Part shown: in pieces, positions 1 to 64,000 of the stretch | Position numbering within the stretch: position 1 is the stretch's first letter | Layout of the letters: every line of letters begins with the position of its first letter | Position numbers and translations under genes: made by a program | Source of the DNA: Candidatus Coatesbacteria bacterium | GTDB lineage: Bacteria > RBG-13-66-14 > B26-G2 > JAUVZD01 | Reading direction: 5' to 3' | Length of the DNA stretch: 64,000 nt | Assembly (NCBI GenBank): GCA_030602715.1 | Contig: JAUVZD010000001.1 | Span: 270,213-334,212, forward strand | The notes under the pieces: model-generated | What the model was told of the DNA's origin: nothing | The model's database searches: none | The model's input: the letters and a program-made list of their open reading frames with translations, nothing else

Positions 1-580
1 GGAGCTGAACAGCTATCTCGGAAAGGACGACATAGCCGGAGGCGTCTATGGCTGAGAAGTCAACCGCTTGCAGGGCGCATCTGCGAAAACAACGAAAACC
101 GTTAGTATAATCTTTGATGGGTATCCCCAACAGTGCCCGGGCGTAGAGGTTAGCCAGCTTGGAGAAGAGGCGGCGCAGGCAGGGCCAGTTGACGATACGA
201 GAGCTCGCCAGGTAGCGAGAGCCGATGACCATATCATACTCGGAGGTTTTCTCTATCAGCCTGGGGAGTTCGGCGGGGTGGTGGGAGAAGTCGGCGTCCA
301 TCTCGCAGATGAGCTCCGCACCGGCGGACAAAGCCCGCTTAAAACCCACAATGGTCGCCCCGCCCCGCCCCTCCTTCCCCCGACGGTGGATGACCTCCAG
401 ATGGGGATACTCTCCCCATAGATTATCAGCCAATCTGCCGGTTCCGTCCGGCGAGTTATCATCAACGATTATCAGGTGCAGATTGGGAACTGCCTCATAC
501 AACTCGGCGACCATTCGTTCAATATTATCCGCCTCGTTGTAGGTGGGGATTATGAGGGCTATTCTCTTAACACCTGCCAT
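1..580 (-). CDS. Glycosyltransferase family 2, polyprenyl-phosphate sugar transferase-like (ArnC/DPM1 type); 3' end lies beyond the window
   Basis: Absent from the ORF track because it is truncated by the window edge. Reverse-strand translation from ATG at 578-580 reads MAGVKRIALIIPTYNEADNIERMVAEL..IIVDDNSPDGTGRLA..GKEGRGGATIVGF..ICEMDADFSHHP, a GT-A/GT2 signature. Start is 27 nt downstream of the DegT-family stop, same strand. Confidence 0.75.
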   Translation of the reverse strand, partial: MAGVKRIALIIPTYNEADNIERMVAELYEAVPNLHLIIVDDNSPDGTGRLADNLWGEYPHLEVIHRRGKEGRGGATIVGFKRALSAGAELICEMDADFSHHPAELPRLIEKTSEYDMVIGSRYLASSRIVNWPCLRRLFSKLANLYARALLGIPIKDYTNGFRCFRRCALQAVDFSAIDASGYVVLSEIAVQL

Positions 581-606
581 TCCAACATCTTCTCCCCTGC
601 CCACCT

Positions 607-1815
607 TCACTCACCAAACTTTTTAAAGAATTCTGCAAAAGTAGCAACTATGTAATCCAGGTCCTCACCGCTGAGGTTTTGGTGAACGCCTATATACAAA
701 CCCCTGCGACCCACCGCCTCAGCGTTGGGGAACTCCCCTTTCTTATGACCCAGATACTCAAAAGCCGGCTGTTGGGTGGGGATGGAGCCGAATGCGGGAC
801 GAGTCTCTATTCGAGAGTGCTCAAGGTGTTTTACCAACTCCCTGCGGGTGAAGGGCGCTTCCTCCGACACCATAATTGGGTAGCAGAGGGGGCTTATCCA
901 CCCATCTTCACCTTCCTCAAATAGGTTTAGATAATCACAAAATTGCCCCAGCCCCTCATTGAGGAAGAAGAAGTTCTTACGTCTTGCCTGAACTATCTGG
1001 TCAAGTCGTTCTATCTGCTCCAGCCCGATAGCCGCCTCCAGATCGTTCATCTTGGCGGAGTAACCGATACGCAGGAAGCTGAAACGGGAATCCTCCAGGT
1101 CGCCACCTTGCTCAAAGCGAATTGAGCAGTAACCGCTGTCCACATTCAACTTGCAGACCGGGCAGGAGCAAGCCCGACCGTGAGCTCTGAGGGAACGGAG
1201 CACCTCAGCCTGCTTCTCATCTCCTGCCAGCACCGCCCCACCCTCGCCGGTGGTTATAATATGGGCGACATAGAAACTGAAAGCCCCCATATCCCCCATA
1301 GTCCCCACCAATTTGCCCTTATACCTGGCTCCATGGGCTTCTGCGGCGTCCTCCACCACGAACAGATTATGCTTCCGAGCCAACTCCAGAAGTGGGTCCA
1401 TATCACAGGGGCGCCCGAAAAGGTGCGTGGGAATCATACCCACAGTCTGGGGACCTATGGCCTGTGCCGCCGCCCGAGGGTCAATATTCCAGCTCTTTGG
1501 GTCCACATCCACAAATTCAGGCACATAACCTGCATGAATTATGGCATTGGCTACGGAGATAAAATTCAGCGCCGGGACCAACACCTCCCCCTGTGGTGGA
1601 TAGCCCAGTTGGCGAAAGGAGGCTAAGGCGATGGTATCTGCGTCGGTGCCGGTGGATACCGCCACGCAGTAGGGCATGCGGTGGTATTCGGCAAAAGCTT
1701 TCTCAAACCGGCGCACATTGACTCCACCGGATATTCTCCCACGTTTCAGGGCATCCACGACCATGTTGATACCCTTCTCCCCGATATCCACCGTACCGAC
1801 GGTTATCTTTCTCAT
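607..1815 (-). CDS. DegT/DnrJ/EryC1/StrS-family sugar-nucleotide PLP/PMP enzyme; His at the Schiff-base Lys position, so possibly a 3-dehydratase-like enzyme rather than an aminotransferase
   Basis: 402 aa ORF. VEDAAEAHGARYKGKLVGTMGDMGAFSFYVAHIITTGEGGAV aligns gap-free with the DegT/ArnB core (IEDAAHA..SFHAIKNITCAEGG), with His185 (codon 1261-1263) where the Lys is expected. CSCPVCKLNVDSGYC Cys cluster at 1126-1170. Confidence 0.8.
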   Translation of the reverse strand: MRKITVGTVDIGEKGINMVVDALKRGRISGGVNVRRFEKAFAEYHRMPYCVAVSTGTDADTIALASFRQLGYPPQGEVLVPALNFISVANAIIHAGYVPEFVDVDPKSWNIDPRAAAQAIGPQTVGMIPTHLFGRPCDMDPLLELARKHNLFVVEDAAEAHGARYKGKLVGTMGDMGAFSFYVAHIITTGEGGAVLAGDEKQAEVLRSLRAHGRACSCPVCKLNVDSGYCSIRFEQGGDLEDSRFSFLRIGYSAKMNDLEAAIGLEQIERLDQIVQARRKNFFFLNEGLGQFCDYLNLFEEGEDGWISPLCYPIMVSEEAPFTRRELVKHLEHSRIETRPAFGSIPTQQPAFEYLGHKKGEFPNAEAVGRRGLYIGVHQNLSGEDLDYIVATFAEFFKKFGE

Positions 1816-1919
1816 AACCCTTTTCTCTCCGCTTGAAGCAGCGACGATATTTAGGCAAAATTAGCATACATCACCGACACTATCAAGTGTGTAAAAATAA
1901 ATTCTAAAAAAGTTTGCAA

Positions 1920-1948
1920 TTGACTTATCTTCCACACTTTGATAGAAT
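1920..1948 (+). promoter_or_regulatory. Sigma-70-like promoter TTGACT-17-TAGAAT immediately upstream of folK; implies a leaderless or near-leaderless transcript
   Basis: TTGACT at 1920-1925, 17-nt spacer, TAGAAT at 1943-1948. folK ATG at 1955 is only 6 nt after the -10 and has no Shine-Dalgarno. Confidence 0.4.
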
Positions 1949-1954
1949 TCGCAG

Positions 1955-2512
1955 ATGGTTTACAACGACAGATTCAGTCACCGGGTATTTCTTGGGTTGG
2001 GTTCAAATCTAGGAGAGCGTGAGAAGAACCTACGGTCCGCCCTCGCCCTGCTGACCAAAGACGGACTGATAGACCTGGTCCACTGTTCAACGATTTACCG
2101 CACCGAAGGGGTTAATTCCGGGCGTGGTGAGCCGGAGTATCTCAACCAGGTCATTGAGGTGAACACCGGCCTCCCCCCGCACCATCTTCTTAAGGTATGC
2201 CGGCGAGTGGAGGAAAGATTAGGGCGTCCCTCCAGACGGAAACGGAGCGGTCCCAGGGTTCTGGACATTGATATACTTTTTTATGACGACATCATCGTAA
2301 ATAACGAGGAGCTGGTAATTCCCCATCCCCGGGCGGCAAGAAGGCGCTTCGTGCTAGAGCCCCTGGCCGAGATCGCTCCCGACCTCTTACACCCGGTAAT
2401 GCAGATGCCGATAAGCAAGCTCCTCAAATCCACCGACGACAACGGCTGGATTAAGGAGTATGAGCGGAAAGATAAGGGGAAGAGCCCGGTAAAACCGAAG
2501 GCGAAAAAATGA
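1955..2512 (+). CDS. folK: 2-amino-4-hydroxy-6-hydroxymethyldihydropteridine pyrophosphokinase (HPPK)
   Basis: VFLGLGSNLGERE..L, LDIDILFYDD, IPHPRAARRRFVLEPLAEIAP are HPPK hallmarks. Confidence 0.9.
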   Translation: MVYNDRFSHRVFLGLGSNLGEREKNLRSALALLTKDGLIDLVHCSTIYRTEGVNSGRGEPEYLNQVIEVNTGLPPHHLLKVCRRVEERLGRPSRRKRSGPRVLDIDILFYDDIIVNNEELVIPHPRAARRRFVLEPLAEIAPDLLHPVMQMPISKLLKSTDDNGWIKEYERKDKGKSPVKPKAKK

Positions 2513-3366
2513 CCGATTTTGACAATCTGCCCAAGATATTCAACCACCACTTCTCGGCGATGAAGGCTGAGAACCACCCCATCACCGCCCTGACCGCCTA
2601 CGATTATCCCACTGCGGAGCTTCTAGATGGCGTCGGTCTGGAGCTCATCCTGGTGGGGGATTCTCTGGGGATGGTGGTTCAGGGAAAGCCGACAACCATA
2701 GGGGTTACCCTGGAGGAGATGCTCTATCACTGTAATATGGTCAGTGGTGCGGTCAAGCGGGCGATGGTCTGCCTGGATATGCCCTTCATGAGCTACCAGG
2801 CAAACCAGGATGAGGCGCTTTATAATGCCGGTCGCTGTCTCGCCGAAGGGGGCGCCGGCTCGGTGAAGGTGGAAGGTGCACACATAGACCTCATCCGCAG
2901 GATGGTGGAGAACGGTATACCCGTCCTCGCCCACCTGGGCTGCACCCCGCAGAGTTACCACCAGCTCGGAGGTTACACTATAGTCGGAAAAGATGTCTCC
3001 CAGGCAAAACAGCTTCTATCCGATGGGTTGGCGGTGGAGGAAGCGGGGGCTTATGCGCTGGTCCTGGAGTGCGTCCCCACCGAAGTAGCCCAGACCATCA
3101 CCGGAAAGCTATCCATCCCCACCATCGGAATCGGTGCCGGTCCCCACTGCGACGGTCAGATTCTGGTGCTCCATGATATCCTCGGGCTCTACCACAAGAT
3201 ACCCAGACACGTAAAAGTCTATAAGGACCTGAATGCGGTAATCCGCCGGGCGATTTCAGAATACAAGCAAGATGTTCGCCGGGGCGATTTTCCCGGTGAG
3301 GATAACTACTACCGACTGGATAAAGCCACCCAAAAAGCGTGGCAGAAGGTTAAAAAGGCGAAGTGA
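2509..3366 (+). CDS. panB: 3-methyl-2-oxobutanoate hydroxymethyltransferase (ketopantoate hydroxymethyltransferase)
   Basis: ITALTAYDYPTAELLDGVGLELILVGDSLGMVVQG, GAGSVKVEG, PVLAHLGCTPQS. Overlaps the folK stop by 4 nt. Confidence 0.9.
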   Translation: MTDFDNLPKIFNHHFSAMKAENHPITALTAYDYPTAELLDGVGLELILVGDSLGMVVQGKPTTIGVTLEEMLYHCNMVSGAVKRAMVCLDMPFMSYQANQDEALYNAGRCLAEGGAGSVKVEGAHIDLIRRMVENGIPVLAHLGCTPQSYHQLGGYTIVGKDVSQAKQLLSDGLAVEEAGAYALVLECVPTEVAQTITGKLSIPTIGIGAGPHCDGQILVLHDILGLYHKIPRHVKVYKDLNAVIRRAISEYKQDVRRGDFPGEDNYYRLDKATQKAWQKVKKAK

Positions 3367-3378
3367 GGGAACAAATAG

Positions 3379-4257
3379 ATGGAGCTGGTAGTTGATGTAA
3401 CGGAGATGCAAGCCCTTGCCGACAAAGCTCGCCTGGAGGGAGAACGCATCGCCCTGGTTCCCACCATGGGCGCACTCCACCAGGGGCACATGTCGCTGGT
3501 GAAATTAGCCCGGGAACGGTGCGATTTCCTGGTGGTCTCCATCTATGTCAACCCCGCCCAGTTTGCTCCCGAAGAAGACCTGGACATCTATCCCCGCACC
3601 TTGGAGAAGGATGAGGAGAGCTGCCGTGGGGCAGGTGTGGATGTCATCTTCGCTCCCGAGGACAAGACGATGTATCCTGAGCGATACTCCACCTATGTCA
3701 ATGTTGAGGGTTTGAGCGAGGTTTTGTGCGGAGCCAGCCGACCGACCCACTTTCGGGGAGTAAGCACCATTGTCGCCAAGCTGTTTAACATCGTCAAACC
3801 GCATATAGCGGTCTTCGGTCAAAAGGATGCCCAGCAGGCTGTGGTCATCAAGCGGATGACCGCCGACTTGAACTGGGATATAGAGATAGCCGTTGCGCCC
3901 ATCTTGCGGGAGGAGGACGGCTTGGCGATGAGCTCCCGCAATCGCCACCTATCAGCACAGGAGCGAAAGGGAGCGGTCCTGCTCCATCAAGCGCTCAGCG
4001 AGGCAAAGGCTTTGCTGGGTGAGGGGGAACGGTCCGCTGAAAAGTTGAAGAAAAGGATGAAAGAGATAATCTCCGCAAAGACACTGAACCGCATTGATTA
4101 TATATCTGTGGTGGAGGCGGATAGCCTGAGGGATGTATCAGAGATAAAAGGCGAAACCCTGCTTGCCCTGGCGGTTTACGCCGGGGAGACGCGACTAATA
4201 GATAATATGCTCATCGGAGCTGACGATTTGAAATCCATTAATGAGGAAGGCAATTGA
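3379..4257 (+). CDS. panC: Pantoate--beta-alanine ligase
   Basis: ALVPTMGALHQGHMSLV, VSIYVNPAQF, VFGQKDAQQ motifs. Confidence 0.9.
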   Translation: MELVVDVTEMQALADKARLEGERIALVPTMGALHQGHMSLVKLARERCDFLVVSIYVNPAQFAPEEDLDIYPRTLEKDEESCRGAGVDVIFAPEDKTMYPERYSTYVNVEGLSEVLCGASRPTHFRGVSTIVAKLFNIVKPHIAVFGQKDAQQAVVIKRMTADLNWDIEIAVAPILREEDGLAMSSRNRHLSAQERKGAVLLHQALSEAKALLGEGERSAEKLKKRMKEIISAKTLNRIDYISVVEADSLRDVSEIKGETLLALAVYAGETRLIDNMLIGADDLKSINEEGN

Positions 4258-4258
4258 G

Positions 4259-4606
4259 ATGCTTAGGAAATTCTGCCGTTCCAAGATATACAACGCCAGG
4301 ATTACCTTCAAACAGTTGGAATATGAGGGTAGTATTACAATTGACGCCCAGCTTATGGAGCTGGCGGAAATTGCCGAGGGGGAGATAGTCGCAGTGCTCA
4401 ATATCAACAATGGGGCTCGCTTTGAGACCTATGTCATCAAAGGAGACAGGGGAAGCGGGGTTGTTGGACTAAACGGCGCCGCCGCCCGTCTCGGGGAGGT
4501 CGGCGATAAAGTGATCATATTCGCCTTCGGGTATCTTTCCCCTGAGGAGACCGAGGACTTCTCCATGCGCCGTCTCCATGTGGATGATAATAACCGTCCC
4601 CAATAA
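4259..4606 (+). CDS. panD: Aspartate 1-decarboxylase
   Basis: MLRKFCRSKIYNARITFKQLEYEGSITID resembles the PanD N-terminus incl. the G-S processing site context. Start chosen at ATG 4259 (1 nt after the panC stop, RBS gaggaagg upstream) rather than the ORF-track start at 4241. Confidence 0.85.
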   Translation: MLRKFCRSKIYNARITFKQLEYEGSITIDAQLMELAEIAEGEIVAVLNINNGARFETYVIKGDRGSGVVGLNGAAARLGEVGDKVIIFAFGYLSPEETEDFSMRRLHVDDNNRPQ

Positions 4607-4659
4607 AATAAACCCCTAAAAACAACCCATAAAATACCCCACCAAGGTCACCCCAGATT

Positions 4660-7242
4660 ATGTTTAATAGAACCATTATAACGATATTGATGATAATCAC
4701 CGCGATTGGGGCGCTGTCCACCTCCAGCCGTGCCGAACTAACCGACAAACTATCGCTGGGGATCGATATGTTCGATCACCAGCTTTTCAATTTAGCCGCT
4801 CATCAGTTCCGGGAATACATCCACCAGAATCCCACCGCATCCGACCTGGACCTGGCGCAGTTCTATTTAGCCCACTGCGACCAATCCCTGGGCAACTATC
4901 ACCAAGCCATTCAGGAATACCGTGACCTGCTCATCACCTACCCCGGCTCCTCCCTGGTTGATGCCGGCTGGCTGGAGCTCTCTCGTTGTTACATGAAGAA
5001 AGGCGATGAGGCAAGCGCCGAGGAGGCACTGCGAAAGGCGCTCAGCCTCCCGATGAAGAAAGAGGTCAACTTCGCCGCCCACTCCGAACTGGGCACTCTG
5101 CTATATAACCAGAATCAATTTGAGCAGGCGGTCTCCGTCTATCTCCAGCTCATGGAGGCCACCCCAGACCTGAACAAGACCGCCTGGGAGAGATACCGCC
5201 TGGCTCAGGTCTATATCACCATGGAAGACTACCAGAAGGCAATAGTCCAACTGGAGTTGATAGACTCAAGTGAACCTCACCCACTGCTCAAGGCTCTAAC
5301 CAACTATCATCTCGCCCACTGCCGGGCGGCTCTGGGGCAGTTGGAAGAAGCTTTAGGAATCCTTGATTACGACCAGCTTTTCCCGGAGGAGATGCTCTCT
5401 CATAAGCTATTCCTGCAAGCAAGCCTGCAGGTGGCGCTAAACGAATATCCGCAGGCTCTGGAGACCTTAAACGAGCTCATAGAGGCAGAGGATTCCATGC
5501 GGTCTCAGGTTCCCATCTTGCAAGACCCAACCATCACCACTGAGGACATCCGCATAATCTCCGCCTGGCTGGATTTTCAGCTGGGAGACCACATCAGTGC
5601 CGAAGGCAAGCTGGCGGAGGTCTATTCCCAGGCGAAGGACGCCGAAACCCAAGCCCAAACTTTGTTTCTGATAGGATACCTCAGCTACCAGAGGGAGAAC
5701 TACCCCTTCGCCCTGGAATATTTCGCCAAGTTCGCCTCCGACTTCCCCCACCATCCCTATCTGGTGCAAGCGATATACTACCAGGGCTGGTGCCACTACA
5801 AAATGGGAGATTATGAGCAGGCCAGGGACATATTCTCCACCCTTCTCGCTCAAAATCCCCAGATTGAGGAGAGCCCCTACTTTGCCTTTCTGGTGGGGGA
5901 GTGCGGCTATAAGACCGAGCACTACCAGCGGGCTATGGAGGATTTTGAGCTCTTCACCCGCAACTACCCCCAAAGCAGTTTGTATCTATACGGTTTTCTG
6001 CGCACCGCCGACTGCCTCTTTCAGCTGGGGGAGAACGAACAGGCGGTTGACCACTACCGTGACTTCATTGATAAATATCCCCAATCCGACATCACCCCCC
6101 TGGCTTACTGGAATCTTGGCAGGGCATATAGCAATCTCGGTCAAACGGAGGAGATGCGCGATGTCTATATTGAGTTTATCACCAACTTCCCGGACCATGA
6201 ACTTGCCGACGATTCCGCCCTGGCTATGGTGAGGTCGCTCTACCTGGAGGGAAAATACGAACTGTGCATCGGATGGGTTGACGACTTCACAGACAGACTT
6301 CCTAAAAGCGACTTTGCTCCCAAGATGCTCTGGTATAAGGGAAAATCGCTCTACGACCTCACCCGCTATGATAGCGCCATGAAGGTTTTTGCCTATATAC
6401 ATAAGAACTACTCCGCCACCATAGTGGGGCAGGATGCGCTCTATTACACCTACCTCACCGACCAGAAATTGGGTAAATACTCCAATCCACTTACCGCATC
6501 CGTTGCCTTCTTGAACGAACATCCCCAGAGCAGTCTGGCTCCAAAAGTCAAAATTTTAGTAGCCCAATACTACAGCGACGAACGAAACTTCAGCTACGCC
6601 ACCAAGTTGTTGAAGGAGATTCTCTCAGAGGAGGAGGATATTGGAATACTCTGTGAGGCTACCGAAAAACTGGCGGACATCTATAAACGCCAGGGGATGG
6701 ATATAGACGCAGCCGAGATTTACGTGTGGCTGGCGGAGCGCATGAAGAGATCGCCCTCCCGCTATGATTATCTGCTAAAGGCGGCGGGGCTCTATAACGA
6801 AGGTGGACTGGCGGAGGAAGCCATAGACATCTATCAGGTCTTTCTGGACGAAATACCCCACGATCCCCGAATAAGCACGGTCCTATACAATCTGGGGTTA
6901 ATTTATAAGGACCTGCGCATGTTTGAAAGCGCTCAGGTGATATTGGATAAGCTGGTGCGGGAGTGGCAAAGCAGTAAGGAGTATCTATTGGGTTGTTTTC
7001 AGCTGGCTTTCGTATATCAATATCTAGCCGACCTTCCCAAAGCCATCAAATATCATAAGATAGTCATATATAACGGCGGGGCAGATCTGGCGGTTCAGTC
7101 TATGTATTGGGTTGGAAAATGTTATTACGATCTGCGAGAGTTTTCGGCGGCGGAGGAATGGTTGAAAAGGCTGGTAAGGGAATATCCCACTCACACCGCT
7201 TGGGTGAATAAGGCAGATGCGCTACTGGAAAAAATGTACTGA
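4660..7242 (+). CDS. Large secreted tetratricopeptide-repeat (TPR) protein
   Basis: 860 aa; N-terminal signal peptide (MFNRTIITILMIITAIGALSTSSRA); repeated TPR-like helical units with W/Y-x-LG-x-Y spacing throughout (e.g. AYWNLGRAYSNLGQ, LYNLGLIYKDLRMF). Confidence 0.7.
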   Translation: MFNRTIITILMIITAIGALSTSSRAELTDKLSLGIDMFDHQLFNLAAHQFREYIHQNPTASDLDLAQFYLAHCDQSLGNYHQAIQEYRDLLITYPGSSLVDAGWLELSRCYMKKGDEASAEEALRKALSLPMKKEVNFAAHSELGTLLYNQNQFEQAVSVYLQLMEATPDLNKTAWERYRLAQVYITMEDYQKAIVQLELIDSSEPHPLLKALTNYHLAHCRAALGQLEEALGILDYDQLFPEEMLSHKLFLQASLQVALNEYPQALETLNELIEAEDSMRSQVPILQDPTITTEDIRIISAWLDFQLGDHISAEGKLAEVYSQAKDAETQAQTLFLIGYLSYQRENYPFALEYFAKFASDFPHHPYLVQAIYYQGWCHYKMGDYEQARDIFSTLLAQNPQIEESPYFAFLVGECGYKTEHYQRAMEDFELFTRNYPQSSLYLYGFLRTADCLFQLGENEQAVDHYRDFIDKYPQSDITPLAYWNLGRAYSNLGQTEEMRDVYIEFITNFPDHELADDSALAMVRSLYLEGKYELCIGWVDDFTDRLPKSDFAPKMLWYKGKSLYDLTRYDSAMKVFAYIHKNYSATIVGQDALYYTYLTDQKLGKYSNPLTASVAFLNEHPQSSLAPKVKILVAQYYSDERNFSYATKLLKEILSEEEDIGILCEATEKLADIYKRQGMDIDAAEIYVWLAERMKRSPSRYDYLLKAAGLYNEGGLAEEAIDIYQVFLDEIPHDPRISTVLYNLGLIYKDLRMFESAQVILDKLVREWQSSKEYLLGCFQLAFVYQYLADLPKAIKYHKIVIYNGGADLAVQSMYWVGKCYYDLREFSAAEEWLKRLVREYPTHTAWVNKADALLEKMY

Positions 7243-8821
7243 TAGGAATAAGCTGGCGCTTTATTCTATTTTCGTCCTCTGTGCAATCCTATGCCCCAGC
7301 GCACAAAGTTGCGCCGACGACGACATAGATAAGAAGGCTGAGGAATCCCTCTTTGCGCCGGATCCTTTCACCGATGTCTATGAATTTTTGCAAAAAGCCT
7401 CTCCCCATAAGTCCGCCTTCCGGGTGGATAGAGTGGAGGAGCTGACCCAGCCGCCAGACGAGCAAGGTGCCGAAAACCACGAACGGCGAGGTTTCTATCA
7501 CACCATAGAGGCTTGCGGGGGATTGGGGGAAAAGAATAGCCGTCAATTTGACGGCATCTACGGTATGGAGAGCAAAATACTCAACCAGGTCATCCTGGGG
7601 AAATATCTATCCCTAGGAAATAGTGGTGCGGAAGGATACCGAGAGAACATACATTTAAAATACGACCTGCTCTTTGACCTCACCTTCGGACGGCAGTTAA
7701 GCTGTGGCTTGGAGTATTTCCGCAACCGATACAGTTACCAATCACCCGAACACCCCGGCACCCCACCAGTTTATTTTTCAACACAAGCAACTGAACATAG
7801 ATATTTTGATATCGGCGCCTTTACCGACCTGGGGAAGTATATCAAAATCTATTTTGACGGCTTTGCCGAATCTGACCACCTGGAAGACGAGAGCTCCAGT
7901 TATAAACACCGCACCTTGGGCGGGGAGTTCTGCGGACAGTTCATCCTGCCAAATTGGGACTATCTAACCAAGGTGGAGTTGGATGTCTATAGAGACTGGA
8001 TGAGTGGAGCCGAAAGTAGGGCTACATTTATAAATATTTCTCTTGAAAACGAACTCCCCATAAAAGACCATCTCTTTCTCACCTTTGGAGGAAGGATTGA
8101 CAGCTACCGCAATCTCATCACCCGGTTCTATCCCACCGCCGGCATCCACCTGCGTATCAACCCCAAGACCGGCTTCTACCTATATTATCAGCCCCAACTG
8201 AGCCGACTTGATTTTCACCATCTCTTCATTGATGAGCGTTATTCCACGGTAAGCGAGCCGCTCAAGCCCACCCAGGAATACACCTCCATCACCGCCGGCT
8301 TCAACTACAACTTCTCCCAGTTGATAGAGAGCAAAGTAGAGTTATACCGCAAGGATGTTCTGGATTACATATACTACACTGATTATGATGGTCTCATCAC
8401 TCCCGCCAATCTCCACCAAGCCACCATCTACGGCATAAAGATAAGCTACTCCTTTAGAGCCAGCGAACGTTTTAATCATTACGCCTCTCTCAACATAGAG
8501 GATATAATTGATGACGAGAACGCTTTCCAGGTTATCCCTTACCACCCCCGCATCACCTTTGACGCCGGAATTGAACTCTCCCCCCTATCCTTATGGGAGT
8601 TGAGCATCGGGGGCAGATTTGTCGGTGACCGCCCCACCTCCTATCCGGAGACTACTCTGGACTCATATTTTATCCTCAACACCCAATCGGTTCTGTGGAT
8701 AACCCCCTATCTCGGTTTTGACCTGCACCTGGACAACCTGCTCAACTCCCAGTATGAGGAAATATCCAACCTCACCCATCCCGGTCGCTTCATCTCCGCC
8801 GGCTTGCGGCTGAAAATATAG
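7217..8821 (+). CDS. Hypothetical secreted protein, beta-rich, possibly outer-membrane associated
   Basis: 534 aa ORF overlapping the TPR gene end by 26 nt; hydrophobic N-terminus (LALYSIFVLCAILCPSAQSC); alternating aromatic/polar stretches typical of beta-strands. No recognisable catalytic motif. Confidence 0.4.
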   Translation: MRYWKKCTDRNKLALYSIFVLCAILCPSAQSCADDDIDKKAEESLFAPDPFTDVYEFLQKASPHKSAFRVDRVEELTQPPDEQGAENHERRGFYHTIEACGGLGEKNSRQFDGIYGMESKILNQVILGKYLSLGNSGAEGYRENIHLKYDLLFDLTFGRQLSCGLEYFRNRYSYQSPEHPGTPPVYFSTQATEHRYFDIGAFTDLGKYIKIYFDGFAESDHLEDESSSYKHRTLGGEFCGQFILPNWDYLTKVELDVYRDWMSGAESRATFINISLENELPIKDHLFLTFGGRIDSYRNLITRFYPTAGIHLRINPKTGFYLYYQPQLSRLDFHHLFIDERYSTVSEPLKPTQEYTSITAGFNYNFSQLIESKVELYRKDVLDYIYYTDYDGLITPANLHQATIYGIKISYSFRASERFNHYASLNIEDIIDDENAFQVIPYHPRITFDAGIELSPLSLWELSIGGRFVGDRPTSYPETTLDSYFILNTQSVLWITPYLGFDLHLDNLLNSQYEEISNLTHPGRFISAGLRLKI

Positions 8822-8838
8822 TTGTTTAAATACAACAT

Positions 8839-8860
8839 ATCTCTCGGCAAGCCGAGAGAT
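8839..8860. terminator. Inverted repeat between convergent genes (putative bidirectional terminator)
   Basis: atctctcggc / gccgagagat perfect inverted repeat 18 nt after the stop at 8821 and 32 nt from the asnB stop on the other strand. Confidence 0.45.
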
Positions 8861-8891
8861 TCAGGGCTCCTCCCAAGCAATCCGTTCGCGG

Positions 8892-10760
8892 TCAAACCAT
8901 ATATCTCTCCCGCCACATCTGGAGAAAGAGCAGAATCCACAGACGATGATAATGGTCCCTCTTCCCCGACCTGTGCTCGGCGACCAATCTTCGCACTCCC
9001 ACCGGTTTCAGAATATCATCCTCCGTAAGTCTTTGCTCGCCGAGATACCGCTCCAGGACGGGCGCCAGTTCCCCCCTAAACCAATCTCCCAGAGGAACCG
9101 CGAAGCCCCTCTTGGGGCGCTCAAAGAGCTCCCTGGGTAGATAGCGTTGGAGCAGACGGCGCAGAAGCAGCTTAGTTTTATTCCCCCTGACTTTCCATTT
9201 CAGCGGAAGCCGAAAAGCGCTCTCCACCACCCGATGGTCCAAGAGGGGAACCCGCACCTCAAGTGAATGAGCCATACTAGCCCTATCCACCTTGACCAGC
9301 AGGTCATCTACCAAATAACTGCTCAGGTCCAAAAGCATCGCCGCTTCCCGCGGGTCCCGTTCCTTCAGTGTGGCACGCATTCGCTCTTCATATTCCGCCC
9401 CGTTCCTCTCCCCCTCAACCAACCATTCCTCACGGAGTATGTCCCCCAAGAAGCGTCTGTCAAATATGGATATCGCTCGCAGGTAAGTCTCTGCCAGATC
9501 ATCCTCATCCTCCAGTCGGCGCAGGCTCTCCCCCCAGGAATCCCGCAAAAGCCCCAGAACCACCCGCAAAGAGCTCATCAGAGGTGACGGTAGGTTCCGA
9601 AATCTCGCCATCCTCCCCAGCCATCTGTAGCGGTCGTAGCCACAGAAGAGCTCGTCCCCTCCGTCGCCGGAGAGGGCAACGGTAACATACCCCCTGGTCA
9701 TCTTGGAGAGCAAGAAGGTGGGTATCGCCGAAGGGTCACCGAAAGGCTCATCATAATAATCCATAAGCAACGGTATCGCTGACAACAGGTCCCGGGGACC
9801 GACATACTGCTCGGTATGCTCACAGCCGAGATGGTGGGCTACCCTTTTAGCAAAGGGCGCCTCATTGTAGGCGGGGTCCTCAAAGCCGATGGTGAATGTC
9901 CTTGGAGGAGACCCTCCCTGCTCAGCCATCAGCGCCACCACCAGGCTGGAGTCTATCCCCCCGGAGAGGAAACTGCCCAGAGGGACATCGCTCACCAAGC
10001 GATCCCTGACCGCCTGACGCAGAATCCGCAGAAACTCCTCCTCAACATCTGCATCGCTCCCCTCCCCCCACTTCACACCGGCTTCACCGATATGCCAATA
10101 CCGCTCCTCCACCAACTCCTTTCCATCAAAGCGAAGGATGGAGCCGGGGGGAAGCTTGCGCACCGACTTGAAGATGGAATGCGGTGCGGGAACATACTGG
10201 AAACGAAGGTAAGCAAGCAGTGCCTGCGGTGAGAGTTCTTTGGAGAACCGGGGTAAGTCAATCAGGGATTTTATCTCCGAGCCGAAAGCTAGGAAACCGG
10301 GGTCGGACAGATAATATAACGGCTTTATTCCCAGCCGGTCTCGGACTAAGTATAACGACCCTTCATCCTCATCCCACAGGGCGAGGGCGAACATACCCAC
10401 AAAACGGTTCACACAACCAATCCCCCACTGCATATAGGCTTTCAGAGCCACCTCGGTATCCGACCGACTCCGAAAACTATGCCCCAACCCCTCAAGTTCC
10501 TCCCTGATCTCCCGGAAATTATAGACCTCGCCGTTATAAGTTATCGCCACACCACCGTCTGAGGAGAGCATGGGGGCGTTCCCGCTCGGTGATGTATCTA
10601 TGACCGCCAGCCGAGCTTGAGCCAAACCCACGGTATGGTCATCGTTTAACCACACGCCTTCGTGGTCCGGTCCCCGGTGGCGGAGGGTGGAGACCATTTT
10701 CTCCAGCGTCCGCAGATCAATCCCACCCGAGAGGGAGAACATCCCCGCTATTCCGCACAT
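8892..10760 (-). CDS. asnB: Asparagine synthase (glutamine-hydrolysing)
   Basis: N-terminal MCGIAGMFS (Ntn Cys2), GMFALALWDED, SGGIDSS PP-loop-type motif. Confidence 0.9.
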   Translation of the reverse strand: MCGIAGMFSLSGGIDLRTLEKMVSTLRHRGPDHEGVWLNDDHTVGLAQARLAVIDTSPSGNAPMLSSDGGVAITYNGEVYNFREIREELEGLGHSFRSRSDTEVALKAYMQWGIGCVNRFVGMFALALWDEDEGSLYLVRDRLGIKPLYYLSDPGFLAFGSEIKSLIDLPRFSKELSPQALLAYLRFQYVPAPHSIFKSVRKLPPGSILRFDGKELVEERYWHIGEAGVKWGEGSDADVEEEFLRILRQAVRDRLVSDVPLGSFLSGGIDSSLVVALMAEQGGSPPRTFTIGFEDPAYNEAPFAKRVAHHLGCEHTEQYVGPRDLLSAIPLLMDYYDEPFGDPSAIPTFLLSKMTRGYVTVALSGDGGDELFCGYDRYRWLGRMARFRNLPSPLMSSLRVVLGLLRDSWGESLRRLEDEDDLAETYLRAISIFDRRFLGDILREEWLVEGERNGAEYEERMRATLKERDPREAAMLLDLSSYLVDDLLVKVDRASMAHSLEVRVPLLDHRVVESAFRLPLKWKVRGNKTKLLLRRLLQRYLPRELFERPKRGFAVPLGDWFRGELAPVLERYLGEQRLTEDDILKPVGVRRLVAEHRSGKRDHYHRLWILLFLQMWRERYMV

Positions 10761-10775
10761 ACAATCACCCCATCC

Positions 10776-13340
10776 TCATTTTTTCTTTGGGGGCATGACC
10801 CCATCGGTGGGCTTCATTGGAATGCTATTGTTGTTGGTGGAGTTGGGTATAGTAATTTCCTCCTGTTCCAGCTCCTGCTCTTCCTCCTCCTTTGCCACCA
10901 GAAGCATGTAGAAAGTCTTGTTCTTGAATATCGCCTCCCGATCCCGCATCAGCCCGGGGAGATTGGCGGCGACATTGTGGCAGTAGCCGATGACTTCCCG
11001 GTCCAGCTTCATCAGCGCCGCCTCCTCCCAGCTTATCCCCTCCACCTTCTTGTGCCAATATGGTCCCAGCCACTTTATCAGCTTGTTAAAACGTTCCCTG
11101 CCCTCTACGGTTGACTCCAATGGAAATTTGTAATCCCCGATTATGTGAGCCACCAAATCCTCACGAAACTTTTTCAGATAGAGTTCCATATCTCCGTCGC
11201 ATTCGCCGAAGAACAGCTCCACAGACTCGTTTTCCTCCGTCTCGGGGTGGTCGTAGAGATAGATTATCATCACCCGGGTGGCTTCCGGACCGGCGTTGTA
11301 GGAAGAGCCGGCCAGCTTCGCCCGCCTTAAAAGCCCCTTCTTGCTGGTGGCATCCAGCATTCCCCCCAGCTTCATCTCCTGGCGAAATCGTTCATCAAAA
11401 CGAGAGCCCCCGCAGTTATCAAACATCTCCTTCAAAAACTGCGCCGCCATCTCTATGTTACAACGGTTTATGTTGCGTAAAAAGTAGCGCTCCTTAAAAG
11501 TCCAATCACCCAGCCGCCTGGATACCAGTTCCTCGCCGTCCCAGAAGGTCATCACATAGTGGGTTGCGCCTATCACATCCGCGGTCATCTGCATATAGCC
11601 GGTAGCCGAGCCCCGTCCCTTACCCGCCCGGTATATGCGCCCACTGCCGGAGATGTGTGCCAAGCCGGACTCCTGGTAGCCAACGGCTATCAGCAGGCTG
11701 ACGAAGGCGTCATCGGAGATATCGTAGATTACCCCCTCCTGCAGACCTCCGGATGAGGGCTGGGGGGTGTAGTTACGGCGGGAGTTGGCACGCCTGCCGA
11801 TCTCCTCAAAGAGATGATAGAGGCTGTAATGGGGATTCTCGGCGTCATAGGCGGGCAGATTGTCCAGGTCCTTGAGGGTGATGGGCACCGGCACCTTGGG
11901 CACATCAAAGGTGGTGTTGAGGATTGCCTCTAAGGTATCGCCGGCGATTATATAGGAGAGTTCTTCTTTCGTGGGCTCATAGTTATATTCCGGAGGAAGG
12001 TTGTCAAAGCGGAGGAGTATCTCCCGCTCCTTTTTCGCATCCACGGAGAAAGTGGACTGATACCACTCCACCATCTCCGCCATATCATCGTCATATACGC
12101 TGGTTATCTCCACCAGCTCCGGAAAATTCACTCCCTTACCCGCCTCATAAAACTCCCAGTAAGCCCCCCGGATTAAATTGAGTGTCCTCTGCAGGGAGCC
12201 GATGCAGGCGGGAGCCACCTCCCCGAAGGGCAACCAGGGACCACGAGTGCCGTAATATAGAAAGTCGTCGCCCTCACCCTTCTGCCGGGTGTAGATGCCG
12301 TCTATACCGTCGGGAAAGGACTGAATCTGCTTTATCCCCCGGCTGGTGTCATAGGGAAAGCCGACGCTGCCATCCCCGAGATGGCGACCTATCAGTTTGG
12401 GGAAGGTGCCGGACATAGCATGGGTTACCGCTATCTCCATCTCCTGTCTGTCGGGGTTGGGTGGAAATGCCAGAAACTCCTCCCCCTCCCGTTCAAAGAC
12501 CAGCAGCGCTGTATATTCCCCCGGCGGAAGAGGACGGGGCGAGCCGAATCTTCCCACATTGCCCCAGCCATACCAGACAAATTCACCCACCGCTTCCTTG
12601 GACAGAGCGTGCGGGTAACCCTCCCGATAACCTATCTCCCCCCGACTGCTCACCTCAAAGACCAGCTCGCCGTCTGAATCGTAGACGCGCAGGTGGATAT
12701 CATCCCTCCCGGCGGGCACCGGATCCAAGGTGTAGCCCACCACCACCTCCTGAGAGACATAGTCGGCATCCTGCACAATCCATGAGCGGAAATCAGCCTC
12801 CTCCAGGACGGCGTAGATTTTTCCGGAATTGTCCAGATACTGCACTCCCAATAGGGAGATAATTCCCCCTCCGTCCACCAGACTGACCTCCACGCTCTCC
12901 CCCCGACCGGGGATATAATAAATATATAGATGTTCCTGGGGATAAGCTATATCCGGCTCGTGAATCTCCCCCTGGATGGAGACGATGGGGTTCTTGATGT
13001 TGAACTGCTCCCCAAAGCCGGTGTATAGAGCATCGCTCTTTCCGTTCAAGGAGAAGGCTACTGTGCCCTTAACCACCAATTTGTAGAGATGACCGCTTGA
13101 CAAGGGGGAAGTGATCATCGGTAATCCGCTTCCCGGAACCGCCAGGTATCGCCCCGGCTCGCTTCCGACGGGGAGCAGAACCGCAAGAAAGATGACCAGC
13201 AAAGCGGAAATAAGACAGATCAGTGGTGGGAAGAAGGGGCGGCGGACATTGACAGCCTCCCGCAAGGAGGGGCGGGGAAGCGAGGGAGCGATCGGTGCGG
13301 AAAGCTCATTCCTTGCGTAAATCTCAGAGCTGATATTCAT
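10776..13340 (-). CDS. Membrane-anchored protein with C-terminal family-1 lytic transglycosylase (Slt-like) domain and a large N-terminal domain of unknown function
   Basis: All three Slt motifs are present: GYQESGLAHIS (E-S), GYMQM (GLMQ-like), SSYNAGPEA (AYNAG). Hydrophobic anchor LICLISALLVIFLAVLL. Acidic C-terminal tail (EEEEQELEQEE). Start set to ATG 13340 (MNISSEIY), 1 nt from the glgC stop; the ORF track extends to 13379. Confidence 0.65.
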   Translation of the reverse strand: MNISSEIYARNELSAPIAPSLPRPSLREAVNVRRPFFPPLICLISALLVIFLAVLLPVGSEPGRYLAVPGSGLPMITSPLSSGHLYKLVVKGTVAFSLNGKSDALYTGFGEQFNIKNPIVSIQGEIHEPDIAYPQEHLYIYYIPGRGESVEVSLVDGGGIISLLGVQYLDNSGKIYAVLEEADFRSWIVQDADYVSQEVVVGYTLDPVPAGRDDIHLRVYDSDGELVFEVSSRGEIGYREGYPHALSKEAVGEFVWYGWGNVGRFGSPRPLPPGEYTALLVFEREGEEFLAFPPNPDRQEMEIAVTHAMSGTFPKLIGRHLGDGSVGFPYDTSRGIKQIQSFPDGIDGIYTRQKGEGDDFLYYGTRGPWLPFGEVAPACIGSLQRTLNLIRGAYWEFYEAGKGVNFPELVEITSVYDDDMAEMVEWYQSTFSVDAKKEREILLRFDNLPPEYNYEPTKEELSYIIAGDTLEAILNTTFDVPKVPVPITLKDLDNLPAYDAENPHYSLYHLFEEIGRRANSRRNYTPQPSSGGLQEGVIYDISDDAFVSLLIAVGYQESGLAHISGSGRIYRAGKGRGSATGYMQMTADVIGATHYVMTFWDGEELVSRRLGDWTFKERYFLRNINRCNIEMAAQFLKEMFDNCGGSRFDERFRQEMKLGGMLDATSKKGLLRRAKLAGSSYNAGPEATRVMIIYLYDHPETEENESVELFFGECDGDMELYLKKFREDLVAHIIGDYKFPLESTVEGRERFNKLIKWLGPYWHKKVEGISWEEAALMKLDREVIGYCHNVAANLPGLMRDREAIFKNKTFYMLLVAKEEEEQELEQEEITIPNSTNNNSIPMKPTDGVMPPKKK

Positions 13341-13341
13341 A

Positions 13342-14679
13342 TCAGGGGTCTTCACCGGATACCGTCCTTTTGAGCACATTCTCCCCGCTTTTCAGAGTCC
13401 GCATCTGACCGTAATCCTCCTCGGCTATATCCGAGCCGATCAGACAGTTTCTCCCGATGACCATTTGGGGAGGAACCGCGCTGTTTTTGCCGATGACCGA
13501 GAGACCGGTGTTCAGCAGGTCGGGAAACTCCCTGTTGGGGATGTCGTCCGCCCCCAGCCCGATACGCACCCCCTCACCGAGGACCACCCTCTTGTCCATA
13601 ATAACCCGGTCCAGAATACAGTCTCTCTGCACCAGGCAGTCGTCCATTATAATGGATGAGATTACCACGCTGTTCTGGTGGACGATGGTGCCGGGGAAGA
13701 TGACCGAATCTACCACCCGCCCGTTGACGATACAGCCTGCGGACAACATACTGTTGTGAACGGAGGCATATTTCCCCAGTTTCACGGGCGGGGGTCCTGT
13801 GCTGGCGGTGAAGATGGGCCAATCCCTGTCGTAGAGGTTCAGCTTGGGCTCGGCGCCCAGGAGGTCCATATTAGCCTCCCAGTATGATTGCAGGGTACCC
13901 ACATCCCGCCAATACCCCTCGTAACGATAGGCATAGAGTTGAGCCCCCCTGCGCAACAGTATGGGGATAATATCTTTACCGAAGTCGTGGCTGGTTCGTT
14001 TTCGGCGGGCGTTTCGCTGTAGTGCATCCAGCAGGACTTTCTTCTTGAATAAATAGACCCCCATTGAAGCCAGGTTGCTCTCGGCTTTCCTGGGCTTCTC
14101 CTTAAAACCAGTTATCCGCCCCTTCTTATCGGTAAAAATTATTCCAAAACGGGAGACATCCTCCGGGGCAACCGGCAGAGCGGAGATGGTTAAGTCGGCA
14201 TCGGTCTTTTTTGCGAAATGGTATAATAAACGGTAGTCCATTTTGTATATGTGGTCGCCGGACAGGACTAGGATATAATTGAAATGACGGGTGGCGATGT
14301 AGCGCCGATTCTGGTAGATGGCGTCTGCGGTTCCCCGATACCAGCCACCGCCCTCGGACATCAACTGCGGCTGAAGGAGCTCCACGCCTCCGCGCCGGCG
14401 GTCCAGGTCCCAGGCTTTGCCGGTAGCGATGTGCTCCATAAGCGAGCGGGGGCGATACTGGGTGAGGACGGCGATGTTATCTATCTGGGAGTTTACGCAG
14501 TTGGACAGGCTGAAGTCAATTATGCGAAACTTCCCCCCAAATGGAACCGAGGGCTTTGCCCGCTTGTCGGATAGCACCGAAAGGCGCGCACCAACCCCTC
14601 CGGCAAGTATCACTGCCAGGACATCATCCACAGTTGAATACCTCATAGATACCTTCGGGAAAATAGTAACATAAGCCAA
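13342..14679 (-). CDS. glgC: Glucose-1-phosphate adenylyltransferase
   Basis: AVILAGGVGARLSVLSDKRAKPSVPFGGKFRIIDFSLSNCVNS, VLSGDHIYKMDY, LASMGVYLF are GlgC hallmarks. Alternative start MRYSTVDD at 14646. Confidence 0.9.
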   Translation of the reverse strand: MAYVTIFPKVSMRYSTVDDVLAVILAGGVGARLSVLSDKRAKPSVPFGGKFRIIDFSLSNCVNSQIDNIAVLTQYRPRSLMEHIATGKAWDLDRRRGGVELLQPQLMSEGGGWYRGTADAIYQNRRYIATRHFNYILVLSGDHIYKMDYRLLYHFAKKTDADLTISALPVAPEDVSRFGIIFTDKKGRITGFKEKPRKAESNLASMGVYLFKKKVLLDALQRNARRKRTSHDFGKDIIPILLRRGAQLYAYRYEGYWRDVGTLQSYWEANMDLLGAEPKLNLYDRDWPIFTASTGPPPVKLGKYASVHNSMLSAGCIVNGRVVDSVIFPGTIVHQNSVVISSIIMDDCLVQRDCILDRVIMDKRVVLGEGVRIGLGADDIPNREFPDLLNTGLSVIGKNSAVPPQMVIGRNCLIGSDIAEEDYGQMRTLKSGENVLKRTVSGEDP

Positions 14680-14770
14680 CCGGTTATAAAAGAGCTTCCC
14701 GGAAGATTCCAGCTCTCTTGGTTATATTCGCTTTTAACAAATGGGAAAGGGCTATCAACTATTTTTTTTC

Positions 14771-14799
14771 TTGATTTCTCGTATTTTGGAATATAAAAT
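14771..14799 (+). promoter_or_regulatory. Sigma-70-like promoter TTGATT-17-TAAAAT upstream of paralog 1
   Basis: TTGATT 14771-14776, 17-nt spacer, TAAAAT 14794-14799, in the AT-rich glgC/paralog-1 divergent intergenic region. Confidence 0.45.
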
Positions 14800-14874
14800 A
14801 TTGATACAGATTTCATTAATGAAACTGTGATTCGTTCACCAACTACTTAAATTTCTTCCACCAATTCCCAGGTT

Positions 14875-15393
14875 ATGTGCATACGGAGCCGCTGCCACCG
14901 CATCACAATAATGTTCGCTTTCCTGGTAATCCTCTCTACCTTCTCGGTCGGTTGCGATTTTTTCTACAGAAAACAGAAAGCCATTGACCACTATGACCGC
15001 ATAAGTGAGATAGTCAACCGAGTAAACCAGAAAGTGATGCGATTGTATGCGCTCCATGATGCCCTGACCCAGAATAGTATCTCCCTGCAGGACGCCCGCT
15101 ATGAGATAGCAAGCCTCCAGCAGGAATTCAGCGCCGACAAACAGGCATATCTGAACGAATCTCCACCCAAAGACCTTAGAGACGAATACGCCCTCCTCGG
15201 TCAGTGGTTTGATGCGGTGGAAATATCCTTTACCAACTTCATCTATGTCATTGATACCGCAGGAACACAATATGAGGATAAATACTACAACTACCTGATA
15301 GATGCCCTCAATCAACAGGAAGAACTCAACGTCCAATCATACAAAGCCTATCAAAACAAGCTGAGCGAGTTGGGCTTCTATGTTGATGACTAA
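14875..15393 (+). CDS. Paralogous secreted lipoprotein family, member 1 (unknown function)
   Basis: Lipobox FSVGC. Shares the family core with members 2-5: DHY..ISEIV, LYALHDAL, ISLQDAR, PPKDLRDEY, WFD...F..FIYVI, AYQNKLSELGFYV. Likely true start at ATG 14911 (MFAFLVIL). Confidence 0.6.
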   Translation: MCIRSRCHRITIMFAFLVILSTFSVGCDFFYRKQKAIDHYDRISEIVNRVNQKVMRLYALHDALTQNSISLQDARYEIASLQQEFSADKQAYLNESPPKDLRDEYALLGQWFDAVEISFTNFIYVIDTAGTQYEDKYYNYLIDALNQQEELNVQSYKAYQNKLSELGFYVDD

Positions 15394-15470
15394 TCCCCTT
15401 AAAAGGACCATTTCCAATCACTAGAGTTTAACAGTCCTCTACAACTTCATAAATTTAGAAAGGAGAAAAC

Positions 15471-15968
15471 TTGAAGAAGGCACTACTACTATGCACGGTG
15501 GCCGTCTCCATTCTGGCACTGATCGGTTGTTGGAAGAGCGCCTCCGACCAGGCGGAAGAACACTACGAGGCTCTGCGCCCCGTCATTGAAGGAGCCACCG
15601 AAGTTCTGGACGAGATGTATGCCATTGATGAGCAGTTGGGCACCGGCACAATCACCTCCCATGCCGCCCGCAATCGGGTCAACCAGCTGAAAGTAAAATT
15701 CCTATCCCTGAAGGGACAGCTCCCTTCAATCAAAGTGCCCAAGGACTTTGAGGATGAGTTCCAGCTGGTGAACAATTGGATGGACCAGGGCGAAAAGACC
15801 TTTGACTTTATGCTTGTGTCCATTGAGAAGGAGGCCGCCAGCATTGCGGAGTTTGACAGAGCCCTGAACGATTTCTATTCCGCTTGGGACAAAGAGACCA
15901 TGATGTATGATTTGATGGATGAAGCCTATAACAAGCAGATGACTGAGAAGGGCGTGGAACTCTACTAA
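15471..15968 (+). CDS. Paralogous secreted lipoprotein family, member 2 (unknown function)
   Basis: TTG start with RBS aaaggag; lipobox LIGC. EEHYEALRPVIEGATEVLDEMYAIDEQLGTGTIT, VPKDFEDEF, NWMDQGEKTFDFMLVSIEKE, FYSAWD, AYNKQM..GVELY. Confidence 0.7.
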   Translation: MKKALLLCTVAVSILALIGCWKSASDQAEEHYEALRPVIEGATEVLDEMYAIDEQLGTGTITSHAARNRVNQLKVKFLSLKGQLPSIKVPKDFEDEFQLVNNWMDQGEKTFDFMLVSIEKEAASIAEFDRALNDFYSAWDKETMMYDLMDEAYNKQMTEKGVELY

Positions 15969-15982
15969 TCTCAAAAAAGACC

Positions 15983-16010
15983 GAAAGCCCCCCTTCTTTG
16001 GGGGGCTTTC
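15983..16010 (+). terminator. Rho-independent terminator-like hairpin after paralog 2
   Basis: gaaagcccccc-ttcttt-ggggggctttc, a perfect 11-bp GC-rich stem 15 nt after the stop. Confidence 0.6.
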
Positions 16011-16036
16011 CATTAAAACCGAATAATATAAAAACA

Positions 16037-16065
16037 TTGATTTCATCACTTAATCATATTATTGT
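16037..16065 (+). promoter_or_regulatory. Sigma-70-like promoter TTGATT-17-TATTGT upstream of paralog 3
   Basis: TTGATT 16037-16042, 17-nt spacer, TATTGT 16060-16065. Confidence 0.4.
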
Positions 16066-16107
16066 GCTAAAGCAGGTCAAGAAAATTCCACTTTTAAAGG
16101 ATGGGAT

Positions 16108-16635
16108 ATGAACAAGCTCACAACCTTCATCTCCGCCCTGGTCTTAACCATTATGGTGATAGTCGCAAGCCCACTCAAGGCGTCGGGCGAGGATGGTGGC
16201 AAGAGTCCAGCAGACCAAGCCAGGGAGCATTATGAGGTTCTAACCTCCATCGTTGAAGGAGCCATCGCCGCTCTTGACGGCATGTATGCCCTTGACGAAA
16301 CGTTGGCTGATGGCACCGTTACTTTGGAATCAGCCAGATCCAAAACCATAGAGCTGAAGGAGGAGTTTCTGTCCCGGAGGGCGGAGCTTGATCACATTGA
16401 TGTGCCAGAGGACTTTGTGGAAGTGTTCAACATGTTGCTCAACTGGATGAATCAAGCCGAAAAGACCTTTGACCTTATGCTGGTAACCATTGAGAAAGAG
16501 ACCGCCGAAGCTGAGGAGTTTGATAAAGCCCTGGACGATTTCTACTCCGCCTGGGATTTGGAAATTCAGATGTATGATGAGATGACCGAAGCCTATGTCC
16601 AGCAGATGGTTGAGTTTGGCTTGGACCTCTACTGA
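16108..16635 (+). CDS. Paralogous secreted protein family, member 3 (unknown function)
   Basis: Signal peptide without Cys (SPase I type). REHYEVLTSIVEGAIAALDGMYALDETLADGTVT, VPEDFVEVF, NWMNQAEKTFDLMLVTIEKE, FYSAWD, AYVQQMVEFGLDLY. Closest to member 2. Confidence 0.7.
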   Translation: MNKLTTFISALVLTIMVIVASPLKASGEDGGKSPADQAREHYEVLTSIVEGAIAALDGMYALDETLADGTVTLESARSKTIELKEEFLSRRAELDHIDVPEDFVEVFNMLLNWMNQAEKTFDLMLVTIEKETAEAEEFDKALDDFYSAWDLEIQMYDEMTEAYVQQMVEFGLDLY

Positions 16636-16709
16636 TGACCTTAGTGGACCTCAGCAATGACCCCCCTGAATACAATCTGAAAAAGTATTTTGAAATATGC
16701 AAAAAAATA

Positions 16710-16738
16710 TTGATTAAGCTCCCGAATTGTAGTATTTT
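16710..16738 (+). promoter_or_regulatory. Sigma-70-like promoter TTGATT-17-TATTTT upstream of paralog 4
   Basis: TTGATT 16710-16715, spacer ending in GAATTGTAG, TATTTT 16733-16738. The spacer 3' half (GAATTGTAGTA) recurs in the paralog-5 promoter. Confidence 0.4.
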
Positions 16739-16783
16739 ATTTGCGATCTTTTCAAATTATCCTCATCACAGAAAGGATGCACT

Positions 16784-17371
16784 ATGAAGAAATTTATAAT
16801 TATCTTTTCCGTCCTGCTACTGCTGGTCTCTCTATCGGGCTGTGAGAGGGTCAAGCAGATTTTCGGCAAAGGAGAGATTGAACTTGACCCCGCCACTCAG
16901 GCAGAAGAACATTACAATCAGCTCAAACCACTGGTAGAGAACGCCGGTCAGTGCCTGGACTATCTCTATGAGCTTGACGAACAGCTGAGTGACGGCACAG
17001 TCGCTCTGGACTACGCCCTTCAGCGCACCAATGAGCTGAAACAGAACTACGCCATGCAGAGGGATACCCTCAAAACGGTCAAGGTGCCCGCCGATTTCCA
17101 GAACGAATGGAAGATGACTCAGCAGTGGTTTGACGAAGGATACAGACTATTTGACCTGATGGCAGACACAATCTATAAGGAAAAAGCCGGCGGGGGACCC
17201 CCCTTTGAGAAATCTATGGATGTCTTCTACGCCGCTCAGGACAGAGAGTTTCAATTCTACGAAAATATGACCGCCGCCTATGACGCCAAGATGGAATCGT
17301 ATGGCTTCACAATGGAAGATACACCAGGGGGCGGTGACTTCCCCAAAGCCATACCCAAAGGTGGAAAGTAG
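16784..17371 (+). CDS. Paralogous secreted lipoprotein family, member 4 (unknown function)
   Basis: Lipobox LSGC. EEHYNQLKPLVENAGQCLDYLYELDEQLSDGTVA, VPADFQNEW, QWFDEGYRLFDLMADTI, FYAAQD, AYDAKMESYGF. Gly-rich C-terminal extension. Confidence 0.7.
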   Translation: MKKFIIIFSVLLLLVSLSGCERVKQIFGKGEIELDPATQAEEHYNQLKPLVENAGQCLDYLYELDEQLSDGTVALDYALQRTNELKQNYAMQRDTLKTVKVPADFQNEWKMTQQWFDEGYRLFDLMADTIYKEKAGGGPPFEKSMDVFYAAQDREFQFYENMTAAYDAKMESYGFTMEDTPGGGDFPKAIPKGGK

Positions 17372-17405
17372 TAGAAGAGTAAAAGCGCCCATCAAAGCAA
17401 CCACG

Positions 17406-17428
17406 AGCCCCCTTTCTCGGGGGCTTTC
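17406..17428 (+). terminator. Rho-independent terminator-like hairpin after paralog 4
   Basis: agccccc-tttctc-gggggct followed by ttc; same stem style as the paralog-2 terminator. Confidence 0.55.
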
Positions 17429-17462
17429 TGCGAAGTTCTTCATCCCAATATCGCTAAAAGGA

Positions 17463-17491
17463 TTGATTGGGCGACTGAATTGTAGTAATCT
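17463..17491 (+). promoter_or_regulatory. Sigma-70-like promoter TTGATT-17-TAATCT upstream of paralog 5
   Basis: TTGATT 17463-17468, spacer ending in GAATTGTAG, TAATCT 17486-17491. Confidence 0.4.
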
Positions 17492-17536
17492 ATCTGCACT
17501 CGCTCTTCAGTTGAAAAATAAGGACCGAACGAGCCA

Positions 17537-18061
17537 ATGACGGTCAAAGGTAATAAAAGGAAATTTGTCATCTGCCTGATGTTCCTGGCAGTGGCTTGGG
17601 CTTCATCGGTAAAAGCCCAGGAAGATGATGCGGTGGAGCTGATGGAGCGGATTACCGCCATCGCCACCCACTACGACCAGGTAACCCCCCTGGTGATGGA
17701 CGCTGTGGAGTTGATGGCAGAGTTATATACATATGAGGAACTGCTCCACTCCGACCCTGCCATCGCCGGTCAATCGGTTAAAGAGATTAAGGACCGTTTG
17801 CAAACCCTGACCTCAGAGATTCATACTATAAGCCCGCCCCCGGAGGCTGAGGATACCTTCAACAAACTGCTCCTCTGGTTTGAGAACCTGGAGGAGGTTA
17901 TTGACCTCTTTCTGGTGACCGCCTCGCCAGACTATTCGTCACCTGTGGAGTATCGTCTCTCCGCCTACCGGGAGTCCAAAGCCTGCGAGGCGAAGCTCTT
18001 CACCGAGGCTAAAGATGCGTATATCCAGCTCCTCGGCGATTACGGCATACCACTGGAATAA
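17537..18061 (+). CDS. Paralogous secreted protein family, member 5 (unknown function, most diverged)
   Basis: Signal peptide (FVICLMFLAVAWASSVKA). Family core is recognisable but diverged: THYDQVTPLVMDAVELMAELY, PPEAEDTFNKLLLWFENLEEVIDLFLV, AYIQLLGDYGIPLE. Confidence 0.6.
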   Translation: MTVKGNKRKFVICLMFLAVAWASSVKAQEDDAVELMERITAIATHYDQVTPLVMDAVELMAELYTYEELLHSDPAIAGQSVKEIKDRLQTLTSEIHTISPPPEAEDTFNKLLLWFENLEEVIDLFLVTASPDYSSPVEYRLSAYRESKACEAKLFTEAKDAYIQLLGDYGIPLE

Positions 18062-18096
18062 TAAGCTCATCCGTTAAGATGTGGCAAAAAAGAAAA

Positions 18097-18118
18097 GGCT
18101 GGGGAGACCACCCCAGCC
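18097..18118. terminator. Bidirectional terminator-like hairpin between the convergent paralog array and nadK
   Basis: ggctgggg-agacca-ccccagcc, a perfect 8-bp stem flanked by an A-tract upstream and T-rich sequence downstream. Confidence 0.55.
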
Positions 18119-18143
18119 ATTTAATCAATCTATGGTTTTTCCC

Positions 18144-19010
18144 CTACACCTTATCCTCCCGCATATCCCTCCAGTCCATCCGTTCCCTGAGGATCTGGAA
18201 AATCTCCCAGCCCTTTACGCGCACCAGGGAGAAATCCACCTCGGCTCGCTTGACGGTCAGTTCCTCCTCCCAGGAAAAGGGCAGGCTGGTCTGTCCGTCC
18301 ACAAAAACCCCCACATCCCCGCCGGTCATTATCTTGGCTTTTACGGTCAGCTCCTCCTCCGCAGGCAGGATGAAGGAGCGCACAAAGCTCGCCTGGGGGC
18401 ATATGGGGGTGCAGAGAATGGCGGATACCGCCGGGTCCAGAATGGGACCCCCGGCGGAGAGCGAGTAGGCGGTGGAACCGGTGGGGGTGGCGATGATCAG
18501 TCCGTCTCCGGCAAAGGAGATGGGGCTCTTTCCCCGACGGCGGATGAGTATGTGAGCCGGTTGGGGGGTTCCCCCCCGGTGGATGACCACCTCGTTTAGT
18601 GCTAACTCGGTCCTGCCCCCAAGCTCCATCTCCAGCATCATCCGTGGTTCAACGGTAAATTTTTCCGCTAAAATCTCCTCCATCGCCGGATAAAGCCCCT
18701 CAATATCCACTTCGGTCAGGAAACCCATTCCGCCCACGTTCACCGGAAAGACGGCCTTTCCCGCAGGAGCCACCGCCCCGGCGACGGATAGCACGGTTCC
18801 ATCCCCGCCGAAAGCCACCACCAAATCCGTCTGCCGGGCAACCTCCAACAGCTCTGTGGTATCCTGCGGGGAGAGGTCCCGGTCAGCTTCGCCAGCACCG
18901 AGGGCGGGGATATGGCAATCCACTCCCCTCTCCGAAAGCCATTCACAGAGCTCCTGAGCCGCCTCTCTGGCCCGGGGCTTGGTCTGGTTGGCAACTATTC
19001 CTATGCGCAT
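18144..19010 (-). CDS. nadK: NAD+ kinase
   Basis: DLVVAFGGDGTVL (GGDG motif), GGMGFLTEV, conserved NadK C-terminal beta-sandwich region. Confidence 0.9.
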   Translation of the reverse strand: MRIGIVANQTKPRAREAAQELCEWLSERGVDCHIPALGAGEADRDLSPQDTTELLEVARQTDLVVAFGGDGTVLSVAGAVAPAGKAVFPVNVGGMGFLTEVDIEGLYPAMEEILAEKFTVEPRMMLEMELGGRTELALNEVVIHRGGTPQPAHILIRRRGKSPISFAGDGLIIATPTGSTAYSLSAGGPILDPAVSAILCTPICPQASFVRSFILPAEEELTVKAKIMTGGDVGVFVDGQTSLPFSWEEELTVKRAEVDFSLVRVKGWEIFQILRERMDWRDMREDKV

Positions 19011-19072
19011 AGACGAACCTCTGAGTTGACCTCATTATTCTACAATTATAGTATACTTCCCCGCCTCAAAAG

Positions 19073-19930
19073 TCAATGTGATTTTTTTCTCATACTCTCC
19101 CCCCAGACCTGCTCCGAAAAAGCCTCACTGACAACCTCCTCCACCGTTGAGGAAATCTCCTCTGCACTCATCCCCTCCCCCCCCACCTGCAATAGGGCAA
19201 AGAACTCCCGATTCCCCTTGGGACCGGGCAGGGGACAGGTGACCACAGCTTGAGGCGCCAGCCCCCGCTCGCAGGCAAAGCCCAGCACCAAAAGGAGCGC
19301 TTCGGCAACGAACTGCCCTTTGCGCACCACCCCGCCGTGGCTGACCTTCTTCCGCCCCACCTCAAACTGGGGCTTGATGAGCGCTAATACATGACCGCCC
19401 GGGGGGAGAATATCCACAAGCGGAGGCAGAATGAGGCGCAGGGAGATGAAGGAGACATCCACGGTGGCAAGCGAGGGCTTTTGTGGGAAATGCTCCGAAG
19501 TGAGGTAGCGGGCGTTTACCCCTTCCATCACCACCACCCTCTCATCTTCCCTCAGCTTCTCGTGGAGTAGTGCTCTGCCCACATCAACCGCATAGACCAG
19601 AGCCGCACCACGAGAGAGGAGCAGGTCGGTGAATCCCCCGGTTGAAGCTCCGATGTCCACACAGATGCGCCCCTCTATGGTAAGCGGGGGAAGTTTCTCC
19701 AGAGACCAGGCGAGCTTATCCCCTCCTCGGGATACATACAGAGAGGGGGGAGCTTTGATTTCTATATCGGCATCAACGGGAAAGGTGCTCCCCGCCTTAT
19801 CCGCACGCTTACCCTCCACCAGCACCTTCCCGGCCATAATCAGCGCCTGAGCCTTTGACCTGGTGGGGGCTAATCCCCGCTCAAGGAGCAGTCTATCCAA
19901 TCTCATTTTTTCGCCTGCTGACAAACCCAT
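19073..19930 (-). CDS. tlyA: TlyA-family rRNA 2'-O-methyltransferase (haemolysin A-like)
   Basis: N-terminal S4-like RLDRLLLERGLAPTRSKAQALIMAGKVLV; FtsJ-like MTase core VCVDIGASTGGFTDLLL, YAVDVG. Likely start at MRLDRLL (19906). Confidence 0.85.
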   Translation of the reverse strand: MGLSAGEKMRLDRLLLERGLAPTRSKAQALIMAGKVLVEGKRADKAGSTFPVDADIEIKAPPSLYVSRGGDKLAWSLEKLPPLTIEGRICVDIGASTGGFTDLLLSRGAALVYAVDVGRALLHEKLREDERVVVMEGVNARYLTSEHFPQKPSLATVDVSFISLRLILPPLVDILPPGGHVLALIKPQFEVGRKKVSHGGVVRKGQFVAEALLLVLGFACERGLAPQAVVTCPLPGPKGNREFFALLQVGGEGMSAEEISSTVEEVVSEAFSEQVWGESMRKKSH

Positions 19931-19952
19931 TCTCCCGATAAAAGGCTCTCTC

Positions 19953-21833
19953 CTAATCCATTATCTCCTTAATCCTGTCGGAGATGCCCACCGCATCAAG
20001 ACCCACCATTTTCAACAGCTCATCCACCTTTCCGTGAGGGATGAACTCATCGGGGATGCCGATGATGTGCACCCTGCATCTGTTCAGCAAGCCCCTCTCC
20101 GCCAGAAGCTCCAGCACCGCCGAGCCGAAACCGGCGGCGGATGTTCCTTCCTCCACGGTTACCAGATGCTCATACTTTCCGGCCAGGTCGGCAATCAGCT
20201 CCTCGTCCAGGGGTTTCACCCAGCGGGCGTTTACCACCGTGGGCTCTATCCCCTCGGAAGCCAACATCTCTACCGCTTCCAGCACAGCACCGACCATCCT
20301 GCCCAGGGCGAGTATGGCAACTCCGCTTCCCTCCCTCAGCACCTCACCTTTTCCTATTGGTGTCGGTTCAGCCTTCCAGTCCACCTCCACACCCTCGCCC
20401 AAGCCGCGGGGATAGCGGATGGCGAAGGGGGTCTTGAAATCGGCGCCGGCGTTGAGCATCGCCACCAGCTCGGCTTCATCCTTCGGCGCCCCCAAAACCA
20501 GATTGGGGATGTGGCGCAGATAGGCAAGGTCAAAAAGACCATGGTGGGTGGGTCCGTCCTCTCCGACCAGACCACCCCGGTCAACCGCCAGGAGCAGGGG
20601 CAGGTTCTGCAAACATATATCGTGGATGAGCATATCATAGGAACGTTGTAAGAAAGTGGAATAGACGGCAAATACGGGGTGATAACCGGCGGCGGACAGA
20701 CCGGCGGAAAAGGTGGTGGCATGCCCCTCGGAGATGCCCACATCGTAGAAGCGGTCGGGGAATCTCTCCCCGAACTGATATGTTCCGGTCCCGTCGGGCA
20801 TGGCTGCGGTTATGACCACCAGTTTGGGGTCCAGCTCCCCCCGCTCCTCCACCCAACGACCGAAAACACTGGTATAGGTCATCCCCTCTATCTTGGGGCA
20901 CTCGCCGGTATTTTGATTGAACTTGCCCAAGCCGTGGAACTTGGTGGCGTCCTGCTCAGCCGGGGTAAATCCCTTCCCCTTCTTGGTAACCACATGGAGC
21001 AAAACCGGACCCTTTAGACCCTTGATGCCCTCCAAAGTGTCCATTAACAAAGGGATATCGTGACCGTCAATGGGTCCCAGATAGCGGTAACCCAGCTCCT
21101 CAAAGAGCACCCCCCGCACCAGCATGTGCTTTAGCCCCTCCTCAAAGCGCCGAGCCAGGTTGAAGAGGGTTCCCCCGTAGGCAGGGATATTCTTGACCAG
21201 CTCCTGCATCTGGGAGCGGAAACGGTCGTAGCCGGGGGTGGTGATCAAACGACCGAGGTAGCGAGCCATTGCTCCGACATTGGGGGAGATAGCCATCTCG
21301 TTGTCGTTCAAGACGACCAGTATATCCTTTCCCAGCTCCCCGCCTCTATCCAGACCCTCCAGCGCTAATCCGCCGGTAAGCGAGCCGTCGCCGATGACCG
21401 CCACCACATGATAGTCCTCACCAGCCAAATCCCGGGCGCAGACACAGCCCAGAGCCGAGGAGATGGAGGTGGAGGCATGTCCCACCCCGAAGGCATCGTG
21501 GACGCTCTCCTCCATACGAGGAAAACCGGATATTCCGCCCAGTTGGCGCAGTGTTGAAAAGCTCTGGCGGCGCCCGGTCAGTATCTTATGGGTATAAGCT
21601 TGATGACCGACATCCCAGATGAGCTTGTCGGTGGGAGAATCAAAGACCCGGTGCAGGGCAATGCCCAGCTCCACAGCACCAAGGCTGGGGGCTAGATGAC
21701 CGCCGGTCTTTGCCACCGTGGTGATGATGAAAGAGCGAAGCTCGGCGGCAAGGCGGGGCAGGTCCTCCGTTTTCAGCGCCTTCAGGTCAGAAGGACCTTC
21801 AATCCGGCTCAACAGGGGGTATTCGCTTCTCAT
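19953..21833 (-). CDS. dxs: 1-deoxy-D-xylulose-5-phosphate synthase
   Basis: GGHLAPSLGAVELGIALH, WDVGHQAYTHKILTGRR, thiamine-diphosphate motif GDGSLTGGLALEGL, transketolase-like C-terminus. Confidence 0.95.
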   Translation of the reverse strand: MRSEYPLLSRIEGPSDLKALKTEDLPRLAAELRSFIITTVAKTGGHLAPSLGAVELGIALHRVFDSPTDKLIWDVGHQAYTHKILTGRRQSFSTLRQLGGISGFPRMEESVHDAFGVGHASTSISSALGCVCARDLAGEDYHVVAVIGDGSLTGGLALEGLDRGGELGKDILVVLNDNEMAISPNVGAMARYLGRLITTPGYDRFRSQMQELVKNIPAYGGTLFNLARRFEEGLKHMLVRGVLFEELGYRYLGPIDGHDIPLLMDTLEGIKGLKGPVLLHVVTKKGKGFTPAEQDATKFHGLGKFNQNTGECPKIEGMTYTSVFGRWVEERGELDPKLVVITAAMPDGTGTYQFGERFPDRFYDVGISEGHATTFSAGLSAAGYHPVFAVYSTFLQRSYDMLIHDICLQNLPLLLAVDRGGLVGEDGPTHHGLFDLAYLRHIPNLVLGAPKDEAELVAMLNAGADFKTPFAIRYPRGLGEGVEVDWKAEPTPIGKGEVLREGSGVAILALGRMVGAVLEAVEMLASEGIEPTVVNARWVKPLDEELIADLAGKYEHLVTVEEGTSAAGFGSAVLELLAERGLLNRCRVHIIGIPDEFIPHGKVDELLKMVGLDAVGISDRIKEIMD

Positions 21834-21960
21834 CGGTTACCTTCCTTAAACAATTGGGATTTCAGCAAGGATTTTTCACCACACGATTTAAATAGACCAA
21901 CCCCCCAAAATTATAGATGTAAATGGGGGGAGATTGGCGAACAAGCAGACATTCAAAAGA

Positions 21961-22827
21961 CTATTCTTCTTCCACCTCACCGCCTTCGGTCTCAATCGGG
22001 GTCTCATCCACGCTGACCTCGCCGCCCTCGGTCTCAATCGGAGTCTCATCCATGCTAAACTCGCCGTGGTAGGGGGTAATGGTATAGACGATGCCCGGCG
22101 TCTTTGCTCCGCCGAATCCGCTTCCCTTCGCCGCCCGCTCCACATGTTCCCGGTCCATTCCCTGCCAGGTCTCCTCGCTTACCCCCTCGGTCTTGCGGAT
22201 TAACATCTCCTGGATGGTGCTGTAGGTCAACTTGGTCCTGTGCGGACCGGTCCAGATTAAGGTGTAGATGGCCCTATGTGGGGTTTCCTCCATTACCCGC
22301 AAAAGCTCACCCGCCTGTTGAACTGAGTCAAATAGATGTCCCTTCTCGCCGAGATGGACCACATGCTCCTCGTTGATGATATAATCCTTGCCCTTATCCT
22401 CCGCCAGCCCGGCGATGTCAAAGATTATAGATTCTCGGAAGCCGGGCTTGGTGATGCGCAGGCGAGCCAGGAGGTGGGAGATGTCCACATCCATCTTTTT
22501 GGCAAACTTTATGTCATCAAAGACATCTATCTGCACCATATCGTATTCAGCATATTTGTCCTTCTCAAAGTAGTCCAGCAGTCGCTGTAGTTCCTCGGCT
22601 TTTGTCCCGGCGGGAACGGAGATGGCCATCCTGATATATCTTATGTCTTTTTTGGCGTCATCGGAGCCGTAGGGATTCTCGGTTTTTATCTGCCCGATGG
22701 CATACTCCACCGGCGGAGAGGTGCTGGTGGTGGTTACACTCCCCTGGTCCTCCCTCCGTCCACAGGACGAAAGCCCAAGTAGTGCGGAAATTATTAAAAT
22801 CACACTCAGACGCACCAACATCTCCAA
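21961..22827 (-). CDS. Hypothetical lipoprotein with C-terminal tandem peptide repeat
   Basis: Lipobox LSSC after a hydrophobic signal; C-terminus carries two copies of DETPIETEGGEV; no catalytic motif recognised. Confidence 0.5.
   Translation of the reverse strand: MEMLVRLSVILIISALLGLSSCGRREDQGSVTTTSTSPPVEYAIGQIKTENPYGSDDAKKDIRYIRMAISVPAGTKAEELQRLLDYFEKDKYAEYDMVQIDVFDDIKFAKKMDVDISHLLARLRITKPGFRESIIFDIAGLAEDKGKDYIINEEHVVHLGEKGHLFDSVQQAGELLRVMEETPHRAIYTLIWTGPHRTKLTYSTIQEMLIRKTEGVSEETWQGMDREHVERAAKGSGFGGAKTPGIVYTITPYHGEFSMDETPIETEGGEVSVDETPIETEGGEVEEE
21976..22059. repeat. Two-copy imperfect 42-bp tandem direct repeat inside the lipoprotein 3' end
   Basis: ..cggtctcaatcggggtctcatccacgctgac.. 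followed by ..cggtctcaatcggagtctcatccatgctaaa..; encodes the duplicated ETPIETEGGEV peptide. Confidence 0.6.
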
Positions 22828-22848
22828 ATCCTCATAGCCAAACCAAAC

Positions 22849-23229
22849 TCAGTTCTTTTTAGCTTGCTCCATAGCGACCAACTTCCTGAGTAGGTCCCTA
22901 TCCCTCTCGGAAACATCCAAGAAGTGGATAGCTATAGCGTATGGCATAGACGAGTCGTGTCCGTCTTCTGCACACCGCACCACTATCCCCTCGCAGATAA
23001 TCTCCTGTGTCTTCCCCTTGGAGGGTTTGGGGAAAGATACCAGCAAGCGCAACTGCACAATGGTAAATACTTCAAAAGGGACCTCACAGTCGCAATATAG
23101 TCCACTCTCGCTGATATTGCGGGTGATTATGGTGTTTTCGGGGACCTTTTTCAACGGCTCGTGCAGTCCCCCACCCAGGCGGGCATCTACTCTGGAAAAT
23201 CTCCTTCTCTCCTTCTGGTTATCACCCAC
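22849..23229 (-). CDS. PilZ-domain protein (putative c-di-GMP receptor)
   Basis: RRFSR (RxxxR) followed by NISESG ((D/N)xSxxG), the two c-di-GMP-binding PilZ motifs at the expected spacing. Start overlaps the upstream gene stop by 8 nt. Confidence 0.65.
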   Translation of the reverse strand: MGDNQKERRRFSRVDARLGGGLHEPLKKVPENTIITRNISESGLYCDCEVPFEVFTIVQLRLLVSFPKPSKGKTQEIICEGIVVRCAEDGHDSSMPYAIAIHFLDVSERDRDLLRKLVAMEQAKKN

Positions 23230-24277
23230 CTATCTTCACCTCCTTGCTAATATCATAATCTGTAATCCGTCCCTCCTCCACCTCTTTACGTTTGGTATAA
23301 TCACTCAGTCTGACATTCCCCACCCACAGGAATATCAACCCCACAAAAATTATAGGTAAAATCTGCATCAAATGCAATATCAAAGCGAAGGAGAGCGCTT
23401 CCCCCATGGTGATAGCCGGGTTGGCGATATTGAGTGAGAAATAGGTGGAAAGCTCAAAGGTTCCGATGTAGCCCGGTGAGGAAGGGATGGCGATGCCCAG
23501 ACAGACCAGAGCCACCAGAAGAAATGAGGTGTATGCGGGAAAGCCAACGGAGAAATTGAAGCCCTGCATCACCAGCCAGGTGGACGTCACCGAACACCCC
23601 CAGACCAACAGGGAGTAATAGACAGCCATTCCCAGATGCCTTCTGTTGCTGAAGACATTGAGCCCGTCGGCGAAGGATACCAAGATACGTCCCACCCGGA
23701 CTGCCAGGCGCATGTTGAAACGAGCCACCGCCCGCTTAATCCATCCGATAGTGCGGTCACTGAAGCGATAGAACATATAGATGAGAGAGGTGAGGACAAT
23801 ATAGCCGACAAAAAGCATAGCTATGACAATCACATTGCCGGATTTTTCCACCCCGATGGCTAACACGGTGCCCAGCCAGATGACCATCAGAGTAAAACCG
23901 TCAAGCAGGCGATTGATAACCGCGCTGGCAATCACCGAAGATTTTTTAATGCGCTCATCCCGAGCCAGCACCAGAGGTCCGATTATCTCCCCCACCCTCG
24001 CCGGCAGGATGCTGTTAGCCATAAAGCCGATCATGGTGGCTTTAAACAAAGGCATGAAGCGAATCCTCTTTATCCGCCTGAGCAGATAACCCCAGCGCTT
24101 TGCCCTGGCCAGAAATCCAGCCATAAAAACCACCACCGCCGGTAATATCCACCAGTAATTTGCGGTGGTGAAAGCCTCACCCGCATTCACCCAGTCCACA
24201 GTTACCACCAGCACCAGTATGGAACCGATGCTGATCAGTATGCCTAGGTAAAATTTTTTGGACCTGAGAAGGGGCAA
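23222..24277 (-). CDS. Flippase-like / lysylphosphatidylglycerol synthase TM-region family membrane protein (UPF0104-like)
   Basis: 351 aa polytopic membrane protein with the R/K-rich loop after TM1 (AKRWGYLLRRIKRIR) and a layout typical of the LPG_synthase_TM family. Family call made by resemblance, not search. Confidence 0.55.
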   Translation of the reverse strand: MPLLRSKKFYLGILISIGSILVLVVTVDWVNAGEAFTTANYWWILPAVVVFMAGFLARAKRWGYLLRRIKRIRFMPLFKATMIGFMANSILPARVGEIIGPLVLARDERIKKSSVIASAVINRLLDGFTLMVIWLGTVLAIGVEKSGNVIVIAMLFVGYIVLTSLIYMFYRFSDRTIGWIKRAVARFNMRLAVRVGRILVSFADGLNVFSNRRHLGMAVYYSLLVWGCSVTSTWLVMQGFNFSVGFPAYTSFLLVALVCLGIAIPSSPGYIGTFELSTYFSLNIANPAITMGEALSFALILHLMQILPIIFVGLIFLWVGNVRLSDYTKRKEVEEGRITDYDISKEVKIGG

Positions 24278-24360
24278 ACGAACCTCTCCGGGATTGCTCC
24301 GATTAATAAAGTATCATAACACAGAGCTACTCAAGATAAAAGTTTTTCCTTTCCAGGCGA

Positions 24361-25254
24361 CTAGTAAAGTATCCAAATGACCGCCAATATCCACAAAACT
24401 ATGGCCGCCATCAAGGGTTTGTCCTTGAGCAGGATACGGCTGGGGGCTCCCCCTTCTTGGCGCACGTAGAGAAGATAGAGATAGCGGAAGATGCCGAAGA
24501 CGACGAAGGGGATGGTATAGACCAGATTAGCGGTAGCCATCTTCTCTATAGTCCGCTCGGAGATGGTGTAGAGGGTATATGACATCACTGTGGATGCGGT
24601 AACCACCGCTATCATACCATCTATAAATTGGGTGGAGTATTCCTTCAGGGCTTTGCGGTGTCTGCCCGCTTTTCCCTCCAGAAGCACAAGCTCGTGCCGC
24701 CTTTTGGCGATTGCCAGGAACAGGGACAGGAAGAAGGTGCATACTAAAAGCCAGGTGGAAAGCTCTACCGTAGGCACCAGTGCCTCCACCCCGGCTATCG
24801 CCCGGAGCACAAAACTTATGGAGATGGTGATAACATCCAGGATGATGACCTTCTTGAGGACCAGCGAATAGGAGATATTGAGGACAAAATATATAACCGC
24901 TACCAACCCAAAGGCGGGGGGCAGAACCAGGAAGGAGGCGCTCAGGCTGACCAGGGTGAGGATAATAAAGACCACGAAAGCCACGACCAGCGGTATCCTC
25001 CCCGAGGGAATGGGACGATGTCTTTTTCGGGGATGCGCCTTATCTGAATCCCTGTCAATAATATCGTTGAAGGTATAGACCGCACCCGAGAGCAGGCAGA
25101 AGACGATGAATCCAAGCACGGCGCTTACCAGATAAGCCCAGTTGAAGATGTTTTTGGAGAAGATGAGTGCGGCGAAGACAACCGCATTCTTGGTCCACTG
25201 GGTAGGACGCACCAGCTCCACAATCCCCTTAACCATAGCCGCTCCGCCTATCAA
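24361..25254 (-). CDS. UbiA-family prenyltransferase, decaprenyl-phosphate phosphoribosyltransferase-like
   Basis: NDIIDRDSDKAHPRKRHRPIPSG is the Asp-rich motif of DPPR-synthase-type UbiA enzymes; about 8 TM helices. ATGA start/stop overlap with the upstream GHL10 gene. Confidence 0.7.
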   Translation of the reverse strand: MIGGAAMVKGIVELVRPTQWTKNAVVFAALIFSKNIFNWAYLVSAVLGFIVFCLLSGAVYTFNDIIDRDSDKAHPRKRHRPIPSGRIPLVVAFVVFIILTLVSLSASFLVLPPAFGLVAVIYFVLNISYSLVLKKVIILDVITISISFVLRAIAGVEALVPTVELSTWLLVCTFFLSLFLAIAKRRHELVLLEGKAGRHRKALKEYSTQFIDGMIAVVTASTVMSYTLYTISERTIEKMATANLVYTIPFVVFGIFRYLYLLYVRQEGGAPSRILLKDKPLMAAIVLWILAVIWILY

Positions 25255-26630
25255 CTCTGAGCCTCCTCCATCTCCTTGCGCAGTATGTTTATCCCCTCTA
25301 TACTGGTCTCTTTCCCGATAAAAACATCGTAACCGCCCTCATCTCCACCGATGAAGACCGGGGCATCGGTCAGCCCCACCATCATCTTGGCGACCATAAT
25401 GGCGTGACGATGGGGCACCGCCTCAACCGCCCGGAGGGAGTAAAGCTTTCCGGTGGAGGTGGAAAGCTCCACCACCGGATAGTAGTATTCTATCGGCACC
25501 TGATAGATGGGTGGGGGAAGGTAGCGGTCAAAGAATTCCTCTCTAAAAAGCTCAAATCGCTTTCCTCCTTCATCAGCCAGCCCACCGTAGGCGAAGACCA
25601 CCACCCCCGGGGATTCCAACTGAATACAGCGTTCCATTCTTTCCACCAACGACTGAGGCGTATCCCACCGCCCCCCACTCCGCTCCAGTATCCCCAACCC
25701 GACCACCACTCTGTTCTTGGGCGCTGCGGACAGGTCAACCTGGGCATATCCGCCCATCACATCTGCGGATTCAGCATAGCACATGGGGATGACAAAATCC
25801 ACCAACTCCTCATCTATCCACAGGGGCCAATCCTGAAAGACCTCCTCCCGTGATGTGCTCAGAGAGCCGAAGACCGCGACGGAGAGGGGAAGACCGGGGC
25901 TTGCCCAATCTATGCCCTGGCGAAGACGCTCTATCAGGTCGGTTATGCAGTCCTGCCGCCACTTGATGAAACCGTCGGGGTTATCCCCGGGACTTGTGTC
26001 GTAAATCTCCCTGAAGCGAGCCACCGAGATGGGACTGTAGCCGAAACCATGCTCATAGCGGATGTAGTCCAGATGGAAGCCGTCCAGGTCATAATTACTG
26101 ATTATGTCCAAAAAGACCCCCGCCAGATACTCATTTACCCCCGGCACCCCGGCATCAAGCCAGTATTGGGAACTCCCGTCCCGGTAGGTGCCGTCTTTTT
26201 TACAGCTCAGCCAATCGGCGGGGTAATGATAATCGTCAAGCGTATCCCCCCTGCCGGTAGCGATATAGACCGTCACCCAGGCGTGCAGGTCCATCCCCAG
26301 ACGATGAGCCTCACGGATAGCCAAATCCAGTGGGTCGTAGTCGTCTCCTCCGCCGGCGATGAAGGAGGAGCGTTTCTCCGGGTTGGTAAAGAGCTCATTG
26401 CTCTTGTTGGGGATGTAGAGGGCGTCGGAGCGATAGCGCACCTCAAGAAAGATGGTATTGAAGTTAGCCGCCCGAATCTGGTGGATGACCTCCACCAAAC
26501 GCTTTGGGGTGGGAAACTCCCAGGCGGGAAGCCAGACCCCGCGCATCTCCCCGATTATCTCCGAGCAAGGTGCCAAGGTAGGCCAGGCAAAAAACAGCAA
26601 TAAGAATACAACTCCTCTAAGTCTCTTCAC
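25251..26630 (-). CDS. Secreted glycoside-hydrolase-like protein (GHL10/YngK-like TIM-barrel), tentative
   Basis: Signal peptide; FNTIFLEVRYRSDALY, LHAWV, GFHLDYIRY resemble the GHL10 family. Call by resemblance only. Confidence 0.45.
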   Translation of the reverse strand: MKRLRGVVFLLLFFAWPTLAPCSEIIGEMRGVWLPAWEFPTPKRLVEVIHQIRAANFNTIFLEVRYRSDALYIPNKSNELFTNPEKRSSFIAGGGDDYDPLDLAIREAHRLGMDLHAWVTVYIATGRGDTLDDYHYPADWLSCKKDGTYRDGSSQYWLDAGVPGVNEYLAGVFLDIISNYDLDGFHLDYIRYEHGFGYSPISVARFREIYDTSPGDNPDGFIKWRQDCITDLIERLRQGIDWASPGLPLSVAVFGSLSTSREEVFQDWPLWIDEELVDFVIPMCYAESADVMGGYAQVDLSAAPKNRVVVGLGILERSGGRWDTPQSLVERMERCIQLESPGVVVFAYGGLADEGGKRFELFREEFFDRYLPPPIYQVPIEYYYPVVELSTSTGKLYSLRAVEAVPHRHAIMVAKMMVGLTDAPVFIGGDEGGYDVFIGKETSIEGINILRKEMEEAQS

Positions 26631-26641
26631 CCCATCCCCCC

Positions 26642-27655
26642 TCAGGTTCTCCTCTGGGGGTCAAATTCACCGTTCAACATCAAATGCCACACCTCATCCA
26701 CCTGTTTGGCAACATCCTGGGTGATAATATCCTTATTACTTTCGTCGCGCACAATGTTCACCCAGAAGCCGGCAAGCCCACATTCGTGAGGTCCACCGGG
26801 GAAGTTACCCTCAAGATAACCGCATAATGCTTCATAGGTTGCCCTGTCCAGCGCCCTGACCACGCTGGTCAGCACATAACCCACCTCCACCCAGTTCTGG
26901 TTGGAGTCGGCTCCCACAGCCACCAACCCGGTCTCCGCAGCCGCCGCCAAAACCCCCTGACTTGCCCCCCCGCAGGGAGCAAATATCACCTGACAGCCCC
27001 CTGCAAACATCTCCAAACCCAGCTCCTTTCCCGCATCCTCGTCTGCGCAGGCGCAGAAGCCGCCGGGAAGGACCTCCGCCCTTAGGGTTAACTCATCGTT
27101 GGAATATTGTAAGCCGTCTATAAAACCCCGCATTATATCCCGGCTGAAGTCGGTGTGGTCTGCGCCGATGAAGCCCACCTCTCCTTTCGCCAGCACATTG
27201 CCCACCACCACCCCACCCAGCACACCGGCGGCATAATTATCAAAGTTATAACTGGCTACATTGGGCAAATCCAGAAGGGAGTCAAAGACCACAAAATTGA
27301 CTTTGGGATGCTTAATTGCCGATTCGCCGACCTTCTGGTGGAGACCTCTGGGAGCTACTATTATCAGTTTTGCCCCCCTCTCAAGGCTAACAGTTATTGC
27401 TTCCTCGGCTTCCTTCCGGGTGGTCGGCTCCAACACATCTATGGTCAGGGCATACTCGTCTATCACCCTCTGGCACCCCACCCAGATGGCGGAGTTGTAG
27501 CTCTTGTCGTCCTTGCTTCCCGGCGCAAGGATTAACACTATCTCACTTTCACCCACCCCCCCCTTTAAGGGTTTTCCGCAGGAGACAAGGGCAGAGACTA
27601 TCGCAGAGGATAGAAGAAGCGTCAGTGCAAAGAGACCTATCCTTCCTTTACACAT
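26642..27655 (-). CDS. BMP-family (PnrA-like) substrate-binding lipoprotein, tentative
   Basis: Lipobox LVSCG. Start set to ATG 27655 (MCKGRIG), 1 nt after the NlpC/P60 stop; the ORF track extends to 27712. Periplasmic-binding-protein-like pattern (IVLILAPGS, GFIGADHTDFS). Confidence 0.45.
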   Translation of the reverse strand: MCKGRIGLFALTLLLSSAIVSALVSCGKPLKGGVGESEIVLILAPGSKDDKSYNSAIWVGCQRVIDEYALTIDVLEPTTRKEAEEAITVSLERGAKLIIVAPRGLHQKVGESAIKHPKVNFVVFDSLLDLPNVASYNFDNYAAGVLGGVVVGNVLAKGEVGFIGADHTDFSRDIMRGFIDGLQYSNDELTLRAEVLPGGFCACADEDAGKELGLEMFAGGCQVIFAPCGGASQGVLAAAAETGLVAVGADSNQNWVEVGYVLTSVVRALDRATYEALCGYLEGNFPGGPHECGLAGFWVNIVRDESNKDIITQDVAKQVDEVWHLMLNGEFDPQRRT

Positions 27656-27656
27656 C

Positions 27657-28640
27657 TTATTGTAAATAGGTTCCAAAGCCATATACCCTGTCTTTCCAGT
27701 AAGGAGCGTCAAATTTGGTGATGGTTACCCCGGCATCGGACGATTCCGCATGTATGAAGCTGTCCCCGCCGATGTAGATGCCCACATGGCTGGGACCGCT
27801 TGAGGTGGTGGAGAAGAAGACCAGATCCCCCGGTCTCAACAGGTCCCGGTTGATGTGGTTAGAGCCATCATACTGGTCATGACAACCCCGCAGAATGGAT
27901 ATTCCCACCTCACTGTAAACCTTCTGCACCAGCCCGGAGCAGTCCATCCCCTCCCGGCTCTGTCCACCATAAACATAGGGCACGCCCAGATAGCTTTTTG
28001 CCGATTCCACAATCTTCGCCCGAATTGTACCCGCAACCGCCCGGTCGTCCTTGACGGTTACATAAGAGGCGAGAATCCATCCCTCGGCGCCGTCGCTGGT
28101 GCGCACCGCAAGCCAGTCATCGGACGAGCCCAGAACCTGAATCTTGGTCCCCCGCTCAAGATAGGCGAGCGGAGCAGAATCCGCCGAGGGGTCGCCCATC
28201 AGGGGGAACTGACTCTGGGAATAATCCCCTTGGTCAGCGGGACTGTCCAGGGCTTCAATCTGCACCCTTATCTGTGAGGGGCTCCCGTCATATTTCTTGC
28301 GGTATATGCGATAGCGCACCTGACCTGAGCAGACCACAGCCAGCCGAGCCACCAGAGGGTTATACTTATACTGCCACAGGTTCAGCTCGGCGACCAGACC
28401 GCCCGACGCCAACTCCGTCACCTCGTCGGAAATAGTGGTGCCCAACATGTCAATATATATCGTGGGCGGGGATTCCTCGGTGCTAACCTTTATCCTCGGG
28501 GGATAAAGCTCGCTGGTGGAAATTACCAGCCAATCCCCCTCCAGGCTCACCCCGGTTATCTCTCCCCCTTCATCGCCTGCGGAGATGCCGACCCAAAGGT
28601 ATATAGAAAATAAAAAAATGGCTGTGAAAGAGATTCGCAA
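27657..28640 (-). CDS. NlpC/P60 (C40) cell-wall peptidase with N-terminal SH3-like domains
   Basis: GVPYVYGGQSREGMDCSGLVQKVY (catalytic Cys), GDLVFF, SHVGIYIGGDSFIHA (catalytic His); signal peptide. Confidence 0.85.
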   Translation of the reverse strand: MRISFTAIFLFSIYLWVGISAGDEGGEITGVSLEGDWLVISTSELYPPRIKVSTEESPPTIYIDMLGTTISDEVTELASGGLVAELNLWQYKYNPLVARLAVVCSGQVRYRIYRKKYDGSPSQIRVQIEALDSPADQGDYSQSQFPLMGDPSADSAPLAYLERGTKIQVLGSSDDWLAVRTSDGAEGWILASYVTVKDDRAVAGTIRAKIVESAKSYLGVPYVYGGQSREGMDCSGLVQKVYSEVGISILRGCHDQYDGSNHINRDLLRPGDLVFFSTTSSGPSHVGIYIGGDSFIHAESSDAGVTITKFDAPYWKDRVYGFGTYLQ

Positions 28641-28761
28641 CTTAAAGCTTTCCCCTCAGATATTTTAGCCATATTACGATTTTTCATATGGCAGGTCAAG
28701 GCTATATGATTTGGAGGTTCTACGCCAGACGGAGCCGATCATTGCGGATTATGTGATGACC

Positions 28762-28790
28762 TTGACACCCACTCAAGCATATGATACTCT
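28762..28790 (+). promoter_or_regulatory. Candidate promoter (TTGACA-17-TACTCT with extended-10 TG) for the 28.8-39.1 kb operon
   Basis: TTGACA 28762-28767; TGATACTCT 28782-28790; first gene starts at 28829 with RBS agaggagg. Confidence 0.35.
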
Positions 28791-28828
28791 TTTTATAAAC
28801 AGTTGAGCAAGAGGAGGAAAATCCGAAT

Positions 28829-30970
28829 ATGAGGCAAAGGTTAATCCCTTTTAAGGAAAAGGGACGTGTTCTCTTAATATCCGGCATAGCTATCATCATC
28901 CTGTTTACGATACTTGCCAACCGAACCTCATTCTGTGCCCAGATGCAAGGGGAACTCCTCTCCCACCTGCCGGACGGCGGATTTCTATACATTGACATCG
29001 TCTCCCTTCCTAAGATGATTATCACCACCCTGGAACAGCCCCACATGATAATACTGCAGGAGGAGAGCGGCGATGAGAGCATCACCGAGTTGATAGACGC
29101 CGCCCTGGACGAAGTCCTCCCCGGGCTTTCTCTGGAGAAGCTATTGCTCCTCTTCCCCGCTGAGTTCTCCTGTGGGGCTTACTACGAAGAAGAGGATTTC
29201 CAATTTATAGTTGCGGTAGATATTGTAAGTGGTGATGAATTCAACCCCCTCCTCAAGCGGTTTCTGGCACTTGGAGAAGAGAAGGGGGGTATCAAAGTAA
29301 AAGAGAAGACCAAAGGTGATTTCCTCTTCTATGAGCTGAAGGGAGATGCAAATGTGGTATATCTTGCCTTTGACGACTCCGTTCTGCTGGTAAGCACAAC
29401 CAAGGAGATGGTTGAAGGAGCGATGAAAAACTTCGCCGAAGCCAAGACCCCCCTAAACGACAATTCCGCCCTGACCAGCGCAAGAGAAAATCTCTCCGAT
29501 GGGGCTGACTATTATCTCCTCTGCGACGGGCAAAAGCTGAGTGAGCTGATATTGGGAAAATTCCCTTCCGAGGAGGAAGGGGGCGAGGTGGAAGAAGCCC
29601 TCCTGTCCGGCCTGACGGAATGGCTGAACACCTTCCTGCAAGACCTGAGATGTATCTCCCTGAGCTTCCGCTTCCCTCCCCAGGAAGCCTCCGCAGTTGA
29701 CCTGCTCACCCCCAGCGACGAGGTTTTCCTCCAGCTCCAGCCCGGCTCGGAAACCGCCGCCCAATTCGGAATGTTGCAGGGGAAAGACCGTCCCAAATGG
29801 ACGCCGCAAGTTGTCCCCGGCGAGACGGTGATGTTATCGTGCAGCACCGGCGAGGAGACTATCACCCCAAAATCCCAAAATTACCTCTCCTATCTCCTCT
29901 CCTTCCTCCCCTTCCCCCGAAGCGAAGCGGAGCTGATGAACGAGGTCCTTGAGCTGCTCCCCACCCCGCCGGAGCTCGCCTTTCTCTCGGATGAGGACCT
30001 GACCGCCGGTCTGGGGCAGGAGACAGCCACCGCCTATATGCCCGGTCCTGACCCATTAAGCTATCTGTTCTCGTTGACCGACAAAGCAGAAGCCAACAGG
30101 TTCTCCCTGCTCCTCTACTCGTTGAAGGAGCCGGGGGACTTTGAAGGGAAGTATCTTGCCCATCTGAACCAGTCGGAACTGGTGGAGGTGGAGACCGTCC
30201 CCTACCTGGGGAAAAATATCTACCACCTGACCCCCACCGAGTCGGCTTATAGGATAAACGAGGAGGCGGTTACCGACTGGATTAACAAGATAATGGGGGA
30301 GATGGGCACAGGCCTCTTTGAGAGGGACGAATGGGACGTGTCGGAGAAGGAGTTCGGCTGGAATATATATGGACAAATAAGTGAGCTGTTCCCCATCATG
30401 GAATCCTATGTCTTCTTCCTCTCGGACTTTATGGTTATAGCCTACGACCCCGATGTCGCCCAGAAGACCATCGCCCACTACATGGAAGGCGATGTCCTGG
30501 CTCAGAACCCCCAGTTTCAGAGATACCTGGCTCATGTTGATGAGGATAACTATTCCCTCTTCTATGTCTCCACCTTCTTCCCCCCAGAGCGCTACGACCT
30601 TCCCGACGACGAAGACCTGGAACAGATGACCACCATGAAAGAAAAACAGACCAAGCCGATAGATGACGACGGTGATGAGGCGCCCTTCACCGAAGGCTAT
30701 CAGTTTTCCTATCAACACCAGCCGACTGAGCTCACCGAAATATGGCAGATGTATTCCGGTGAAGGCTTCATCATCAGCACCACTCTGGGAGCAAACTCTC
30801 TAAAGATAGAGGGTTACCCCAAAGCCTTTGAGAAGCTCTTCATGTCCATCCTCCTCTCAGCCTTCTTCGCCGTCTCTGAGCTGGACGCTTTTGAGTTTGA
30901 CATTGAAGAGAGCGAGGAATATGTCATTGAAGATGAACTCCCTCCAACAAATCCCCTCCACGAAGAATAG
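28829..30970 (+). CDS. Hypothetical membrane-anchored acidic protein (first gene of operon)
   Basis: 713 aa; single N-terminal TM (VLLISGIAIIILFTILA); very acidic C-terminal third; no catalytic motif recognised. Confidence 0.5.
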   Translation: MRQRLIPFKEKGRVLLISGIAIIILFTILANRTSFCAQMQGELLSHLPDGGFLYIDIVSLPKMIITTLEQPHMIILQEESGDESITELIDAALDEVLPGLSLEKLLLLFPAEFSCGAYYEEEDFQFIVAVDIVSGDEFNPLLKRFLALGEEKGGIKVKEKTKGDFLFYELKGDANVVYLAFDDSVLLVSTTKEMVEGAMKNFAEAKTPLNDNSALTSARENLSDGADYYLLCDGQKLSELILGKFPSEEEGGEVEEALLSGLTEWLNTFLQDLRCISLSFRFPPQEASAVDLLTPSDEVFLQLQPGSETAAQFGMLQGKDRPKWTPQVVPGETVMLSCSTGEETITPKSQNYLSYLLSFLPFPRSEAELMNEVLELLPTPPELAFLSDEDLTAGLGQETATAYMPGPDPLSYLFSLTDKAEANRFSLLLYSLKEPGDFEGKYLAHLNQSELVEVETVPYLGKNIYHLTPTESAYRINEEAVTDWINKIMGEMGTGLFERDEWDVSEKEFGWNIYGQISELFPIMESYVFFLSDFMVIAYDPDVAQKTIAHYMEGDVLAQNPQFQRYLAHVDEDNYSLFYVSTFFPPERYDLPDDEDLEQMTTMKEKQTKPIDDDGDEAPFTEGYQFSYQHQPTELTEIWQMYSGEGFIISTTLGANSLKIEGYPKAFEKLFMSILLSAFFAVSELDAFEFDIEESEEYVIEDELPPTNPLHEE

Positions 30971-31381
30971 ATGAGAGGAATCGCTAAAAAGATGAAGAGT
31001 GCTATAATAATAATCTTCTCCCTCCTGCTGGTTCCCGCAACCATCTGGGGACAGGAGATGGTGATAGATACATTTTACGCTTATCCCAATCCCTTCTCCT
31101 GCGAAGACATCCTGAATATAGTGCTGAAATTCACCGGTCAGCCCCACACAGTTTCTGCAACCCTGCAGGTATTTGACCAGGTTGGTGACCTGGTAACCAC
31201 AATAGCCGAGGACCGGCAGGTTACTTCCAATACAAAAGTAAGAATCACCTGGGATGGATTGGACGAGAACGGCGAACGACCCAATCCGGGGGGCTACTTC
31301 ATCCGACTGCAAATGGAAGCTGACACCGGGGAGAGGATAAGTGAGATCTACAAGGTGGTATATTTAGAGGTCAGCAAATGA
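30971..31381 (+). CDS. Small secreted protein consisting only of a FlgD-Ig-like / T9SS C-terminal-sorting-domain-like module
   Basis: Signal peptide, then YAYPNPFS..VLKF.....VSATLQVFDQVGDLVTTI......VRITWDGLDENGERPNPGGYFIRL, matching the YPNPF...vyD..G..V...W.G.d..G....sGvYfyrL pattern of Por_Secre_tail/FlgD Ig-like domains. Starts 1 nt after the upstream stop. Confidence 0.65.
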   Translation: MRGIAKKMKSAIIIIFSLLLVPATIWGQEMVIDTFYAYPNPFSCEDILNIVLKFTGQPHTVSATLQVFDQVGDLVTTIAEDRQVTSNTKVRITWDGLDENGERPNPGGYFIRLQMEADTGERISEIYKVVYLEVSK

Positions 31382-33060
31382 AGCCCCAATCCACAATAAC
31401 CCTCCTCCTCCTGTGTATCAGCTTGGCGCTCCCCTCACAGTCATCCGCTTATGTGGGCGGGCAAAGCGACCTATTCTACGGCGCTAGTGGGGGGCGCCCC
31501 ACCGCCATGGGCGGTGCCTACATCGCCCTCTCCGACGACAGCGTGGGCTTCAATTATAATCCTGCGGGGATAGCCTTCATCACCCAACATCATATAAACT
31601 TTTCCTACTCACTGCGCTTCACGGAGGGAAGTGATTTTCAGGAGTTCTCCTATGCCGGACCGATACCACCCATAATCAACCTGGGCGCATCTCTGGAGAG
31701 GCTTTCCTTCGGGGAGGTGGAGTGGCGCAATCCCGGTGGTAAGCTGGTGGGAAGTTACACCAGCTCAAATATCCGTTTCTCCTTCGGCGGGGCAAGGGCG
31801 TTTTTTGGCATCTTCTCCCTGGGTGGAAAGGTCTCCTACGAGAAATTTAGTGCCGCAGATCAGGAAGATTCACACCCGGACATCAGTATAGGCTTCCAGT
31901 TGCGCCCCGGGGCAGACCCGGAGGAGGGCAGAAGGGGAAACTTCTGCCTGGCTGGCGTCCTTTACGGCACCAACCCCCTGCAGGGGAGCTTCGGCGCCTC
32001 CTTCACTTATGATATAGCAACCCTCAGCGGTCAGGTGGACGCCATCACCGAAGGAATTTATCACCTCCGCTTCGGCGGGGAGCTCTCACTCATAGATTCC
32101 TTTGCCATCCGTGCTGGGTTGGACGACTCAAGTCCCACCTTCGGTATAGGCGTGAAGGCAGGCGGTATCTCCATTGATTACTCCTACGCTTACAAGGAGC
32201 TGGGGACCATTCACACCGCAACGCTGGGTTTCGTCTTCGGTCCTGACCTAACCAGTATCGCCCTCAGGAAGAAACGGATTAAACTGTTGTTGCAGGAGGG
32301 GAAATACCATCTGCAAGTGAAAAATTATACCCTGGCAATAGAGCGCTTTGAGAACGTCCTCTCCTGGGATGAGGAGAACTACGAAGCCAGGGAGCTGTTG
32401 CAGAAAGCCCGTTTGGAGATGCTCCTTGAGGAGAGAGGGGGACTTCTGGAAGCCGGGGAGTATGAGCGGGCTCTGGAGCTCCTCCATCAGGCGAAAGACC
32501 TGGACCCGCAGAACAAGCGCATAGACGGTCACATTGAGGCAACGCTGGAGGCTATCCGCAAACGGGAGTGGGCATACATTGAGCAAGAACATATCTGGGA
32601 GCTTTACGCACAAGCCAGTGAACAGGTCAGAAAGCTCAACCTGTATAGAGCGGTTGGAATTTTAGAGGAGATACTTGAGCTTGACCCCGACAACTCATTC
32701 ATCAAAGACCGCTTAAAGGAAGTGCGGCTGAAGATTACGCCAGTCGCTGTAGTGCCCACGGTGGAGATTACCGCAGACATAATCTCCACCTATGAAGCGG
32801 GAGTGGCGGCGATAGACTCCGGTCGGCTGAACGAAGGCATAAGCCTTCTGGAGGGGGTATATTCCCAGGTGGGCGGATATGAGAGCACGGTCAGCAAACT
32901 CAACGACGGCTACTTCTATCTGGGCATGGACAGCTACAGCCGAGGTCGCCTGAGGGAGGCTATCGGCTACTGGCAGAGGATTCTGGCTCTGGACCCGGGG
33001 GACGCCCAGGCAACTAAACTGATAGACAAAGCCCAGAAGGAATTAGCGGGGATGGAATAG
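31378..33060 (+). CDS. Putative outer-membrane beta-barrel-like protein (FadL/PorV-like N-terminal motif) fused to C-terminal TPR-like repeats
   Basis: Signal peptide; N-terminal half Gly/aromatic-rich with GGRPTAMGGAYIALSDDSVGFNYNPAGIAF (FadL/OMPP1-type motif); C-terminal ~250 aa helical repeats (LDPQN, LDPDN, LDPGD periodicity). ATGA overlap with the upstream gene. Confidence 0.45.
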   Translation: MKPQSTITLLLLCISLALPSQSSAYVGGQSDLFYGASGGRPTAMGGAYIALSDDSVGFNYNPAGIAFITQHHINFSYSLRFTEGSDFQEFSYAGPIPPIINLGASLERLSFGEVEWRNPGGKLVGSYTSSNIRFSFGGARAFFGIFSLGGKVSYEKFSAADQEDSHPDISIGFQLRPGADPEEGRRGNFCLAGVLYGTNPLQGSFGASFTYDIATLSGQVDAITEGIYHLRFGGELSLIDSFAIRAGLDDSSPTFGIGVKAGGISIDYSYAYKELGTIHTATLGFVFGPDLTSIALRKKRIKLLLQEGKYHLQVKNYTLAIERFENVLSWDEENYEARELLQKARLEMLLEERGGLLEAGEYERALELLHQAKDLDPQNKRIDGHIEATLEAIRKREWAYIEQEHIWELYAQASEQVRKLNLYRAVGILEEILELDPDNSFIKDRLKEVRLKITPVAVVPTVEITADIISTYEAGVAAIDSGRLNEGISLLEGVYSQVGGYESTVSKLNDGYFYLGMDSYSRGRLREAIGYWQRILALDPGDAQATKLIDKAQKELAGME

Positions 33061-33063
33061 AAG

Positions 33064-34656
33064 ATGGCGGAGCCGAAAAATACAATCGCTTTGGTGAACG
33101 AGAAAGATAAGCCCAAAGAACGCTATATTTCTCTACGCTTACAGATTGCCGCCGCAACCGTCTTGCTAATAGTGGCGACAACCATCACTCTGGGCACTTT
33201 CTCCCTGCGCCATGAACGCCAAGCACTCCACCGCGAGTTCATCGCCCGCATTCTTGCCCAGACCCGCTCAGTGGCGGGGACCAGCTCCGGCTCCATTCTG
33301 CTGGATATAGCGGAAACATATACCCAGCCCCTTGCCCTCAGTACTCTGGAGGAGAACGAGGATTGCATTGATATCACCATCGTGAACAAGGAGAATATTA
33401 TCTACGGGGCAAAAGAGACTTTTCTTCTGGGCAAACCCTACCAACCGGAGCAGGACCTGGCTGCTATTGGGGGGGATTTCGGACAACTCAGCGGTGAGAC
33501 CGTCGCCGAGAAAGGAGACCTGATATATATCAGTGTCCCCATAAGAAAGGGGGAGATGGGAACGATAGGTTACGTCTATGCTTCCTACAGCAGTGCCAAC
33601 CTAACCCATATGCTCACCCTGGCCCGAAACAACCTGATAATTATCTCCCTGATCGTCCTGGTGGTGGGAATATTCGCCGCTTATTTTGTCTCCATGATGC
33701 TGGTAAGTCCGGTGCGCAAGCTGGCAAATGCCGCCCGCCAGGTGGGGATGGGAAACTTTGATGTTACCGTGGAGGCAAAAACACGCAACGAACTGGGGCA
33801 GTTAGCGAACACCTTCAACCGTATGGCAGAGAGTCTGAAAGAAGCCCAGAAGATGATTTTGGAGAAGAACCGCATGGAGCAGGAGCTGACCATCGCCCGC
33901 CAACTGCAGAAGAGCTTCCTGCCCAGCATATTCCCCCACTTGCAGGGGGTGGATATCTATGCCCGTTGCCGCACCGCTCAGGCGGTAGGCGGAGACTACT
34001 ACGATTTCCTGGAGCTGGATGAGGACAACATCGGGCTATTGATAGCGGATATCTCCGGCAAGGGTTTATCCGGTCTCATAATCATGAGCATGGTGCGCAA
34101 TGTTCTCCGCTCGCAAGCCCGCAGGTATCAGTCGCCACGTCGGGCGTTGATAGAGACCAACACCCTGCTCACCCCGGACTTTCAAAAGGGGCGCTTCGTC
34201 ACCGCCTTCCTGGGGACCTACCACCGCCCCACCCGACTGCTCACCTACGCCAATGCCGGACACACTCCCCTGCTCTACTACCGTGCCGATGACAACATCG
34301 TTGCCATGCTGGAGAAATCGGGGCGACCTATAGGTCTCTTCTCCAGCGAGGTCTTTGAAGAGCGCCTGGAGGAAGGACAGCTGGAGCTTTCGGAGAACGA
34401 CCTCATCTTACTCTTCACCGACGGGATAACCGAGGCGATTAACAACGCCGGTCAACTATACGGCGAAAGCCGTCTATTGAAGCTCATCCCCCACCTCAAG
34501 GACCTTGATGCAAAAAGCATAGTGGAGGAGGTCTTCAACAATGTACACCGCTTCCGGGGCAAAGGCGGCACCTTAAGCGACGACATAACTATTATGGTTA
34601 TGAGAACCACAGCCCAAAGTGAGCTGGAAAAGCTCTATACAGCCCAGGAGATATAA
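33064..34656 (+). CDS. Membrane sensor PP2C phosphatase (two TM + periplasmic domain + HAMP + SpoIIE/RsbU-type PP2C)
   Basis: TM1 AAATVLLIVATTITLGTF, TM2 LIIISLIVLVVGIFAAYFV; HAMP (SPVRKLANAARQVGMGNFDVTVEAKTRNELGQLANTFNRMAESL); PP2C motifs VGGDYYDF, LLIADISGKGLSG, FTDGITEA. Confidence 0.85.
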   Translation: MAEPKNTIALVNEKDKPKERYISLRLQIAAATVLLIVATTITLGTFSLRHERQALHREFIARILAQTRSVAGTSSGSILLDIAETYTQPLALSTLEENEDCIDITIVNKENIIYGAKETFLLGKPYQPEQDLAAIGGDFGQLSGETVAEKGDLIYISVPIRKGEMGTIGYVYASYSSANLTHMLTLARNNLIIISLIVLVVGIFAAYFVSMMLVSPVRKLANAARQVGMGNFDVTVEAKTRNELGQLANTFNRMAESLKEAQKMILEKNRMEQELTIARQLQKSFLPSIFPHLQGVDIYARCRTAQAVGGDYYDFLELDEDNIGLLIADISGKGLSGLIIMSMVRNVLRSQARRYQSPRRALIETNTLLTPDFQKGRFVTAFLGTYHRPTRLLTYANAGHTPLLYYRADDNIVAMLEKSGRPIGLFSSEVFEERLEEGQLELSENDLILLFTDGITEAINNAGQLYGESRLLKLIPHLKDLDAKSIVEEVFNNVHRFRGKGGTLSDDITIMVMRTTAQSELEKLYTAQEI

Positions 34657-34680
34657 AAGCATATGCGGAGGATATAGTAA

Positions 34681-35148
34681 ATGCCAAGGGACAATAAGAA
34701 TATTCAGGAATACTCAATTCGGATAGGAAGCAACCCCAAATCGCTGGGACATGCCCGAGACTTCGTGATTCAATTGCTAAAAGAAAGCGGTTTTTCCAAC
34801 GACGAGATAAGCATTCTGGAGCTGGTGACCTATGAGGCTTGTGCCAACTCCATAGAACACGCTTACAGCAATCAACCGGATTTCTATGTAGATTTGAATA
34901 TCCAGATTCGCGGGCGGGAGGTGTTCATCAAAATTGAGGATAGCGGTCAGGAATTCCAACCCGGGGATATCCACCCGCTGGACATCGGCGATCGCATAGA
35001 CCGCCGTGCCAGCAGGGGTATGGGCTTGCCGTTGATGAAGACTTTGATGGATGAGGTGACAATTGAACGCACATTTGACAACCATAATCGCATTACCATG
35101 AGAAAGGATTTCTCCAAAAAAAAGAAAGCGCCTAAAGGAAAAACTTAG
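34681..35148 (+). CDS. RsbW/SpoIIAB-like anti-sigma regulatory factor (GHKL serine kinase)
   Basis: N-box LVTYEACANSIEHAY, G-box RGMGLPLMKTLMDEV; 155 aa; 24 nt after the phosphatase gene. Confidence 0.85.
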   Translation: MPRDNKNIQEYSIRIGSNPKSLGHARDFVIQLLKESGFSNDEISILELVTYEACANSIEHAYSNQPDFYVDLNIQIRGREVFIKIEDSGQEFQPGDIHPLDIGDRIDRRASRGMGLPLMKTLMDEVTIERTFDNHNRITMRKDFSKKKKAPKGKT

Positions 35149-35156
35149 GAGGAATA

Positions 35157-37160
35157 GTGAGAGAGCTGGATATATCTCTGAGTAAAAAAACGGAAGAGGG
35201 AATCTACACCTTTAAGCTGGCCGGGAGTTTGGGGGTAGAGGGCTCCCGGGGACTGACGAAATTGTTTGACGCCTGCCTTAAGGAGAAAGTCTATAGCATT
35301 ATCATTGACCTCTCCCAGGTTGATTTCATCTCCAGCGCCGGGATGGGGGTATTCCTCTCCGTTGTCGGTGAACTGAGAGAACACAATGGGGATATTATCT
35401 TCATGGCTATGCCCGATAAAATCAGAAAGATATTCTCCTCCCTGGATGTTCTGGACTACTTTGAAAACTATAAGAGCGAGGATAAAGCCAGAACCGCTCT
35501 AAGGAAGAAGGGGAAAAAGACAACCGGGGAGTTAGCAAAAACAAAGAAAGCTTTAAGCAAATTAGACCATTTGCAGTTCATCTCCGAATCTACCAAAAGT
35601 ATCTCCCTGGAGAAGAAAAGCGTTCTGGTCATCCCCTCCATCATGGAATCGCTGATGAGCCACCTGGATGTGGAAGATTTACTCTTTGTACCCATCTCCA
35701 TACCACTGCGCCAGGAGTTTGACTTCATCAGTCTGGGCCGGGGCAATCTGCGGGAGATAACCGTGGAGGAGACCCAGCAGTTAAGCTCTCTTTTAAAAAA
35801 CTACCAGGCGCCGGTTCAGCTGTCCGAACTACCCGATGTCTATGAGGATATCTATGTAAAGCTGGCTCGTACCGGCTGTGAATTGGTAGTGCCCATCTTC
35901 TCCGAGGAGATCCTCTCCTCCCTGCTCTTTTTAGGGCAAAGGGGGTTGGGAGCCCGCTATCAAAAAGAAGACATGCTCATGCTCCAAACCATAGCCGGAA
36001 TGCTCGGCTCCGCCATTCAAAACCATCGTCTGCAGAAGCGCCTGGATGATGCAGTCTCCTCCGAAGAGCTGGAGAACGCCCATGTTCGCCTGGAGAGGAA
36101 GGTGCAAGAACTGGAGACCTTGTTCATCGTCAGCCAACAACTGGGCAGTTCCATGGAAGTTGATGAACTGCTCAACAACTTCCTGGTGGTAACTGTGGGG
36201 CAGATGGGCACCAACAAAGGGCTTATCTTCCTCACCGACGAGGGGGATTACAATCTGACCTGCAAAGCCTTCAAGGGTCAATTCGCCCGCATTCCCTTGG
36301 ATGTCACCCTCCCCATAGACGGCAAGCTGGTCCAGTTGGTATCAAGCGCAAATCACCCCATTAAGGCGCACGACAAAGATGTCTTCAACAAGTTGAGTTC
36401 CGACGAGCGTAAGTTCATCACCGACAACGACATCTCCCTTCTGGGAGCCATCAAATATAAAGGCGAGCTTCGGGGCTTGAACGCTGTAGGTTCCAAGGTG
36501 AGCAAGAAGGAGTATACTACCGAGGATTTTGACCTCTTCTCCATCCTCAATTTCCAGGCAGCCACCGCCCTGGAGAATGTCAAACTCTTTGACAAGCTGA
36601 AAAATGTTTACAGCGGGGTGATGAGGGCTCTGGTGACCGCACTGGAAGCGAAAGACCCCCACTACAAGGGACATACCGAACGGGTCACCCGCCTATCCGC
36701 CCAGATGGGGGAAAAGTTGGGTTTCAATAATGAGAGACTGCGCAACCTCATCTTCGGCGCTGTATTGCACGATATCGGTAGAGTGGGGGTGCGGGAGTCC
36801 ATCCTCAATAAGGTTGAACCCCTGACCGAAGAGGAGAAGGAGGAACTCATGCGCCATCCGGTCATCGGCACGGAGATACTCAAGGAGGTTGAATTCTTCA
36901 AGGGTTCATTGGCTATAGTCCGCAACCATCACGAGAACTACGACGGTAGCGGCTATCCCGATGGTCTCGCCGGTGAATCCATCCCCATTGAAGTGCGCAT
37001 CGTGACCCTAGCCAACGCCTACGAGGCGATGACCTCCACCCGCCGTTATCGGGGCGCATTGACCAATAAAGAGGCTATAGAGGAGATCCGCAGAAATGCA
37101 GGCACCCAGTTTGACCCCAACCTGGCAAAAATCTTCATCAACCTGATATCCAGCAAGTAA
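35157..37160 (+). CDS. STAS (anti-sigma-antagonist-like) - GAF - HD-GYP fusion protein (putative phosphorylation-controlled c-di-GMP phosphodiesterase)
   Basis: N-terminal STAS with phospho-acceptor context IIIDLSQVDFISSAGMGVF; central GAF-like region; C-terminal HD-GYP with KDPHYKGHTERV, LHDIGRVGV (HD) and HHENYDGSGYPDGL (GYP). Confidence 0.85.
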   Translation: MRELDISLSKKTEEGIYTFKLAGSLGVEGSRGLTKLFDACLKEKVYSIIIDLSQVDFISSAGMGVFLSVVGELREHNGDIIFMAMPDKIRKIFSSLDVLDYFENYKSEDKARTALRKKGKKTTGELAKTKKALSKLDHLQFISESTKSISLEKKSVLVIPSIMESLMSHLDVEDLLFVPISIPLRQEFDFISLGRGNLREITVEETQQLSSLLKNYQAPVQLSELPDVYEDIYVKLARTGCELVVPIFSEEILSSLLFLGQRGLGARYQKEDMLMLQTIAGMLGSAIQNHRLQKRLDDAVSSEELENAHVRLERKVQELETLFIVSQQLGSSMEVDELLNNFLVVTVGQMGTNKGLIFLTDEGDYNLTCKAFKGQFARIPLDVTLPIDGKLVQLVSSANHPIKAHDKDVFNKLSSDERKFITDNDISLLGAIKYKGELRGLNAVGSKVSKKEYTTEDFDLFSILNFQAATALENVKLFDKLKNVYSGVMRALVTALEAKDPHYKGHTERVTRLSAQMGEKLGFNNERLRNLIFGAVLHDIGRVGVRESILNKVEPLTEEEKEELMRHPVIGTEILKEVEFFKGSLAIVRNHHENYDGSGYPDGLAGESIPIEVRIVTLANAYEAMTSTRRYRGALTNKEAIEEIRRNAGTQFDPNLAKIFINLISSK

Positions 37161-37228
37161 TCCATCAATTCAGAGTATTGTTGGATAAAAGATAAATCTC
37201 ACCTCAATTCTTTTAAAGGGAGAAATAG

Positions 37229-37819
37229 ATGGGCACTCACAGATACTCCTGGATAGTAAAACTCTCGCTAGTAGTACTTATCGCAACGCTCACCTTCTGG
37301 GTGGGGGCATCGTTCAGCAAAGACGACGGACAAATATCCGACAAGACCAAGACCCGCATTCAGGAATTGCTGGAGGAGGGAAATCGTTTTGTCTTGGAGG
37401 GGGAATACCGTAAAGCGGAGGAGAAGTTCAAGAAGATTTTAGAGATAGACCCCGACAATCCCATGGCTCACAACAATCTGGGATTGATGTATAAGGAGAA
37501 GGAACTTTACCACTCCGCCAAGGCGGAGTTTGAGCTGGCACTTGAGGTAATGCCAAACTATTATAAAGCGCTGAACAACCTGGGCAACACCTATTTCGCC
37601 ATGGGACGCTACGGTTCAGCAAGGGATGCCTACCTCAAAGCCCTGGAGGTAAAACCCGATTTCTCCGAGGCTCACTGGAACCTTGCCCTCACCTACGAAA
37701 AGCTGGACAACAATCTTCTGGCATTGAAGGAGTGGCGCAGTTTCATCGCCAACAGCGACGGTTCAGCCAATGTTTCTCTGGCAAAAGACCACATTGATAG
37801 AATACTTGAGGAGATGTAG
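37229..37819 (+). CDS. Membrane-anchored TPR-repeat protein
   Basis: N-terminal anchor LSLVVLIATLTFWVGA; three to four canonical TPRs (AHNNLGLMYKEKELYHSAKAEFELALEV, YKALNNLGNTYFAMGRYGSARDAYLKALEV). Confidence 0.8.
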   Translation: MGTHRYSWIVKLSLVVLIATLTFWVGASFSKDDGQISDKTKTRIQELLEEGNRFVLEGEYRKAEEKFKKILEIDPDNPMAHNNLGLMYKEKELYHSAKAEFELALEVMPNYYKALNNLGNTYFAMGRYGSARDAYLKALEVKPDFSEAHWNLALTYEKLDNNLLALKEWRSFIANSDGSANVSLAKDHIDRILEEM

Positions 37820-39067
37820 ATGCGCCGTTCTCTCATCACAACCGCCCTCCTGCTCCTCTCCCTGACCGCAGTAAGTGCGGGTCAGACTATTGACACCATG
37901 GATGTCCTCTCCACAGCCGAGGAAGTGGTTGGATATGAGAAAATCTCCGACAGGTCTCCACGAGATGTCTTCGCCACCGCCGATGACGTGGCGGTCTTCT
38001 ATAGCAACCCAGATGCGGTCATGGATACTATCGGCGTCTATGAGGATTTCATATACCGGAAATATGGTGTTGTTTCTGGAGATGAGGTAATCTACTCCCT
38101 GGGCGAGAAGGATGACCTTATGGAGGTCTATATCGCAGAGCTGAAAAACGCCGAGTCAGAGGAGCACCGCTGTGTCATCCTCACATATCACCGTTTTGAG
38201 CCCTTCCCCCGAAACGCCTACGAGGTCTCCCCGGCGGTCTTTGACCAGCAGATGGCATACATCGCCGAGAACGGCTACACAGTAATATCATTGGACCAAC
38301 TCCTGGAGGCAATCTATCTTCAGGACCCTGACCTGCTACCGGAAAATTCGGTGGTCATCACCGTGGACGACGGCTTCCGTTGTTTCCTGACCCGGGCGGT
38401 GCCCATCCTTCAAAAATACGGCTTCACCGCCACCCTCTTCGTCTATACCGCATACGTCAATGCCGGTGGTCGCTCCCTCACCTGGGACGAACTGCGCCTG
38501 GTAGAGAGTATGGGCTTCTCCGTTGAGTGCCACTCCTATACCCATCCCAACTTCAACAACTTTAAAAAATACGGCTCCATCAAAGGCTCCTACAACCAGT
38601 TCGCCTACCACGAACTGCTGGACTCAAAGAAGTTGATTGAGAAGAACCTGGAGAAAGAGGTCAAGTTCTTCTGCTGGCCCTATGGGGAGTTAAACGACTA
38701 CGCCATGCACCTGGCAATCAAGTGCGGTTATGAGAGCACGGTGACGGTCAAGGGGGGAGCAGTGGGGCTCAAATCCAACCCCCTATACCTCAATCGCTTC
38801 GGTGTCTATTCCAAGACTACTATGGAGACCTTTAAAAAGCGCCTGGAGGGAAAGATAGTCTATCAGTATGAAGAGGACAAAGGAACCTACTTCAGTGATA
38901 AATATTACGGCATCACCACCCACTTCTACAAGTTCCCCGAAGAGCTACCACCAGCGGCGGACATAGACGCCTTGTGGGACGCCATCTTTGAGGAGGAAGA
39001 GATTGACCTATCGCCTGCGGAAGGGGAGGTGCCGCCGGGTTTTGAGGGTGAACTCATCCTTGAATAA
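37820..39067 (+). CDS. Secreted polysaccharide deacetylase (CE4/NodB-homology) family protein
   Basis: Signal peptide; VVITVDDGF (NodB motif 1), ECHSYTHPN (His-His metal motif), FFCWPYGE. Confidence 0.8.
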   Translation: MRRSLITTALLLLSLTAVSAGQTIDTMDVLSTAEEVVGYEKISDRSPRDVFATADDVAVFYSNPDAVMDTIGVYEDFIYRKYGVVSGDEVIYSLGEKDDLMEVYIAELKNAESEEHRCVILTYHRFEPFPRNAYEVSPAVFDQQMAYIAENGYTVISLDQLLEAIYLQDPDLLPENSVVITVDDGFRCFLTRAVPILQKYGFTATLFVYTAYVNAGGRSLTWDELRLVESMGFSVECHSYTHPNFNNFKKYGSIKGSYNQFAYHELLDSKKLIEKNLEKEVKFFCWPYGELNDYAMHLAIKCGYESTVTVKGGAVGLKSNPLYLNRFGVYSKTTMETFKKRLEGKIVYQYEEDKGTYFSDKYYGITTHFYKFPEELPPAADIDALWDAIFEEEEIDLSPAEGEVPPGFEGELILE

Positions 39068-39094
39068 AAAGTGAGAATAGAATCCTCACAGCAA

Positions 39095-39131
39095 AAAAGC
39101 CGGCGCCCCGAACTTCCGGGGCGCCTTGTTG
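39095..39131. terminator. Bidirectional rho-independent terminator between convergent operons
   Basis: aaaaaagcc-GGCGCCCCG-aacttc-CGGGGCGCC-ttgttgtat: A-tract, perfect 9-bp GC stem, T-rich tail. Confidence 0.65.
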
Positions 39132-39155
39132 TATAAATTCAATGACCTCTCTTGC

Positions 39156-39806
39156 TTACTCCTCTTCCTTCTTCTCCGTCTTCTTGAAGGGCTCATAAAC
39201 ACCGCCTTCCCTCGGCGGCTGCAACATGTGCTTCAACATGGTATTGCCGGCGCGGATATCCTGGATAACGCTCAGGATTTCCCGCTGAAAGGTCTCCTCA
39301 AAGATCAGGAACCTGCCCAGCTGGATATCATCCAGCACCTCCCCCATTGAAACGAATATATCAGCTTCCTGCCCCACCAGACTGGCTTTGGTCGCCAGAA
39401 GCTCCTCCGTCTTGTCCTTCACTTCATCCACATCCGGTTCGGCGTTGTTCAATAAGTCCAGCAACTCCCTTATCGTACCCTCCCGCTCAATGAAATGCTC
39501 CTGGCGTACATCCTCCAATTGTCTGTATAATGGGAAGAATGTGGTTGACTGCTCCACGGAGAGCCCCAGCACTTCTGTCATACGCCAGATCTTTATCGCC
39601 TCCAGCCGCTCCTCGGCATCCCTGACCTTCTCCTCAAATTCCGCCCCAAATCCAAGGTCATAGGCGCCCTCTGAAGCGCCCCAATAGCCCCAGTAAAACT
39701 CCTGGATGAAGGTGTCCTCCTGGGCAAATCCCACGGAGGCGATTAAGACCATAAAGGAAAGGGTGAGGAATGCAACCACAATCCGAGGGCGATTATCCAT
39801 AGCCAA
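39156..39806 (-). CDS. Periplasmic CpxP/Spy-like (LTXXQ-motif) protein, tentative
   Basis: Signal peptide; helical and acidic; LSVEQSTTFFPLYRQLEDVRQ resembles the LTXXQ motif. Last gene of the ECF sigma/anti-sigma operon. Confidence 0.45.
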   Translation of the reverse strand: MAMDNRPRIVVAFLTLSFMVLIASVGFAQEDTFIQEFYWGYWGASEGAYDLGFGAEFEEKVRDAEERLEAIKIWRMTEVLGLSVEQSTTFFPLYRQLEDVRQEHFIEREGTIRELLDLLNNAEPDVDEVKDKTEELLATKASLVGQEADIFVSMGEVLDDIQLGRFLIFEETFQREILSVIQDIRAGNTMLKHMLQPPREGGVYEPFKKTEKKEEE

Positions 39807-39886
39807 CCTCCTGGAATTCCCGTTGTAAATCTACACAAATCAGGTACAATCTATGGGAAGAATAAAAGCTGGAATTTAATTTTTGC

Positions 39887-40978
39887 CTACTCTCCCAAAA
39901 TGGCAAATACTTTGGTTCTCTCCTCATGGCTCAGGCTGCCTATCACCACATATATTGACGAACCATTCCTTCTGTTGGTGAACTCCTCCAGGAGCACGTT
40001 CTCCAGATAGACCGCATCCTCAGGGGAGATTGATGAGGAGAAGGTAACATAGGTCCCTTCACCGCTGATCTCTGTGCCGGAAGTGACCACATAGGGTAAA
40101 CCGCTACGCACCACCATCTCATCAACCACCAAAGGCAACATCGTGCCCGATATCATCCTCGCAGTAACCGGCATAACCGGGTCCTTTACCGCATAAAAAT
40201 CGGTGATATCCCCATCGGATACCCGGAAGAACCCACCGGAAGAGGAGACGCTGTCCATCAGGTCCCTATCAAATGTTATCACGGGGGAGACATCCGTCTC
40301 CGGGACAGCCATCTCTGTGAAGGGAACCTCCTCCCGGGAATAACGCCCAAAAGTATACTCTAGCTCGTCAGAGACAACCCCTTCTGCGGGAGCGTGGTAA
40401 ATATCAGCACCGCTCAATGCCCCAAGGGTTGTAGATACCGCCTCCTTCTCAGCGGTTAAAGTATGCGGCGGCTTAACGTGCACAAGGGTGGGAACCGGCG
40501 CCTCTTCCTCGGTAACCAGGCCGGGAGCCTCCTCCGTCTTGGGCTTTAACCCTTCAAAATCCCTCGTCTCCAGGGATGAAATATCAAGACCCTCAGGCTC
40601 CTGCGTGTAAGAAAGAACATAGGGAAGAATGTAGAAGCCGGCAAGTCCCACCAGGATAATACCGGCTATTGTTGCCGCTGCAAGGAGCGTCCTGGGCTTC
40701 AAGAGGGGCTTCATTGACAGCACCCTGCCGGCACCCCTCCCCTCAGCTTTAGCCCTCTCTCTCACCCGGATGGCTAGAGTGGACATAAACAGCACCCCGG
40801 CGGAAGCGACTTCCATATCGCCCACCATAGAGAGAAGCTCTCTACCCTGCCTCAAGTAATCACGGCAGAGGGGACATTCCCTCAGATGCTCCTGGACCGA
40901 AAGGGGAAGCTCCTCCTCACTGGTGAGGGTCTCGTCTATAAGATACTGTATTTTTTCACACTTCATATCACTCACCAA
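39887..40978 (-). CDS. Membrane-spanning anti-sigma factor with N-terminal zinc-finger motif
   Basis: CEKIQ..(x)..HLRECPLCRDY (H-x3-C-x2-C), single TM (LLAAATIAGIILVGLAGFYIL), periplasmic C-terminal domain; immediately follows and overlaps the ECF sigma gene. Alternative start MKCEKI at 40966. Confidence 0.6.
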   Translation of the reverse strand: MVSDMKCEKIQYLIDETLTSEEELPLSVQEHLRECPLCRDYLRQGRELLSMVGDMEVASAGVLFMSTLAIRVRERAKAEGRGAGRVLSMKPLLKPRTLLAAATIAGIILVGLAGFYILPYVLSYTQEPEGLDISSLETRDFEGLKPKTEEAPGLVTEEEAPVPTLVHVKPPHTLTAEKEAVSTTLGALSGADIYHAPAEGVVSDELEYTFGRYSREEVPFTEMAVPETDVSPVITFDRDLMDSVSSSGGFFRVSDGDITDFYAVKDPVMPVTARMISGTMLPLVVDEMVVRSGLPYVVTSGTEISGEGTYVTFSSSISPEDAVYLENVLLEEFTNRRNGSSIYVVIGSLSHEERTKVFAILGE

Positions 40979-41556
40979 TCTGTTTCACCCAAAGCGGCGA
41001 CCGAGTCGCCCAGAATCTTGCGCAGTTTGCCCAAGGCAAATGCTCCACTGGCCTTCACCGAGCCTTCACTTATCCCCAGAGTTGAAGCGACCTCGGCGAC
41101 GGAGAGCCCGTTAAGATGGCGCATTTGAAACACCTCTCGTTGCCTGCTGGGCAGGGAATCTATCGCCCGGCACAGTCGCTCATACACCTGCCTCGCCACC
41201 GCCCTCCTGAAAGGATTATCTATACTCTGGTGGAAATTGATGACCACTTCCAGGGAGACCTCCTGTTCCCGACGAATCACCTTACGCAATCGATTCTTGG
41301 CGGTGTTGACCGCGATGCGTAGAAGCCAGGTCTTGAAACTGGATAATCCCTTGAAGGTATGGGCTTTGCGGTAAAGTTTGAAGAAGACATCCTCGGTAAC
41401 TTCCTCGGCGGCTTCACGATTGCGCAGGATGGATATCACTGTGGCAAAGACCGCCTCCCTGTACTTTGCTACCAGTGCCTCAAAGGCGGTCTCATCACCA
41501 CCTAAGAACTCCACAAGAAGTCTGTCATCGCCGACCCCGGGCGTGCGCCCCGCCAT
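40972..41556 (-). CDS. ECF-type RNA polymerase sigma-70 family sigma factor
   Basis: Region 2 (FEALVAKYREAVFATVISILRNREAAEEVTEDVFFKLYRKAHTF) and region 4 HTH (QREVFQMRHLNGLSVAEVASTLGISEGSVKA). Confidence 0.9.
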   Translation of the reverse strand: MAGRTPGVGDDRLLVEFLGGDETAFEALVAKYREAVFATVISILRNREAAEEVTEDVFFKLYRKAHTFKGLSSFKTWLLRIAVNTAKNRLRKVIRREQEVSLEVVINFHQSIDNPFRRAVARQVYERLCRAIDSLPSRQREVFQMRHLNGLSVAEVASTLGISEGSVKASGAFALGKLRKILGDSVAALGETDW

Positions 41557-41652
41557 GAGGCCATCCTCTCGTTTAATTAGACCAAACTGCTATAGTCGGG
41601 GTTTAATCCCCCTACCCAAAAGAACCGCCTTGCTCTATCCCTGCCTTGACCG

Positions 41653-41994
41653 CTATCCCTGGTCCCCTTCTTCCCTTTCTTTGGACATTTTTACCTTCTC
41701 AATCTCTTCTTCGGTATCTTTTATCTCCTTCTCCAGAGCCTTCACCTCGTCAAGCAGGCGAGACACCTCCGGGTCGGCTAAAACCCCCTTCTTTTTCCTG
41801 CTGACCAGGTCATATATCCGCCCACCCAACTCAAAGAAGTTATCGTGAATCTTGCGATGAACTCCAATTATGCGGATGCGCAATCTGGCAATCTGGGTCA
41901 GTTCTCCGGTCTTCTCCAGAAGGGTGGAGATGCCCTCCCGGGTAGCTGTATAACCCTCATCCAGCGTCTTGCTAATCCTCTCCCACAGCGTCAT
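41653..41994 (-). CDS. Hypothetical small coiled-coil protein
   Basis: 113 aa, K/E-rich C-terminal helix; no motif recognised; co-directional with flanking genes. Confidence 0.35.
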   Translation of the reverse strand: MTLWERISKTLDEGYTATREGISTLLEKTGELTQIARLRIRIIGVHRKIHDNFFELGGRIYDLVSRKKKGVLADPEVSRLLDEVKALEKEIKDTEEEIEKVKMSKEREEGDQG

Positions 41995-42072
41995 CTGTCC
42001 CCTCCTTGTGTTAAAAAACCAAGTATCCTCATCAAAGCATCAATCCAGAACTGGTGGTATCCTCCGTGTCAC

Positions 42073-42447
42073 CTACTTGCTCTCATCCAGGAGAGTTTTA
42101 ATCTCCCGCACCGCCCGGTTTATGGTACTGCGACATCTCATATGCGGGTCAGCCAGAACCACCAATGTAAGCACGGTATCGTTCAGGGGGATATAACGGC
42201 AGACTAGAGAATAACCCTCCTCAAGACGGATCACCGTCTCCAGGGCTTCCAGGTCAAAAAGCTTCTTACTCACAGTGCGAATATTCTTTAAACTGGGGGA
42301 AAGGACCACAGCGGTGGGCAGAGGTCCAGCCCCGATGCGGTGGGCTACCTCAAATCCCTCAAAATCTATCAACTCGGCAAGCCCCATTCCCTGCTGCACC
42401 AGATTGAGCATAACCCCGTCAAGTTTAGCGATTATACTGGTCTTCAT
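42073..42447 (-). CDS. Roadblock/LC7-like domain protein, tentative
   Basis: 124 aa; size and pattern (GVMLNLVQQGMGLAELIDFEGFEVA .. LTLVVLADPHMRCRSTINRAVREIKTLL) resemble MglB/roadblock fold proteins; by resemblance only. Confidence 0.4.
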   Translation of the reverse strand: MKTSIIAKLDGVMLNLVQQGMGLAELIDFEGFEVAHRIGAGPLPTAVVLSPSLKNIRTVSKKLFDLEALETVIRLEEGYSLVCRYIPLNDTVLTLVVLADPHMRCRSTINRAVREIKTLLDESK

Positions 42448-42550
42448 AGCCAGAAAGGTCCCCCTGAAAGATACCCACGCCCTCCATCTTATTCATCTCC
42501 CGACCCGAGGCGAAATCCTCAGCCCTCAGGGAGGCACGGGAAAACTTTTT

Positions 42551-43621
42551 TTACTGAAGGATTGAGTAGATATCGTCCTCGCTTTTCTTAAAATGCATAT
42601 AACCCGTATCTTCCAAAGGGCGCCGACTTCCAGCATGTATCAGGGAAAGCCCCCTATCCTCCTCCACAACCCTGCCGATTACGGAAAAATGCAGGTCGGC
42701 GGGGAGGCGTATGTCCTCTATCTTGGCATCAGGCTTCAAGGTAACCAGAAGCTCAAAGTCCTCGCCGGCACCAAGGGCTACCCGCAGGGGCTCAACACCC
42801 AGAAAATCGGCGGCGGTTTTTGCACCCTCACACAAAGGTAACGACTCCTGCTCAATCTCCACACCGACACCGCTCGCCCTGCACAGATGATAGAGTTGAG
42901 TGGAGAGGCTGTCGCTGGTATCCGCCATTGAGGTCACCAGTCCGGTCTGTGCCAGTCGGCGGGCTTCTTCCAACCTCGGTTTGGGGTGCAGATGACGCTC
43001 CACAGACGATTCAAAGGAGAGCCCACCCTGCACTCCCTCCAACCTCCCCCGCAGATAAGCCAGCCCACTCCAGGAAGCCCCCAGACCGCCGGTGAGGGCG
43101 ATAATGTCGCCGGGGTTAGCCCCCTTGCGCCGACAGAGTTGCTTGCTCTCCACCCGACCGCGGATGAAGGCGGTGAGAACCATTGTGCCTTCGGTGGCAA
43201 CAGTGTCCCCGCCCACCAGGCTGATGTTCAGTTCCCCACAAGCCTCACCTATCCCCCCGGCAATTCCGGCAATTACCTCCCTTTCTGTATTTTTAGGAAC
43301 CGCCCAGGAGACCAGCGCATAATCGGGTGTGCCAGCCATAGCGGCAATATCGCTGGCGCAGGCGTATATCAGCTTTATTCCCACATCCCCGGGGGAGAAT
43401 ATGTCCCAACTGAAGTGAATCCCTTCAACCAGAGTATCGTCGGTGGCAAGTTCCACCATACCATCGGCATCCGGCGGTCCTGCCCAGGCATCATCCCCGG
43501 GCCAGAGGGGACCCGAAGCGTTATCGGGATAGATTCTTTCGGCTATCTGCCGAATTATCCCCAGCTCATTCAGCGATTCGGCTGAGGATGAGCGCTCTTT
43601 TTTCCCCTTTTCCATAGGCAA
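42551..43621 (-). CDS. thiL: Thiamine-monophosphate kinase (AIR synthase-related family)
   Basis: DDTLVEGIHF, IYACASDIAAMAGTP, GGDTVATEG, ALTGGLGAS are ThiL/PurM-superfamily motifs. Confidence 0.8.
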   Translation of the reverse strand: MPMEKGKKERSSSAESLNELGIIRQIAERIYPDNASGPLWPGDDAWAGPPDADGMVELATDDTLVEGIHFSWDIFSPGDVGIKLIYACASDIAAMAGTPDYALVSWAVPKNTEREVIAGIAGGIGEACGELNISLVGGDTVATEGTMVLTAFIRGRVESKQLCRRKGANPGDIIALTGGLGASWSGLAYLRGRLEGVQGGLSFESSVERHLHPKPRLEEARRLAQTGLVTSMADTSDSLSTQLYHLCRASGVGVEIEQESLPLCEGAKTAADFLGVEPLRVALGAGEDFELLVTLKPDAKIEDIRLPADLHFSVIGRVVEEDRGLSLIHAGSRRPLEDTGYMHFKKSEDDIYSILQ

Positions 43622-43673
43622 TTATATTTCAAGCCTGCAGTTTTTACAAGCGCTTAATTGCATAAGAGCTGAC

Positions 43674-44753
43674 CTACAGGAAAAAGAAGGCTACCGCTAA
43701 AACCAGATACAGCCCCAGCAGTTGGAGTCCCTCAAGCCAGTTGGAACGACCGTCGTTGGACATAAGCACCGTGCTTACCACGGCAAAAGCGATGGCTACC
43801 AGCTCCAGAGGTTCAAAGACCAAATCCATGGGACTGCCCAGAGCGAGACTGATGAGCACTAAAAATGGCGCCACCAAGAGGGCAATCTGCTGTGCGGAGG
43901 AGGAGCAGATGGCAAAGGACAGGTCCATATTGTTCTTATAGGCGAAAAGGACCGCGCTGGAGTGTTCTGCGGCGTTGGCGATGATAGCCACTATCACCAC
44001 CCCCATAAATATCTCCCCCCAACCAAGGGCTACGATGGTCGGCTCTATTGCCCCCACCAACACCTCGGCGGCGAAAAACAGCCCCACACCGCTGAATATC
44101 AAGGTGAGCACAGAGCGAGGCAGACTCCAGCCGAAAGGAGATTCGTGCTTGGGGGTCATCCTCTCCTCCACCCCAATCTTTTTGAGGAGGAAGTGATGGC
44201 GATGGGTGCGGAAGATAAACAGGAGGCTTGCCAGATATATGATGATAAGCACGATGGAGATGACTATGCTCATCTCCATCAGGTCAACTTTGAGGTGGGC
44301 TGAGGAGACGGTCATGAAGAAAATGGAGGGGATGACCAGCGCCGCCACCGCCAGAGCCATCATATTACTGTTCATGGATGCCATCTTAATACTGAAATGC
44401 TGGACTTTATGGGAGATTCCCCCCACCAGGGCGGACAATCCCCAAACCAGAAGCAGGTTGCCTATGATGGAGCCGGTGATGGATGCTTTTACCACCACGG
44501 AAAGCCCCGCCTTCAGCCCCACTATCCCCACGATGATCTCCGCTCCGTTGCCCATGGTGGCGTTCAGGAGACCGCCGGAGACCGGACCGATTCGGCTGGA
44601 GAGCTCCTCGGTTGACCAGCCAAGCATTATCGCCAGAAGGACAATCCCCACCGCGGAGACGACAAACTCCACAAGCGGATTGATGGATGCAAACATCAAG
44701 ACCGCTGAAAACAGGGTAAAGACTACGCATATGATTATGACCACCCGTACCAT
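43674..44753 (-). CDS. Ca2+/H+ antiporter (CaCA family)
   Basis: Two alpha-repeat signatures (GNGAEIIVGIVG..; GIAIPSS.. NAAEHSSAVLFAYK), about 11 TM helices. Start set to ATG 44753 (MVRVVIII), 4 nt after the galT stop; the ORF-track extension overlaps galT. Confidence 0.8.
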   Translation of the reverse strand: MVRVVIIICVVFTLFSAVLMFASINPLVEFVVSAVGIVLLAIMLGWSTEELSSRIGPVSGGLLNATMGNGAEIIVGIVGLKAGLSVVVKASITGSIIGNLLLVWGLSALVGGISHKVQHFSIKMASMNSNMMALAVAALVIPSIFFMTVSSAHLKVDLMEMSIVISIVLIIIYLASLLFIFRTHRHHFLLKKIGVEERMTPKHESPFGWSLPRSVLTLIFSGVGLFFAAEVLVGAIEPTIVALGWGEIFMGVVIVAIIANAAEHSSAVLFAYKNNMDLSFAICSSSAQQIALLVAPFLVLISLALGSPMDLVFEPLELVAIAFAVVSTVLMSNDGRSNWLEGLQLLGLYLVLAVAFFFL

Positions 44754-44757
44754 AGTC

Positions 44758-45780
44758 TCACTCACCCATAAGAAACTCCCGCACCCTCTCCGGAGGGGTG
44801 GGGTTGATGTAAAAGCCGGTGCCCCACTCAAAGCCCGCCACCCGGGTAAGGCGGGGGAATATCTCAAAATGCCAGTGGTAGTCCACCTCTATGGTAGTCC
44901 AATAGCCGGAGCGGGGGGTGCGCAAGGGGGCGGTGTGCAGGAGCATGTTGTAGTCCGGATTTTCCAGATTTTCCCGCAACTTTATCAATATCATTTTGAG
45001 AATCTTAGAGAGGGAGGTCAACTCCTGCGGGCTAATTTTATGGTAATCGGATTGATGCTTCTTGGGAATAACCCACATCTCAAAGGGGAAGCGAGAGGCG
45101 AAGGGGGCGATGACCGCAAAATGCTCATCATCCATCACCAGACGCTCCCCGGCTTTCATCTCCTGCTTCAGGTAGTCGCAGAAGATACAGCGCTCCTTCT
45201 CCTGATAATACTTCTTGGAGCTTTGGAGCTCCTCCTTCACCGTGATGGGGGTAACCGGGGTGGCTATCAGCTGGGAGTGGGCATGGGGCAGGCTGGCTCC
45301 GGCCCGAATCCCCTGATTCTTGAATACCATTGCGTAGCGCAGGCGGTCATCTCTGTCCAGTTCTATAATCCGCTCCCTGAAAGCCCCCAGAACAAGCTCA
45401 ATATGCTCCTCCGGTAGGTCCGATAACCTCTGGTCATGACGGGGGGTCTCCACGATCACCTCGTGCGCTCCCACTCCCTCAGCCATGTCGCACATCCCTA
45501 TCCCCCGCCGGGCGACATCCCCTTCAATGCGCAGGACGGGATACTTGTTGGGAATTACTCGCACCAGCCAGCCGGGCCCGTTCGCCTTTCCCCCACCGGG
45601 ACGGACCGCATATATCTCCGGCGGGGTCATATGCTCGTTTCCCTCGCAGAAGGGACAGCCCTCGCTCTTTGTATCCGACGGCGTTTCAGCGCTACTTTTG
45701 AAATGGTGCGGTCTAGCATCCCTTTCGGTGGCAATTATCACCCAACGGGAAACTATGGGGTCCTTTCGCAACTCGGACAT
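44758..45780 (-). CDS. galT: Galactose-1-phosphate uridylyltransferase
   Basis: CPFCEGNE zinc knuckle, HEVIVETPRH, LPHAHSQL (HxH active site), FEMWVIPKKH. Confidence 0.9.
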   Translation of the reverse strand: MSELRKDPIVSRWVIIATERDARPHHFKSSAETPSDTKSEGCPFCEGNEHMTPPEIYAVRPGGGKANGPGWLVRVIPNKYPVLRIEGDVARRGIGMCDMAEGVGAHEVIVETPRHDQRLSDLPEEHIELVLGAFRERIIELDRDDRLRYAMVFKNQGIRAGASLPHAHSQLIATPVTPITVKEELQSSKKYYQEKERCIFCDYLKQEMKAGERLVMDDEHFAVIAPFASRFPFEMWVIPKKHQSDYHKISPQELTSLSKILKMILIKLRENLENPDYNMLLHTAPLRTPRSGYWTTIEVDYHWHFEIFPRLTRVAGFEWGTGFYINPTPPERVREFLMGE

Positions 45781-45809
45781 CGTTCCTCCTGCACTCTATC
45801 AGTAAAGGT

Positions 45810-46364
45810 TCATATCTTGAGGGAGATGTATTCTGCGGGAATATACTGGCAGAGATAATCCCTCTCGCTTCTGAAAAACTTCACCCCAGCCTGGTGAGCT
45901 CTCTTTGCGGAGACTGCGATAATTACCGGGCTGGGGGAGACCTTTCCTCCCTGATACCAGGCTTCGTCAACGGTCTCAGCCAGGAAGATGAAGCGCCTTC
46001 CCAGGGGCTTCAGCCCATATTTGGTGACCGAGGAGACCATAAGCTGAGGCAGACCGTGATAGAGGATTTCAGGGGGGATGACCTCCTCCGGTTCGGGGCG
46101 AATCATATATCGGTGACCGCTCACCGCCTTGACCCGCTCCTGCCACCGCTCAAAATGTGACCCGTCGCCGATAACTTCCTCAATCTGCCGGGGGGTAGCC
46201 CAGTTGGAGACCGTCCTTACCACCAGCTTCAACTGCTCCAAGCTCACAAAGCCCCATTCATCTACCTTAATCCCAAACTGCTCGGGGTCCTCCCGAAGAA
46301 TCCTCAACAGTAAATCTCGCAGTTCCTCCCTCTGCTTGCGGGATGCAAAGAGACTTTCACCCAT
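45810..46364 (-). CDS. kptA: KptA/Tpt1-family RNA 2'-phosphotransferase homologue
   Basis: LLRILREDPEQFGIKVDEWGFVSLEQL and ILYHGLPQLMVSSV..GLKP..RRFIFL align with E. coli KptA ([38 protein letters not shown]..GL); but LRE replaces LRH. Confidence 0.7.
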   Translation of the reverse strand: MGESLFASRKQREELRDLLLRILREDPEQFGIKVDEWGFVSLEQLKLVVRTVSNWATPRQIEEVIGDGSHFERWQERVKAVSGHRYMIRPEPEEVIPPEILYHGLPQLMVSSVTKYGLKPLGRRFIFLAETVDEAWYQGGKVSPSPVIIAVSAKRAHQAGVKFFRSERDYLCQYIPAEYISLKI

Positions 46365-46434
46365 ATTTGAATTCTATTAAAGGGCGCAGGTCATGTCAAC
46401 TATATTATATTTTCCGCAAAGATGCCCACAGTTG

Positions 46435-46464
46435 TTGACTTAACCGACCCCGCTGTGCTATCAT
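46435..46464 (+). promoter_or_regulatory. Sigma-70-like promoter TTGACT-18-TATCAT upstream of murA
   Basis: TTGACT 46435-46440, 18-nt spacer, TATCAT 46459-46464; murA TTG start at 46495 with RBS aaaaggag. Confidence 0.4.
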
Positions 46465-46494
46465 TTTCCACCAACCCGAAAAAAGGAGCAGAGT

Positions 46495-47763
46495 TTGGAG
46501 AAGATAATAATCGTGGGCGGAAGTGTCCTGAGGGGCAAGGTTAGACCCTCGGGCTCTAAAAATTCCGCCCTGCCGATAATGGCCGCCTCCCTGCTCAGCA
46601 CTGAACCCATCATCCTGCACCATGTCCCACGCCTGGTGGATATTGAGACCATGGCTCAGGTTATGGACGTGTTAGGGGCGAAGGTGGAGTGGACAGGCGA
46701 CCACGACCTGCGCATAGACCCCGTAGGGCTCTCCTCCTATGAAGCGCCCTACGACCTGGTGCGGCGCATGCGAGCCTCCATCTATGTGTTGGGTCCGCTC
46801 GTCGCCCGCCTGAAAAAAGCCAAGGTGAGCCTGCCCGGCGGATGTTCCTTCGGTCCCCGACCGGTGGACCTTCATCTCAAGGGCATAGAGGCTCTGGGAG
46901 GAAAGGTCAGTTTGGAGCATGGTTATATTATGGTGAATGCGGATGAACTGGTGGGTGCAAAGATGAATCTTGCCGGCGCCTCCGGACCCAGTCGTGGGGC
47001 AAGCTCCAATGTAATGATGGCCGCCTCACTTGCCGAAGGAGTTACGGTTATAAACGGCGCCGCCCAGGAGCCGGAGCTTGTCCAACTGCAGGAATTCATC
47101 AATTCCATGGGCGGAAAGGTGAGCGGTGCGGGTAGCGACAAGCTCACCGTAGAGGGGGTATCCCAGTTAAAAGGCAGCGAATTTGAGATAATGGACGACT
47201 ACATAGAGGCGGGCACCTATCTGGTGGCTGGGGCTATGGCCGGGGAAATGGTGGCTGTGGAGGGCGATTTTTCCGCCAACCTCAAGCCGGTCCTTGCCTC
47301 CCTGGAGGAGACCGGCGCCCGTTTGGAGGTCGGTGAGGGGAAAGTGACCGTCCACGGCAACCCCCGACCGACCGCTGTCAACATAACCACCGCCCCCTAT
47401 CCCGGTTTCCCCACCGATATGCAGGCACAGATGATGGCTTACCTCTGTCGTGGGCGGGGAAGCTCGGTCATACGGGACACCATCTACCCCGACCGCTTCA
47501 ACCACGCCCAGGAGCTTCTTCGTCTGGGTGCGGACATCGTGAGGGAGGACGGAAGTGCCATCATAAACGGCGTGGAGGAGCTGTCCGGAGCCTACCTCAT
47601 GGCTAGCGACCTGCGCGCCTCGGCCGCCCTGATCCTCGCCGGTCTGGTAGCCAGAGGGGAGACGCATGTGCGCCGAATCTATCACATTGACCGGGGCTAT
47701 GAGCGCATTGAGGAGAAATTGGGACAGTTGGGGGCTGAAATCCGGCGGGTGGAGGAGGAGTGA
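46495..47763 (+). CDS. murA: UDP-N-acetylglucosamine 1-carboxyvinyltransferase
   Basis: IIVGGSVLRGKVRPSGSKNSALPIMAASLL, LPGGCSFGPRPVDLH (catalytic Cys), HIDRGYERIEEKL. Confidence 0.95.
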   Translation: MEKIIIVGGSVLRGKVRPSGSKNSALPIMAASLLSTEPIILHHVPRLVDIETMAQVMDVLGAKVEWTGDHDLRIDPVGLSSYEAPYDLVRRMRASIYVLGPLVARLKKAKVSLPGGCSFGPRPVDLHLKGIEALGGKVSLEHGYIMVNADELVGAKMNLAGASGPSRGASSNVMMAASLAEGVTVINGAAQEPELVQLQEFINSMGGKVSGAGSDKLTVEGVSQLKGSEFEIMDDYIEAGTYLVAGAMAGEMVAVEGDFSANLKPVLASLEETGARLEVGEGKVTVHGNPRPTAVNITTAPYPGFPTDMQAQMMAYLCRGRGSSVIRDTIYPDRFNHAQELLRLGADIVREDGSAIINGVEELSGAYLMASDLRASAALILAGLVARGETHVRRIYHIDRGYERIEEKLGQLGAEIRRVEEE

Positions 47764-47785
47764 GGTTGTGCTATAACTAGAAAGT

Positions 47786-47819
47786 AAAAAACCGGCGCAG
47801 TGTGCCGGTTCTTGTTTTT
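47786..47819. terminator. Bidirectional rho-independent terminator after murA
   Basis: aaaaa-AACCGGC-gcagtgt-GCCGGTT-cttgttttt: A-tract, 7-bp stem, T-tract. Confidence 0.65.
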
Positions 47820-47837
47820 AACCTTGGTCTGCAATTA

Positions 47838-48314
47838 TCATATCCGCTTCGTCAACTCCAAAGGATAATCAATAGTCCCAATCCAGGTCTTTACATGGAC
47901 CGTGCCCTTCAATGTCAAATCCACCCCTCCGGAAAGGATCGTCGCCAGCAGGGCTCTGCCCACCTCCTTGCTGTTTATGGTCAGGCTCAAATTGAGCCCA
48001 CCCTCCTGCTCCGGCTCAATCTCCAACTTCTCAGTATGAACGCCGGTGGATACCAATATATCCTCCTGAACATATATCTGATATTCAAAGCTGTCAACCA
48101 CCACTTTGATGTCGTTGGGGTTGGTCACCGATAACTTCACCCTGAGCTGGATACCCTCCAGGGAGATGCTCTCCACTACCACATCATCCAGCCTGAACTT
48201 ACAGTCCTTTATCGCCTTGCGCTGGGTTATGGTCTTGCAGGAGACCTGAGCGAGGACCAGGACGATGAGGATTAGATAGATAACCGGCGAACATCTCACT
48301 TCTTCTGGCAACAT
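47838..48314 (-). CDS. LEA_2/WHy-like (late-embryogenesis-abundant type 2) lipoprotein, tentative
   Basis: Lipobox LAQVSC; FRLDDVVVESISLEGIQLRVKLSVTNPND..VVVDSFEYQIYV matches the LEA14/WHy beta-sandwich pattern; by resemblance. Confidence 0.45.
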   Translation of the reverse strand: MLPEEVRCSPVIYLILIVLVLAQVSCKTITQRKAIKDCKFRLDDVVVESISLEGIQLRVKLSVTNPNDIKVVVDSFEYQIYVQEDILVSTGVHTEKLEIEPEQEGGLNLSLTINSKEVGRALLATILSGGVDLTLKGTVHVKTWIGTIDYPLELTKRI

Positions 48315-48413
48315 CTCCTAAAACCATCCCTCCATTTACCCAAGCGCTTATGAAAAAGGCTCCTGGCAAAAAGAGCCCCCTCTCGCCCTCTCAAAACCTG
48401 AAAACGACCTCTC

Positions 48414-48740
48414 TCACTTCTCCAGACCGGGGGGGTTGTATATCTTCTCCACAAACTCCATAACCCGCCCGAATTCGTCGGGGTCTATCCTCTCCAGGAC
48501 GATACGCCCGTCGCAGAAGAGGGTCACCTCCACCTCGCCTATTTTGAAAAGACAGGTCTCGCTGTCCATGCCATTCAGGTCGTAGCCACAGCTCCGATAA
48601 CAGGAGGAGAACCTATCCAGGTCCAACTTCAGATTCTTGAATGGCGCCACCTCAAAGTCCCCGATGTTTTTGGCACTGCAGAGTCTGGTAATCTCCAGGA
48701 CAATGGGTCCATTAGTAATGGTATCTATCTCCTCACGCAT
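48414..48740 (-). CDS. Hypothetical small Cys-containing protein translationally coupled to the cysteine desulfurase
   Basis: 108 aa; start overlaps the desulfurase stop by 8 nt; five Cys incl. CYRSC; no family assigned. Confidence 0.4.
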   Translation of the reverse strand: MREEIDTITNGPIVLEITRLCSAKNIGDFEVAPFKNLKLDLDRFSSCYRSCGYDLNGMDSETCLFKIGEVEVTLFCDGRIVLERIDPDEFGRVMEFVEKIYNPPGLEK

Positions 48741-49986
48741 CTCCCACCAGCTCCAATATCCTCTCGGTAACTTCCATAAATTTATCTATCTCCTCAACCG
48801 TGTTGTAGAATGCCATTGACGCCCGCACGGTTCCCCGCTCTACCCCCAGCACCTCCTGGTGCAGGGGGATGGCGCAGTGGTGACCACTGCGCAGGACGAT
48901 ATTGCCAAACTGGTCGTATAGAGAAGCGACCCTGTGTACCCCCAGGTCCGCAATATGGAAGGCGAAGATTCCCAGCCGCTTGTCGGTCCCCTCTGCCCCG
49001 AAGACCCGCAGTCGGTCATAGGAACGGATTTTGTGGTCAAACTCCCCGGTCAAGTGCTTACATCGCTTCTCTATGTTATCAAATCCAACCTCGCCTATGA
49101 AATCAACCGCCCGGGCAAAACCCGCAACCGCCGCTATCGGCTGGGTCCCGGCTTCAAAGCCCGTCGGCGTCTCCGCAACCCGGAATCCATCCAGCATAAC
49201 ATCGGTGACCATCCCCCCACCGACCAACAGGGGCTGGGGCTGGGGCGCATCCTTGCTGATATACAACGCTCCTATCCCGGTGGGTCCATACATTTTGTGC
49301 GCCGATATGGCCAGATAGTCAACCCCCAACTCCTTCACATTGATGGGAAAGTGAGGCGCCGCCTGAGCGGCATCCACCATGGTCAGTGTCCCCCGCTCCT
49401 TCGCCATCCGCACTACCTCCGCCACCGGTAGCCTCACGCCCAGCACATTGGAGACATAGACCATTGAGACCAATCGGGGCTTACTCTCCAGCGCTTTGTT
49501 ATAGGGCTCAAGGTCACCTAGATCATTGAGGTCGGGAATGACATACTCCAGTTTAAGACCGTTTCTTTTGGCGGTCACCTGCCAGGGGAGTAAGTTGGAA
49601 TGGTGTTCCGCCAGGGTGGTCACCACCCGGTCGCCCTTCTTCCAGGGCAGTCCGCAAGCGATGATGTTTATGGCTTCGGTGGTGTTGCGCACAAAGACTA
49701 TCTCCCGGGGTTCCGCCCCCAAAAAGTCGGCCACCTTCTCCCGACCCTCCTCAAAGACCCCGGTTGTCCTCTTGGTGTGGCGGGAGAGTCCCCGCCCCAC
49801 ATTGGCGCGGTAATAGAGGTCGCTCTCCATCATCGCCTCGGCAACCTGCCGGGGCATCAAGGAGGTGGCGGCGTTATCAAAATAGATTATGCCGCCCTCG
49901 GCTAGAATGGGAAACTGGTGGCGAATTGACTCAATGTCCATTGTCAACTCTACCTCTGGGGGGGATTTTGATTCTGGGTTGGTCAA
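48733..49986 (-). CDS. sufS: Cysteine desulfurase, SufS/CsdA-type (aminotransferase class V)
   Basis: FDNAATSL, PLP-Lys context AISAHKMYGPTGIGALY, group-II signature RSGHHCAIP. Possible start MDIESIRHQF at 49941. Confidence 0.85.
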   Translation of the reverse strand: MTNPESKSPPEVELTMDIESIRHQFPILAEGGIIYFDNAATSLMPRQVAEAMMESDLYYRANVGRGLSRHTKRTTGVFEEGREKVADFLGAEPREIVFVRNTTEAINIIACGLPWKKGDRVVTTLAEHHSNLLPWQVTAKRNGLKLEYVIPDLNDLGDLEPYNKALESKPRLVSMVYVSNVLGVRLPVAEVVRMAKERGTLTMVDAAQAAPHFPINVKELGVDYLAISAHKMYGPTGIGALYISKDAPQPQPLLVGGGMVTDVMLDGFRVAETPTGFEAGTQPIAAVAGFARAVDFIGEVGFDNIEKRCKHLTGEFDHKIRSYDRLRVFGAEGTDKRLGIFAFHIADLGVHRVASLYDQFGNIVLRSGHHCAIPLHQEVLGVERGTVRASMAFYNTVEEIDKFMEVTERILELVGDA

Positions 49987-50387
49987 GGGTTATTCCGCCA
50001 GTCGTTTGTTGGATTATGCAAAAACGGGGTAAAGGTGTTTCTACGATTTTACCCTAATCGGGAAAAATGTCAAGGAAAGAGGTTCAAAAAAATACCCCAA
50101 AAATATGTTGCTGGAGTTACAATTATTCTGCCGATATCAGTATTGCCCCGGATCAACCAGATTCATACAACTTCCTGATATAGTTCTCCTTTCATCATCT
50201 AGATTTTTGCTCACTTTCAAAAGTCAAGCCAACTTTTGAGTAAAAAAACCGAGTGCCTTGGCACCCATTTTGAGACACTCATGGCGTCAACAAAGCGGTT
50301 ATCTGCCCACTTCCCGATACTACCAGCATCGGTGGCATTTTCCATAAGATACTTTTCCGTCTTTTTCTTGCTTTTATCATCGCATTA

Positions 50388-50416
50388 TGATATATTTCTT
50401 GAGGAGAAGTTAACAC
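50388..50416 (+). promoter_or_regulatory. Candidate promoter TTGCTT-17-TATATT upstream of the 537-aa secreted protein gene
   Basis: TTGCTT 50388-50393, 17-nt spacer, TATATT 50411-50416, in a ~450-bp AT-richer divergent intergenic region. Confidence 0.3.
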
Positions 50417-50442
50417 TAACCATCCCACGGGGGGTGATTTGA

Positions 50443-52056
50443 GTGAGTAGATATTTGGTGATGGCAACCGTTCTACTAATGACATCTGTCCCCGCTGCCA
50501 TTCATTCGGGGCTCACCCAGCAGGGCAGTTCGCTCATATCGGGTGGGGTCCCCAGCCTCATTGGCTCCACCGACACGCATTTCCTGCCCACTCCCGGCTC
50601 CGAGACCCAGCTCATAGAAGCCACCAACTGTTACCTGAACGCCACCTATTACGGCACCTTTGGTGAAACCTGGAACACAGACCAGGGTTTCTACTACAAC
50701 ACCACGGAGATGTTTAACCCGGACCATTACAGCAACCCCTTTGCTTTCACCGAGAGTCCAGCAGGTCCTTACGGCAACTATAAGGACATCACCGCCGGGA
50801 TGAGCCAGGACCTGGCCATCTCCCCATCATACAGTTCCGCCACCCTCTCCTTCTACGCCCATTGGGACATTGAGGTTGATTTTGACGGCATGGAACTGGA
50901 GGTCTCACCCAACGGTGGATTCAACTGGTATAACCTGCAGGCAACCTACACCGTCCTGGGTTGTAACCCCCCTTCCATCGGTCAGCCGAACCCCTCCCAC
51001 TATTACTTTGAGGGTAATGAAGGAGAATATGGTGATTTCGTGCTGGTAACCGCAAACCTCAACCCCTACATCGGCGTTAGCCAACTGCGCATCCGCTTCC
51101 ATTTCCGCACCGATGGATACAATGAGTATCCCTACGACGGCTTCTTCTTAGACAACTTCAAAATTGTGGGTGACACCACTACCCTCTTCTTCCTGGACTT
51201 TGACAATGGTTTTCAAGCTGTCTGGGAATATCAATCCCCCTGGGGAAAGACCCAATCCATCAGCCGTATCTGCAATGGGTTGGACTTCGGTCAGGTGCTG
51301 GCAGGAATAAGCAATGAATATGTGGCTTATGGAGGTTATATTGGAAGTTACGACGACTGGTATCCGCTGGGCCCCTGGACCACAGACCCCTACTATTGCA
51401 AGTTTGAAAACACTCAGGAACCCCCCTACGGACCCCACCTGGAGGTGCACGAATTCATCTATGGAATAGACATGAGTTACGACGACTACATCATCATTGA
51501 CTCCTACTATCACAATGTCGGGGTGGAATACATCAACGACATTTATCTGGGTCCCCAGATGGACATGCGGGTGGCACATACCGGGAACGAGGAAATATGG
51601 GGTCCCTGGTATGACATAGCCCGCTACGACAGCTACCAGCATCTCGCATATCTCTACGACTACGAAGAGGAAGATAATATCTGCTTCGGATTGGCGCTCT
51701 TCACCGATAACCCCTACTCGGTGAACTTCTTTGAGCCCTCCACCTACGCAGTGTTCACCGACCCCAATCTACTCTTCCCACAACTCTCCAATGGACAGAA
51801 GGACTGGGAATCGGGACCCAGCCCGCCCCCGGGCAACAACTGGGCGGTCACCATGGGAGTGGGACCCATAGACCTATCCCCCAACGATGTCTATCGTGTC
51901 TGCTTTGCGATTATCGGTGGGGATTCGGTGGACGACCTGAAGAACAACACCACCCGTGCCTACAATAGTTATACCCAGCTTCCCGATATGTCCGGCTTCA
52001 TAGTTTTAATACAGCCATGTAGTCTTGGGCGTCTGAAGGCTATGTTCGCCGAATAA
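50443..52056 (+). CDS. Hypothetical secreted aromatic-rich protein
   Basis: 537 aa; GTG at 50443 or ATG at 50461 (MATVLLMTSVPAAIHS signal); very Tyr/Trp/Phe/Asn/Pro/Gly-rich; segment AHWDIEVDFDGMELEVSPNGGFNWYNL..LRIRFHFRTDGYNEYPYDGFFLDNFKIVG has the look of a beta-sandwich domain. No catalytic motif. Confidence 0.5.
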   Translation: MSRYLVMATVLLMTSVPAAIHSGLTQQGSSLISGGVPSLIGSTDTHFLPTPGSETQLIEATNCYLNATYYGTFGETWNTDQGFYYNTTEMFNPDHYSNPFAFTESPAGPYGNYKDITAGMSQDLAISPSYSSATLSFYAHWDIEVDFDGMELEVSPNGGFNWYNLQATYTVLGCNPPSIGQPNPSHYYFEGNEGEYGDFVLVTANLNPYIGVSQLRIRFHFRTDGYNEYPYDGFFLDNFKIVGDTTTLFFLDFDNGFQAVWEYQSPWGKTQSISRICNGLDFGQVLAGISNEYVAYGGYIGSYDDWYPLGPWTTDPYYCKFENTQEPPYGPHLEVHEFIYGIDMSYDDYIIIDSYYHNVGVEYINDIYLGPQMDMRVAHTGNEEIWGPWYDIARYDSYQHLAYLYDYEEEDNICFGLALFTDNPYSVNFFEPSTYAVFTDPNLLFPQLSNGQKDWESGPSPPPGNNWAVTMGVGPIDLSPNDVYRVCFAIIGGDSVDDLKNNTTRAYNSYTQLPDMSGFIVLIQPCSLGRLKAMFAE

Positions 52057-52160
52057 CAGCTCCGCCTTCAGAGCCCGACAGCTTAGCAAAGACCCTTGCC
52101 AAAGGGTCTTTGCTATATTATCATTTCGCCATCGGCAAAAATTTGGAACGGAGCAGAAAG

Positions 52161-53567
52161 ATGATACGCTTTTACAACACCATGAGCAGAAGGATTGAGG
52201 AGTTCAAGCCCCTGGTAGCCGGTCAGGTGGGTATGTATAACTGCGGACCGACGGTCTATGGCTACACCCACATAGGCAATCTGCGCACTTTTATGTTTGA
52301 GGACCTACTGCGCCGAACCCTCAAGCACTTCGGATATAAGGTGACCCAGGTGATGAACATAACCGACATTGACGACAAGACCATAAAGGGGGCAAACGAA
52401 AAGGGCATCTCCTTGAGCGAATATACCGAGCCTTACACCCAAGCCTTCTTTGAGGACATCGGCACCCTGAACATTGAACCGGCAGAGATCTACCCCCGAG
52501 CCACCGAACATATCCCGGATATGGTCAAGCTGGTTGAACGGCTTGCGAAAGCGGGGCTGACCTACGACGCCGAGGACGGCATCTACTTCCCCATCGCCAA
52601 GTTTCCCGCTTATGGACGCCTCTCCGGTTTTGACATCAGCCAGGTCAAGGTGGGAGCGCGCATCTCTCAGGATGAATACGACAAGGAGGACGCCCGGGAC
52701 TTCGCCCTGTGGAAGAAGGAGTCACCGAACGAGCCGGCATGGGACGCCCCCTTCGGGCGGGGCCGTCCCGGCTGGCACATTGAGTGCTCGGCGATGTCAA
52801 TGAAATATCTCGGAGAAACCTTTGACATCCATACCGGCGGGGTGGACAACATCTTCCCCCACCACGAAAACGAGATCGCCCAGAGCGAGGGAGCCAGCGG
52901 CGAAACCTTCGTCCACTACTGGCTGCACAGCGAACATCTCATCGTGGAAGGGCAGAGGATGGCTAAGTCCCTGGGCAATTTCTACATCCTGCGCCAGCTC
53001 CTGGACAAGGGACATCACCCCATGGCAATCCGCTACCTGTTACTCTCCACCCACTACCGCAAACGGCTCAACTTCACCTTTGAGGGCTTGGAGGGAGCCA
53101 AAACCTCCGTTCGCCGAATGCAGGACCTGAAGCTCAGACTGGGTGATGTTGCGCAGGCTGGTGTGAAGAAAGATATGGCGGGACCGCTCCCGGCGGTGTT
53201 GCAGGCACAAACAGAGAAATTCAATTCCGCTCTAGCCGATGACCTCTCCATCTCCCCCGCTCTAGCCGCCGTCTTTGAGGTCGTCCGGGTGGCAAACATC
53301 AGCCTGGAGGAGGCTTCTCTCTCCTCCACCGAGGCGCAAGAGGCTCTGGAGTTTTTCTCCCGGGTGGATAAAGTGCTGGGCGTATTGGGCAACGAGGGTG
53401 ATGAGGGGGAGGTTCCAGAAGAGGTGCTGGAGCTCTCAAAGAGGAGAGAGCTGGCTCGCCAGGAGAAGAACTTCACCCTGGCTGACGAACTCCGCTCCAA
53501 GATAGAGGCTTTAGGGTATGAGGTGAAGGACACACCCCGGGGAAGCAGACTGAAGCGGAAAACATAA
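52161..53567 (+). CDS. cysS: Cysteine--tRNA ligase
   Basis: MIRFYNTMSRRIEEFKP..MYNCGPTVYGYTHIGN (HIGH), WHIECSAM (zinc site), RMAKSLGN (KMSKS). Start chosen at ATG 52161 (RBS ggagcagaaag) rather than the ORF-track 52110. Confidence 0.95.
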   Translation: MIRFYNTMSRRIEEFKPLVAGQVGMYNCGPTVYGYTHIGNLRTFMFEDLLRRTLKHFGYKVTQVMNITDIDDKTIKGANEKGISLSEYTEPYTQAFFEDIGTLNIEPAEIYPRATEHIPDMVKLVERLAKAGLTYDAEDGIYFPIAKFPAYGRLSGFDISQVKVGARISQDEYDKEDARDFALWKKESPNEPAWDAPFGRGRPGWHIECSAMSMKYLGETFDIHTGGVDNIFPHHENEIAQSEGASGETFVHYWLHSEHLIVEGQRMAKSLGNFYILRQLLDKGHHPMAIRYLLLSTHYRKRLNFTFEGLEGAKTSVRRMQDLKLRLGDVAQAGVKKDMAGPLPAVLQAQTEKFNSALADDLSISPALAAVFEVVRVANISLEEASLSSTEAQEALEFFSRVDKVLGVLGNEGDEGEVPEEVLELSKRRELARQEKNFTLADELRSKIEALGYEVKDTPRGSRLKRKT

Positions 53568-53571
53568 CTGA

Positions 53572-53600
53572 GGACGGAAATTTGCTCCCCGTCCCTTTTC
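53572..53600 (+). terminator. Weak terminator-like hairpin after cysS
   Basis: ggacgg-aaatttgctcc-ccgtcc followed by cttttc; 6-bp stem only. Confidence 0.3.
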
Positions 53601-53714
53601 ATCAATTGCGTCTATTGCACTCCCGCACCGCCCTCGTTCAATCACAAAATCTCTACATAAGCTGAATCCTCGTTCTGTGGGGGGAAATTATGCTTGGAAA
53701 ATCCAGCCCCCCCC

Positions 53715-54443
53715 CTACCTATTGAATATCTCCTGCACAAAGTATATCAAGAAGCGCGCAGTGTCCATAACCACATTTATCTTGCTCTGCTCCTCACCGG
53801 TATATACCGTTTCTATCGGAGTGTTGCCGATGCGGTAACCGAGGCGGGAGGCTTTGAAGAGTAGTTCTGCCTCCAGCTCAAAGCCTCGCTTGGTGAAGGT
53901 CATCCCGTTCACCACCCGGGTGGCTATCCCCCGATAGCCGTTCTGGCTGTCCGGGATATACTGCCCGGCGATCAGAGAGATGACCAGGGAGGTGCTCAGG
54001 TTGCTGAAGCGCCTTTCCAGGGGCATCCCGCTCAGGTCAGCCATGCGGTTTCCCAGCACCACATCGTAGCCACGCTCCAGCTGGGCGACGAACTGGGGGA
54101 TATGCTTGGGCGGGTGCTGACCGTCGCCATCCAGGGTGATAATATATTCCACCCCGCACTCCTGCGCCCAGCGGAAACCCCGTTCCAGCGCCGCTCCCTT
54201 GCCCATATTTCTCGACTGGGAGAGGACCACCGCCCCCGCTTGTCGTGCTTTCCGGGCGGTCCCATCCACAGAGCCGTCGTCTACCACAACCACATAGTCC
54301 ACCAGCGGAAGGCACTGCGCAACCACATCCGCCACCTTCCGCTCCTCGTTGTAGGCGGGAATAAGAGCCATCACAACGGGTCTGGAAACGCTTTCTTGCA
54401 GGAGCATGGTCCTAATTTTAGCCTCCATTTTTCGCAATGTCAA
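53715..54443 (-). CDS. Glycosyltransferase family 2 (DPM1/GtrB-like)
   Basis: MALIPAYNEE, VVVDDGSVDGT, IITLDGDGQHPP (DxD region) are the GT-A fold signature. Confidence 0.85.
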   Translation of the reverse strand: MTLRKMEAKIRTMLLQESVSRPVVMALIPAYNEERKVADVVAQCLPLVDYVVVVDDGSVDGTARKARQAGAVVLSQSRNMGKGAALERGFRWAQECGVEYIITLDGDGQHPPKHIPQFVAQLERGYDVVLGNRMADLSGMPLERRFSNLSTSLVISLIAGQYIPDSQNGYRGIATRVVNGMTFTKRGFELEAELLFKASRLGYRIGNTPIETVYTGEEQSKINVVMDTARFLIYFVQEIFNR

Positions 54444-54543
54444 GGACTGTAACCTTTAGCAACCAGTAATAACTTGATTTTTTCACCGCACTGTGGTAAG
54501 ATATTGAGTTGAAAAATAGATTTCAGTTGGAGGTTTCTGAGGA

Positions 54544-55194
54544 GTGTTCAACCGATTCATCTTGGCAATTGTTCTGACGGGTGTTTTTTTTGTAACTCCC
54601 GCCCAGGCCAGGTATGTCATCGGTGTGGATGATATACTTTATATACAGCTCTATGGTGACCCCTCCATGACCGGTCACTGGGAGGTGCGGGAGGACGGCA
54701 ACATCAAATATCCCCTGCTGGGTGAGGTAAAATCCGCCGGCTACACCCTAAGCGAATTCAACGACTCGCTCACCGAAAAACTAAAAAAATACTATCAGGA
54801 CCCCCAGGTAACCGTAACCGTTGGCACCTACGGTAGCTGTAAGGTCTTCGTCCTCGGTCAGGTTGCCCGACCGGGTGTATATTACTACAAGCGGGAGGCT
54901 TCGGTCCTTGAGATTTTACTCCTCGCCGGAGGAGCGCTGGATTCCGGCAAGAAGAGTTCGGTGGTGGTGATCCGCCAGTTGGAATCCACCCCACAAATTA
55001 TGCGGGTCAATATTGATAAGGTGATAGACGAGGGGCTGGTCGCGCTAAACATACCGGTTAGACCACATGATATCGTCTTTGTGCCCAAGACATTCATAAC
55101 CAACTTAAATGATTTCCTGAACAAGATATATCCCTCCTTACGCACTTTTATGACCATAAACAGCATCTATCGCATGGAATGGACCCGTCCGTAA
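54544..55194 (+). CDS. Polysaccharide export protein (Wza/OPX family, short form)
   Basis: Signal peptide; Poly_export motif YVIGVDDILYIQLYGDP..YPLLGEVKSAGYTLSEF; SLBB-like VFVLGQVARPGVYYY. GTG start with RBS ggagg. Confidence 0.8.
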   Translation: MFNRFILAIVLTGVFFVTPAQARYVIGVDDILYIQLYGDPSMTGHWEVREDGNIKYPLLGEVKSAGYTLSEFNDSLTEKLKKYYQDPQVTVTVGTYGSCKVFVLGQVARPGVYYYKREASVLEILLLAGGALDSGKKSSVVVIRQLESTPQIMRVNIDKVIDEGLVALNIPVRPHDIVFVPKTFITNLNDFLNKIYPSLRTFMTINSIYRMEWTRP

Positions 55195-55209
55195 CACCTT
55201 CATTCTACC

Positions 55210-57573
55210 ATGAATAAAATTCTTGACAAGCATACCACCTTTCAGGATTATATCCAGATCTTCGTTAAGCGGCGCTGGTTGCTACTGGCTATCTTTCTGG
55301 GGGTTACCGCCATCGGGGCTTTCCTCAGCCTGCGAATGACCTCCATCTACAGCGCCACCACCACCATCCGGGTGGAGAAGAAACCCAGCATAATCTCAGC
55401 GTTAATGTATTATTACATGTGGGACCCCAATTTCTTTGACACCGAAGTCGCCTTCATCAAAAGCCGAAGCCTCTCAATGCGGGTGGTCAACCACCTGAAA
55501 TCAGCATACCAGACCGACCCACCCGTATGGAAGAAGAGCTACCTTGCCGATTTCACCCTGGAATTGTCCGTCCTCCCCGGGCAGTATACTTTACTAGTGG
55601 AGGATGAGGAGGGAAACTTCGTTGTCAAGGATTCCAGCGGTGCCACTATAGGAAGTGGAAAAAACTACGAGGAGTTTTCCCGTATGGGAATCTCCTTCAC
55701 CCTGAAACACCCCGAACCCCGCAAGGGTCTTTCCTGCAAGATAAATATAGACAACTTCGCCGCAAAGGTTGACGGCCTGCGAGCCAGTATTACCGCAAAA
55801 CCGATGAGGAATGTGAATATTATTGAGGTGCAGGTGTTGGGCAACAACCCCATTAAAGTGGCTAATCTAGCCAATGTCGTCGCAGAACAATACATCATTG
55901 AAAGCCAGCAAGCCAAGACCCAGCAGGTTACCGCCACCCGTCTGTTCATTGAGGAACAAATGAACATAATAAACACCCAGCTGGTGGAGCTGGAGGATGC
56001 CATCAGGGACTATAAGGAGAAGGAGGGGGTGGTTGACATATCGCAAAAGGCAAATTTCCTCATCCAGGAAATCGGCGACTATGAAAGACTGAAGGCGTCA
56101 AGCGAGATAGACCTGTTTATCGCCGAATCTGAACTAAACCGCATTCATTCCGCTTTGAGTAGTGATGGCGGTTCTCTAGAATCTTATATGGATGTATATT
56201 CCTCCCCCTATCTTTTGCAAAGCAGTAGGTATATCAACTTCTACGCTAATATGCAGGCTCTATACGAGGAGCGGAAGAGACTGCTTGAATTCTACACCGA
56301 AGAACATCCCCAGGTCAAGGAGTTGGACGCTCAGATAAAATCTATTGAAGACGCCTTCATGGACAGCATTCAGGACACACTCATATACGGCGACCTGGGC
56401 ACCAAGAAGGTGGAGCTCACTAATTACATCACTATGCTCAACAAGAAGATTGCCATACTGGATGAAGAGCTCTCCTATATGCCGGAGAAACAACTTATGC
56501 TCCTGCGCCTGGAGCGGGAAGCCAACGCCCAAGCGGAGATTTACAACATGCTCCTCTCCAAATATCAGGAGGCAAAGATAAGCGAAGCGATGAAGGAGAC
56601 CGAAATCCAAATTATGGACCCAGCCACCCCTGCGATGCGCCCCATAAGACCCAATCACTTCACAAATATCGGCTTGGCTGCCGCTCTGGGCTTGATACTC
56701 GCTATCATCACTATCTTAATACTGGAGATTCTGGACAACACCCTCAACACCGCCGAAGAGGTGAAGCGCTTCACCGGTTTACCTCTTGTGGGTCTGATTC
56801 CCAAAGCCCGACAGGGACCCATCCCCAAGATAACCGCCATAAGACGCAGAGACCTCTTGGGACGACGAAGACCCATCTCCATAGATCGGGACAAATATTT
56901 GATGGTTCATCTTGAGCCGAAATCGCCGGAAGCTGAGGCATACCGTTCTCTGCGCACCAACCTGGCAGCGGTCAAAGTTGACGGCATCCTCCAGAGTATC
57001 CTGATCACCAGCTCGGTCCTCTCCGAAGGAAAGACCTCCATAGCTACCAATCTAGCGACAATCTTTGCCATGGCTGGGCGAAAGACCGTATTGGTGGATA
57101 CCGACCTGCGCCGTTCCATCATCCATCACATATTCAGGCAAAAACGTTCCCCGGGACTGACCGAGGTCTGTGTGGAAAAGAAACCTTTGTCCAAAGTGCT
57201 GCGCAAGACCGATATCCCCAATCTCCACATCCTCACCAGCGGATTCCGCCCCCCCAATCCGGCGGAGATACTTGACTCCAAGACAATGGATGACCTTATC
57301 ACCAACCTGCGAAAAAGCTACGAGACGATCATCTTTGACTCCCCACCAATCCTGGCGGTGACCGACCCAATAATCCTGGCAAAGAAAGTGGACGCTACAT
57401 TTATCGTCATCCTCTCCCAATCCACCACATATCATTCCATAAAAATGGCTCACCAGTTCCTCACCAATGCCGGGGTGGAGCCAAACGGCACCATCCTGAA
57501 CGGCATAGACTTCGCCAGAAGCTACGGTCCCTACGGTTACAAATACTACCACTACTACTCCGAGGAAGATTAG
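55210..57573 (+). CDS. Polysaccharide co-polymerase / BY-kinase (Wzc-like chain-length determinant with C-terminal tyrosine autokinase)
   Basis: N-terminal TM + Wzz-like periplasmic coiled-coil region + second TM; C-terminal Walker A (SEGKTSIATNLA), Walker A' (VLVDTDLRR), Walker B (IIFDSPP) and Tyr-rich tail YGPYGYKYYHYY. Confidence 0.85.
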   Translation: MNKILDKHTTFQDYIQIFVKRRWLLLAIFLGVTAIGAFLSLRMTSIYSATTTIRVEKKPSIISALMYYYMWDPNFFDTEVAFIKSRSLSMRVVNHLKSAYQTDPPVWKKSYLADFTLELSVLPGQYTLLVEDEEGNFVVKDSSGATIGSGKNYEEFSRMGISFTLKHPEPRKGLSCKINIDNFAAKVDGLRASITAKPMRNVNIIEVQVLGNNPIKVANLANVVAEQYIIESQQAKTQQVTATRLFIEEQMNIINTQLVELEDAIRDYKEKEGVVDISQKANFLIQEIGDYERLKASSEIDLFIAESELNRIHSALSSDGGSLESYMDVYSSPYLLQSSRYINFYANMQALYEERKRLLEFYTEEHPQVKELDAQIKSIEDAFMDSIQDTLIYGDLGTKKVELTNYITMLNKKIAILDEELSYMPEKQLMLLRLEREANAQAEIYNMLLSKYQEAKISEAMKETEIQIMDPATPAMRPIRPNHFTNIGLAAALGLILAIITILILEILDNTLNTAEEVKRFTGLPLVGLIPKARQGPIPKITAIRRRDLLGRRRPISIDRDKYLMVHLEPKSPEAEAYRSLRTNLAAVKVDGILQSILITSSVLSEGKTSIATNLATIFAMAGRKTVLVDTDLRRSIIHHIFRQKRSPGLTEVCVEKKPLSKVLRKTDIPNLHILTSGFRPPNPAEILDSKTMDDLITNLRKSYETIIFDSPPILAVTDPIILAKKVDATFIVILSQSTTYHSIKMAHQFLTNAGVEPNGTILNGIDFARSYGPYGYKYYHYYSEED

Positions 57574-57578
57574 TAGAA

Positions 57579-58547
57579 GTGAGCCCAGAAAAACCCCCCC
57601 CATTCCCCTTCCAGAACTGTCTGGTGACCGGCGGTGCCGGTTTCATCGGCTCCCATGTCGTTGAACGGTTGCTTGCGCTGGGCTGTGCGGTGCGGGTGAT
57701 AGACGACCTCTCCACCGGGCGGAAGGAGAACCTCGCCCATCTCAAGGGATATGAGTTCATCCAGGGCAGGATTCAAGACAGGGCAACAATGCGTGAGTGT
57801 CTTGCCGACATCCAGGTGGTCTTCCATCTAGCCGCACGCACCTCCGTTCCCCGCTCCTTTGAGGACCCCCAGAAGACCCATCTGGTGAACTCAGGCGCAA
57901 GCCTGCTCATCGCAAAACTTTCTGCGGAGATGGGTGTAAAGGTGCTGGTCTATTCCTCCTCATCATCCATATACGGGGACAAACAAAACCCAGTGAAATC
58001 CGAGCGCATGCGACCGGAACCGAAATCGCCTTACGCCATCTCCAAGCTGGCCGGCGAGCGATACTGCCTCCTTTACGGTGGCGTCTCCCCCCTGAAAGCG
58101 GTCTCCCTGCGCTACTTCAATGTATTCGGTCCCCGCCAGGACCCCTCCTCACCTTACTCTGCGGTGATTCCTCGCTTCATAGAGGCACAGCTTAAGGCAG
58201 AACCCCCGGTCATTTTCGGCGACGGCACCCAGACCCGGGACTTCACCTTCGTGGATAATGTCGTCTCCGCCAATCTGCTTGCTGCTTCCGCTTCCCCTAC
58301 AAAACCACAGGCTTTTAACATAGGCACCGGGGAAAGAACCTCAATCAACCAACTGCTGGGCATCATCCAGTCCCACATTAAATCTCCTCCACCAATGAAG
58401 CCAGAATACCAACCCCCTCGCAAAGGCGATGTCCTCCACTCCCAGGCGAACATCCGCAAGGCAGAACACCTGTTAGGCTACAATCCCCGAGTCTCCTTGA
58501 AGGAAGGCTTGGTGCGAACCATCCGATGGTTTCAGACGCACAGATAG
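57579..58547 (+). CDS. NAD-dependent nucleotide-sugar epimerase/dehydratase (UDP-hexose 4-epimerase-like SDR)
   Basis: Rossmann motif VTGGAGFIGSH; catalytic YxxxK (SPYAISK); extended-SDR layout. Confidence 0.85.
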   Translation: MSPEKPPPFPFQNCLVTGGAGFIGSHVVERLLALGCAVRVIDDLSTGRKENLAHLKGYEFIQGRIQDRATMRECLADIQVVFHLAARTSVPRSFEDPQKTHLVNSGASLLIAKLSAEMGVKVLVYSSSSSIYGDKQNPVKSERMRPEPKSPYAISKLAGERYCLLYGGVSPLKAVSLRYFNVFGPRQDPSSPYSAVIPRFIEAQLKAEPPVIFGDGTQTRDFTFVDNVVSANLLAASASPTKPQAFNIGTGERTSINQLLGIIQSHIKSPPPMKPEYQPPRKGDVLHSQANIRKAEHLLGYNPRVSLKEGLVRTIRWFQTHR

Positions 58548-59609
58548 ATGAACCTGCCGGCAAAAAAATACCAGGAGCATAACACCTCGCCCTCGCCTAT
58601 AAAATTAGGGCAGATAATCTTAAGCTCAGCCCTAAAAAGAACCCCGGCGACGAATATCCCCTGCAACTGGACCGCCGAGCGTCTTGGTGAGGAGAGGGTG
58701 CTATATCTTGCCCTCCGGGCGGATAAAGACGGACACCTCTCCCTGGATACAGCGATCATCTCCAGGCGCAGTGAGTGCGAAAACGAAGCCCTGACCGGAC
58801 TGATGCAGTCTGAGGTGGCAGTCAGGCGCCTGACGAAGCTCCTTTCCGGCAGAGTGGAGTTTATCCTTTTTAAGGGGCTGGCGCTGGCAGATTCGGTCTA
58901 TCCTGCACCCCACCTCCGTCCCTGTGCAGATGCGGACATACTCGCCCATCCCCAAAAGGCGACCGTCCTGGACCGTATTCTACTGGACGCGGGATACAGA
59001 AAATTGCTAAGCTCACTCAGGGGAGGGACTCTTTTCAAGAGTTCCTATCTTGACCCGGATGACTATTATGTAGAGGTCCACTTCCACATCTCCCCGCCCG
59101 ACCGGCGCAAGCCACAAAGTGCTCTGGCGTTTGAAGAGAGCAGATATGAGGGGGGAATCAGGGTATTTTCGGCGGAGATGCATCTTGTTGCCCTCACCCT
59201 CCACGCCGAGAGCCACCATTTTTCCCTGCCCCTGCTCAACTATCTTGATGTGGCTCTCATGGCTATATTCAAACCCTGGGAGCCTGAAAAGCTATACCAA
59301 CTGGTATCCCGCCACCAATGCCTGCGAAGTCTTGCCGTCCTCCTTAGCCGGGCGGAGGAACTGATACCTGAGGATGTGTGGGATGATGAGCTGCGGAGGC
59401 TCTTCGCCATACCCGGCAGACTGAATACCAACCTCATCCGCAGGGTCAGTTCCCGAATATCCACCACCAGGTTCCATCCCCTATTCCCCATCCTGCGTGG
59501 TGCGGTGCTGTTTCTATCCCTCCCTTCGTTCCCCTCATTTTTCAGGTCGCTGGTTACCCGCCTCAGAGGGCAGGATAAGATTCCGACCAATCCTATAATT
59601 AAAGATTGA
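58548..59609 (+). CDS. Hypothetical protein, possibly the uncharacterised nucleotidyltransferase family often found in polysaccharide loci
   Basis: 353 aa; starts 1 nt after the epimerase stop; GLALADSVYPAPHLRPCADADILAHP resembles a pol-beta-type NTase Asp pair context; by resemblance only. Confidence 0.4.
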   Translation: MNLPAKKYQEHNTSPSPIKLGQIILSSALKRTPATNIPCNWTAERLGEERVLYLALRADKDGHLSLDTAIISRRSECENEALTGLMQSEVAVRRLTKLLSGRVEFILFKGLALADSVYPAPHLRPCADADILAHPQKATVLDRILLDAGYRKLLSSLRGGTLFKSSYLDPDDYYVEVHFHISPPDRRKPQSALAFEESRYEGGIRVFSAEMHLVALTLHAESHHFSLPLLNYLDVALMAIFKPWEPEKLYQLVSRHQCLRSLAVLLSRAEELIPEDVWDDELRRLFAIPGRLNTNLIRRVSSRISTTRFHPLFPILRGAVLFLSLPSFPSFFRSLVTRLRGQDKIPTNPIIKD

Positions 59610-59616
59610 GCCTTGA

Positions 59617-59639
59617 CTTACCATACTTTTTATGGTAAG
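59617..59639 (+). promoter_or_regulatory. Perfect 9-bp inverted repeat upstream of rplU (terminator of upstream operon and/or ribosomal-protein leader element)
   Basis: cttaccata-ctttt-tatggtaag, overlapping a TTGACT hexamer at 59613-59618; 42 nt upstream of the rplU ATG. Confidence 0.4.
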
Positions 59640-59680
59640 TTTAACAGCTAATCTTGATTGCCACTTGTGGAGGAGTGAAT

Positions 59681-60001
59681 ATGCAGGCACTGGTCAAGCT
59701 AAGCGGGTCACAATATCTGGTAAACGAGGGCGACAAACTGACCGTCAACCTACTTGACTTCCCCGAGGGCGATAAGTTCGCCATCAAAGAGGTACTTTTG
59801 GTCGTAGATGGGAAAAAAACTCACATCGGCTCCCCACTGGTCAAAGGAGCCAAGGTGGAATGCGAGGTTATGCGCCACTATCTGGGCAAAAAAGTGGTGG
59901 CTTTCAAGCACAAAAGGCGCAAAGACTACAGTCGCACCAGAGGGCATCGTCAGAGGTTGAGCGATATTCGGGTCAAATCCATCACTATTGGCAGTCAATA
60001 G
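59681..60001 (+). CDS. rplU: 50S ribosomal protein L21
   Basis: MQALVKLSGSQYLVNEGDKL...KRRKDYSRTRGHRQ matches bL21. Start at ATG 59681 (RBS ggagg 9 nt upstream); the ORF track starts at a TTG at 59654. Confidence 0.9.
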   Translation: MQALVKLSGSQYLVNEGDKLTVNLLDFPEGDKFAIKEVLLVVDGKKTHIGSPLVKGAKVECEVMRHYLGKKVVAFKHKRRKDYSRTRGHRQRLSDIRVKSITIGSQ

Positions 60002-60035
60002 CTTGACATGGTAATTTTTTATGGAGGAATAGATA

Positions 60036-60290
60036 ATGGCTCACAAAAAATCCGGCGGCTCAAGCAGAAACGGTAGAGACAGTGCCGGCCGGCGTTTGGG
60101 AATAAAATCTTCCGGCGGTCAGCTGGTGAGCGGGGGTAGTATCATCGTGCGCCAGCGAGGAACTCGCTTCAAGCCGGGAAACAACTGCGGATTGGGCAGT
60201 GACGATACCGTATTCGCCAAGGTGACCGGTCGGGTGATCTTCTCCAGCCTGAAGGGCGGGCGTAAGCTGGTCTCCGTCATCCCCGTCTGA
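60036..60290 (+). CDS. rpmA: 50S ribosomal protein L27
   Basis: [39 protein letters not shown] is the near-invariant bL27 N-terminus. Confidence 0.95.
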
Positions 60291-60300
60291 TTGCAAAATC

Positions 60301-61329
60301 ATGTTCGTAGATGAGGTAACCATCACCCTCAAAGCCGGAGACGGAGGACGGGGGACGGTCAGCTTCCGGCGGGAGAAATTCATCCCCCGGGGTGGTCCCG
60401 ACGGCGGCGACGGCGGCCATGGTGGGAGTATCTACCTCGCTGTGGACGCTAATCTGAGCACCTTGAGCCACCTGCGAGGACAGCACCATTTCCACGCCCA
60501 GGACGGCAAGCCCGGCGGGCGAAATAAACGTCGGGGCAAATCGGGTCAGGATGCGACTATTCTCGTGCCTGCAGGGACCCGGGTAAGGCGCAGCGTTGAC
60601 GGACCCATCTTCTGCGAGCTGAATCAGGTCGGCGAGCGGGTGCTGGCGGCGAAGGGTGGAAGTGGAGGCAGGGGAAACTCTCGCTTCGCCACTTCAACCA
60701 ATAGAGCACCCCGCACCTACGAGGATGGAGAAGAGGGAGAGAAGTTCACCTTCTTTCTAGAACTTCGCCTGTTGGCTCAGGTGGCATTGATCGGTCCGCC
60801 CAATGCCGGAAAATCTACCATTCTCAGAGCCATAACCAACGCCACCCCCAAGGTCAGCGGTTATCCCTTCACCACTCTCACCCCCAATCTGGGGGTGGTG
60901 GATGTTGATGAACTTAATAGCTTCGTCATCTCCGACCTGCCCGGCATAATAAACGGCGCCCACCTGGGGGTGGGGCTGGGCGACCGCTTTCTGCGCCACA
61001 TAGAACGTTCGGCGGTCCTCTGTGCGGTCATTGATGTAGGCGGGGAGGTCCCCTCCGACCCGGCGGAGGATCTGGAGACCATTATAAAAGAGCTTCACTT
61101 GCGCAACGCCCGCCTGGCGGAGCGGTTGGCTCTGGTGATTGCCAACAAGATGGACCTGCCCAACGCAGCACAACAGTTGGAGATGCTGAAGCGGAAATGT
61201 CACCTGCCGATAGTAGCGGTAAGTGCGCTCAAGCGCCGGGAGCTTAATCGGCTGGTGGGGGAGCTCTTCTCCCTGGTTTTAGAGCGAAAACAACCGACCG
61301 AGGTGTCCATAGGTGATTCAGGGCTTTAA
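60301..61329 (+). CDS. obg: GTPase Obg
   Basis: Obg fold MFVDEV.I.LKAGDGGRG..SFRREKFIPRGGPDGGDGGHGGSIYL; G-domain GPPNAGKST, DLPGII. Confidence 0.95.
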   Translation: MFVDEVTITLKAGDGGRGTVSFRREKFIPRGGPDGGDGGHGGSIYLAVDANLSTLSHLRGQHHFHAQDGKPGGRNKRRGKSGQDATILVPAGTRVRRSVDGPIFCELNQVGERVLAAKGGSGGRGNSRFATSTNRAPRTYEDGEEGEKFTFFLELRLLAQVALIGPPNAGKSTILRAITNATPKVSGYPFTTLTPNLGVVDVDELNSFVISDLPGIINGAHLGVGLGDRFLRHIERSAVLCAVIDVGGEVPSDPAEDLETIIKELHLRNARLAERLALVIANKMDLPNAAQQLEMLKRKCHLPIVAVSALKRRELNRLVGELFSLVLERKQPTEVSIGDSGL

Positions 61330-61639
61330 CACCGAAATCACTCTGAAAGACAGCACCTACCACATCCAGACCGAACTGGTGGGCTCACGTATCGTAAGCC
61401 TCATCTTCCTGAACGGTGCGGTCATCGCCGACAAACAGACCAAGATAGAGGAGCCCTATCATACCGAATCCCTCTCAAAAGAGGAACTGAAGGTTCTAAG
61501 GAAATCCATGCGGGAACAGCACATGAACATGATTGAACAGCTCAAGGGAGGAGAGGAACTGCCCAGAGATGCGAAACGACCGATTGATGAGGATAAGGAC
61601 CTTATCAGCAAATTTCTGGATGAGTGGGCGCAGGAATAG
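61313..61639 (+). CDS. Hypothetical small protein overlapping the obg 3' end
   Basis: 108 aa ORF overlapping obg by 17 nt in another frame; helical K/E-rich C-terminus; no motif. Could be spurious. Confidence 0.3.
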   Translation: MIQGFNTEITLKDSTYHIQTELVGSRIVSLIFLNGAVIADKQTKIEEPYHTESLSKEELKVLRKSMREQHMNMIEQLKGGEELPRDAKRPIDEDKDLISKFLDEWAQE

Positions 61640-61775
61640 AACAGTTTACAGCTGCATCCGTGGGGAACGAGAACCACACTAAAAGCAAAGCCCTGTGAAC
61701 GATTTCGTCAAGCTACTTAATGTTTAAGCCCGCCCAAAGTGGTCGGCGCTTTTTTAAACCAAGATAGATAGCTAT

Positions 61776-63119
61776 ATGCCCCTCCGCACAATCGTCATCA
61801 CAGTTTTTTTCCTCTTTTTCATATCCACAGCCCGGGGAGATGAACCGAACCCACCCCCAACACAGGCTGAGGGTGAGGAGACCCTCACCACCTATCCCCA
61901 ACCCCCTGACGATTACGCCGGCTCCATCACCGTCAAAGAGATACGGGTGCGGGGGAACACCTACAGCGACACCTCCACCATAATCAATTACATGACCATA
62001 GATGTGGGCGAGGTATTCGCAGACCAGGGTGGGCTGGAATCGGCTGTGGACAAGAGCCTGCGACGGCTGATGGACACTCAGTTGTTCTCCCTGATTCAAG
62101 TATATGACCTTCCCCGCAGCGACCCCTCGCAGGCGGTCATCTATGTCCTCATCCGGGAGGGCGAGCACTGGTCAATCGGTGGGGACTTCTGGTATGGCAC
62201 CCTGGGACGAAAGAATCTGTTCGGAACCGGCAAGGAGGTGGGCATCACCCTGGGGTTCAACCGTCTCGGCGCATACTATCACGACCCCTATCTGTTCAAC
62301 ACCCCCCTCACCTACAGTCTCTCCCTCCATCACTACCGGGGAAGCAGATACAGCCTGGAGCCCGACGACGGCGAGAATGTGGTGGAGGGCGCATCCTTCT
62401 CCCTCAACCGCACCATTGCCAGATTTGATTTCGGACTCCATCTCTCCGATGACCTCACCCTCGTCGCCAGGTTCAGTGCCGAACATTACTACCCCTATAA
62501 TCAGAGCGAGGGCTTTGACTTCGCCCCTTTCTCCGCCGACACGGTGCACAACAACAACACCCTGGGCGCCTCCCTAACCCTGGACCTGCGGGACACCAAC
62601 TGGAACCCCAATTCGGGTGCTCTCCTCCTTGCCAACTACGAGCGGGGCTTTCCCCGCTTGGGCGGAGACTTCTCCTACGAAAAATACGGCCTGGACGCCC
62701 GCTTCTACCTCCCCATCCCGGTAAGCAGACACACAATCATCGCCTCCCGTCTCTATATACAGAGAGCGGAAGGGGAGACGCCCTACTTCCTCCTTCCCAA
62801 CATCGGCGGGCTGGGCGGCTTGCGAGCCCCCAACTACGGTCATTACACCGCTCCCACCGCACTGCTTGCCTCCCTGGAGCTACGACAACGCCTATTCTCC
62901 CTGCCCCTCTTCGGGGTCTGGTTTGAAGGGGCTTTTTTTGTGGATGTGGGGCGAGCCTTTGAGGAGGGAGAAAAGTTTGAGGTCTCCGAACTGTTGTGGG
63001 CGGTGGGACCCAGCCTGCGCCTGCACATGTTCGCATTCGGCAGGCACAGTGCCCGTCTGGATGTGGGCTTCGGCAGGGAAGGCTACGAGCTATATCTGAC
63101 CTGGGACCATGCTTTTTGA
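61776..63119 (+). CDS. Omp85/BamA-TamA-like outer-membrane protein (single POTRA-like region + beta-barrel)
   Basis: Signal peptide; POTRA-like ITVKEIRVRGNTYSDTSTIINYMTIDVGEVF; barrel region with alternating aromatics and C-terminal aromatic (..YLTWDHAF). Confidence 0.6.
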   Translation: MPLRTIVITVFFLFFISTARGDEPNPPPTQAEGEETLTTYPQPPDDYAGSITVKEIRVRGNTYSDTSTIINYMTIDVGEVFADQGGLESAVDKSLRRLMDTQLFSLIQVYDLPRSDPSQAVIYVLIREGEHWSIGGDFWYGTLGRKNLFGTGKEVGITLGFNRLGAYYHDPYLFNTPLTYSLSLHHYRGSRYSLEPDDGENVVEGASFSLNRTIARFDFGLHLSDDLTLVARFSAEHYYPYNQSEGFDFAPFSADTVHNNNTLGASLTLDLRDTNWNPNSGALLLANYERGFPRLGGDFSYEKYGLDARFYLPIPVSRHTIIASRLYIQRAEGETPYFLLPNIGGLGGLRAPNYGHYTAPTALLASLELRQRLFSLPLFGVWFEGAFFVDVGRAFEEGEKFEVSELLWAVGPSLRLHMFAFGRHSARLDVGFGREGYELYLTWDHAF

Positions 63120-63122
63120 GCT

Positions 63123-63863
63123 ATGAGAATAGACCGCAGACATATACTGCTCCCCTGGATTTTAGTTACCATGTTGGTAATCTTTTTGCCGACTCCGTCC
63201 GGGCTGTATGCCGACGAAGAACCACAAGGCGACGACGACAGCCCCGCTTCAGTGGAGGATGATTCAAGGAATCAGTTCTACCAGCAGGAAGCCTCCGTAA
63301 AGACCAGGCATCCTGAACACCTGCTGGAGGGTATCTTGCTTATGGAGCAAGGAAAAACCGAGGGGAACTGTGAACTGTTGAAAAAGGCGGAGGAGCTGTT
63401 CAAGTCGGCGCTTGAGGAGGACCCGGAGGACGCTTACGCAATGGCATATCTGGGCAACAGCGAGGTGCTTAGAGGGATGTTGGGCGGATTTCTGTCCACC
63501 AAGATTCTGACCATATCCAGAGGATTCAAGCATCTGGATGAGGCAAATAAACTCTGGCCGATGAACCCCCGGATAATGCTCATGACCGCATGGCGGGGTC
63601 TGGAGGCGGACATACTCTACGGTCGCCTGTGGCAATCGGCTGACTACTTCTCTATTTTGGCGGAGGGCTTTGAGGGGGGAAGCGACGCCGGTTGGGTGAG
63701 CGCGGACATCGCTCAACAGGCATATCTGGGGCTGGGCGAGTGTCTATTGCTGTTGGGCGACCTCTACGGGGCACGCTCCTGCTTTATTATCGCCCTGACC
63801 ATAAATCCCGCCACCGAGTGGGGCGGGCGGGCTGAGGAGCTATTGGAGGATACGGAGGGGTAG
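63123..63863 (+). CDS. Hypothetical secreted helical (TPR-like) protein
   Basis: Hydrophobic N-terminus (LPWILVTMLVIFL); acidic linker; helical repeats (AYAMAYLGNSEVL; YLGLGECLLLLGDLYGARSCF). Confidence 0.4.
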   Translation: MRIDRRHILLPWILVTMLVIFLPTPSGLYADEEPQGDDDSPASVEDDSRNQFYQQEASVKTRHPEHLLEGILLMEQGKTEGNCELLKKAEELFKSALEEDPEDAYAMAYLGNSEVLRGMLGGFLSTKILTISRGFKHLDEANKLWPMNPRIMLMTAWRGLEADILYGRLWQSADYFSILAEGFEGGSDAGWVSADIAQQAYLGLGECLLLLGDLYGARSCFIIALTINPATEWGGRAEELLEDTEG

Positions 63864-64000
63864 AGGGGGGGGATTTATATTTAGGGAACTATGCCTTTGC
63901 CAAAACCATGGCTCGGTTTCACGGCTTTGGGTTTCTCTGTAAGCACGGCCTTTAACGCCTTTTCCAAAGGTAATAGATAAAGCGAGAGGGGCGGCGTGGA

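Follow-up and report, generated by a model that had tools for sequence, protein, structure and literature searches.

A Tpt1/KptA-family gene at the head of an operon

The window analysed here, a stretch of 64,000 nucleotides from a Candidatus Coatesbacteria genome, carries on its minus strand, at 45810..46364, an open reading frame with an ATG start that encodes a Tpt1/KptA-fold protein of 184 aa. This protein matches PF01885 with an E-value of 1.8e-16 and a score of 61 bits, against a gathering cut-off of 26. When compared by phmmer with the solved Tpt1/KptA structures in the PDB, it gives E-values from 9e-21 to 1e-7, the best chains (E of about 1e-20) being the enzymes from Thermococcus, Pyrococcus and Clostridium. 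Its AF2 model, for which 19 sequences were the input, has a mean pLDDT of 92 and a Tpt1-like order of helices and strands, and a Foldseek search of the PDB places Tpt1/KptA/TRPT1 chains at each of its top 21 ranks, with a probability of 1.0 and TM scores of 0.5-0.6, values that fit the documented mobility of the two lobes relative to each other. Both lobes of the family, the winged-helix RNA lobe and the ART-like NAD+ lobe, are present. Thus, the homology to KptA/Tpt1 put forward in the original prediction was borne out by the Pfam, PDB and Foldseek comparisons, and the gene encodes a genuine member of the family with an intact fold.

The canonical Tpt1/KptA/TRPT1 enzymes (C. thermocellum 6E3A, T. 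kodakarensis KptA 9LD3-9LDI, P. horikoshii 8TFI and E. coli KptA; Cth, Tko, Pho and Eco below) have the same two-lobe fold in about 180 aa and are 27-28% identical to the window protein. The common core comprises L23, P27, D35, G38, the [FY]-E pair, A80, the G-H dipeptide, L-Y, G117-L118, L128, A135, G160, F163 and P176. A tblastn search with the Eco and Cth proteins found no second, canonical Tpt1 in the window, the sole match being this gene; PADLOC gave no defence-system match for the Tpt1-like protein, and no tRNA, rRNA or other Rfam match was found in the window. Net charge and pI, which we considered as possible signs of lost RNA binding, were discarded as non-discriminating, with pI values of 5.9-8.7 in the clade described below and net charges from -17 to +23 among canonical proteins.

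As had been proposed, the Tpt1-like gene heads a string of genes on the same strand that runs down to an ECF sigma gene. Upstream of it lies a sigma-70-like promoter, TTGACA-17-TAGAAT (46371..46399, minus), which matches the consensus at 11/12 positions and ends 6 nt before the ATG. Downstream, after a gap of 29 nt that bears its own AGGAGG Shine-Dalgarno sequence, comes a gene for a GalT-family HIT enzyme of 340 aa (44758..45780, minus). It is followed by cax, encoding a Ca2+/H+ exchanger (43674..44765, minus; TIGR00378, 312 bits vs 211), which shares 8 nt with the end of the GalT-like gene, and by thiL, encoding thiamine-phosphate kinase (42551..43621, minus; TIGR01379, 247 bits vs 184). Unlike canonical Tpt1, the gene is not found in an RNA-repair context but shares its operon with thiL and the gene for a GalT-family enzyme.

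The GalT-like protein is closest to Arabidopsis At5g18200, matching PDB 1Z84 with an E-value of 2.5e-76 over residues 3-335, compared with 5e-23 for E. coli GalT. It scores 116.8 bits against TIGR00209 (cut-off 102), for which the NCBIfam name is galT. It aligns end to end with At5g18200, and the two have in common a CxxC motif for zinc and an HxHxQ motif of the active site, which in the window protein's partner read CPFC at residue 42 and HAHSQ at residue 166; full-length similarity, zinc site and active-site motif all place it among the GalT-family HIT enzymes. At5g18200 (PDB 1Z84/2H39) has been named as an ADP-glucose phosphorylase (bioRxiv 10.64898/2026.09.13.751320), while the bacterial partner can be given only a putative substrate specificity.

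Dismantling of the catalytic tetrad and the phosphate-binding site

In fungi and plants Tpt1 is indispensable for the splicing of tRNA, but what it does in bacteria has long been a puzzle. The canonical enzymes rely on a tetrad made up of Arg-His-Arg-Arg, numbered R21/H22/R69/R125 in Eco, R18/H19/R68/R121 in Cth and R14/H15/R62/R115 in Pho (PMC6333775, PMC6097658, PMC10622864), so that the third tetrad residue is Arg69, Arg68 and Arg62 in these enzymes and Arg64 in the Rsl enzyme. Each change of a tetrad residue to Ala is lethal in yeast complementation with the Sce, Eco and Rsl enzymes, and such mutants lose specific activity by 130- to 4800-fold (PMC6097658). The two tetrad arginines that form a pair, together with a Lys, a Tyr and a further Arg, make a cage around the 2'-phosphate, while the 3'-phosphate is held by the tetrad His and a distal Arg (PMC6333775, PMC10622864). 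On the NAD+ side, the HGT motif contacts the adenosine 2'-OH and the nicotinamide amide, its His and Thr being possibly redundant (PMC6333775). The His of the VHLS motif contacts the NMN ribose 2''-OH, the nucleophile of step 2, in both TkoTpt1 and PhoTpt1 (for PhoTpt1, PMC10622864).

To map the tetrad, we compared residue counts in the Eco, Cth and Pho sequences with the numbering used in the papers. In the HMMER and MAFFT alignments, the tetrad of the window protein is R24-E25-H70-R123, in place of the canonical R-H-R-R. The Arg24-Glu25 codons (46290..46295, minus) stand at the first two tetrad positions, where Arg24 is kept and the His has become Glu25; both alignments agree with the original prediction that L-R-E-D-P-E replaces L-R-H-x-P-E. 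The third tetrad Arg belongs to the DKKR[YF]E motif, which here reads GSHFER with His70 at the Arg position. Accordingly, the codons for G68-S-H70-F-E72 (46149..46163, minus) correspond to the canonical K-x-R-[YF]-E, from which both the Lys of the phosphate cage and the third tetrad Arg are gone, and F71-E72 are anchored to the IRA motif with the same spacing of 8 residues as in CthTpt1. The fourth tetrad Arg is present in R123-R124-F-I-F127 (45984..45998, minus), the counterpart of R-Q-Y-V-H, in which the VHLS His has been replaced by Phe.

The two-residue loss that had been predicted from the sequence was correct in number, since Glu25 and His70 both depart from the tetrad, while its second member had been misnamed. 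The V-K-A..SGH segment to which it was assigned does exist, as K79-A-V-S82-G-H84 (46113..46130, minus), with the GH dipeptide retained. Its Lys79, though, stands where canonical enzymes have a conserved Arg (Cth Arg77, Eco Arg80) that lies outside the tetrad, and position 79 is Arg in the orthologues and Lys in the window protein. With the IRA Arg outside the tetrad and the third tetrad Arg within DKKR[YF]E, the tetrad Arg that has been lost is that of position 70. The same confusion underlies an idea that we rejected, namely that the pair of arginines gripping the transferred phosphate is kept and only the 3'-phosphate contacts are lost: it took the IRA Arg for a tetrad Arg, and was refuted by the residue count against the published numbering.

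The changes extend well beyond the tetrad. From Cth to the window protein, R18 corresponds to R24, H19 to E25, K66 to G68, R68 to H70, Y80 to S82, HGT to HGL, R121 to R123, H125 to F127, R139 to K141 and R140 to V142. In the 2'-phosphate cage, the residues outside the tetrad (Lys60, Tyr74 and Arg133 in Pho) have become G68, S82 and K141, with Ser82 in place of the phosphate-contacting Tyr and only K141 a conservative change. Above the NAD+ pyrophosphate, the Arg of Cth R139 is K141 and the Arg/His of Cth R140 is V142. The VHLS motif reads IFLA, and at the position of its His the clade has F/F/F/Y/Y/C/Y/R, F127 being the residue of the window protein, against His in 143/145 canonical sequences. 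What persists on the NAD+ side is H103-G104 of H103-G104-L105 (46050..46058, minus), the NAD+-contacting His and Gly of HGT, with the Thr gone, and the adenine-binding loop, which is retained in the alignment as S/T112, V/F113, G117-L118 and P120. Of the canonical features, the protein of this species thus keeps the first and the fourth Arg of the tetrad and the H-G of HGT.

Among the 153 other aligned sequences, position 25 is His in 142/153, position 70 is Arg in 145/153 and position 123 is Arg in 141/153; the 153 aligned proteins are mostly the best representative matches. These counts indicate that the substitutions are real departures and not alignment noise, and the by-eye alignment behind the original prediction turned out not to be shifted. 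The full tetrad is intact in 138/154 alignment sequences (153 proteins, including the window protein, plus E. coli KptA) and is broken in the window protein and its orthologues.

Could the protein nonetheless be an ordinary, fully functional RNA 2'-phosphotransferase, a divergent KptA in which the substitutions are tolerated? Its Pfam score lies above the gathering cut-off, R24, H103 and R123 are present, and relatives are annotated as 'putative RNA 2'-phosphotransferase' in the sources. We nevertheless consider this very improbable, as 2/4 tetrad residues are absent from an enzyme in which each single Ala change is lethal, neither the Lys, Arg and Tyr of the cage nor the VHLS His remain, and an intact tetrad is the rule in the alignment. 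Moreover, the NCBIfam equivalogs for RNA 2'-phosphotransferase (NF002012-NF002015) give the window protein at best 107.5 bits, under half of their cut-offs of 231-279, and all nine clade members fall far under these cut-offs.

A small clade with variable tetrad positions and a shared operon

The window protein belongs to a clade of about eight protein clusters in two subclades, all from uncultured bacteria. A word-indexed search of 5.8 billion clusters returned only three orthologue clusters, at 62-63% identity, and in an exhaustive HMMER scan of 1.84 billion representatives identity falls from 62% to 39%. These orthologues and the window protein form subclade A. A profile search added the sister subclade B (P0005, P0154, P0155/P0194 and P0156), at 36-43% identity; P0156, at 43%, comes from a Candidatus Coatesbacteria MAG. 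Just six clade loci were found on the JGI metagenome contigs scanned. The clade is monophyletic in a neighbour-joining tree, in which subclade A has a bootstrap of 44/50 and subclade B of 37/50, while support for A+B is modest, at 30/50. Its mean distance to canonical sequences is 1.79, compared with 1.30 among the canonical sequences themselves. The nearest canonical relatives, P0157, P0006 and P0007, are at 34-38% identity and resemble the window protein in an N-terminal 'LF-x-S-[RH]-x-Q' extension and in overall collinearity, but differ in that their R-H-R-R tetrad, HGT, VHLS and GRR arch are intact.

The orthologues lack the canonical residues, as does the window protein, and do not agree on replacements. 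In subclade A, position 25 is E/Q/K/E, position 70 is H/S/S/L and position 123 is R/G/G/T, giving R-Q-S-G, R-K-S-G and R-E-L-T as the tetrads of the orthologues. In subclade B, these positions are D/D/E/E, D/I/E/E and G/D/D/D, with R-D-D-G, T-D-I-D and T-E-E-D as tetrads. Arg24 has become Thr in 3/4 subclade-B proteins, and the His-Gly of HGT, kept as HGL in the window protein, is gone in 4/4, where the motif reads A-[TLV]-V. Within the clade, the fourth tetrad Arg is found in the window species only, and a strain variant of that species (P0165) carries R123K. Since the former tetrad positions vary even among the nearest orthologues, they appear to have lost constraint, rather than to have gained a new specificity that depends on those residues.

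The genetic context is steadier. The Tpt1-like gene is first in every clade locus that reaches far enough downstream, followed by the GalT-family gene, sometimes by cax, and then by thiL. The GalT-like gene lies directly downstream in every clade locus with sequence there, after 24-35 nt in subclade A, and abutting or overlapping by a few bases in subclade B, where the operon has start/stop overlaps. In both subclades thiL comes after the GalT-like gene, sometimes with cax between the two, cax occupying that place only in the window species and its Coatesbacteria relative. The outer flanks differ, with murA upstream in subclade A and mnmA-like and other genes upstream in subclade B. The GalT-like family is very large and its homologues are very widespread, usually unlinked to a Tpt1 gene; in two Chloroflexota/Anaerolineales genomes, no Tpt1 or thiL neighbour was found beside GalT-like homologues of 59-60% identity, which indicates that the Tpt1-GalT linkage is specific to the clade. 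On its short contig, the gene for P0157 has no GalT-like gene after it either. The promoter is also shared: GTTGACA-N17-TA[GC]AAT-6nt-ATG is kept in 4/4 subclade-A species despite saturated synonymous sites. A conserved promoter that ends so close to the ATG suggests that the operon transcript is probably leaderless. The other genes of the operon have the look of ordinary housekeeping genes, and an inherited gene order, without functional coupling, could account for the linkage.

Purifying selection and newly invariant positions

The Tpt1-like gene is under purifying selection and is functional, not a remnant. Sequences from within the species show 6-9 synonymous differences and 0 nonsynonymous ones, the dN/dS found between species is about 0.04-0.12 (with dS saturated), and the four subclade-A proteins are each exactly 184 aa long, without indels; this combination marks a functional gene. 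Loss of many catalytic residues and variability at the old active-site positions could also be expected from a decaying, functionless remnant, kept only by its place ahead of the operon. This explanation is scarcely credible, however, given the selection just described, 39 positions that are invariant across 9 clade sequences, a confident AF2 model and a conserved spacing between promoter and ATG.

Conservation has also moved within the protein. The clade has lost ten positions (S16, H25, R70, Y82, S85, T105, I113, R123, H127 and R141) whose conservation among 145 canonical sequences is at least 84%, while W37, R124, W136, Y137, S145, S166 and R168 are invariant in the clade and occur in at most 15% of canonical sequences, 'invariant' being drawn here from few sequences, about eight protein clusters. 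W136 and Y137, found in 3% and 0% of the 145 canonical sequences, belong to the clade-specific DEAWY motif of D133-E-A-W-Y137 (45954..45968, minus), which is invariant in 8/8 clade members. The motif lies on the helix after the VHLS strand and adjoins the residue that packs on the nicotinamide in canonical enzymes (Tko Thr133 / Pho Thr130, mapped by alignment). Old catalytic sites that vary and about eight new invariant residues elsewhere point to a repurposed fold, not to a retuned tetrad.

Possible residual ADP-ribosyl transfer

The pattern in the window species recalls a class of laboratory mutants in which the Tpt1 reaction stops after its first step. In TkoTpt1, only R17A, H98A and R118A abolish all product, whereas H18A, K63A, R65A, Y77A, R136A and H137A make the ADP-ribosylated intermediate and no final product (PMC12678800). 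Step 2 is likewise arrested in RslTpt1 R64A, H17A and R119A and in SceTpt1 K69A-R71S, and in RslTpt1 the R64A and H17A changes slow step 1 only 3- and 6-fold, respectively (PMC6097658). The window protein has natural substitutions at the same positions and keeps the three residues that are essential for product: R24, H103-G104 and R123 correspond to Tko R17, H98 and R118, and all six positions of the intermediate-forming Tko mutants are substituted, as E25, G68, H70, S82, K141 and V142. In addition, Phe127 stands in place of the His in contact with the attacking 2''-OH, the adenine-binding loop has been kept and the family of the operon partner handles ADP-sugars. One could therefore imagine an NAD+-dependent ADP-ribosyltransferase that carries out only step 1, in effect a natural 'step-2-arrested' Tpt1.

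We regard such an enzyme as a possibility only, and one less likely to be right than wrong for this species. The laboratory mutants carry single or double changes, while in the window protein at least 7 such positions are changed, plus the VHLS His, and with the cage Lys, Arg and Tyr all gone it is hard to explain how the phosphate nucleophile would be positioned. Furthermore, the orthologues, unlike the mutants, also lose residues needed for step 1. Orthologues that are 62% identical have Gly or Thr at position 123, the strain variant has Lys, and the neighbouring Arg124, shifted by one residue in the strand, is no obvious equivalent of R123. The derived motifs and the operon are found in subclade B as well, yet R24 is lost from 3/4 of its proteins and the His-Gly from 4/4, so that a function common to the clade cannot depend on R24 or on the HGT His-Gly. 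The different NAD+-dependent activity raised in the original prediction is consequently one option only, and its clade-wide reading is weakened by the loss of the NAD+-contacting His-Gly in subclade B. Nevertheless, because the window species retains R24, H103 and R123 and its substitutions fall in the class that is competent for step 1, some residual ADP-ribosyl transfer is possible there.

A Tpt1 fold probably put to another use

Taken together, we lean towards a Tpt1 fold that has been neofunctionalised and has ceased to act as a phosphotransferase, and we hold this to be somewhat the likelier outcome. What we observed is that canonical residues have been lost, that the gene is under selection and that synteny is conserved; the ligand and the partnership with the HIT enzyme we infer. 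In the window protein, the His, the Lys, the Arg, the Tyr, the VHLS His and the Arg/His pair over the NAD+ pyrophosphate, which hold the 2'- and 3'-phosphates of the substrate and drive step 2, are all substituted, and with most of the apparatus that grips phosphate gone, canonical 2'-phosphotransfer is very unlikely. The suggestion that a variant active site could point to a different activity has accordingly held in part: the site is non-canonical and probably does not perform canonical 2'-phosphotransfer, but it is not the tidy variant of a tetrad that had been pictured.

The protein would have descended from a canonical RNA 2'-phosphotransferase whose chemistry was lost and whose gene was retained for another role. 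The old phosphate-binding cleft would no longer be used, and the nicotinamide-ribose pocket may have been rebuilt with the aromatic residues F127, W136 and Y137. With the adenine loop kept and such an aromatic pocket beside it, the protein most likely still binds a ligand of the adenine-nucleotide type, and its part could be that of a binding or regulatory partner without catalysis, or that of an enzyme whose site is new. It would be co-expressed, from the leaderless operon, with ThiL and with the At5g18200-like, adenylyl-transferring HIT enzyme, alongside which it may act; removal of RNA 2'-phosphates would not be expected of it.

More speculatively, the DEAWY clade could represent a new functional family on the Tpt1 fold that works with the co-translated HIT enzyme, and possibly with ThiL, in an undescribed pathway; we offer this as a tentative idea, and the chemistry of such a pathway may involve an NAD+- or ADP-ribose-derived metabolite or a phospho-metabolite. 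If so, the Tpt1-like protein might be a natural step-1-only Tpt1 whose product, a stable phospho-ADP-ribosyl adduct, is then processed by the HIT enzyme; or else it might be a ligand-sensing, non-catalytic subunit of the HIT enzyme. In the literature searched, we came across neither tetrad-less Tpt1 homologues nor an association between Tpt1 and GalT.

The impact of these observations is limited by the rarity of the clade, with about eight protein clusters among 5.8 billion, and by the putative nature of its function. Even so, they suggest that the Tpt1 fold can be repurposed, with the tetrad and the machinery for step 2 dismantled while the gene stays under selection and fixed at the head of an operon, and they provide a natural exception to a catalytic tetrad regarded as 'invariant'. 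The match between the window species and the step-2-arrest mutants, moreover, makes a directly testable prediction. Finally, the automatic annotation 'RNA 2'-phosphotransferase' is probably wrong for the proteins of this clade.

A conserved promoter architecture and a possibly leaderless operon mRNA

The gene for the tetrad-less Tpt1/KptA-fold protein, which heads the operon, is preceded by a promoter architecture, GTTGACA-N17-TA[GC]AAT, that ends exactly 6 nt before the ATG (window 46365-46400, minus strand). The whole arrangement, spacing included, is shared by the window and by the region upstream of the orthologous ATG in loci L004, L008, L032 and L034; these represent four species, among which synonymous sites are saturated. 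No Shine-Dalgarno sequence is found in this region upstream of the ATG. These features suggest that the operon mRNA is leaderless, with its 5' end at the ATG of the Tpt1-like gene.

Other genes of the operon

The neighbouring gene, annotated galT (window 44758-45780, minus strand), encodes a protein that matches the Arabidopsis ADP-glucose phosphorylase At5g18200 with an E value of 2.5e-76, compared with 5e-23 for E. coli GalT. The protein is thus far nearer to the plant enzyme, and instead of serving the Leloir pathway it may act as a phosphorylase or adenylyltransferase of ADP-sugars. The GalT-like family is large, with at least 8000 close homologues spread over many anaerobic phyla. In the Anaerolineales MAG GCA_964474655.1 (loci L010 and L039), a Tpt1 homologue on contig 15 and a 60%-identical GalT-like gene on contig 25 are apparently unlinked, and in L039 a RAMP-domain (CRISPR-associated) gene lies upstream of the GalT-like gene.

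Between the GalT-like gene and thiL, the window carries cax, a Ca2+/H+ exchanger gene (43674-44765, minus strand). The same junction is occupied by cax in one Coatesbacteria relative (L029, 5114-6172), while the other members of subclades A and B lack it there. This distribution implies either an ancestral cax with repeated losses or two separate insertions into that one junction.

Further down, the ECF sigma gene is flanked upstream by two small ORFs of 124 and 113 aa and downstream by two of 363 and 216 aa (window 41653-42447 and 39156-40978, respectively, minus strand). None of the four has a significant match in Pfam or NCBIfam. The flanking ORFs are syntenic in the relative at 62% identity (L004), and they may be anti-sigma or regulatory partners of the sigma factor.

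Variation within the Tpt1 family

The tetrad is also absent from P0011, P0035 and P0069 (and from P0140, P0142 and P0148), which were recovered in a representative search and belong to separate Tpt1-family groups. One tetrad-less example outside the clade reads R-[IK]-x-K, with GHS replaced by GQHF and HGT by L-[AG]-[TI]-N. The canonical Tpt1 site may have been lost more than once within the family.

Three strain variants within the 90%-identity cluster of the window protein (P0165, P0169 and P0170) are called as 167 aa instead of 184 aa, starting at residue 18. Either the start codon was called differently or the N-terminus of these variants could be disrupted. R123K, at the position of the fourth tetrad arginine, is also present in P0165.

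Follow-up and report, generated by a model that had tools for sequence, protein, structure and literature searches.

New sorting systems, among them sortase, exosortase, rhombosortase and T9SS, have repeatedly come to light through short C-terminal tags that unrelated exported proteins share. Supersandwich domains, for their part, occur in YidC as well as in enzymes, and the mechanism of the GalM mutarotase uses His and Glu. Bidirectional promoters are common in bacteria (PMC10268837, PMC12825309). In this work we analyzed a stretch of 64,000 nucleotides from a Candidatus Coatesbacteria bacterium (contig JAUVZD010000001.1, positions 270,213 to 334,212), hereafter the window, around the gap that separates a sufS-like gene from the gene of a 537-aa protein. 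We consider it probable that this gap is a divergent promoter region, unusually long for the genome, and that the 537-aa product is exported, non-catalytic and C-terminally tagged.

The SufS-like class-V aminotransferase/cysteine desulfurase (PF00266, E 6e-112) is encoded on the minus strand at 48733..49941; its score against the TIGR01979 sufS model was 379 bits, under the cut-off of 475. The listed ORF (48733..49986, minus) reaches a TTG at 49986. To judge by sequence, translation probably begins with the ATG at 49941, because a GAGGT Shine-Dalgarno and the gene call in the related locus L002 correspond to it. On the plus strand, the CDS of the 537-aa protein (50443..52056) begins with GTG. 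It is followed by a 14-bp hairpin with a weak T-tract (52084..52115, plus), which overlaps a promoter-like site for cysS (52096..52124), and then by cysS itself (52161..53567, plus; likely start ATG 52161), which encodes cysteinyl-tRNA synthetase and is the conserved downstream neighbour of the 537-aa family in the synteny across relatives.

The gap comprises 456 bp when counted from the listed sufS start (TTG), and 501 bp if sufS begins at its likely ATG. Its GC content is 0.38–0.44, against about 0.55 in the flanks, and no ORF in it is conserved among the candidates compared across the sister strains L093 and L001. These values agree with the preliminary description, which reported about 450 bp, AT-richer than its surroundings and without a convincing ORF. 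The small ORFs were rejected on the basis of 1-nt deletions in L093 at 50353 and 50403, of a stop loss at 50440 in both strains, or of the breakpoint that L001 shows at 50126. We also discarded the idea that the gap contains a pseudogene remnant of the 107-aa paralogue present in L002, since none was found by tblastn, and the idea of a repeat or mobile element, since only orthologous copies came up when the gap was compared by blastn with the window and with all loci. The gap is the longest intergenic region of the window, although a crude gene caller placed it second of 59, because the sole longer one (43622-44205, 584 bp) is a gene-calling artefact in which a Na/Ca-exchanger gene sits. The remaining divergent gaps of the window have 130–195 bp.

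The divergent promoters suggested for this region were found as predictions. On the minus strand, a near-consensus sigma-70-type site, TTGACA-16-TAAAAT (11/12; 50046..50073), is identical in L093, and the sufS-like gene would be read from it with a consensus-predicted leader of about 98 nt (49942-50039). On the plus strand, the putative promoter of the 537-aa gene (TTGCTT-17-TGnTATATT, 50368..50396) consists of the -35 element TTGCTT (50368-50373), a 17-nt spacer and the extended -10 element TGATATATT (50388-50396). Transcription would start at about 50403, giving a 5′UTR of about 39 nt with a strong Shine-Dalgarno region, GGGGGGTGAT (50429..50438, plus), 5–14 nt before the GTG. In L002 the promoter TTGATT-17-(TG)TATACT stands at the same distance, and TATGATATA is invariant in the alignment of the window, L001 and L002. 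A promoter and a GGAGG-type Shine-Dalgarno occur 40–65 nt upstream in 9/9 family loci. Because each family member has its own sigma-70-type promoter at that distance from the start codon, the leader is predicted to be only about 39 nt. We predicted both promoters and the short leader from consensus matches; the 537-aa gene is probably transcribed on its own.

Between the two promoters there are about 295 bp of AT-rich sequence (50074..50367, no strand assigned), which would act as a spacer drifting at neutral rate. Divergence of the gap from L093 is 7.0%, compared with 5–7.8% at third codon positions in most neighbouring genes (1.4–7.8% overall) and 1.5–10% in other gaps, and the comparison with L001 likewise gave approximately neutral divergence. 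The strain comparison covers four near-identical sequences (at least 93% identity), for which reason the constraint test has low power, and a short functional element could be hidden in the spacer. Frameshifting indels and substitutions are tolerated all through the gap. The conservation anticipated for a regulatory region did not appear beyond the strains either. The gap could not be aligned with that of L002, whose family protein is 57% identical, homology was not detectable in L002, L084 or L085, and an nhmmer profile of the gap found no match in 10 related loci. In L084 and L085, more distant family members, the upstream gap has 93 and 269 bp, respectively. The L002 gap has 447 bp of sequence unrelated to that of the window, and this similar length could mean that length, or some non-sequence feature, matters. 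In addition, L002 has the extra 107-aa paralogue between sufS and the family gene, and the synteny with L001 breaks at 50126. We take both as signs of rearrangement, and the spacer is probably the leftover of a local rearrangement.

The preliminary description also raised a regulatory RNA or riboswitch-like leader, and this proposal found no support. The Rfam search that it recommended returned no match in the gap even at E ≤ 10 (best E 0.32–6, far under the gathering scores) and no gathering-level match in the whole window. The inverted repeats that it mentioned are present, but they are weak, most of them long-range and imperfect, and the plus-strand fold of the wider gap region (z −0.78) is no better than shuffles. 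A plus-strand cis-regulatory leader (riboswitch or attenuator) of the 537-aa gene would require an upstream start, for example at the extended -10-like TGATATAGT (50176-50184), a duplicate (repeat D2) of a sequence in the main promoter region, and would use the hairpin at 50250-50267 as attenuator. The length of the gap, the greatest in the window, could speak for such a leader, as could the existence of a plus-strand hairpin with a short T-run; however, on that strand the hairpin contains an A-C mismatch and the run is only 4 T long, the tolerance of frameshifting indels and the lack of conservation in L002, L084 and L085 tell against it, and the element conserved throughout the family is the proximal promoter. 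We regard such a leader as very improbable. Signs of a riboswitch are absent from the gap, which by itself carries little weight: it is a negative result, and one riboswitch candidate fewer.

One element is left over by the model of two promoters and a spacer: a hairpin resembling an intrinsic terminator on the minus strand (50243..50267), GGGUGC-CAAG-GCACUC followed by G and U7, with a stem of 6–7 bp and a 4-nt loop. This candidate Rho-independent terminator has a GC-rich hairpin followed by a U-tract, and it is good on the minus strand only, since the plus strand lacks both the G.U pair and the U7 tract. In L093 and L001 the stem-loop is unchanged. Upstream on the same strand, a weak promoter-like site, TTAACT-18-CATAAT (9/12; 50384..50413), adjoins the plus-strand -10 (50391-50396) and overlaps its TG extension, and it could, on sequence grounds, start a transcript of about 135 nt ending at the hairpin. 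Such an RNA (start at about 50377, end at the hairpin and U7, 50267-50243) might have a function as an sRNA, or it might be a by-product of initiation in both directions that the terminator halts before the sufS promoter. In its favour, bidirectional bacterial promoters are common (PMC10268837, PMC12825309). The minus strand of the gap folds somewhat better than shuffles (z −1.75), particularly at 50236-50380 (z −2.68, against the plus-strand value for the wider region), the stem-loop does not vary among three strains, and substitutions at 50331, 50335 and 50238 change G-C to G.U on the minus strand, where on the plus strand they would break pairs. All three of these wobble-compatible changes are, however, plain transitions, one of them in a 3-bp stem. 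The candidate region diverges at a nearly neutral rate and belongs to no Rfam family, in L093 an A->T change at 50413 damages the -35 of the weak site, a further predicted hairpin (50217-50239) exists in the window only, owing to a 3-nt indel, and L002 has no counterpart of the terminator. A minus-strand RNA is therefore unlikely, and we keep the interpretation of the region as two divergent promoters separated by a drifting spacer.

The 537-aa ORF is a genuine gene, with substitutions relative to L093 distributed as 12/8/27 over the three codon positions, an excess at the third. Its family is very small, lineage-restricted and rare. No relative turned up when GTDB genomes were searched with the family, and CysS reaches only 47–56% identity there. 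The aromatic-rich composition noticed previously is confirmed by a Y+W+F content of 16.8%, the top value among the large ORFs compared; N, G and P reach 6.5%, 9.1% and 6.9%, respectively, and the protein is acidic (K+R 3.2%, D+E 12.1%). Its description as secreted is consistent with an N-terminal hydrophobic signal-like segment, recognized by sequence in all full-length family members. In the window protein this segment corresponds to aa 1–22 (50443..50508, plus), has no lipobox Cys and is modelled as a helix at residues 2–22.

An AF2 prediction from 3 sequences was unusable (pLDDT 31), and the model used here was built from 13 sequences (pLDDT 72.5, both domains mostly confident). It is all-beta save for short terminal helices and contains two domains, in accordance with the beta-sandwich resemblance proposed before. 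After a low-confidence linker at aa 23–52 (pLDDT below 50 for residues 17–52), a MAM-like jelly-roll is predicted at about aa 55–250 (50605..51192, plus), followed by a galactose-mutarotase-like beta-supersandwich at about aa 277–495 with a helix at 496–511 (51271..51987, plus). On profile search, PF20773 was matched with 32.6 bits, above the gathering threshold of 26.9, and by 10/13 members (best E 1.6e-14), but no other family matched. Only the MAM region aligned to 4yu5, and the protein does not classify as an M6 peptidase. Among known structures, those that match best are N-terminal domains of GH94 and GH15, which are non-catalytic, and the model has the N-terminal supersandwich typical of GH94/GH15/GH65-type enzymes. 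The (alpha/alpha)6 catalytic domain is absent: the protein stops after the supersandwich, with no GH match in Pfam.

The product would then be exported via Sec and would present a flexible linker, the MAM-like jelly-roll, the beta-supersandwich and a C-terminal tag. Our best guess, based on the model, is that it acts as a non-catalytic glycan- or surface-binder outside the cytoplasm, glycan binding being suggested by the fold alone. It could instead be an enzyme. Its supersandwich might be catalytic, like that of aldose 1-epimerase, which would make it a new CAZyme; or it might serve a secreted peptidase as subunit or partner, given that a MAM-like domain normally goes with peptidase domains (InhA, M36, M14). 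Among the invariant or near-invariant residues of the supersandwich (D353, Y368, G416, D454, R485, A489 and N502), D353, D454 and R485 could form a site. Against this, the supersandwich has no invariant His or Glu of the kind used by the mutarotase mechanism and no match to the aldose 1-epimerase family PF01263, the 13 members have neither an HExxH motif nor a peptidase or GH/PL family match, and the closest structures are themselves non-catalytic domains. An enzymatic role seems to us rather improbable, and a binding role is preferred. The family is modestly important as two known accessory folds joined without an enzyme domain.

The point of potential interest of the locus is the tag, not the gap. 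The protein ends in IQPCSLGRLKAMFAE (aa 523–537; 52009..52053, plus), a motif of 13–15 residues with the family consensus V-x-P-x-S-[LIF]-G-x-[ILV]-K-[AS]-[LMI]-[FY]-x(1-2)-end, in which S527, G529 and K532 do not vary over 13 sequences. The AF2 model places the tag itself with low confidence (about 56). The same tag ends at least three other unrelated kinds of protein, namely Zixibacteria proteins of about 210–234 aa, propeller-like proteins of 273/274 aa and a Ycf48/BNR-like protein, all of which carry signal peptides. It is always at the extreme C-terminus, and it was found in 0/1967 ORFs of other phyla in 78 loci. About a dozen loci make up the census, whose sampling is biased, as the two Zixibacteria loci were reached through cysS; a second census with a 42-aa tag profile returned only fragments of the same families. 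The NCBIfam models did not match the isolated tails even at E ≤ 10, and the T9SS CTD models PF18962/TIGR04183 matched none of the 13 members. No candidate sorting enzyme was found in the neighbourhoods of L086, L088, L089 and L090. Further downstream, the window has EPS-export genes similar to those associated with XrtA, but no exosortase. The literature on Zixibacteria sorting signals or T9SS provided nothing relevant, and the tag is apparently undescribed.

From its position and distribution alone, the tag may serve as a signal for sorting, anchoring or processing that is specific to the lineage, placed where related MAM-domain proteins have a T9SS C-terminal domain. We tentatively propose, as a possibility well short of an expectation, that it is a new signal of this kind, by which Zixibacteria and neighbouring uncultivated lineages mark a defined set of exported proteins, that it is read by a machinery apart from T9SS, sortase, exosortase and rhombosortase, with the 537-aa protein as one cargo, and that the repeated placement of tagged genes next to cysS is a real linkage. 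Alternatively, the motif may have a structural role, for instance as an oligomerisation strand, or mediate an interaction, for instance as a docking peptide for a PDZ-type protease or partner, or it may reflect shared ancestry of a last exon-like module. The tag is short, its tail (...SLGRLKAMFAE) has no hydrophobic or transmembrane stretch, and the 1–2 trailing residues leave no fixed distance from the end. Its hydrophobic moment does not discriminate between helix and strand, and at least one lineage also has a T9SS-type signal (a Por_Secre_tail neighbour in L088). These features would suit this second reading. On the other hand, variable linkers join the tag to at least four unrelated folds, always terminally and always in proteins with signal peptides, and hhalign found no relation between the 537-aa family and the 210–234-aa proteins beyond the signal peptide. 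A structural or inherited element is thus doubtful, and the sorting proposal is retained as a tentative one. If true, it would reveal a new sorting system in poorly known sediment phyla and an entry to the building of their cell surfaces, in addition to a simple rule by which their surface or secreted proteomes could be predicted from sequence.

Compared with the known systems, the 537-aa protein shares the InhA-like MAM domain (PF20773) with Bacillus immune inhibitor A2 (PDB 4yu5) and with secreted M36/M14 peptidases. It differs from them in the lack of an M6/M36/M14 catalytic domain and of HExxH, and in the position of the MAM domain, which is N-terminal here and is followed by the supersandwich. 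This second domain resembles the N-terminal domains of GH94 (2cqs, 6ggy), bacterial GH15 glucoamylase (1lf6) and GH116/GH65 enzymes, as well as aldose 1-epimerases, with 6–13% identity and no sequence-family match; the (alpha/alpha)6 domain of the former enzymes is missing, as are invariant His and Glu residues corresponding to the catalytic ones of the epimerases. Like the bidirectional pseudo-symmetric promoters (PMC10268837; PMC12825309), the gap has -10-like hexamers of both strands a few bases apart, in ATTATGATATAT (50384-50396), whereas its predicted minus-strand site is weak (9/12) and is not conserved in L093.

The tag recalls PEP-CTERM/exosortase, LPXTG/sortase, GlyGly-CTERM/rhombosortase and MYXO-CTERM, in which a short, lineage-restricted motif also ends unrelated exported proteins, but it has no transmembrane segment or basic tail, no NCBIfam match and no sortase-like gene nearby. 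In relation to T9SS type A cargo (PF18962/TIGR04183), its 13–15 residues contrast with an Ig-like domain of 70–100 and fit no CTD model. The general architecture is nevertheless the same, with a signal peptide, beta-sandwich modules including a MAM-like one, and a C-terminal signal, and P0003 and many of the other MAM-domain relatives with inspected C-termini end in such T9SS-type tails.

The gap between the class-V aminotransferase/SufS-like gene (minus strand, 48733..49986 as listed) and the 537-aa ORF (plus strand, 50443..52056) is a divergent promoter region of ordinary kind and unusual length, and nothing in it points to a riboswitch. The sufS gene more likely starts at the ATG at 49941 than at the listed end (49986), since this codon has a GAGGT Shine-Dalgarno and agrees with the start called in the related locus L002; the non-coding gap would then measure 456-501 bp. 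The preliminary description of a long, non-coding, AT-rich divergent region holds: GC content is 0.38-0.44, against about 0.55 on both flanks, and the gap ranks second in length among 59 in a crude gene call of the window. The single longer one is an artefact, as the 397-aa Na/Ca-exchanger ORF (43674..44867, minus strand) sits there, so the sufS/537-aa gap is the longest intergenic region of the window, whose other divergent gaps measure 130-195 bp. A 403-aa plus-strand ORF (44206..45417), overlapped by this genuine exchanger gene, appears spurious: it has no Pfam match, and its substitutions against the sister-strain contig L093 fall 2/11/9 by codon position. A 108-aa minus-strand ORF (48414-48740) shares 8 nt with the end of sufS; it has several Cys (LCS...C..CGY...C.F) and no Pfam/NCBIfam match, and two paralogues (60-416 and 1715-2038, minus strand; 35-43% identity) lie on either side of sufS in L002. 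This ORF may encode an uncharacterised protein that partners the cysteine desulfurase.

The divergent promoters proposed for the gap are supported by sequence. On the minus strand, a near-consensus promoter-like site for sufS, TTGACA-16-TAAAAT (50073..50046), predicts a leader of about 98 nt. The plus-strand promoter of the 537-aa gene consists of TTGCTT (50368-50373) and, after 17 nt of spacer, the extended -10 TGATATATT (50388-50396); transcription is predicted to start near 50403, giving a leader of about 39 nt, then GGGGGGTGAT and a GTG start. The pattern recurs in L002 as TTGATT-17-(TG)TATACT, at an equal distance from the gene. In addition, a sigma-70-type promoter with a GGAGG-type Shine-Dalgarno lies 40-65 nt 5' of the start in 9/9 readable loci of the family, which comprises the 537-aa protein and its full-length homologues. 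L084 and L085 have gaps of 93 and 269 bp, respectively, 5' of the family gene, so a long leader is not needed by the family as a whole.

The approximately 295 bp separating the two promoters are best read as a spacer. The locus shows signs of local rearrangement: an extra 107-aa paralogue separates sufS from the family gene in L002, and sister strain L001 (1-1338) matches the window only right of 50126, with a PAS-domain gene in place of sufS and everything else on the left. The junction is either a chimeric assembly or a recombination breakpoint, located at the base of a hairpin (GATATCAG...CTGATAT).

A riboswitch or regulatory RNA leader had also been suggested for the gap, and this was not borne out. 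Rfam gave zero matches in the whole window at gathering thresholds, and only chance-level matches in the gap at E<=10. Compared with shuffled sequence, the plus strand of the gap shows no gain in folding stability (z -0.78), and the minus strand a modest one (z -1.75; z -2.68 for 50236-50380). The gap drifts at about the neutral rate. The JGI metagenome contigs L092 and L093, from sister strains, match window 44453-55533 in collinear order, with 96.6% identity; against L093, 7.0% of gap positions differ, compared with 5-7.8% of third codon positions in most neighbouring genes (1.4-7.8% over all genes compared) and 1.5-10% of positions in other gaps. Against L001, a Logan contig with 95% protein identity, the gap shows 13 substitutions and a 3-nt indel over the shared 317 nt, and CDS third positions differ by 3.7%. 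In L002 (protein 57% and sufS DNA 68% identical), the upstream region is unalignable to the gap, save for the -10 element and ribosome-binding site, and an nhmmer profile of the gap found no match in ten related loci. All candidate small ORFs in the gap were broken in the sister strains, through 1-nt deletions of L093 (50353 and 50403), loss of the 50440 stop in L093 and L001, or the L001 synteny breakpoint at 50126.

The sole unexplained element of the spacer is a terminator-like hairpin (50267..50243, minus strand), with a G.U pair and a U7 tract on the minus strand only and a stem-loop invariant in three strains. A weak promoter-like site (50413..50384, minus strand) has a -10-like hexamer (50384-50389) that adjoins the plus -10 (50391-50396) and overlaps the TG extension of the plus promoter. 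An RNA of some 135 nt, running along the minus strand from this site to the hairpin as an sRNA or as a terminated by-product of bidirectional initiation, which is known for bacterial promoters (PMC10268837, PMC12825309), would agree with three substitutions from G-C to G.U on that strand, but it is improbable given the neutral divergence, the -35 damaged in L093, one predicted hairpin that occurs in the window alone and the lack of a counterpart in L002. The case for a small transcript from the minus strand of the gap is weak at best.

The 537-aa gene is real: its substitutions against L093 fall 12/8/27 at codon positions 1/2/3, and a hairpin follows its stop codon. This 14-bp hairpin (52084-52161 region) overlaps a promoter-like site for cysS, whose ORF is listed from TTG 52110 and whose conserved N-terminus (MIRFYNT...) begins at ATG 52161. 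The protein has an N-terminal hydrophobic signal-like segment without a lipobox, and contains 16.8% Y+W+F, 3.2% K+R and 12.1% D+E. Pfam recognised the InhA-like MAM domain PF20773 alone (aa 115-250; 32.6 bits vs cut-off 26.9), and NCBIfam recognised this region only as part of M36 peptidases. The family profile matches 4yu5 by sequence (E 3.7e-6), structural matches include GH116 and GH65 enzymes, and Foldseek was concordant. The protein lacks an (alpha/alpha)6 domain and an HExxH motif; in the family alignment, the supersandwich has no invariant His or Glu, and its conserved residues are D353, Y368, G416, D454, R485, A489 and N502. The architecture is a signal peptide, linker, MAM-like jelly roll, linker, galactose-mutarotase-like supersandwich and tail. 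The fold supports the first guess, a carbohydrate- or surface-binding beta-sandwich protein, with such binding as a putative function.

A word-indexed search of 5.8 billion proteins returned two close relatives and one MAM-only match. Exhaustive HMMER searching of 1.84 billion representatives gave some ten full-length clusters of the family (P0001, P0004-P0011), plus the fragments P0012 and P0095; all remaining matches cover the MAM region only. With the 537-aa protein as its founder, this tiny family combines known folds and lacks a catalytic domain, and its C-terminal tag appears to be undescribed.

Every family member ends in V-x-P-x-S-[LIF]-G-x-[ILV]-K-[AS]-[LMI]-[FY] followed by one or two residues, and S527, G529 and K532 are invariant in the family. 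No Pfam/NCBIfam model matches this tag, isolated tails at E<=10 included. A census of the ORF ends of every locus collected found it also on signal-peptide-bearing proteins unrelated to the family: proteins of about 210-234 aa, three and four in tandem in two Zixibacteria loci, with no similarity to the family past the signal peptide (hhalign); and propeller-like proteins of 273/274 aa, in L011 and beside the family gene in L089, and a Ycf48/BNR-like protein in L088, whose unrelatedness rests on differing Pfam profiles. None of the 1967 ORFs (>=120 aa) in 78 cysS loci of other phyla (853 kb) carries the tag.

In the window, L003, L084 and L085, cysS is the next gene downstream of the family gene, on its strand and 56-118 nt away; the CysS proteins of these loci share only 58-74% identity. 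In the Zixibacteria loci (L007, 5607-9474; L011, 6001-10984), 3-4 tandem tagged small genes are directly downstream of cysS, before metG; both loci were located through cysS, so the tag-cysS association is biased by sampling. Genes for tagged, putatively secreted proteins adjoin cysS in each of these lineages.

Among GTDB species representatives, the highest CysS identity is 56%, with matches scattered over many phyla including Zixibacteria, and searches with the family and CysS found no close relative of the organism among these representatives. The source of the window appears to be a deep, sparsely sampled lineage of bacteria that have an outer membrane (Omp85/BamA-like and TonB-dependent-receptor-like ORFs). 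Other contents of the window are a 108-aa plus-strand ORF right after obg (61313-61639), which matches the N-terminal domain model of RomY (60 bits vs cut-off 50), a Myxococcus polarity regulator family unexpected in this lineage; and a polysaccharide-export module (53715-58547) with GT2, a Wza-like exporter, a Wzc-like chain-length/tyrosine-kinase protein and an epimerase. The Wza-like exporter matches an XrtA/PEP-CTERM-associated model below cut-off.

Among MAM-domain proteins with inspected C-termini, many others end in T9SS-type C-terminal domains, and in L088 a T9SS-tailed protein adjoins the family gene. By its position and distribution, the tag may possibly behave as a modular C-terminal signal distinct from T9SS, a reading that we propose tentatively. 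Candidate sorting machinery was not found near the tagged genes, and the 64-kb window holds no exosortase gene. The tag is unlike those of sortase and exosortase systems because it has no transmembrane stretch. All modules of the 537-aa protein itself are ones found elsewhere alongside secreted peptidases and carbohydrate-active enzymes.

Follow-up and report, generated by a model that had tools for sequence, protein, structure and literature searches.

A probable polysaccharide export module with a short OPX protein and a Wzc-like BY-kinase in an uncultured diderm bacterium

Gene content and organization

We analysed a 64-kb stretch of DNA (the window) from an uncultured diderm bacterium; its closest relatives with a name are MAGs labelled Coatesbacteria or Zixibacteria. 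Five ORFs make up the locus; all of them lie where an initial annotation, made from the sequence, had placed them, and each domain call is borne out by Pfam at scores well over the curated cut-offs. On the minus strand is GT2 (53715-54443; Glycos_transf_2, 85.5 bits). The plus strand encodes the OPX protein (54544-55194; 216 aa; Poly_export, 78 bits, and SLBB, 39 bits), Wzc (55210-57573; 787 aa; GNVR, 52 bits, AAA_31, 41 bits, and Wzz, 29 bits), an epimerase (57579-58547; 322 aa; Epimerase, 206 bits) and a PF14907 protein (58548-59609; 353 aa; NTP_transf_5, 83.7 bits). The spacing of these four genes is 15, 5 and 0 bp, and because they are so closely spaced they look like a single operon, from which GT2 is transcribed divergently. 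The OPX protein is paired with a PCP, as Wzc begins 15 bp past the OPX stop codon, and the same pairing is found in a relative (L005) whose OPX protein is 69% identical to the one here. The export cassette is positioned between cysS and ribosomal protein genes, and this relative retains the whole order of cysS, GT2 (minus strand), OPX-Wzc-epimerase-PF14907 and rplU-rpmA-obg, which is also present in further assemblies of the same species.

The divergent intergenic region, as read from the sequence, spans 54444-54543 and contains a GGAGG ribosome-binding site approximately 10 nt upstream of the GTG start of the OPX gene. No Rfam family matched this interval, and a promoter scan of it gave a site count not above chance expectation. 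On the other side, gene callers begin GT2 12 codons later (230 aa) in other assemblies from this organism, and its true start is likely M13 at 54407. GT2 has 0 TM helices. Its best NCBIfam matches are PpgS, AglJ and dolichyl-P hexose transferase, all under their equivalog cut-offs, and the nearest solved structures are DPMS (5mlz), ArnC and GtrB. The family assigned to GT2 in the initial annotation stands; within it, the nearest relatives are DPMS, ArnC, GtrB and PpgS and not repeat-unit or processive polymer transferases. Judged by sequence, GT2 resembles the polyprenyl-phosphate sugar synthase type (DPM1/ArnC/GtrB/PpgS-like), with subgroup scores below cut-off and no membrane anchor.

Domain structure of the OPX protein and its C-terminal tail

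The 216-aa protein had been called OPX-like, and its domains confirm this. Poly_export (PF02563) matches residues 19-93 with 78 bits against a cut-off of 28, and SLBB matches residues 100-180 (PF10531, 39 bits; PF22461 (SLBB_2), 34 bits). From sequence, hydropathy and AF2, residues 1-22 (...TPAQA/RY; 54544-54609, plus strand) are a predicted Sec type I signal peptide, with the hydropathy peak at residue 1 and an AF2 helix over residues 3-15; the leader reads without a lipobox cysteine. It is followed on the plus strand by D1, the Poly_export (PES) domain, at 54598-54822 and by the single SLBB domain at 54841-55083. The closest PDB matches are WzaB (9n9a, E=6e-26) and Wza (2j58, E=6e-19), both of which are also recovered by Foldseek, and the best NCBIfam models are TIGR03027, EpsE and EpsY, which are of the class-3 or short OPX kind.

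The protein combines class-1 and class-3 traits, because the D1 gating loop and the lipobox are absent and a C-terminal tail is present. An extended beta1-beta2 loop, the Tyr-ring gate, is defining for class 1 OPX proteins in a 2026 study (PMC12819527). Aligned by hhalign to E. coli Wza, D1 lacks this gating loop: its short beta1-beta2 loop is 11 residues shorter, with gaps of 3 and 8 residues at Wza ~104-117, and the alignment to class-3 WzaB is gapless with loops of equal length. The other class-1 traits, three periplasmic rings (D1-D3) and a lipid anchor, are likewise absent, so that, compared with Wza, the protein lacks one SLBB ring, the gating loop of D1 and a lipobox. The class-3 trait of a short loop is present; the trait of ending directly after the last SLBB is absent, with 36 residues following the SLBB end 'DIVFV'. 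Saidi et al. 2022 define class 1 as Poly_export-SLBB(1-14)-Wza_C and ask that, of the 34 positions of Wza_C, at least 10 align. The architecture here, with a helical C-terminal segment behind Poly_export and a single SLBB, fits that definition, and phmmer aligns the protein up to residue 201 with 2J58 position 343, covering 18 of the 34 positions, with Wza_C detection weak and the D1 loop class-3-like.

The initial annotation held that the long C-terminal helix of Wza is lacking. This is contradicted by the conserved, predicted-helical 36-residue tail after the SLBB domain (PKTFITNLNDFLNKIYPSLRTFMTINSIYRMEWTRP; 55084-55191, plus strand), which is amphipathic by its hydrophobic moment. Over 25 close homologues retain the tail, as do 80 loci spread over many phyla, whereas the true class-3 OPX proteins recovered in the same homologue search terminate at '...DIVFVPESxF'. 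AF2 places a helix at residues 188-209, with a pLDDT of ~85-90 over residues 181-200. The tail shares its length (36 vs 35 aa), register and amphipathicity with that of E. coli Wza: the hydrophobic moment is 0.28 vs 0.26 for Wza D4 with a best angle of 105 degrees in both, the mean hydrophobicity matches, and tail residues Asn9, Asn13 and Pro17 are in register. The fixed-register score against the E. coli K-12 Wza tail has p~0.001, a Cloacimonadales OPX protein (L060) is intermediate between both tails (p<=2e-4 each way), and the last 78 OPX residues have the Wza D3/D4 junction as their best PDB matches. The Pfam Wza_C model matched 0 of 23 OPX family members, and when the tail alone was searched against E. 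coli Wza by HMM without constraint, the scores were no better than those of shuffles; the case for homology to Wza_C therefore comes from the register-fixed tests and the one intermediate. At the sequence level, length and register appear to agree while similarity is weak.

PslD, which serves Psl export in P. aeruginosa, is a two-ring OPX protein with a C-terminal membrane segment, being short, with D1, one SLBB domain and a segment of ~34 residues (PMC13434223), and the layout of the OPX protein here is closest to it. The two align by phmmer (residues 47-199 with PslD 83-241; E=3e-12, a modest value), and the alignment extends into the PslD membrane segment. PslD differs in two respects: it is a lipoprotein, and cryo-EM shows its segment as a parallel beta-barrel (PMC13434223). 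PslD also pairs with a PCP, PslE, whose periplasmic arm contacts OPX D1 (PMC13434223). The short group C OPX proteins GumB and HfsD, discussed in PMC11845990, are likened to the present protein by description only. The tail, which is Wza_C/PslD-like, is the candidate outer-membrane-inserting segment.

Alternatively, the OPX protein could be a purely periplasmic class-3 protein whose tail docks a separate outer-membrane beta-barrel porin, as in EpsY-EpsX and WzaB-WzpB of M. xanthus. By sequence and by structure, class-3 or short OPX proteins match best, with WzaB foremost, and WzaB is of similar size, has the same short loop and touches its own porin through C-terminal residues; Pfam Wza_C goes undetected, and the window holds two beta-barrel candidates, at 7217-8821 and an Omp85-like ORF at 61776-63119 that is syntenic in L002 and L005. 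However, WzaB and EpsY end (...PESFF) directly after the SLBB domain, are lipoproteins and usually lie beside a gene for an 18-stranded porin (PMC12819527, PMC9601211, PMC9603273). Class-3 proteins stop 1-3 residues past the SLBB, and the protein here continues for 32 further residues that are conserved, helical, amphipathic and similar in register to the Wza tail; its signal is type I, and there is no porin gene in or beside the export operon. The Omp85-like ORF has a weak likeness to BamA and the other barrel candidate has no PDB relative. We consider a class-3 exporter with a separate porin possible but unlikely, and favor the membrane-inserting tail.

The Wzc-like kinase, the epimerase and the PF14907 protein

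Wzc had been described as a full Wzc-like co-polymerase and tyrosine kinase with a Y-rich tail, and Pfam, TIGR01007 and its motifs all agree. With TIGR01007, the NCBIfam model for polysaccharide tyrosine autokinases, Wzc reaches 168 bits (cut-off, 108), and the BLASTP alignment to E. coli Wzc is full-length and collinear (E=2e-47). TM1 (residues 23-41) and TM2 (487-505) flank the Wzz/GNVR domain, and the periplasmic domain between them (55333-56667, plus strand) is 445 aa long, 72 aa longer than the 373 aa of E. coli Wzc. The surplus lies in its central part, with an insertion of 53 residues near 294-346, and the periplasmic length is likewise 443-445 aa in L005, L010 and L088. The PslE and WzcB residues that are reported to contact or co-evolve with OPX are numbered similarly to this extra region, a correspondence of numbering in unaligned sequences.

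Motif scanning and alignment to E. coli Wzc place the cytoplasmic BY-kinase domain at 56917-57570 (plus strand). It carries ExxRxxR (EAYRSLR, 576-582), Walker A (SSVLSEGKT, 601-609), Walker A' (VLVDTDLR, 627-634) and Walker B (IIFDSPP, 707-713), and all of these motifs align with those of E. coli Wzc. The last 20 residues include 7 Tyr, at positions 772, 775, 777, 779, 780, 782 and 783 (57523-57558, plus strand). PslE, the PCP partner of PslD, has neither the kinase active site nor the Y-cluster, and Wzc here has both. The locus is like E. coli Wza-Wzc (group 1 capsule and colanic acid) in that downstream of the OPX gene lies one for a PCP-2a BY-kinase whose motifs and Tyr cluster align, and unlike Wza-Wzc-Wzb in having one SLBB ring rather than two, the longer periplasmic domain, no gating loop, lipobox or wzb, and no match to the Wza_C model. 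The XrtA/PEP-CTERM exopolysaccharide export models TIGR03027, TIGR03018 and TIGR03007, which give the best NCBIfam match for OPX and partial matches for Wzc, score 115 vs 180, 131 vs 231 and 120 vs 279, all below cut-off. The TIGR03027 match to OPX stops at residue 184, before the tail, and no exosortase was seen within the window.

The UDP-sugar epimerase of the initial annotation is upheld as a nucleotide-sugar 4-epimerase by its Epimerase score. It is an extended SDR of the WbgU/WbpP/TviC/GalE kind, with TviC as its best NCBIfam match (below cut-off) and WbgU, WbpP and Thermotoga GalE as its nearest solved structures. Directly abutting its stop codon is the start of the 353-aa protein, for which domain analysis had been proposed and which scores 83.7 bits for PF14907 (cut-off, 31.2). 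It has an intact catalytic-type motif, K109-G110...D128-x-D130...H178, with K109, G110, D128, D130 and H178 invariant in 32 sequences. The AF2 core has a pLDDT of 80-97 and Foldseek matches MenT1, ANT(2'')-Ia, LnuA and TM1012, indicating a nucleotidyltransferase fold and a putative enzyme. The adjacency of Wzc and PF14907 genes is conserved among Coatesbacteria-like relatives: the two overlap by 1 or 4 bp in L008, L010, L088 and L090 and are also adjacent in L011.

This adjacency raises the idea that the PF14907 protein is a dedicated BY-kinase regulator that, for example, nucleotidylates Wzc or a partner and replaces the missing Wzb, rather than an enzyme that modifies glycans or precursors. 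Its gene abuts or overlaps that of Wzc both in this lineage and at five loci that are Coatesbacteria-like, its nucleotidyltransferase catalytic residues are intact, and the window has no tyrosine phosphatase. Distant PF14907 members nonetheless occur without Wzc, one in a glycan-biosynthesis neighbourhood (L089) and one in a RiPP-like one (L091), and the targets of the structural neighbours are small molecules or tRNA, and we regard a regulatory role as doubtful.

Pathway context and proposed mode of export

The initial annotation saw no wzx, wzy or wzb, which we confirmed for the 64-kb window. Pfam scans of ORFs of at least 150 aa detected no wzx, wzy, wzb or initiating transferase; the window encodes three polytopic membrane proteins in all, of which none belongs to these families. 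For the tyrosine phosphatase, we found neither an LMW-PTP signature nor a PHP phosphatase in the window. The type of pathway is therefore deduced from the PCP-2a/OPX pair alone, and the flippase, polymerase, initiating transferase and phosphatase would be encoded elsewhere in the genome. A PilZ gene (22849-23229, minus strand) and a polysaccharide deacetylase gene (37820-39067) had been suggested to act on the same polymer; both belong to other operons 16-30 kb away and no link was found.

The reading of the region as a compact export locus built of an OPX protein, a BY-kinase Wzc, an epimerase and a PF14907 protein is carried by Pfam, NCBIfam and alignments, and the module is an ordinary and intact one of outer-membrane exporter and tyrosine-kinase co-polymerase. 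Domains, motifs, the spacing of the operon, synteny and the conservation of the tail are observed; beyond these, we put at about 75% the probability that the region encodes the module for export and regulation in a surface polysaccharide pathway that is PCP/OPX-dependent (Wzx/Wzy-type). Counting against this reading, the closest overall relatives of the OPX protein are class-3 or short (WzaB 9n9a; TIGR03027, EpsE and EpsY), and the protein has no lipobox. Wza, PslD and WzaB all need lipidation.

In the proposed mechanism, the OPX protein would be a minimal exporter with a Sec signal, a D1/PES ring by which it docks on the co-polymerase, just one SLBB ring and the amphipathic tail, which may insert into the outer membrane and form an oligomeric pore there, as do the D4 helix of Wza or the C-terminal segment of PslD. 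The longer periplasmic domain of Wzc could reach this two-ring exporter by length compensation. Since every catalytic motif and the seven-tyrosine tail are present, cycles of Wzc autophosphorylation would be expected to control polymer assembly and export. The epimerase, presumably of the UDP-hexose/HexNAc 4-epimerase type, may supply a precursor, the PF14907 protein would be a cytoplasmic nucleotidyltransferase-fold enzyme co-transcribed with Wzc, and the product of the divergent GT2 is probably a monosaccharide donor linked to polyprenyl phosphate.

That the cassette is instead a non-functional remnant of a larger polysaccharide locus is very improbable: wzx, wzy, initiating transferase and phosphatase are absent within 64 kb and the cassette is squeezed in between cysS and genes for ribosomal proteins, but every ORF is intact with complete catalytic motifs, the arrangement is kept in L005 and in several assemblies, dispersed polysaccharide clusters exist, e.g. 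in M. xanthus (PMC9603273), and one relative carries a Wzy_C gene 4 kb from its Wzc.

A polysaccharide export module in a housekeeping neighbourhood

The cassette comprises a GT2 gene on the minus strand (53715-54443, 242 aa) and four divergent plus-strand genes encoding OPX, an outer-membrane polysaccharide exporter (54544-55194, 216 aa), Wzc, a PCP-2a co-polymerase/BY-kinase (55210-57573, 787 aa), an epimerase (57579-58547, 322 aa), and a PF14907 protein (58548-59609, 353 aa). A six-frame ORF list reproduced these ORFs exactly as the initial annotation had claimed them, and the domain calls of all cassette genes have Pfam and NCBIfam scores far over the curated thresholds. Successive plus-strand genes lie 15, 5, and 0 bp apart. 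On other assemblies, gene callers start GT2 at M13, yielding a protein of 230 aa. Scans for Rfam families, tandem repeats, and unusual promoter or terminator signals found none.

The cassette lies between cysS upstream and rplU, rpmA, and obg downstream. A 100% identical copy of OPX is present on six public contigs, and an NCBI contig of 438,831 bp carries it. The locus of one relative, L005, on a 354-kb contig, encodes an OPX with 69% identity and keeps the whole gene order: cysS, GT2 on the minus strand, OPX-Wzc-epimerase-PF14907, and rplU-rpmA-obg followed by genes for a hypothetical protein, an Omp85 protein, and a TPR protein. Because this order is kept in L005 and other contigs, the cassette is a stable piece of a housekeeping neighbourhood rather than a variable island. 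The closest species representatives carry the label Coatesbacteria or Zixibacteria; these MAGs have approximately 47% identity for OPX and 32% for Wzc. In them, OPX is located 4-6 kb away from a Wzc gene on the other strand, and one of the MAGs also encodes a type IX secretion sorting domain.

The cassette is thus a real, intact, and ordinary PCP-2a/OPX export module, kept among the housekeeping genes of a candidate-phylum bacterium. Its conservation in this setting suggests that the host probably makes a core surface polysaccharide. Two of its features are mildly interesting: a small hybrid OPX with a Wza-like tail, and a clade-conserved pairing of Wzc with PF14907.

Using Pfam on ORFs of at least 150 aa, a hydropathy screen, and a signature scan, we found no Wzx, Wzy, initiating phosphoglycosyltransferase, LMW-PTP, or PHP phosphatase within the 64-kb window. 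Just three proteins were polytopic in the hydropathy screen, namely LPG_synthase_TM, UbiA, and a Na/Ca exchanger. Scattered glycan-related genes in the window encode DegT aminotransferase, GlmU-like, AsnB, GalT-like, and MurA/EPSP-family proteins. In one relative, a Wzy_C and a GT9 gene lie 4 kb upstream of Wzc. It is plausible that the missing pathway partners are encoded elsewhere in the genome, since dispersed polysaccharide clusters have been documented in M. xanthus (PMC9603273).

A Wza-like tail on a small OPX protein

Membership of the 216-aa protein in the OPX family is certain from its Poly_export and SLBB domains in Pfam. Its PDB matches include WzaB (9n9a, E=6e-26) and Wza (2j58, E=6e-19), and Foldseek returned the same relatives. 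The OPX superfamily is very large (30,591 representatives in an exhaustive search), and its best-ranking members are mostly multi-SLBB giants with little bearing on the tail. Other traits of the protein are class-3-like, that is, similar to WzaB/EpsY proteins, which work with a partner porin: the beta1-beta2 loop is 11 residues short of the Tyr-ring gating loop of Wza and has the length of that in WzaB. The leader is a type I signal without a cysteine.

The initial annotation described OPX as lacking the C-terminal helix of Wza; however, 36 residues remain past the end of the SLBB domain (...DIVFV180), compared with 35 after the equivalent ...DVVYV in E. coli K-12 Wza (sequence from NC_000913). 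The tail consensus PKTFIxNLNDFLxxIxPSLxxYLxxNSIYRxxW is kept in all close OPX homologues. A first GTDB scan with single-protein patterns gave no matches; an alignment-based scan recovered 80 loci from many phyla with related tails behind their last SLBB, a set biased to tail-bearing proteins because the search pattern was taken from the tail start. Genuine class-3-type homologues from the same search end at ...DIVFVPESxF. AlphaFold2 predicts a tail helix at residues 188-209, with a pLDDT of about 85-90 over residues 181-200. In mean hydrophobicity and hydrophobic moment the tail equals D4, the membrane-spanning C-terminal segment of Wza, with a best periodicity of 105 degrees in both, and tail residues Asn9, Asn13, and Pro17 are in register with Wza.

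The statistics for this resemblance are mixed. Pfam did not detect Wza_C at E<=10 in 23 OPX family members, tail-only HMMs built from the close family or from 78 diverse tails scored E. coli Wza no better than shuffles, and in hhalign the family profile could be aligned with E. coli Wza over D1 and D2 only. When the register was set by the SLBB end with nothing optimised, the first 22 tail residues scored 16 against Wza, compared with a shuffle mean of about -20 (p~0.001). The OPX from L060, a Cloacimonadales locus, bridges the two tails with p<=2e-4 each way, and 60 of the 78 diverse tails reach p<0.05 against Wza. In the PDB, the last 78 OPX residues match the Wza D3/D4 junction best (E~0.5), and the full-length phmmer alignment extends to position 343 of 2J58, covering 18 of the 34 Wza_C positions and exceeding the rule of Saidi et al. 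for Wza_C (10 of 34 positions). Since the tail-only HMM searches were not significant, we limit the claim to a register-fixed similarity and do not put it forward as statistically secure homology.

With a tail present alongside class-3-like traits, OPX is a hybrid. Architecturally it comes closest to PslD, in which two periplasmic rings are combined with a C-terminal membrane segment of approximately 34 residues; in a 2026 cryo-EM structure this segment is a parallel beta-barrel (PMC13434223). We favour the reading that the OPX tail self-inserts in the outer membrane as an alpha- or beta-barrel, at a probability of roughly 0.6. Its class-3-like traits could also be accommodated by a composite translocon in which the tail docks on a separate porin, which we consider rather unlikely given the Wza-like register of the tail; for the beta-barrel candidates in the window, the PDB offers no informative relatives. 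A short OPX protein with only Poly_export and SLBB in domain databases may yet bear a Wza-type C-terminal membrane segment, so that neither length nor Pfam architecture alone is a safe basis for assigning an OPX to class 3 and, with that, for expecting it to need a porin.

Wzc and its PF14907 neighbour

Wzc aligns collinearly over its full length with E. coli K-12 Wzc (E=2e-47) and scores over the cut-off of TIGR01007. A motif scan located ExxRxxR (residues 576-582), Walker A SSVLSEGKT (601-609), Walker A' VLVDTDLR (627-634), Walker B IIFDSPP (707-713), and tyrosines at 772, 775, 777, 779, 780, 782, and 783. The periplasmic domain is 445 aa long compared with 373 aa in E. coli, a length shared by relatives L005, L010, and L088, and includes an insertion of 53 residues near residues 294-346. 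PslE residues 315-320 contact, and WzcB residues 298-300 co-evolve with, their respective OPX proteins; these numbers are similar to those of the insertion, a similarity of position number only and not of alignment. The longer Wzc arm may make up for a two-ring OPX.

In the PF14907 protein, the K-G...D-x-D...H motif set, invariant in 32 sequences, is intact, and the AF2 core is confident; Foldseek matches include the nucleotidyltransferase folds of MenT1, ANT(2'')-Ia, LnuA, and TM1012. The PF14907 profile found no sequence relative in the PDB, and in the literature searched a single paper mentions the family, in passing. A link to lasso-peptide tailoring enzymes may exist; no conclusion here rests on it. 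In relatives, the PF14907 gene directly follows Wzc, with a 1- or 4-bp overlap in L008, L010, L088, and L090, and the same adjacency occurs in L011. In L088 (6938-7621, 11025-12005), L090 (3199-3900, 7295-8275), and L008 (10590-11579, 14958-15659), the pair is flanked by two conserved proteins of approximately 230 aa and 326 aa, which have no Pfam family and no homologue in the window.

Distant PF14907 members adjoin a GT2/WecG fusion in a glycan-biosynthesis locus (L089 8254-11158) and a radical-SAM/SPASM-PqqD-ScmC RiPP-like cluster (L091 5846-11089). These contexts indicate that the family is not Wzc-specific and that tight coupling to Wzc is a trait of this clade; PF14907 seems to be a versatile tailoring enzyme. 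The conserved pairing offers one concrete genomic context for testing an uncharacterised nucleotidyltransferase family. Of the other two enzymes, the epimerase belongs to the extended SDRs and comes closest to WbgU, WbpP, Thermotoga GalE, and TviC, and GT2 is nearest to the polyprenyl-phosphate sugar synthases DPMS, ArnC, GtrB, PpgS, and AglJ, with no TM helices in the hydropathy screen.

Taken jointly, these features could describe an OPX type of several phyla that is minimal, non-lipidated, and ungated and forms its own outer-membrane pore with only two periplasmic rings, a lengthened Wzc periplasmic arm that compensates for the missing ring, and a Wzc functionally coupled to PF14907 in this lineage. 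We regard this full combination as quite improbable; if true, OPX would blur the current split between class 1 (E. coli Wza-like) and class 3, and the PF14907 nucleotidyltransferase would be a previously unrecognised accessory of BY-kinase systems.

Other genes of the window

A PilZ protein and a polysaccharide deacetylase had been proposed to act on the same polymer. Both genes exist, but nothing ties either to the cassette, 30 kb and 16 kb away, respectively. The PilZ gene (22849-23229, minus strand, 126 aa, PF07238 at 45.6 bits) is the last of an apparent minus-strand operon (22849-26630) with GHL10 glycoside-hydrolase-like, UbiA prenyltransferase, and flippase-like LPG_synthase_TM genes, which may constitute a c-di-GMP-controlled lipid or glycan pathway apart from the cassette. 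The deacetylase gene (37820-39067) is placed after that of a TPR protein. Both follow a plus-strand partner-switching-type signalling module (33064-37160) encoding a Cache/HAMP/SpoIIE (PP2C) phosphatase, a HATPase_c_2 kinase, and a STAS-GAF-HD protein.

Several further gene groups were observed. Five consecutive paralogous plus-strand ORFs of 165-195 aa (14875-18061) have a hydrophobic lipoprotein-like N-terminal leader and positions invariant among them (H-Y, W, A-Y, and G); no Pfam family matches any of them, and the group resembles a tandem array encoding small proteins that are secreted or reside in the envelope. In a single minus-strand run (8892-14679), which may be a sugar-modification operon, genes for a GlmU-like nucleotidyltransferase/acetyltransferase and an AsnB-type amidotransferase occur together with that of an 867-aa protein that has a single TM helix and falls in no Pfam family. 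At 4660-8821 (plus strand), the gene of an 860-aa TPR/YfiO-like protein overlaps an ORF of 534 aa that weakly matches a TonB-dependent-receptor beta-barrel, with no sequence relative in the PDB; together they recall export proteins of the PgaA/BcsC type split into a TPR part and a porin. Finally, a 447-aa Omp85-family protein with only a weak BamA match is followed by a 246-aa TPR protein (61776-63863, plus strand), and this pair is kept downstream of rplU-rpmA-obg in relatives (L002 8918-11005; L005 17223-19297).
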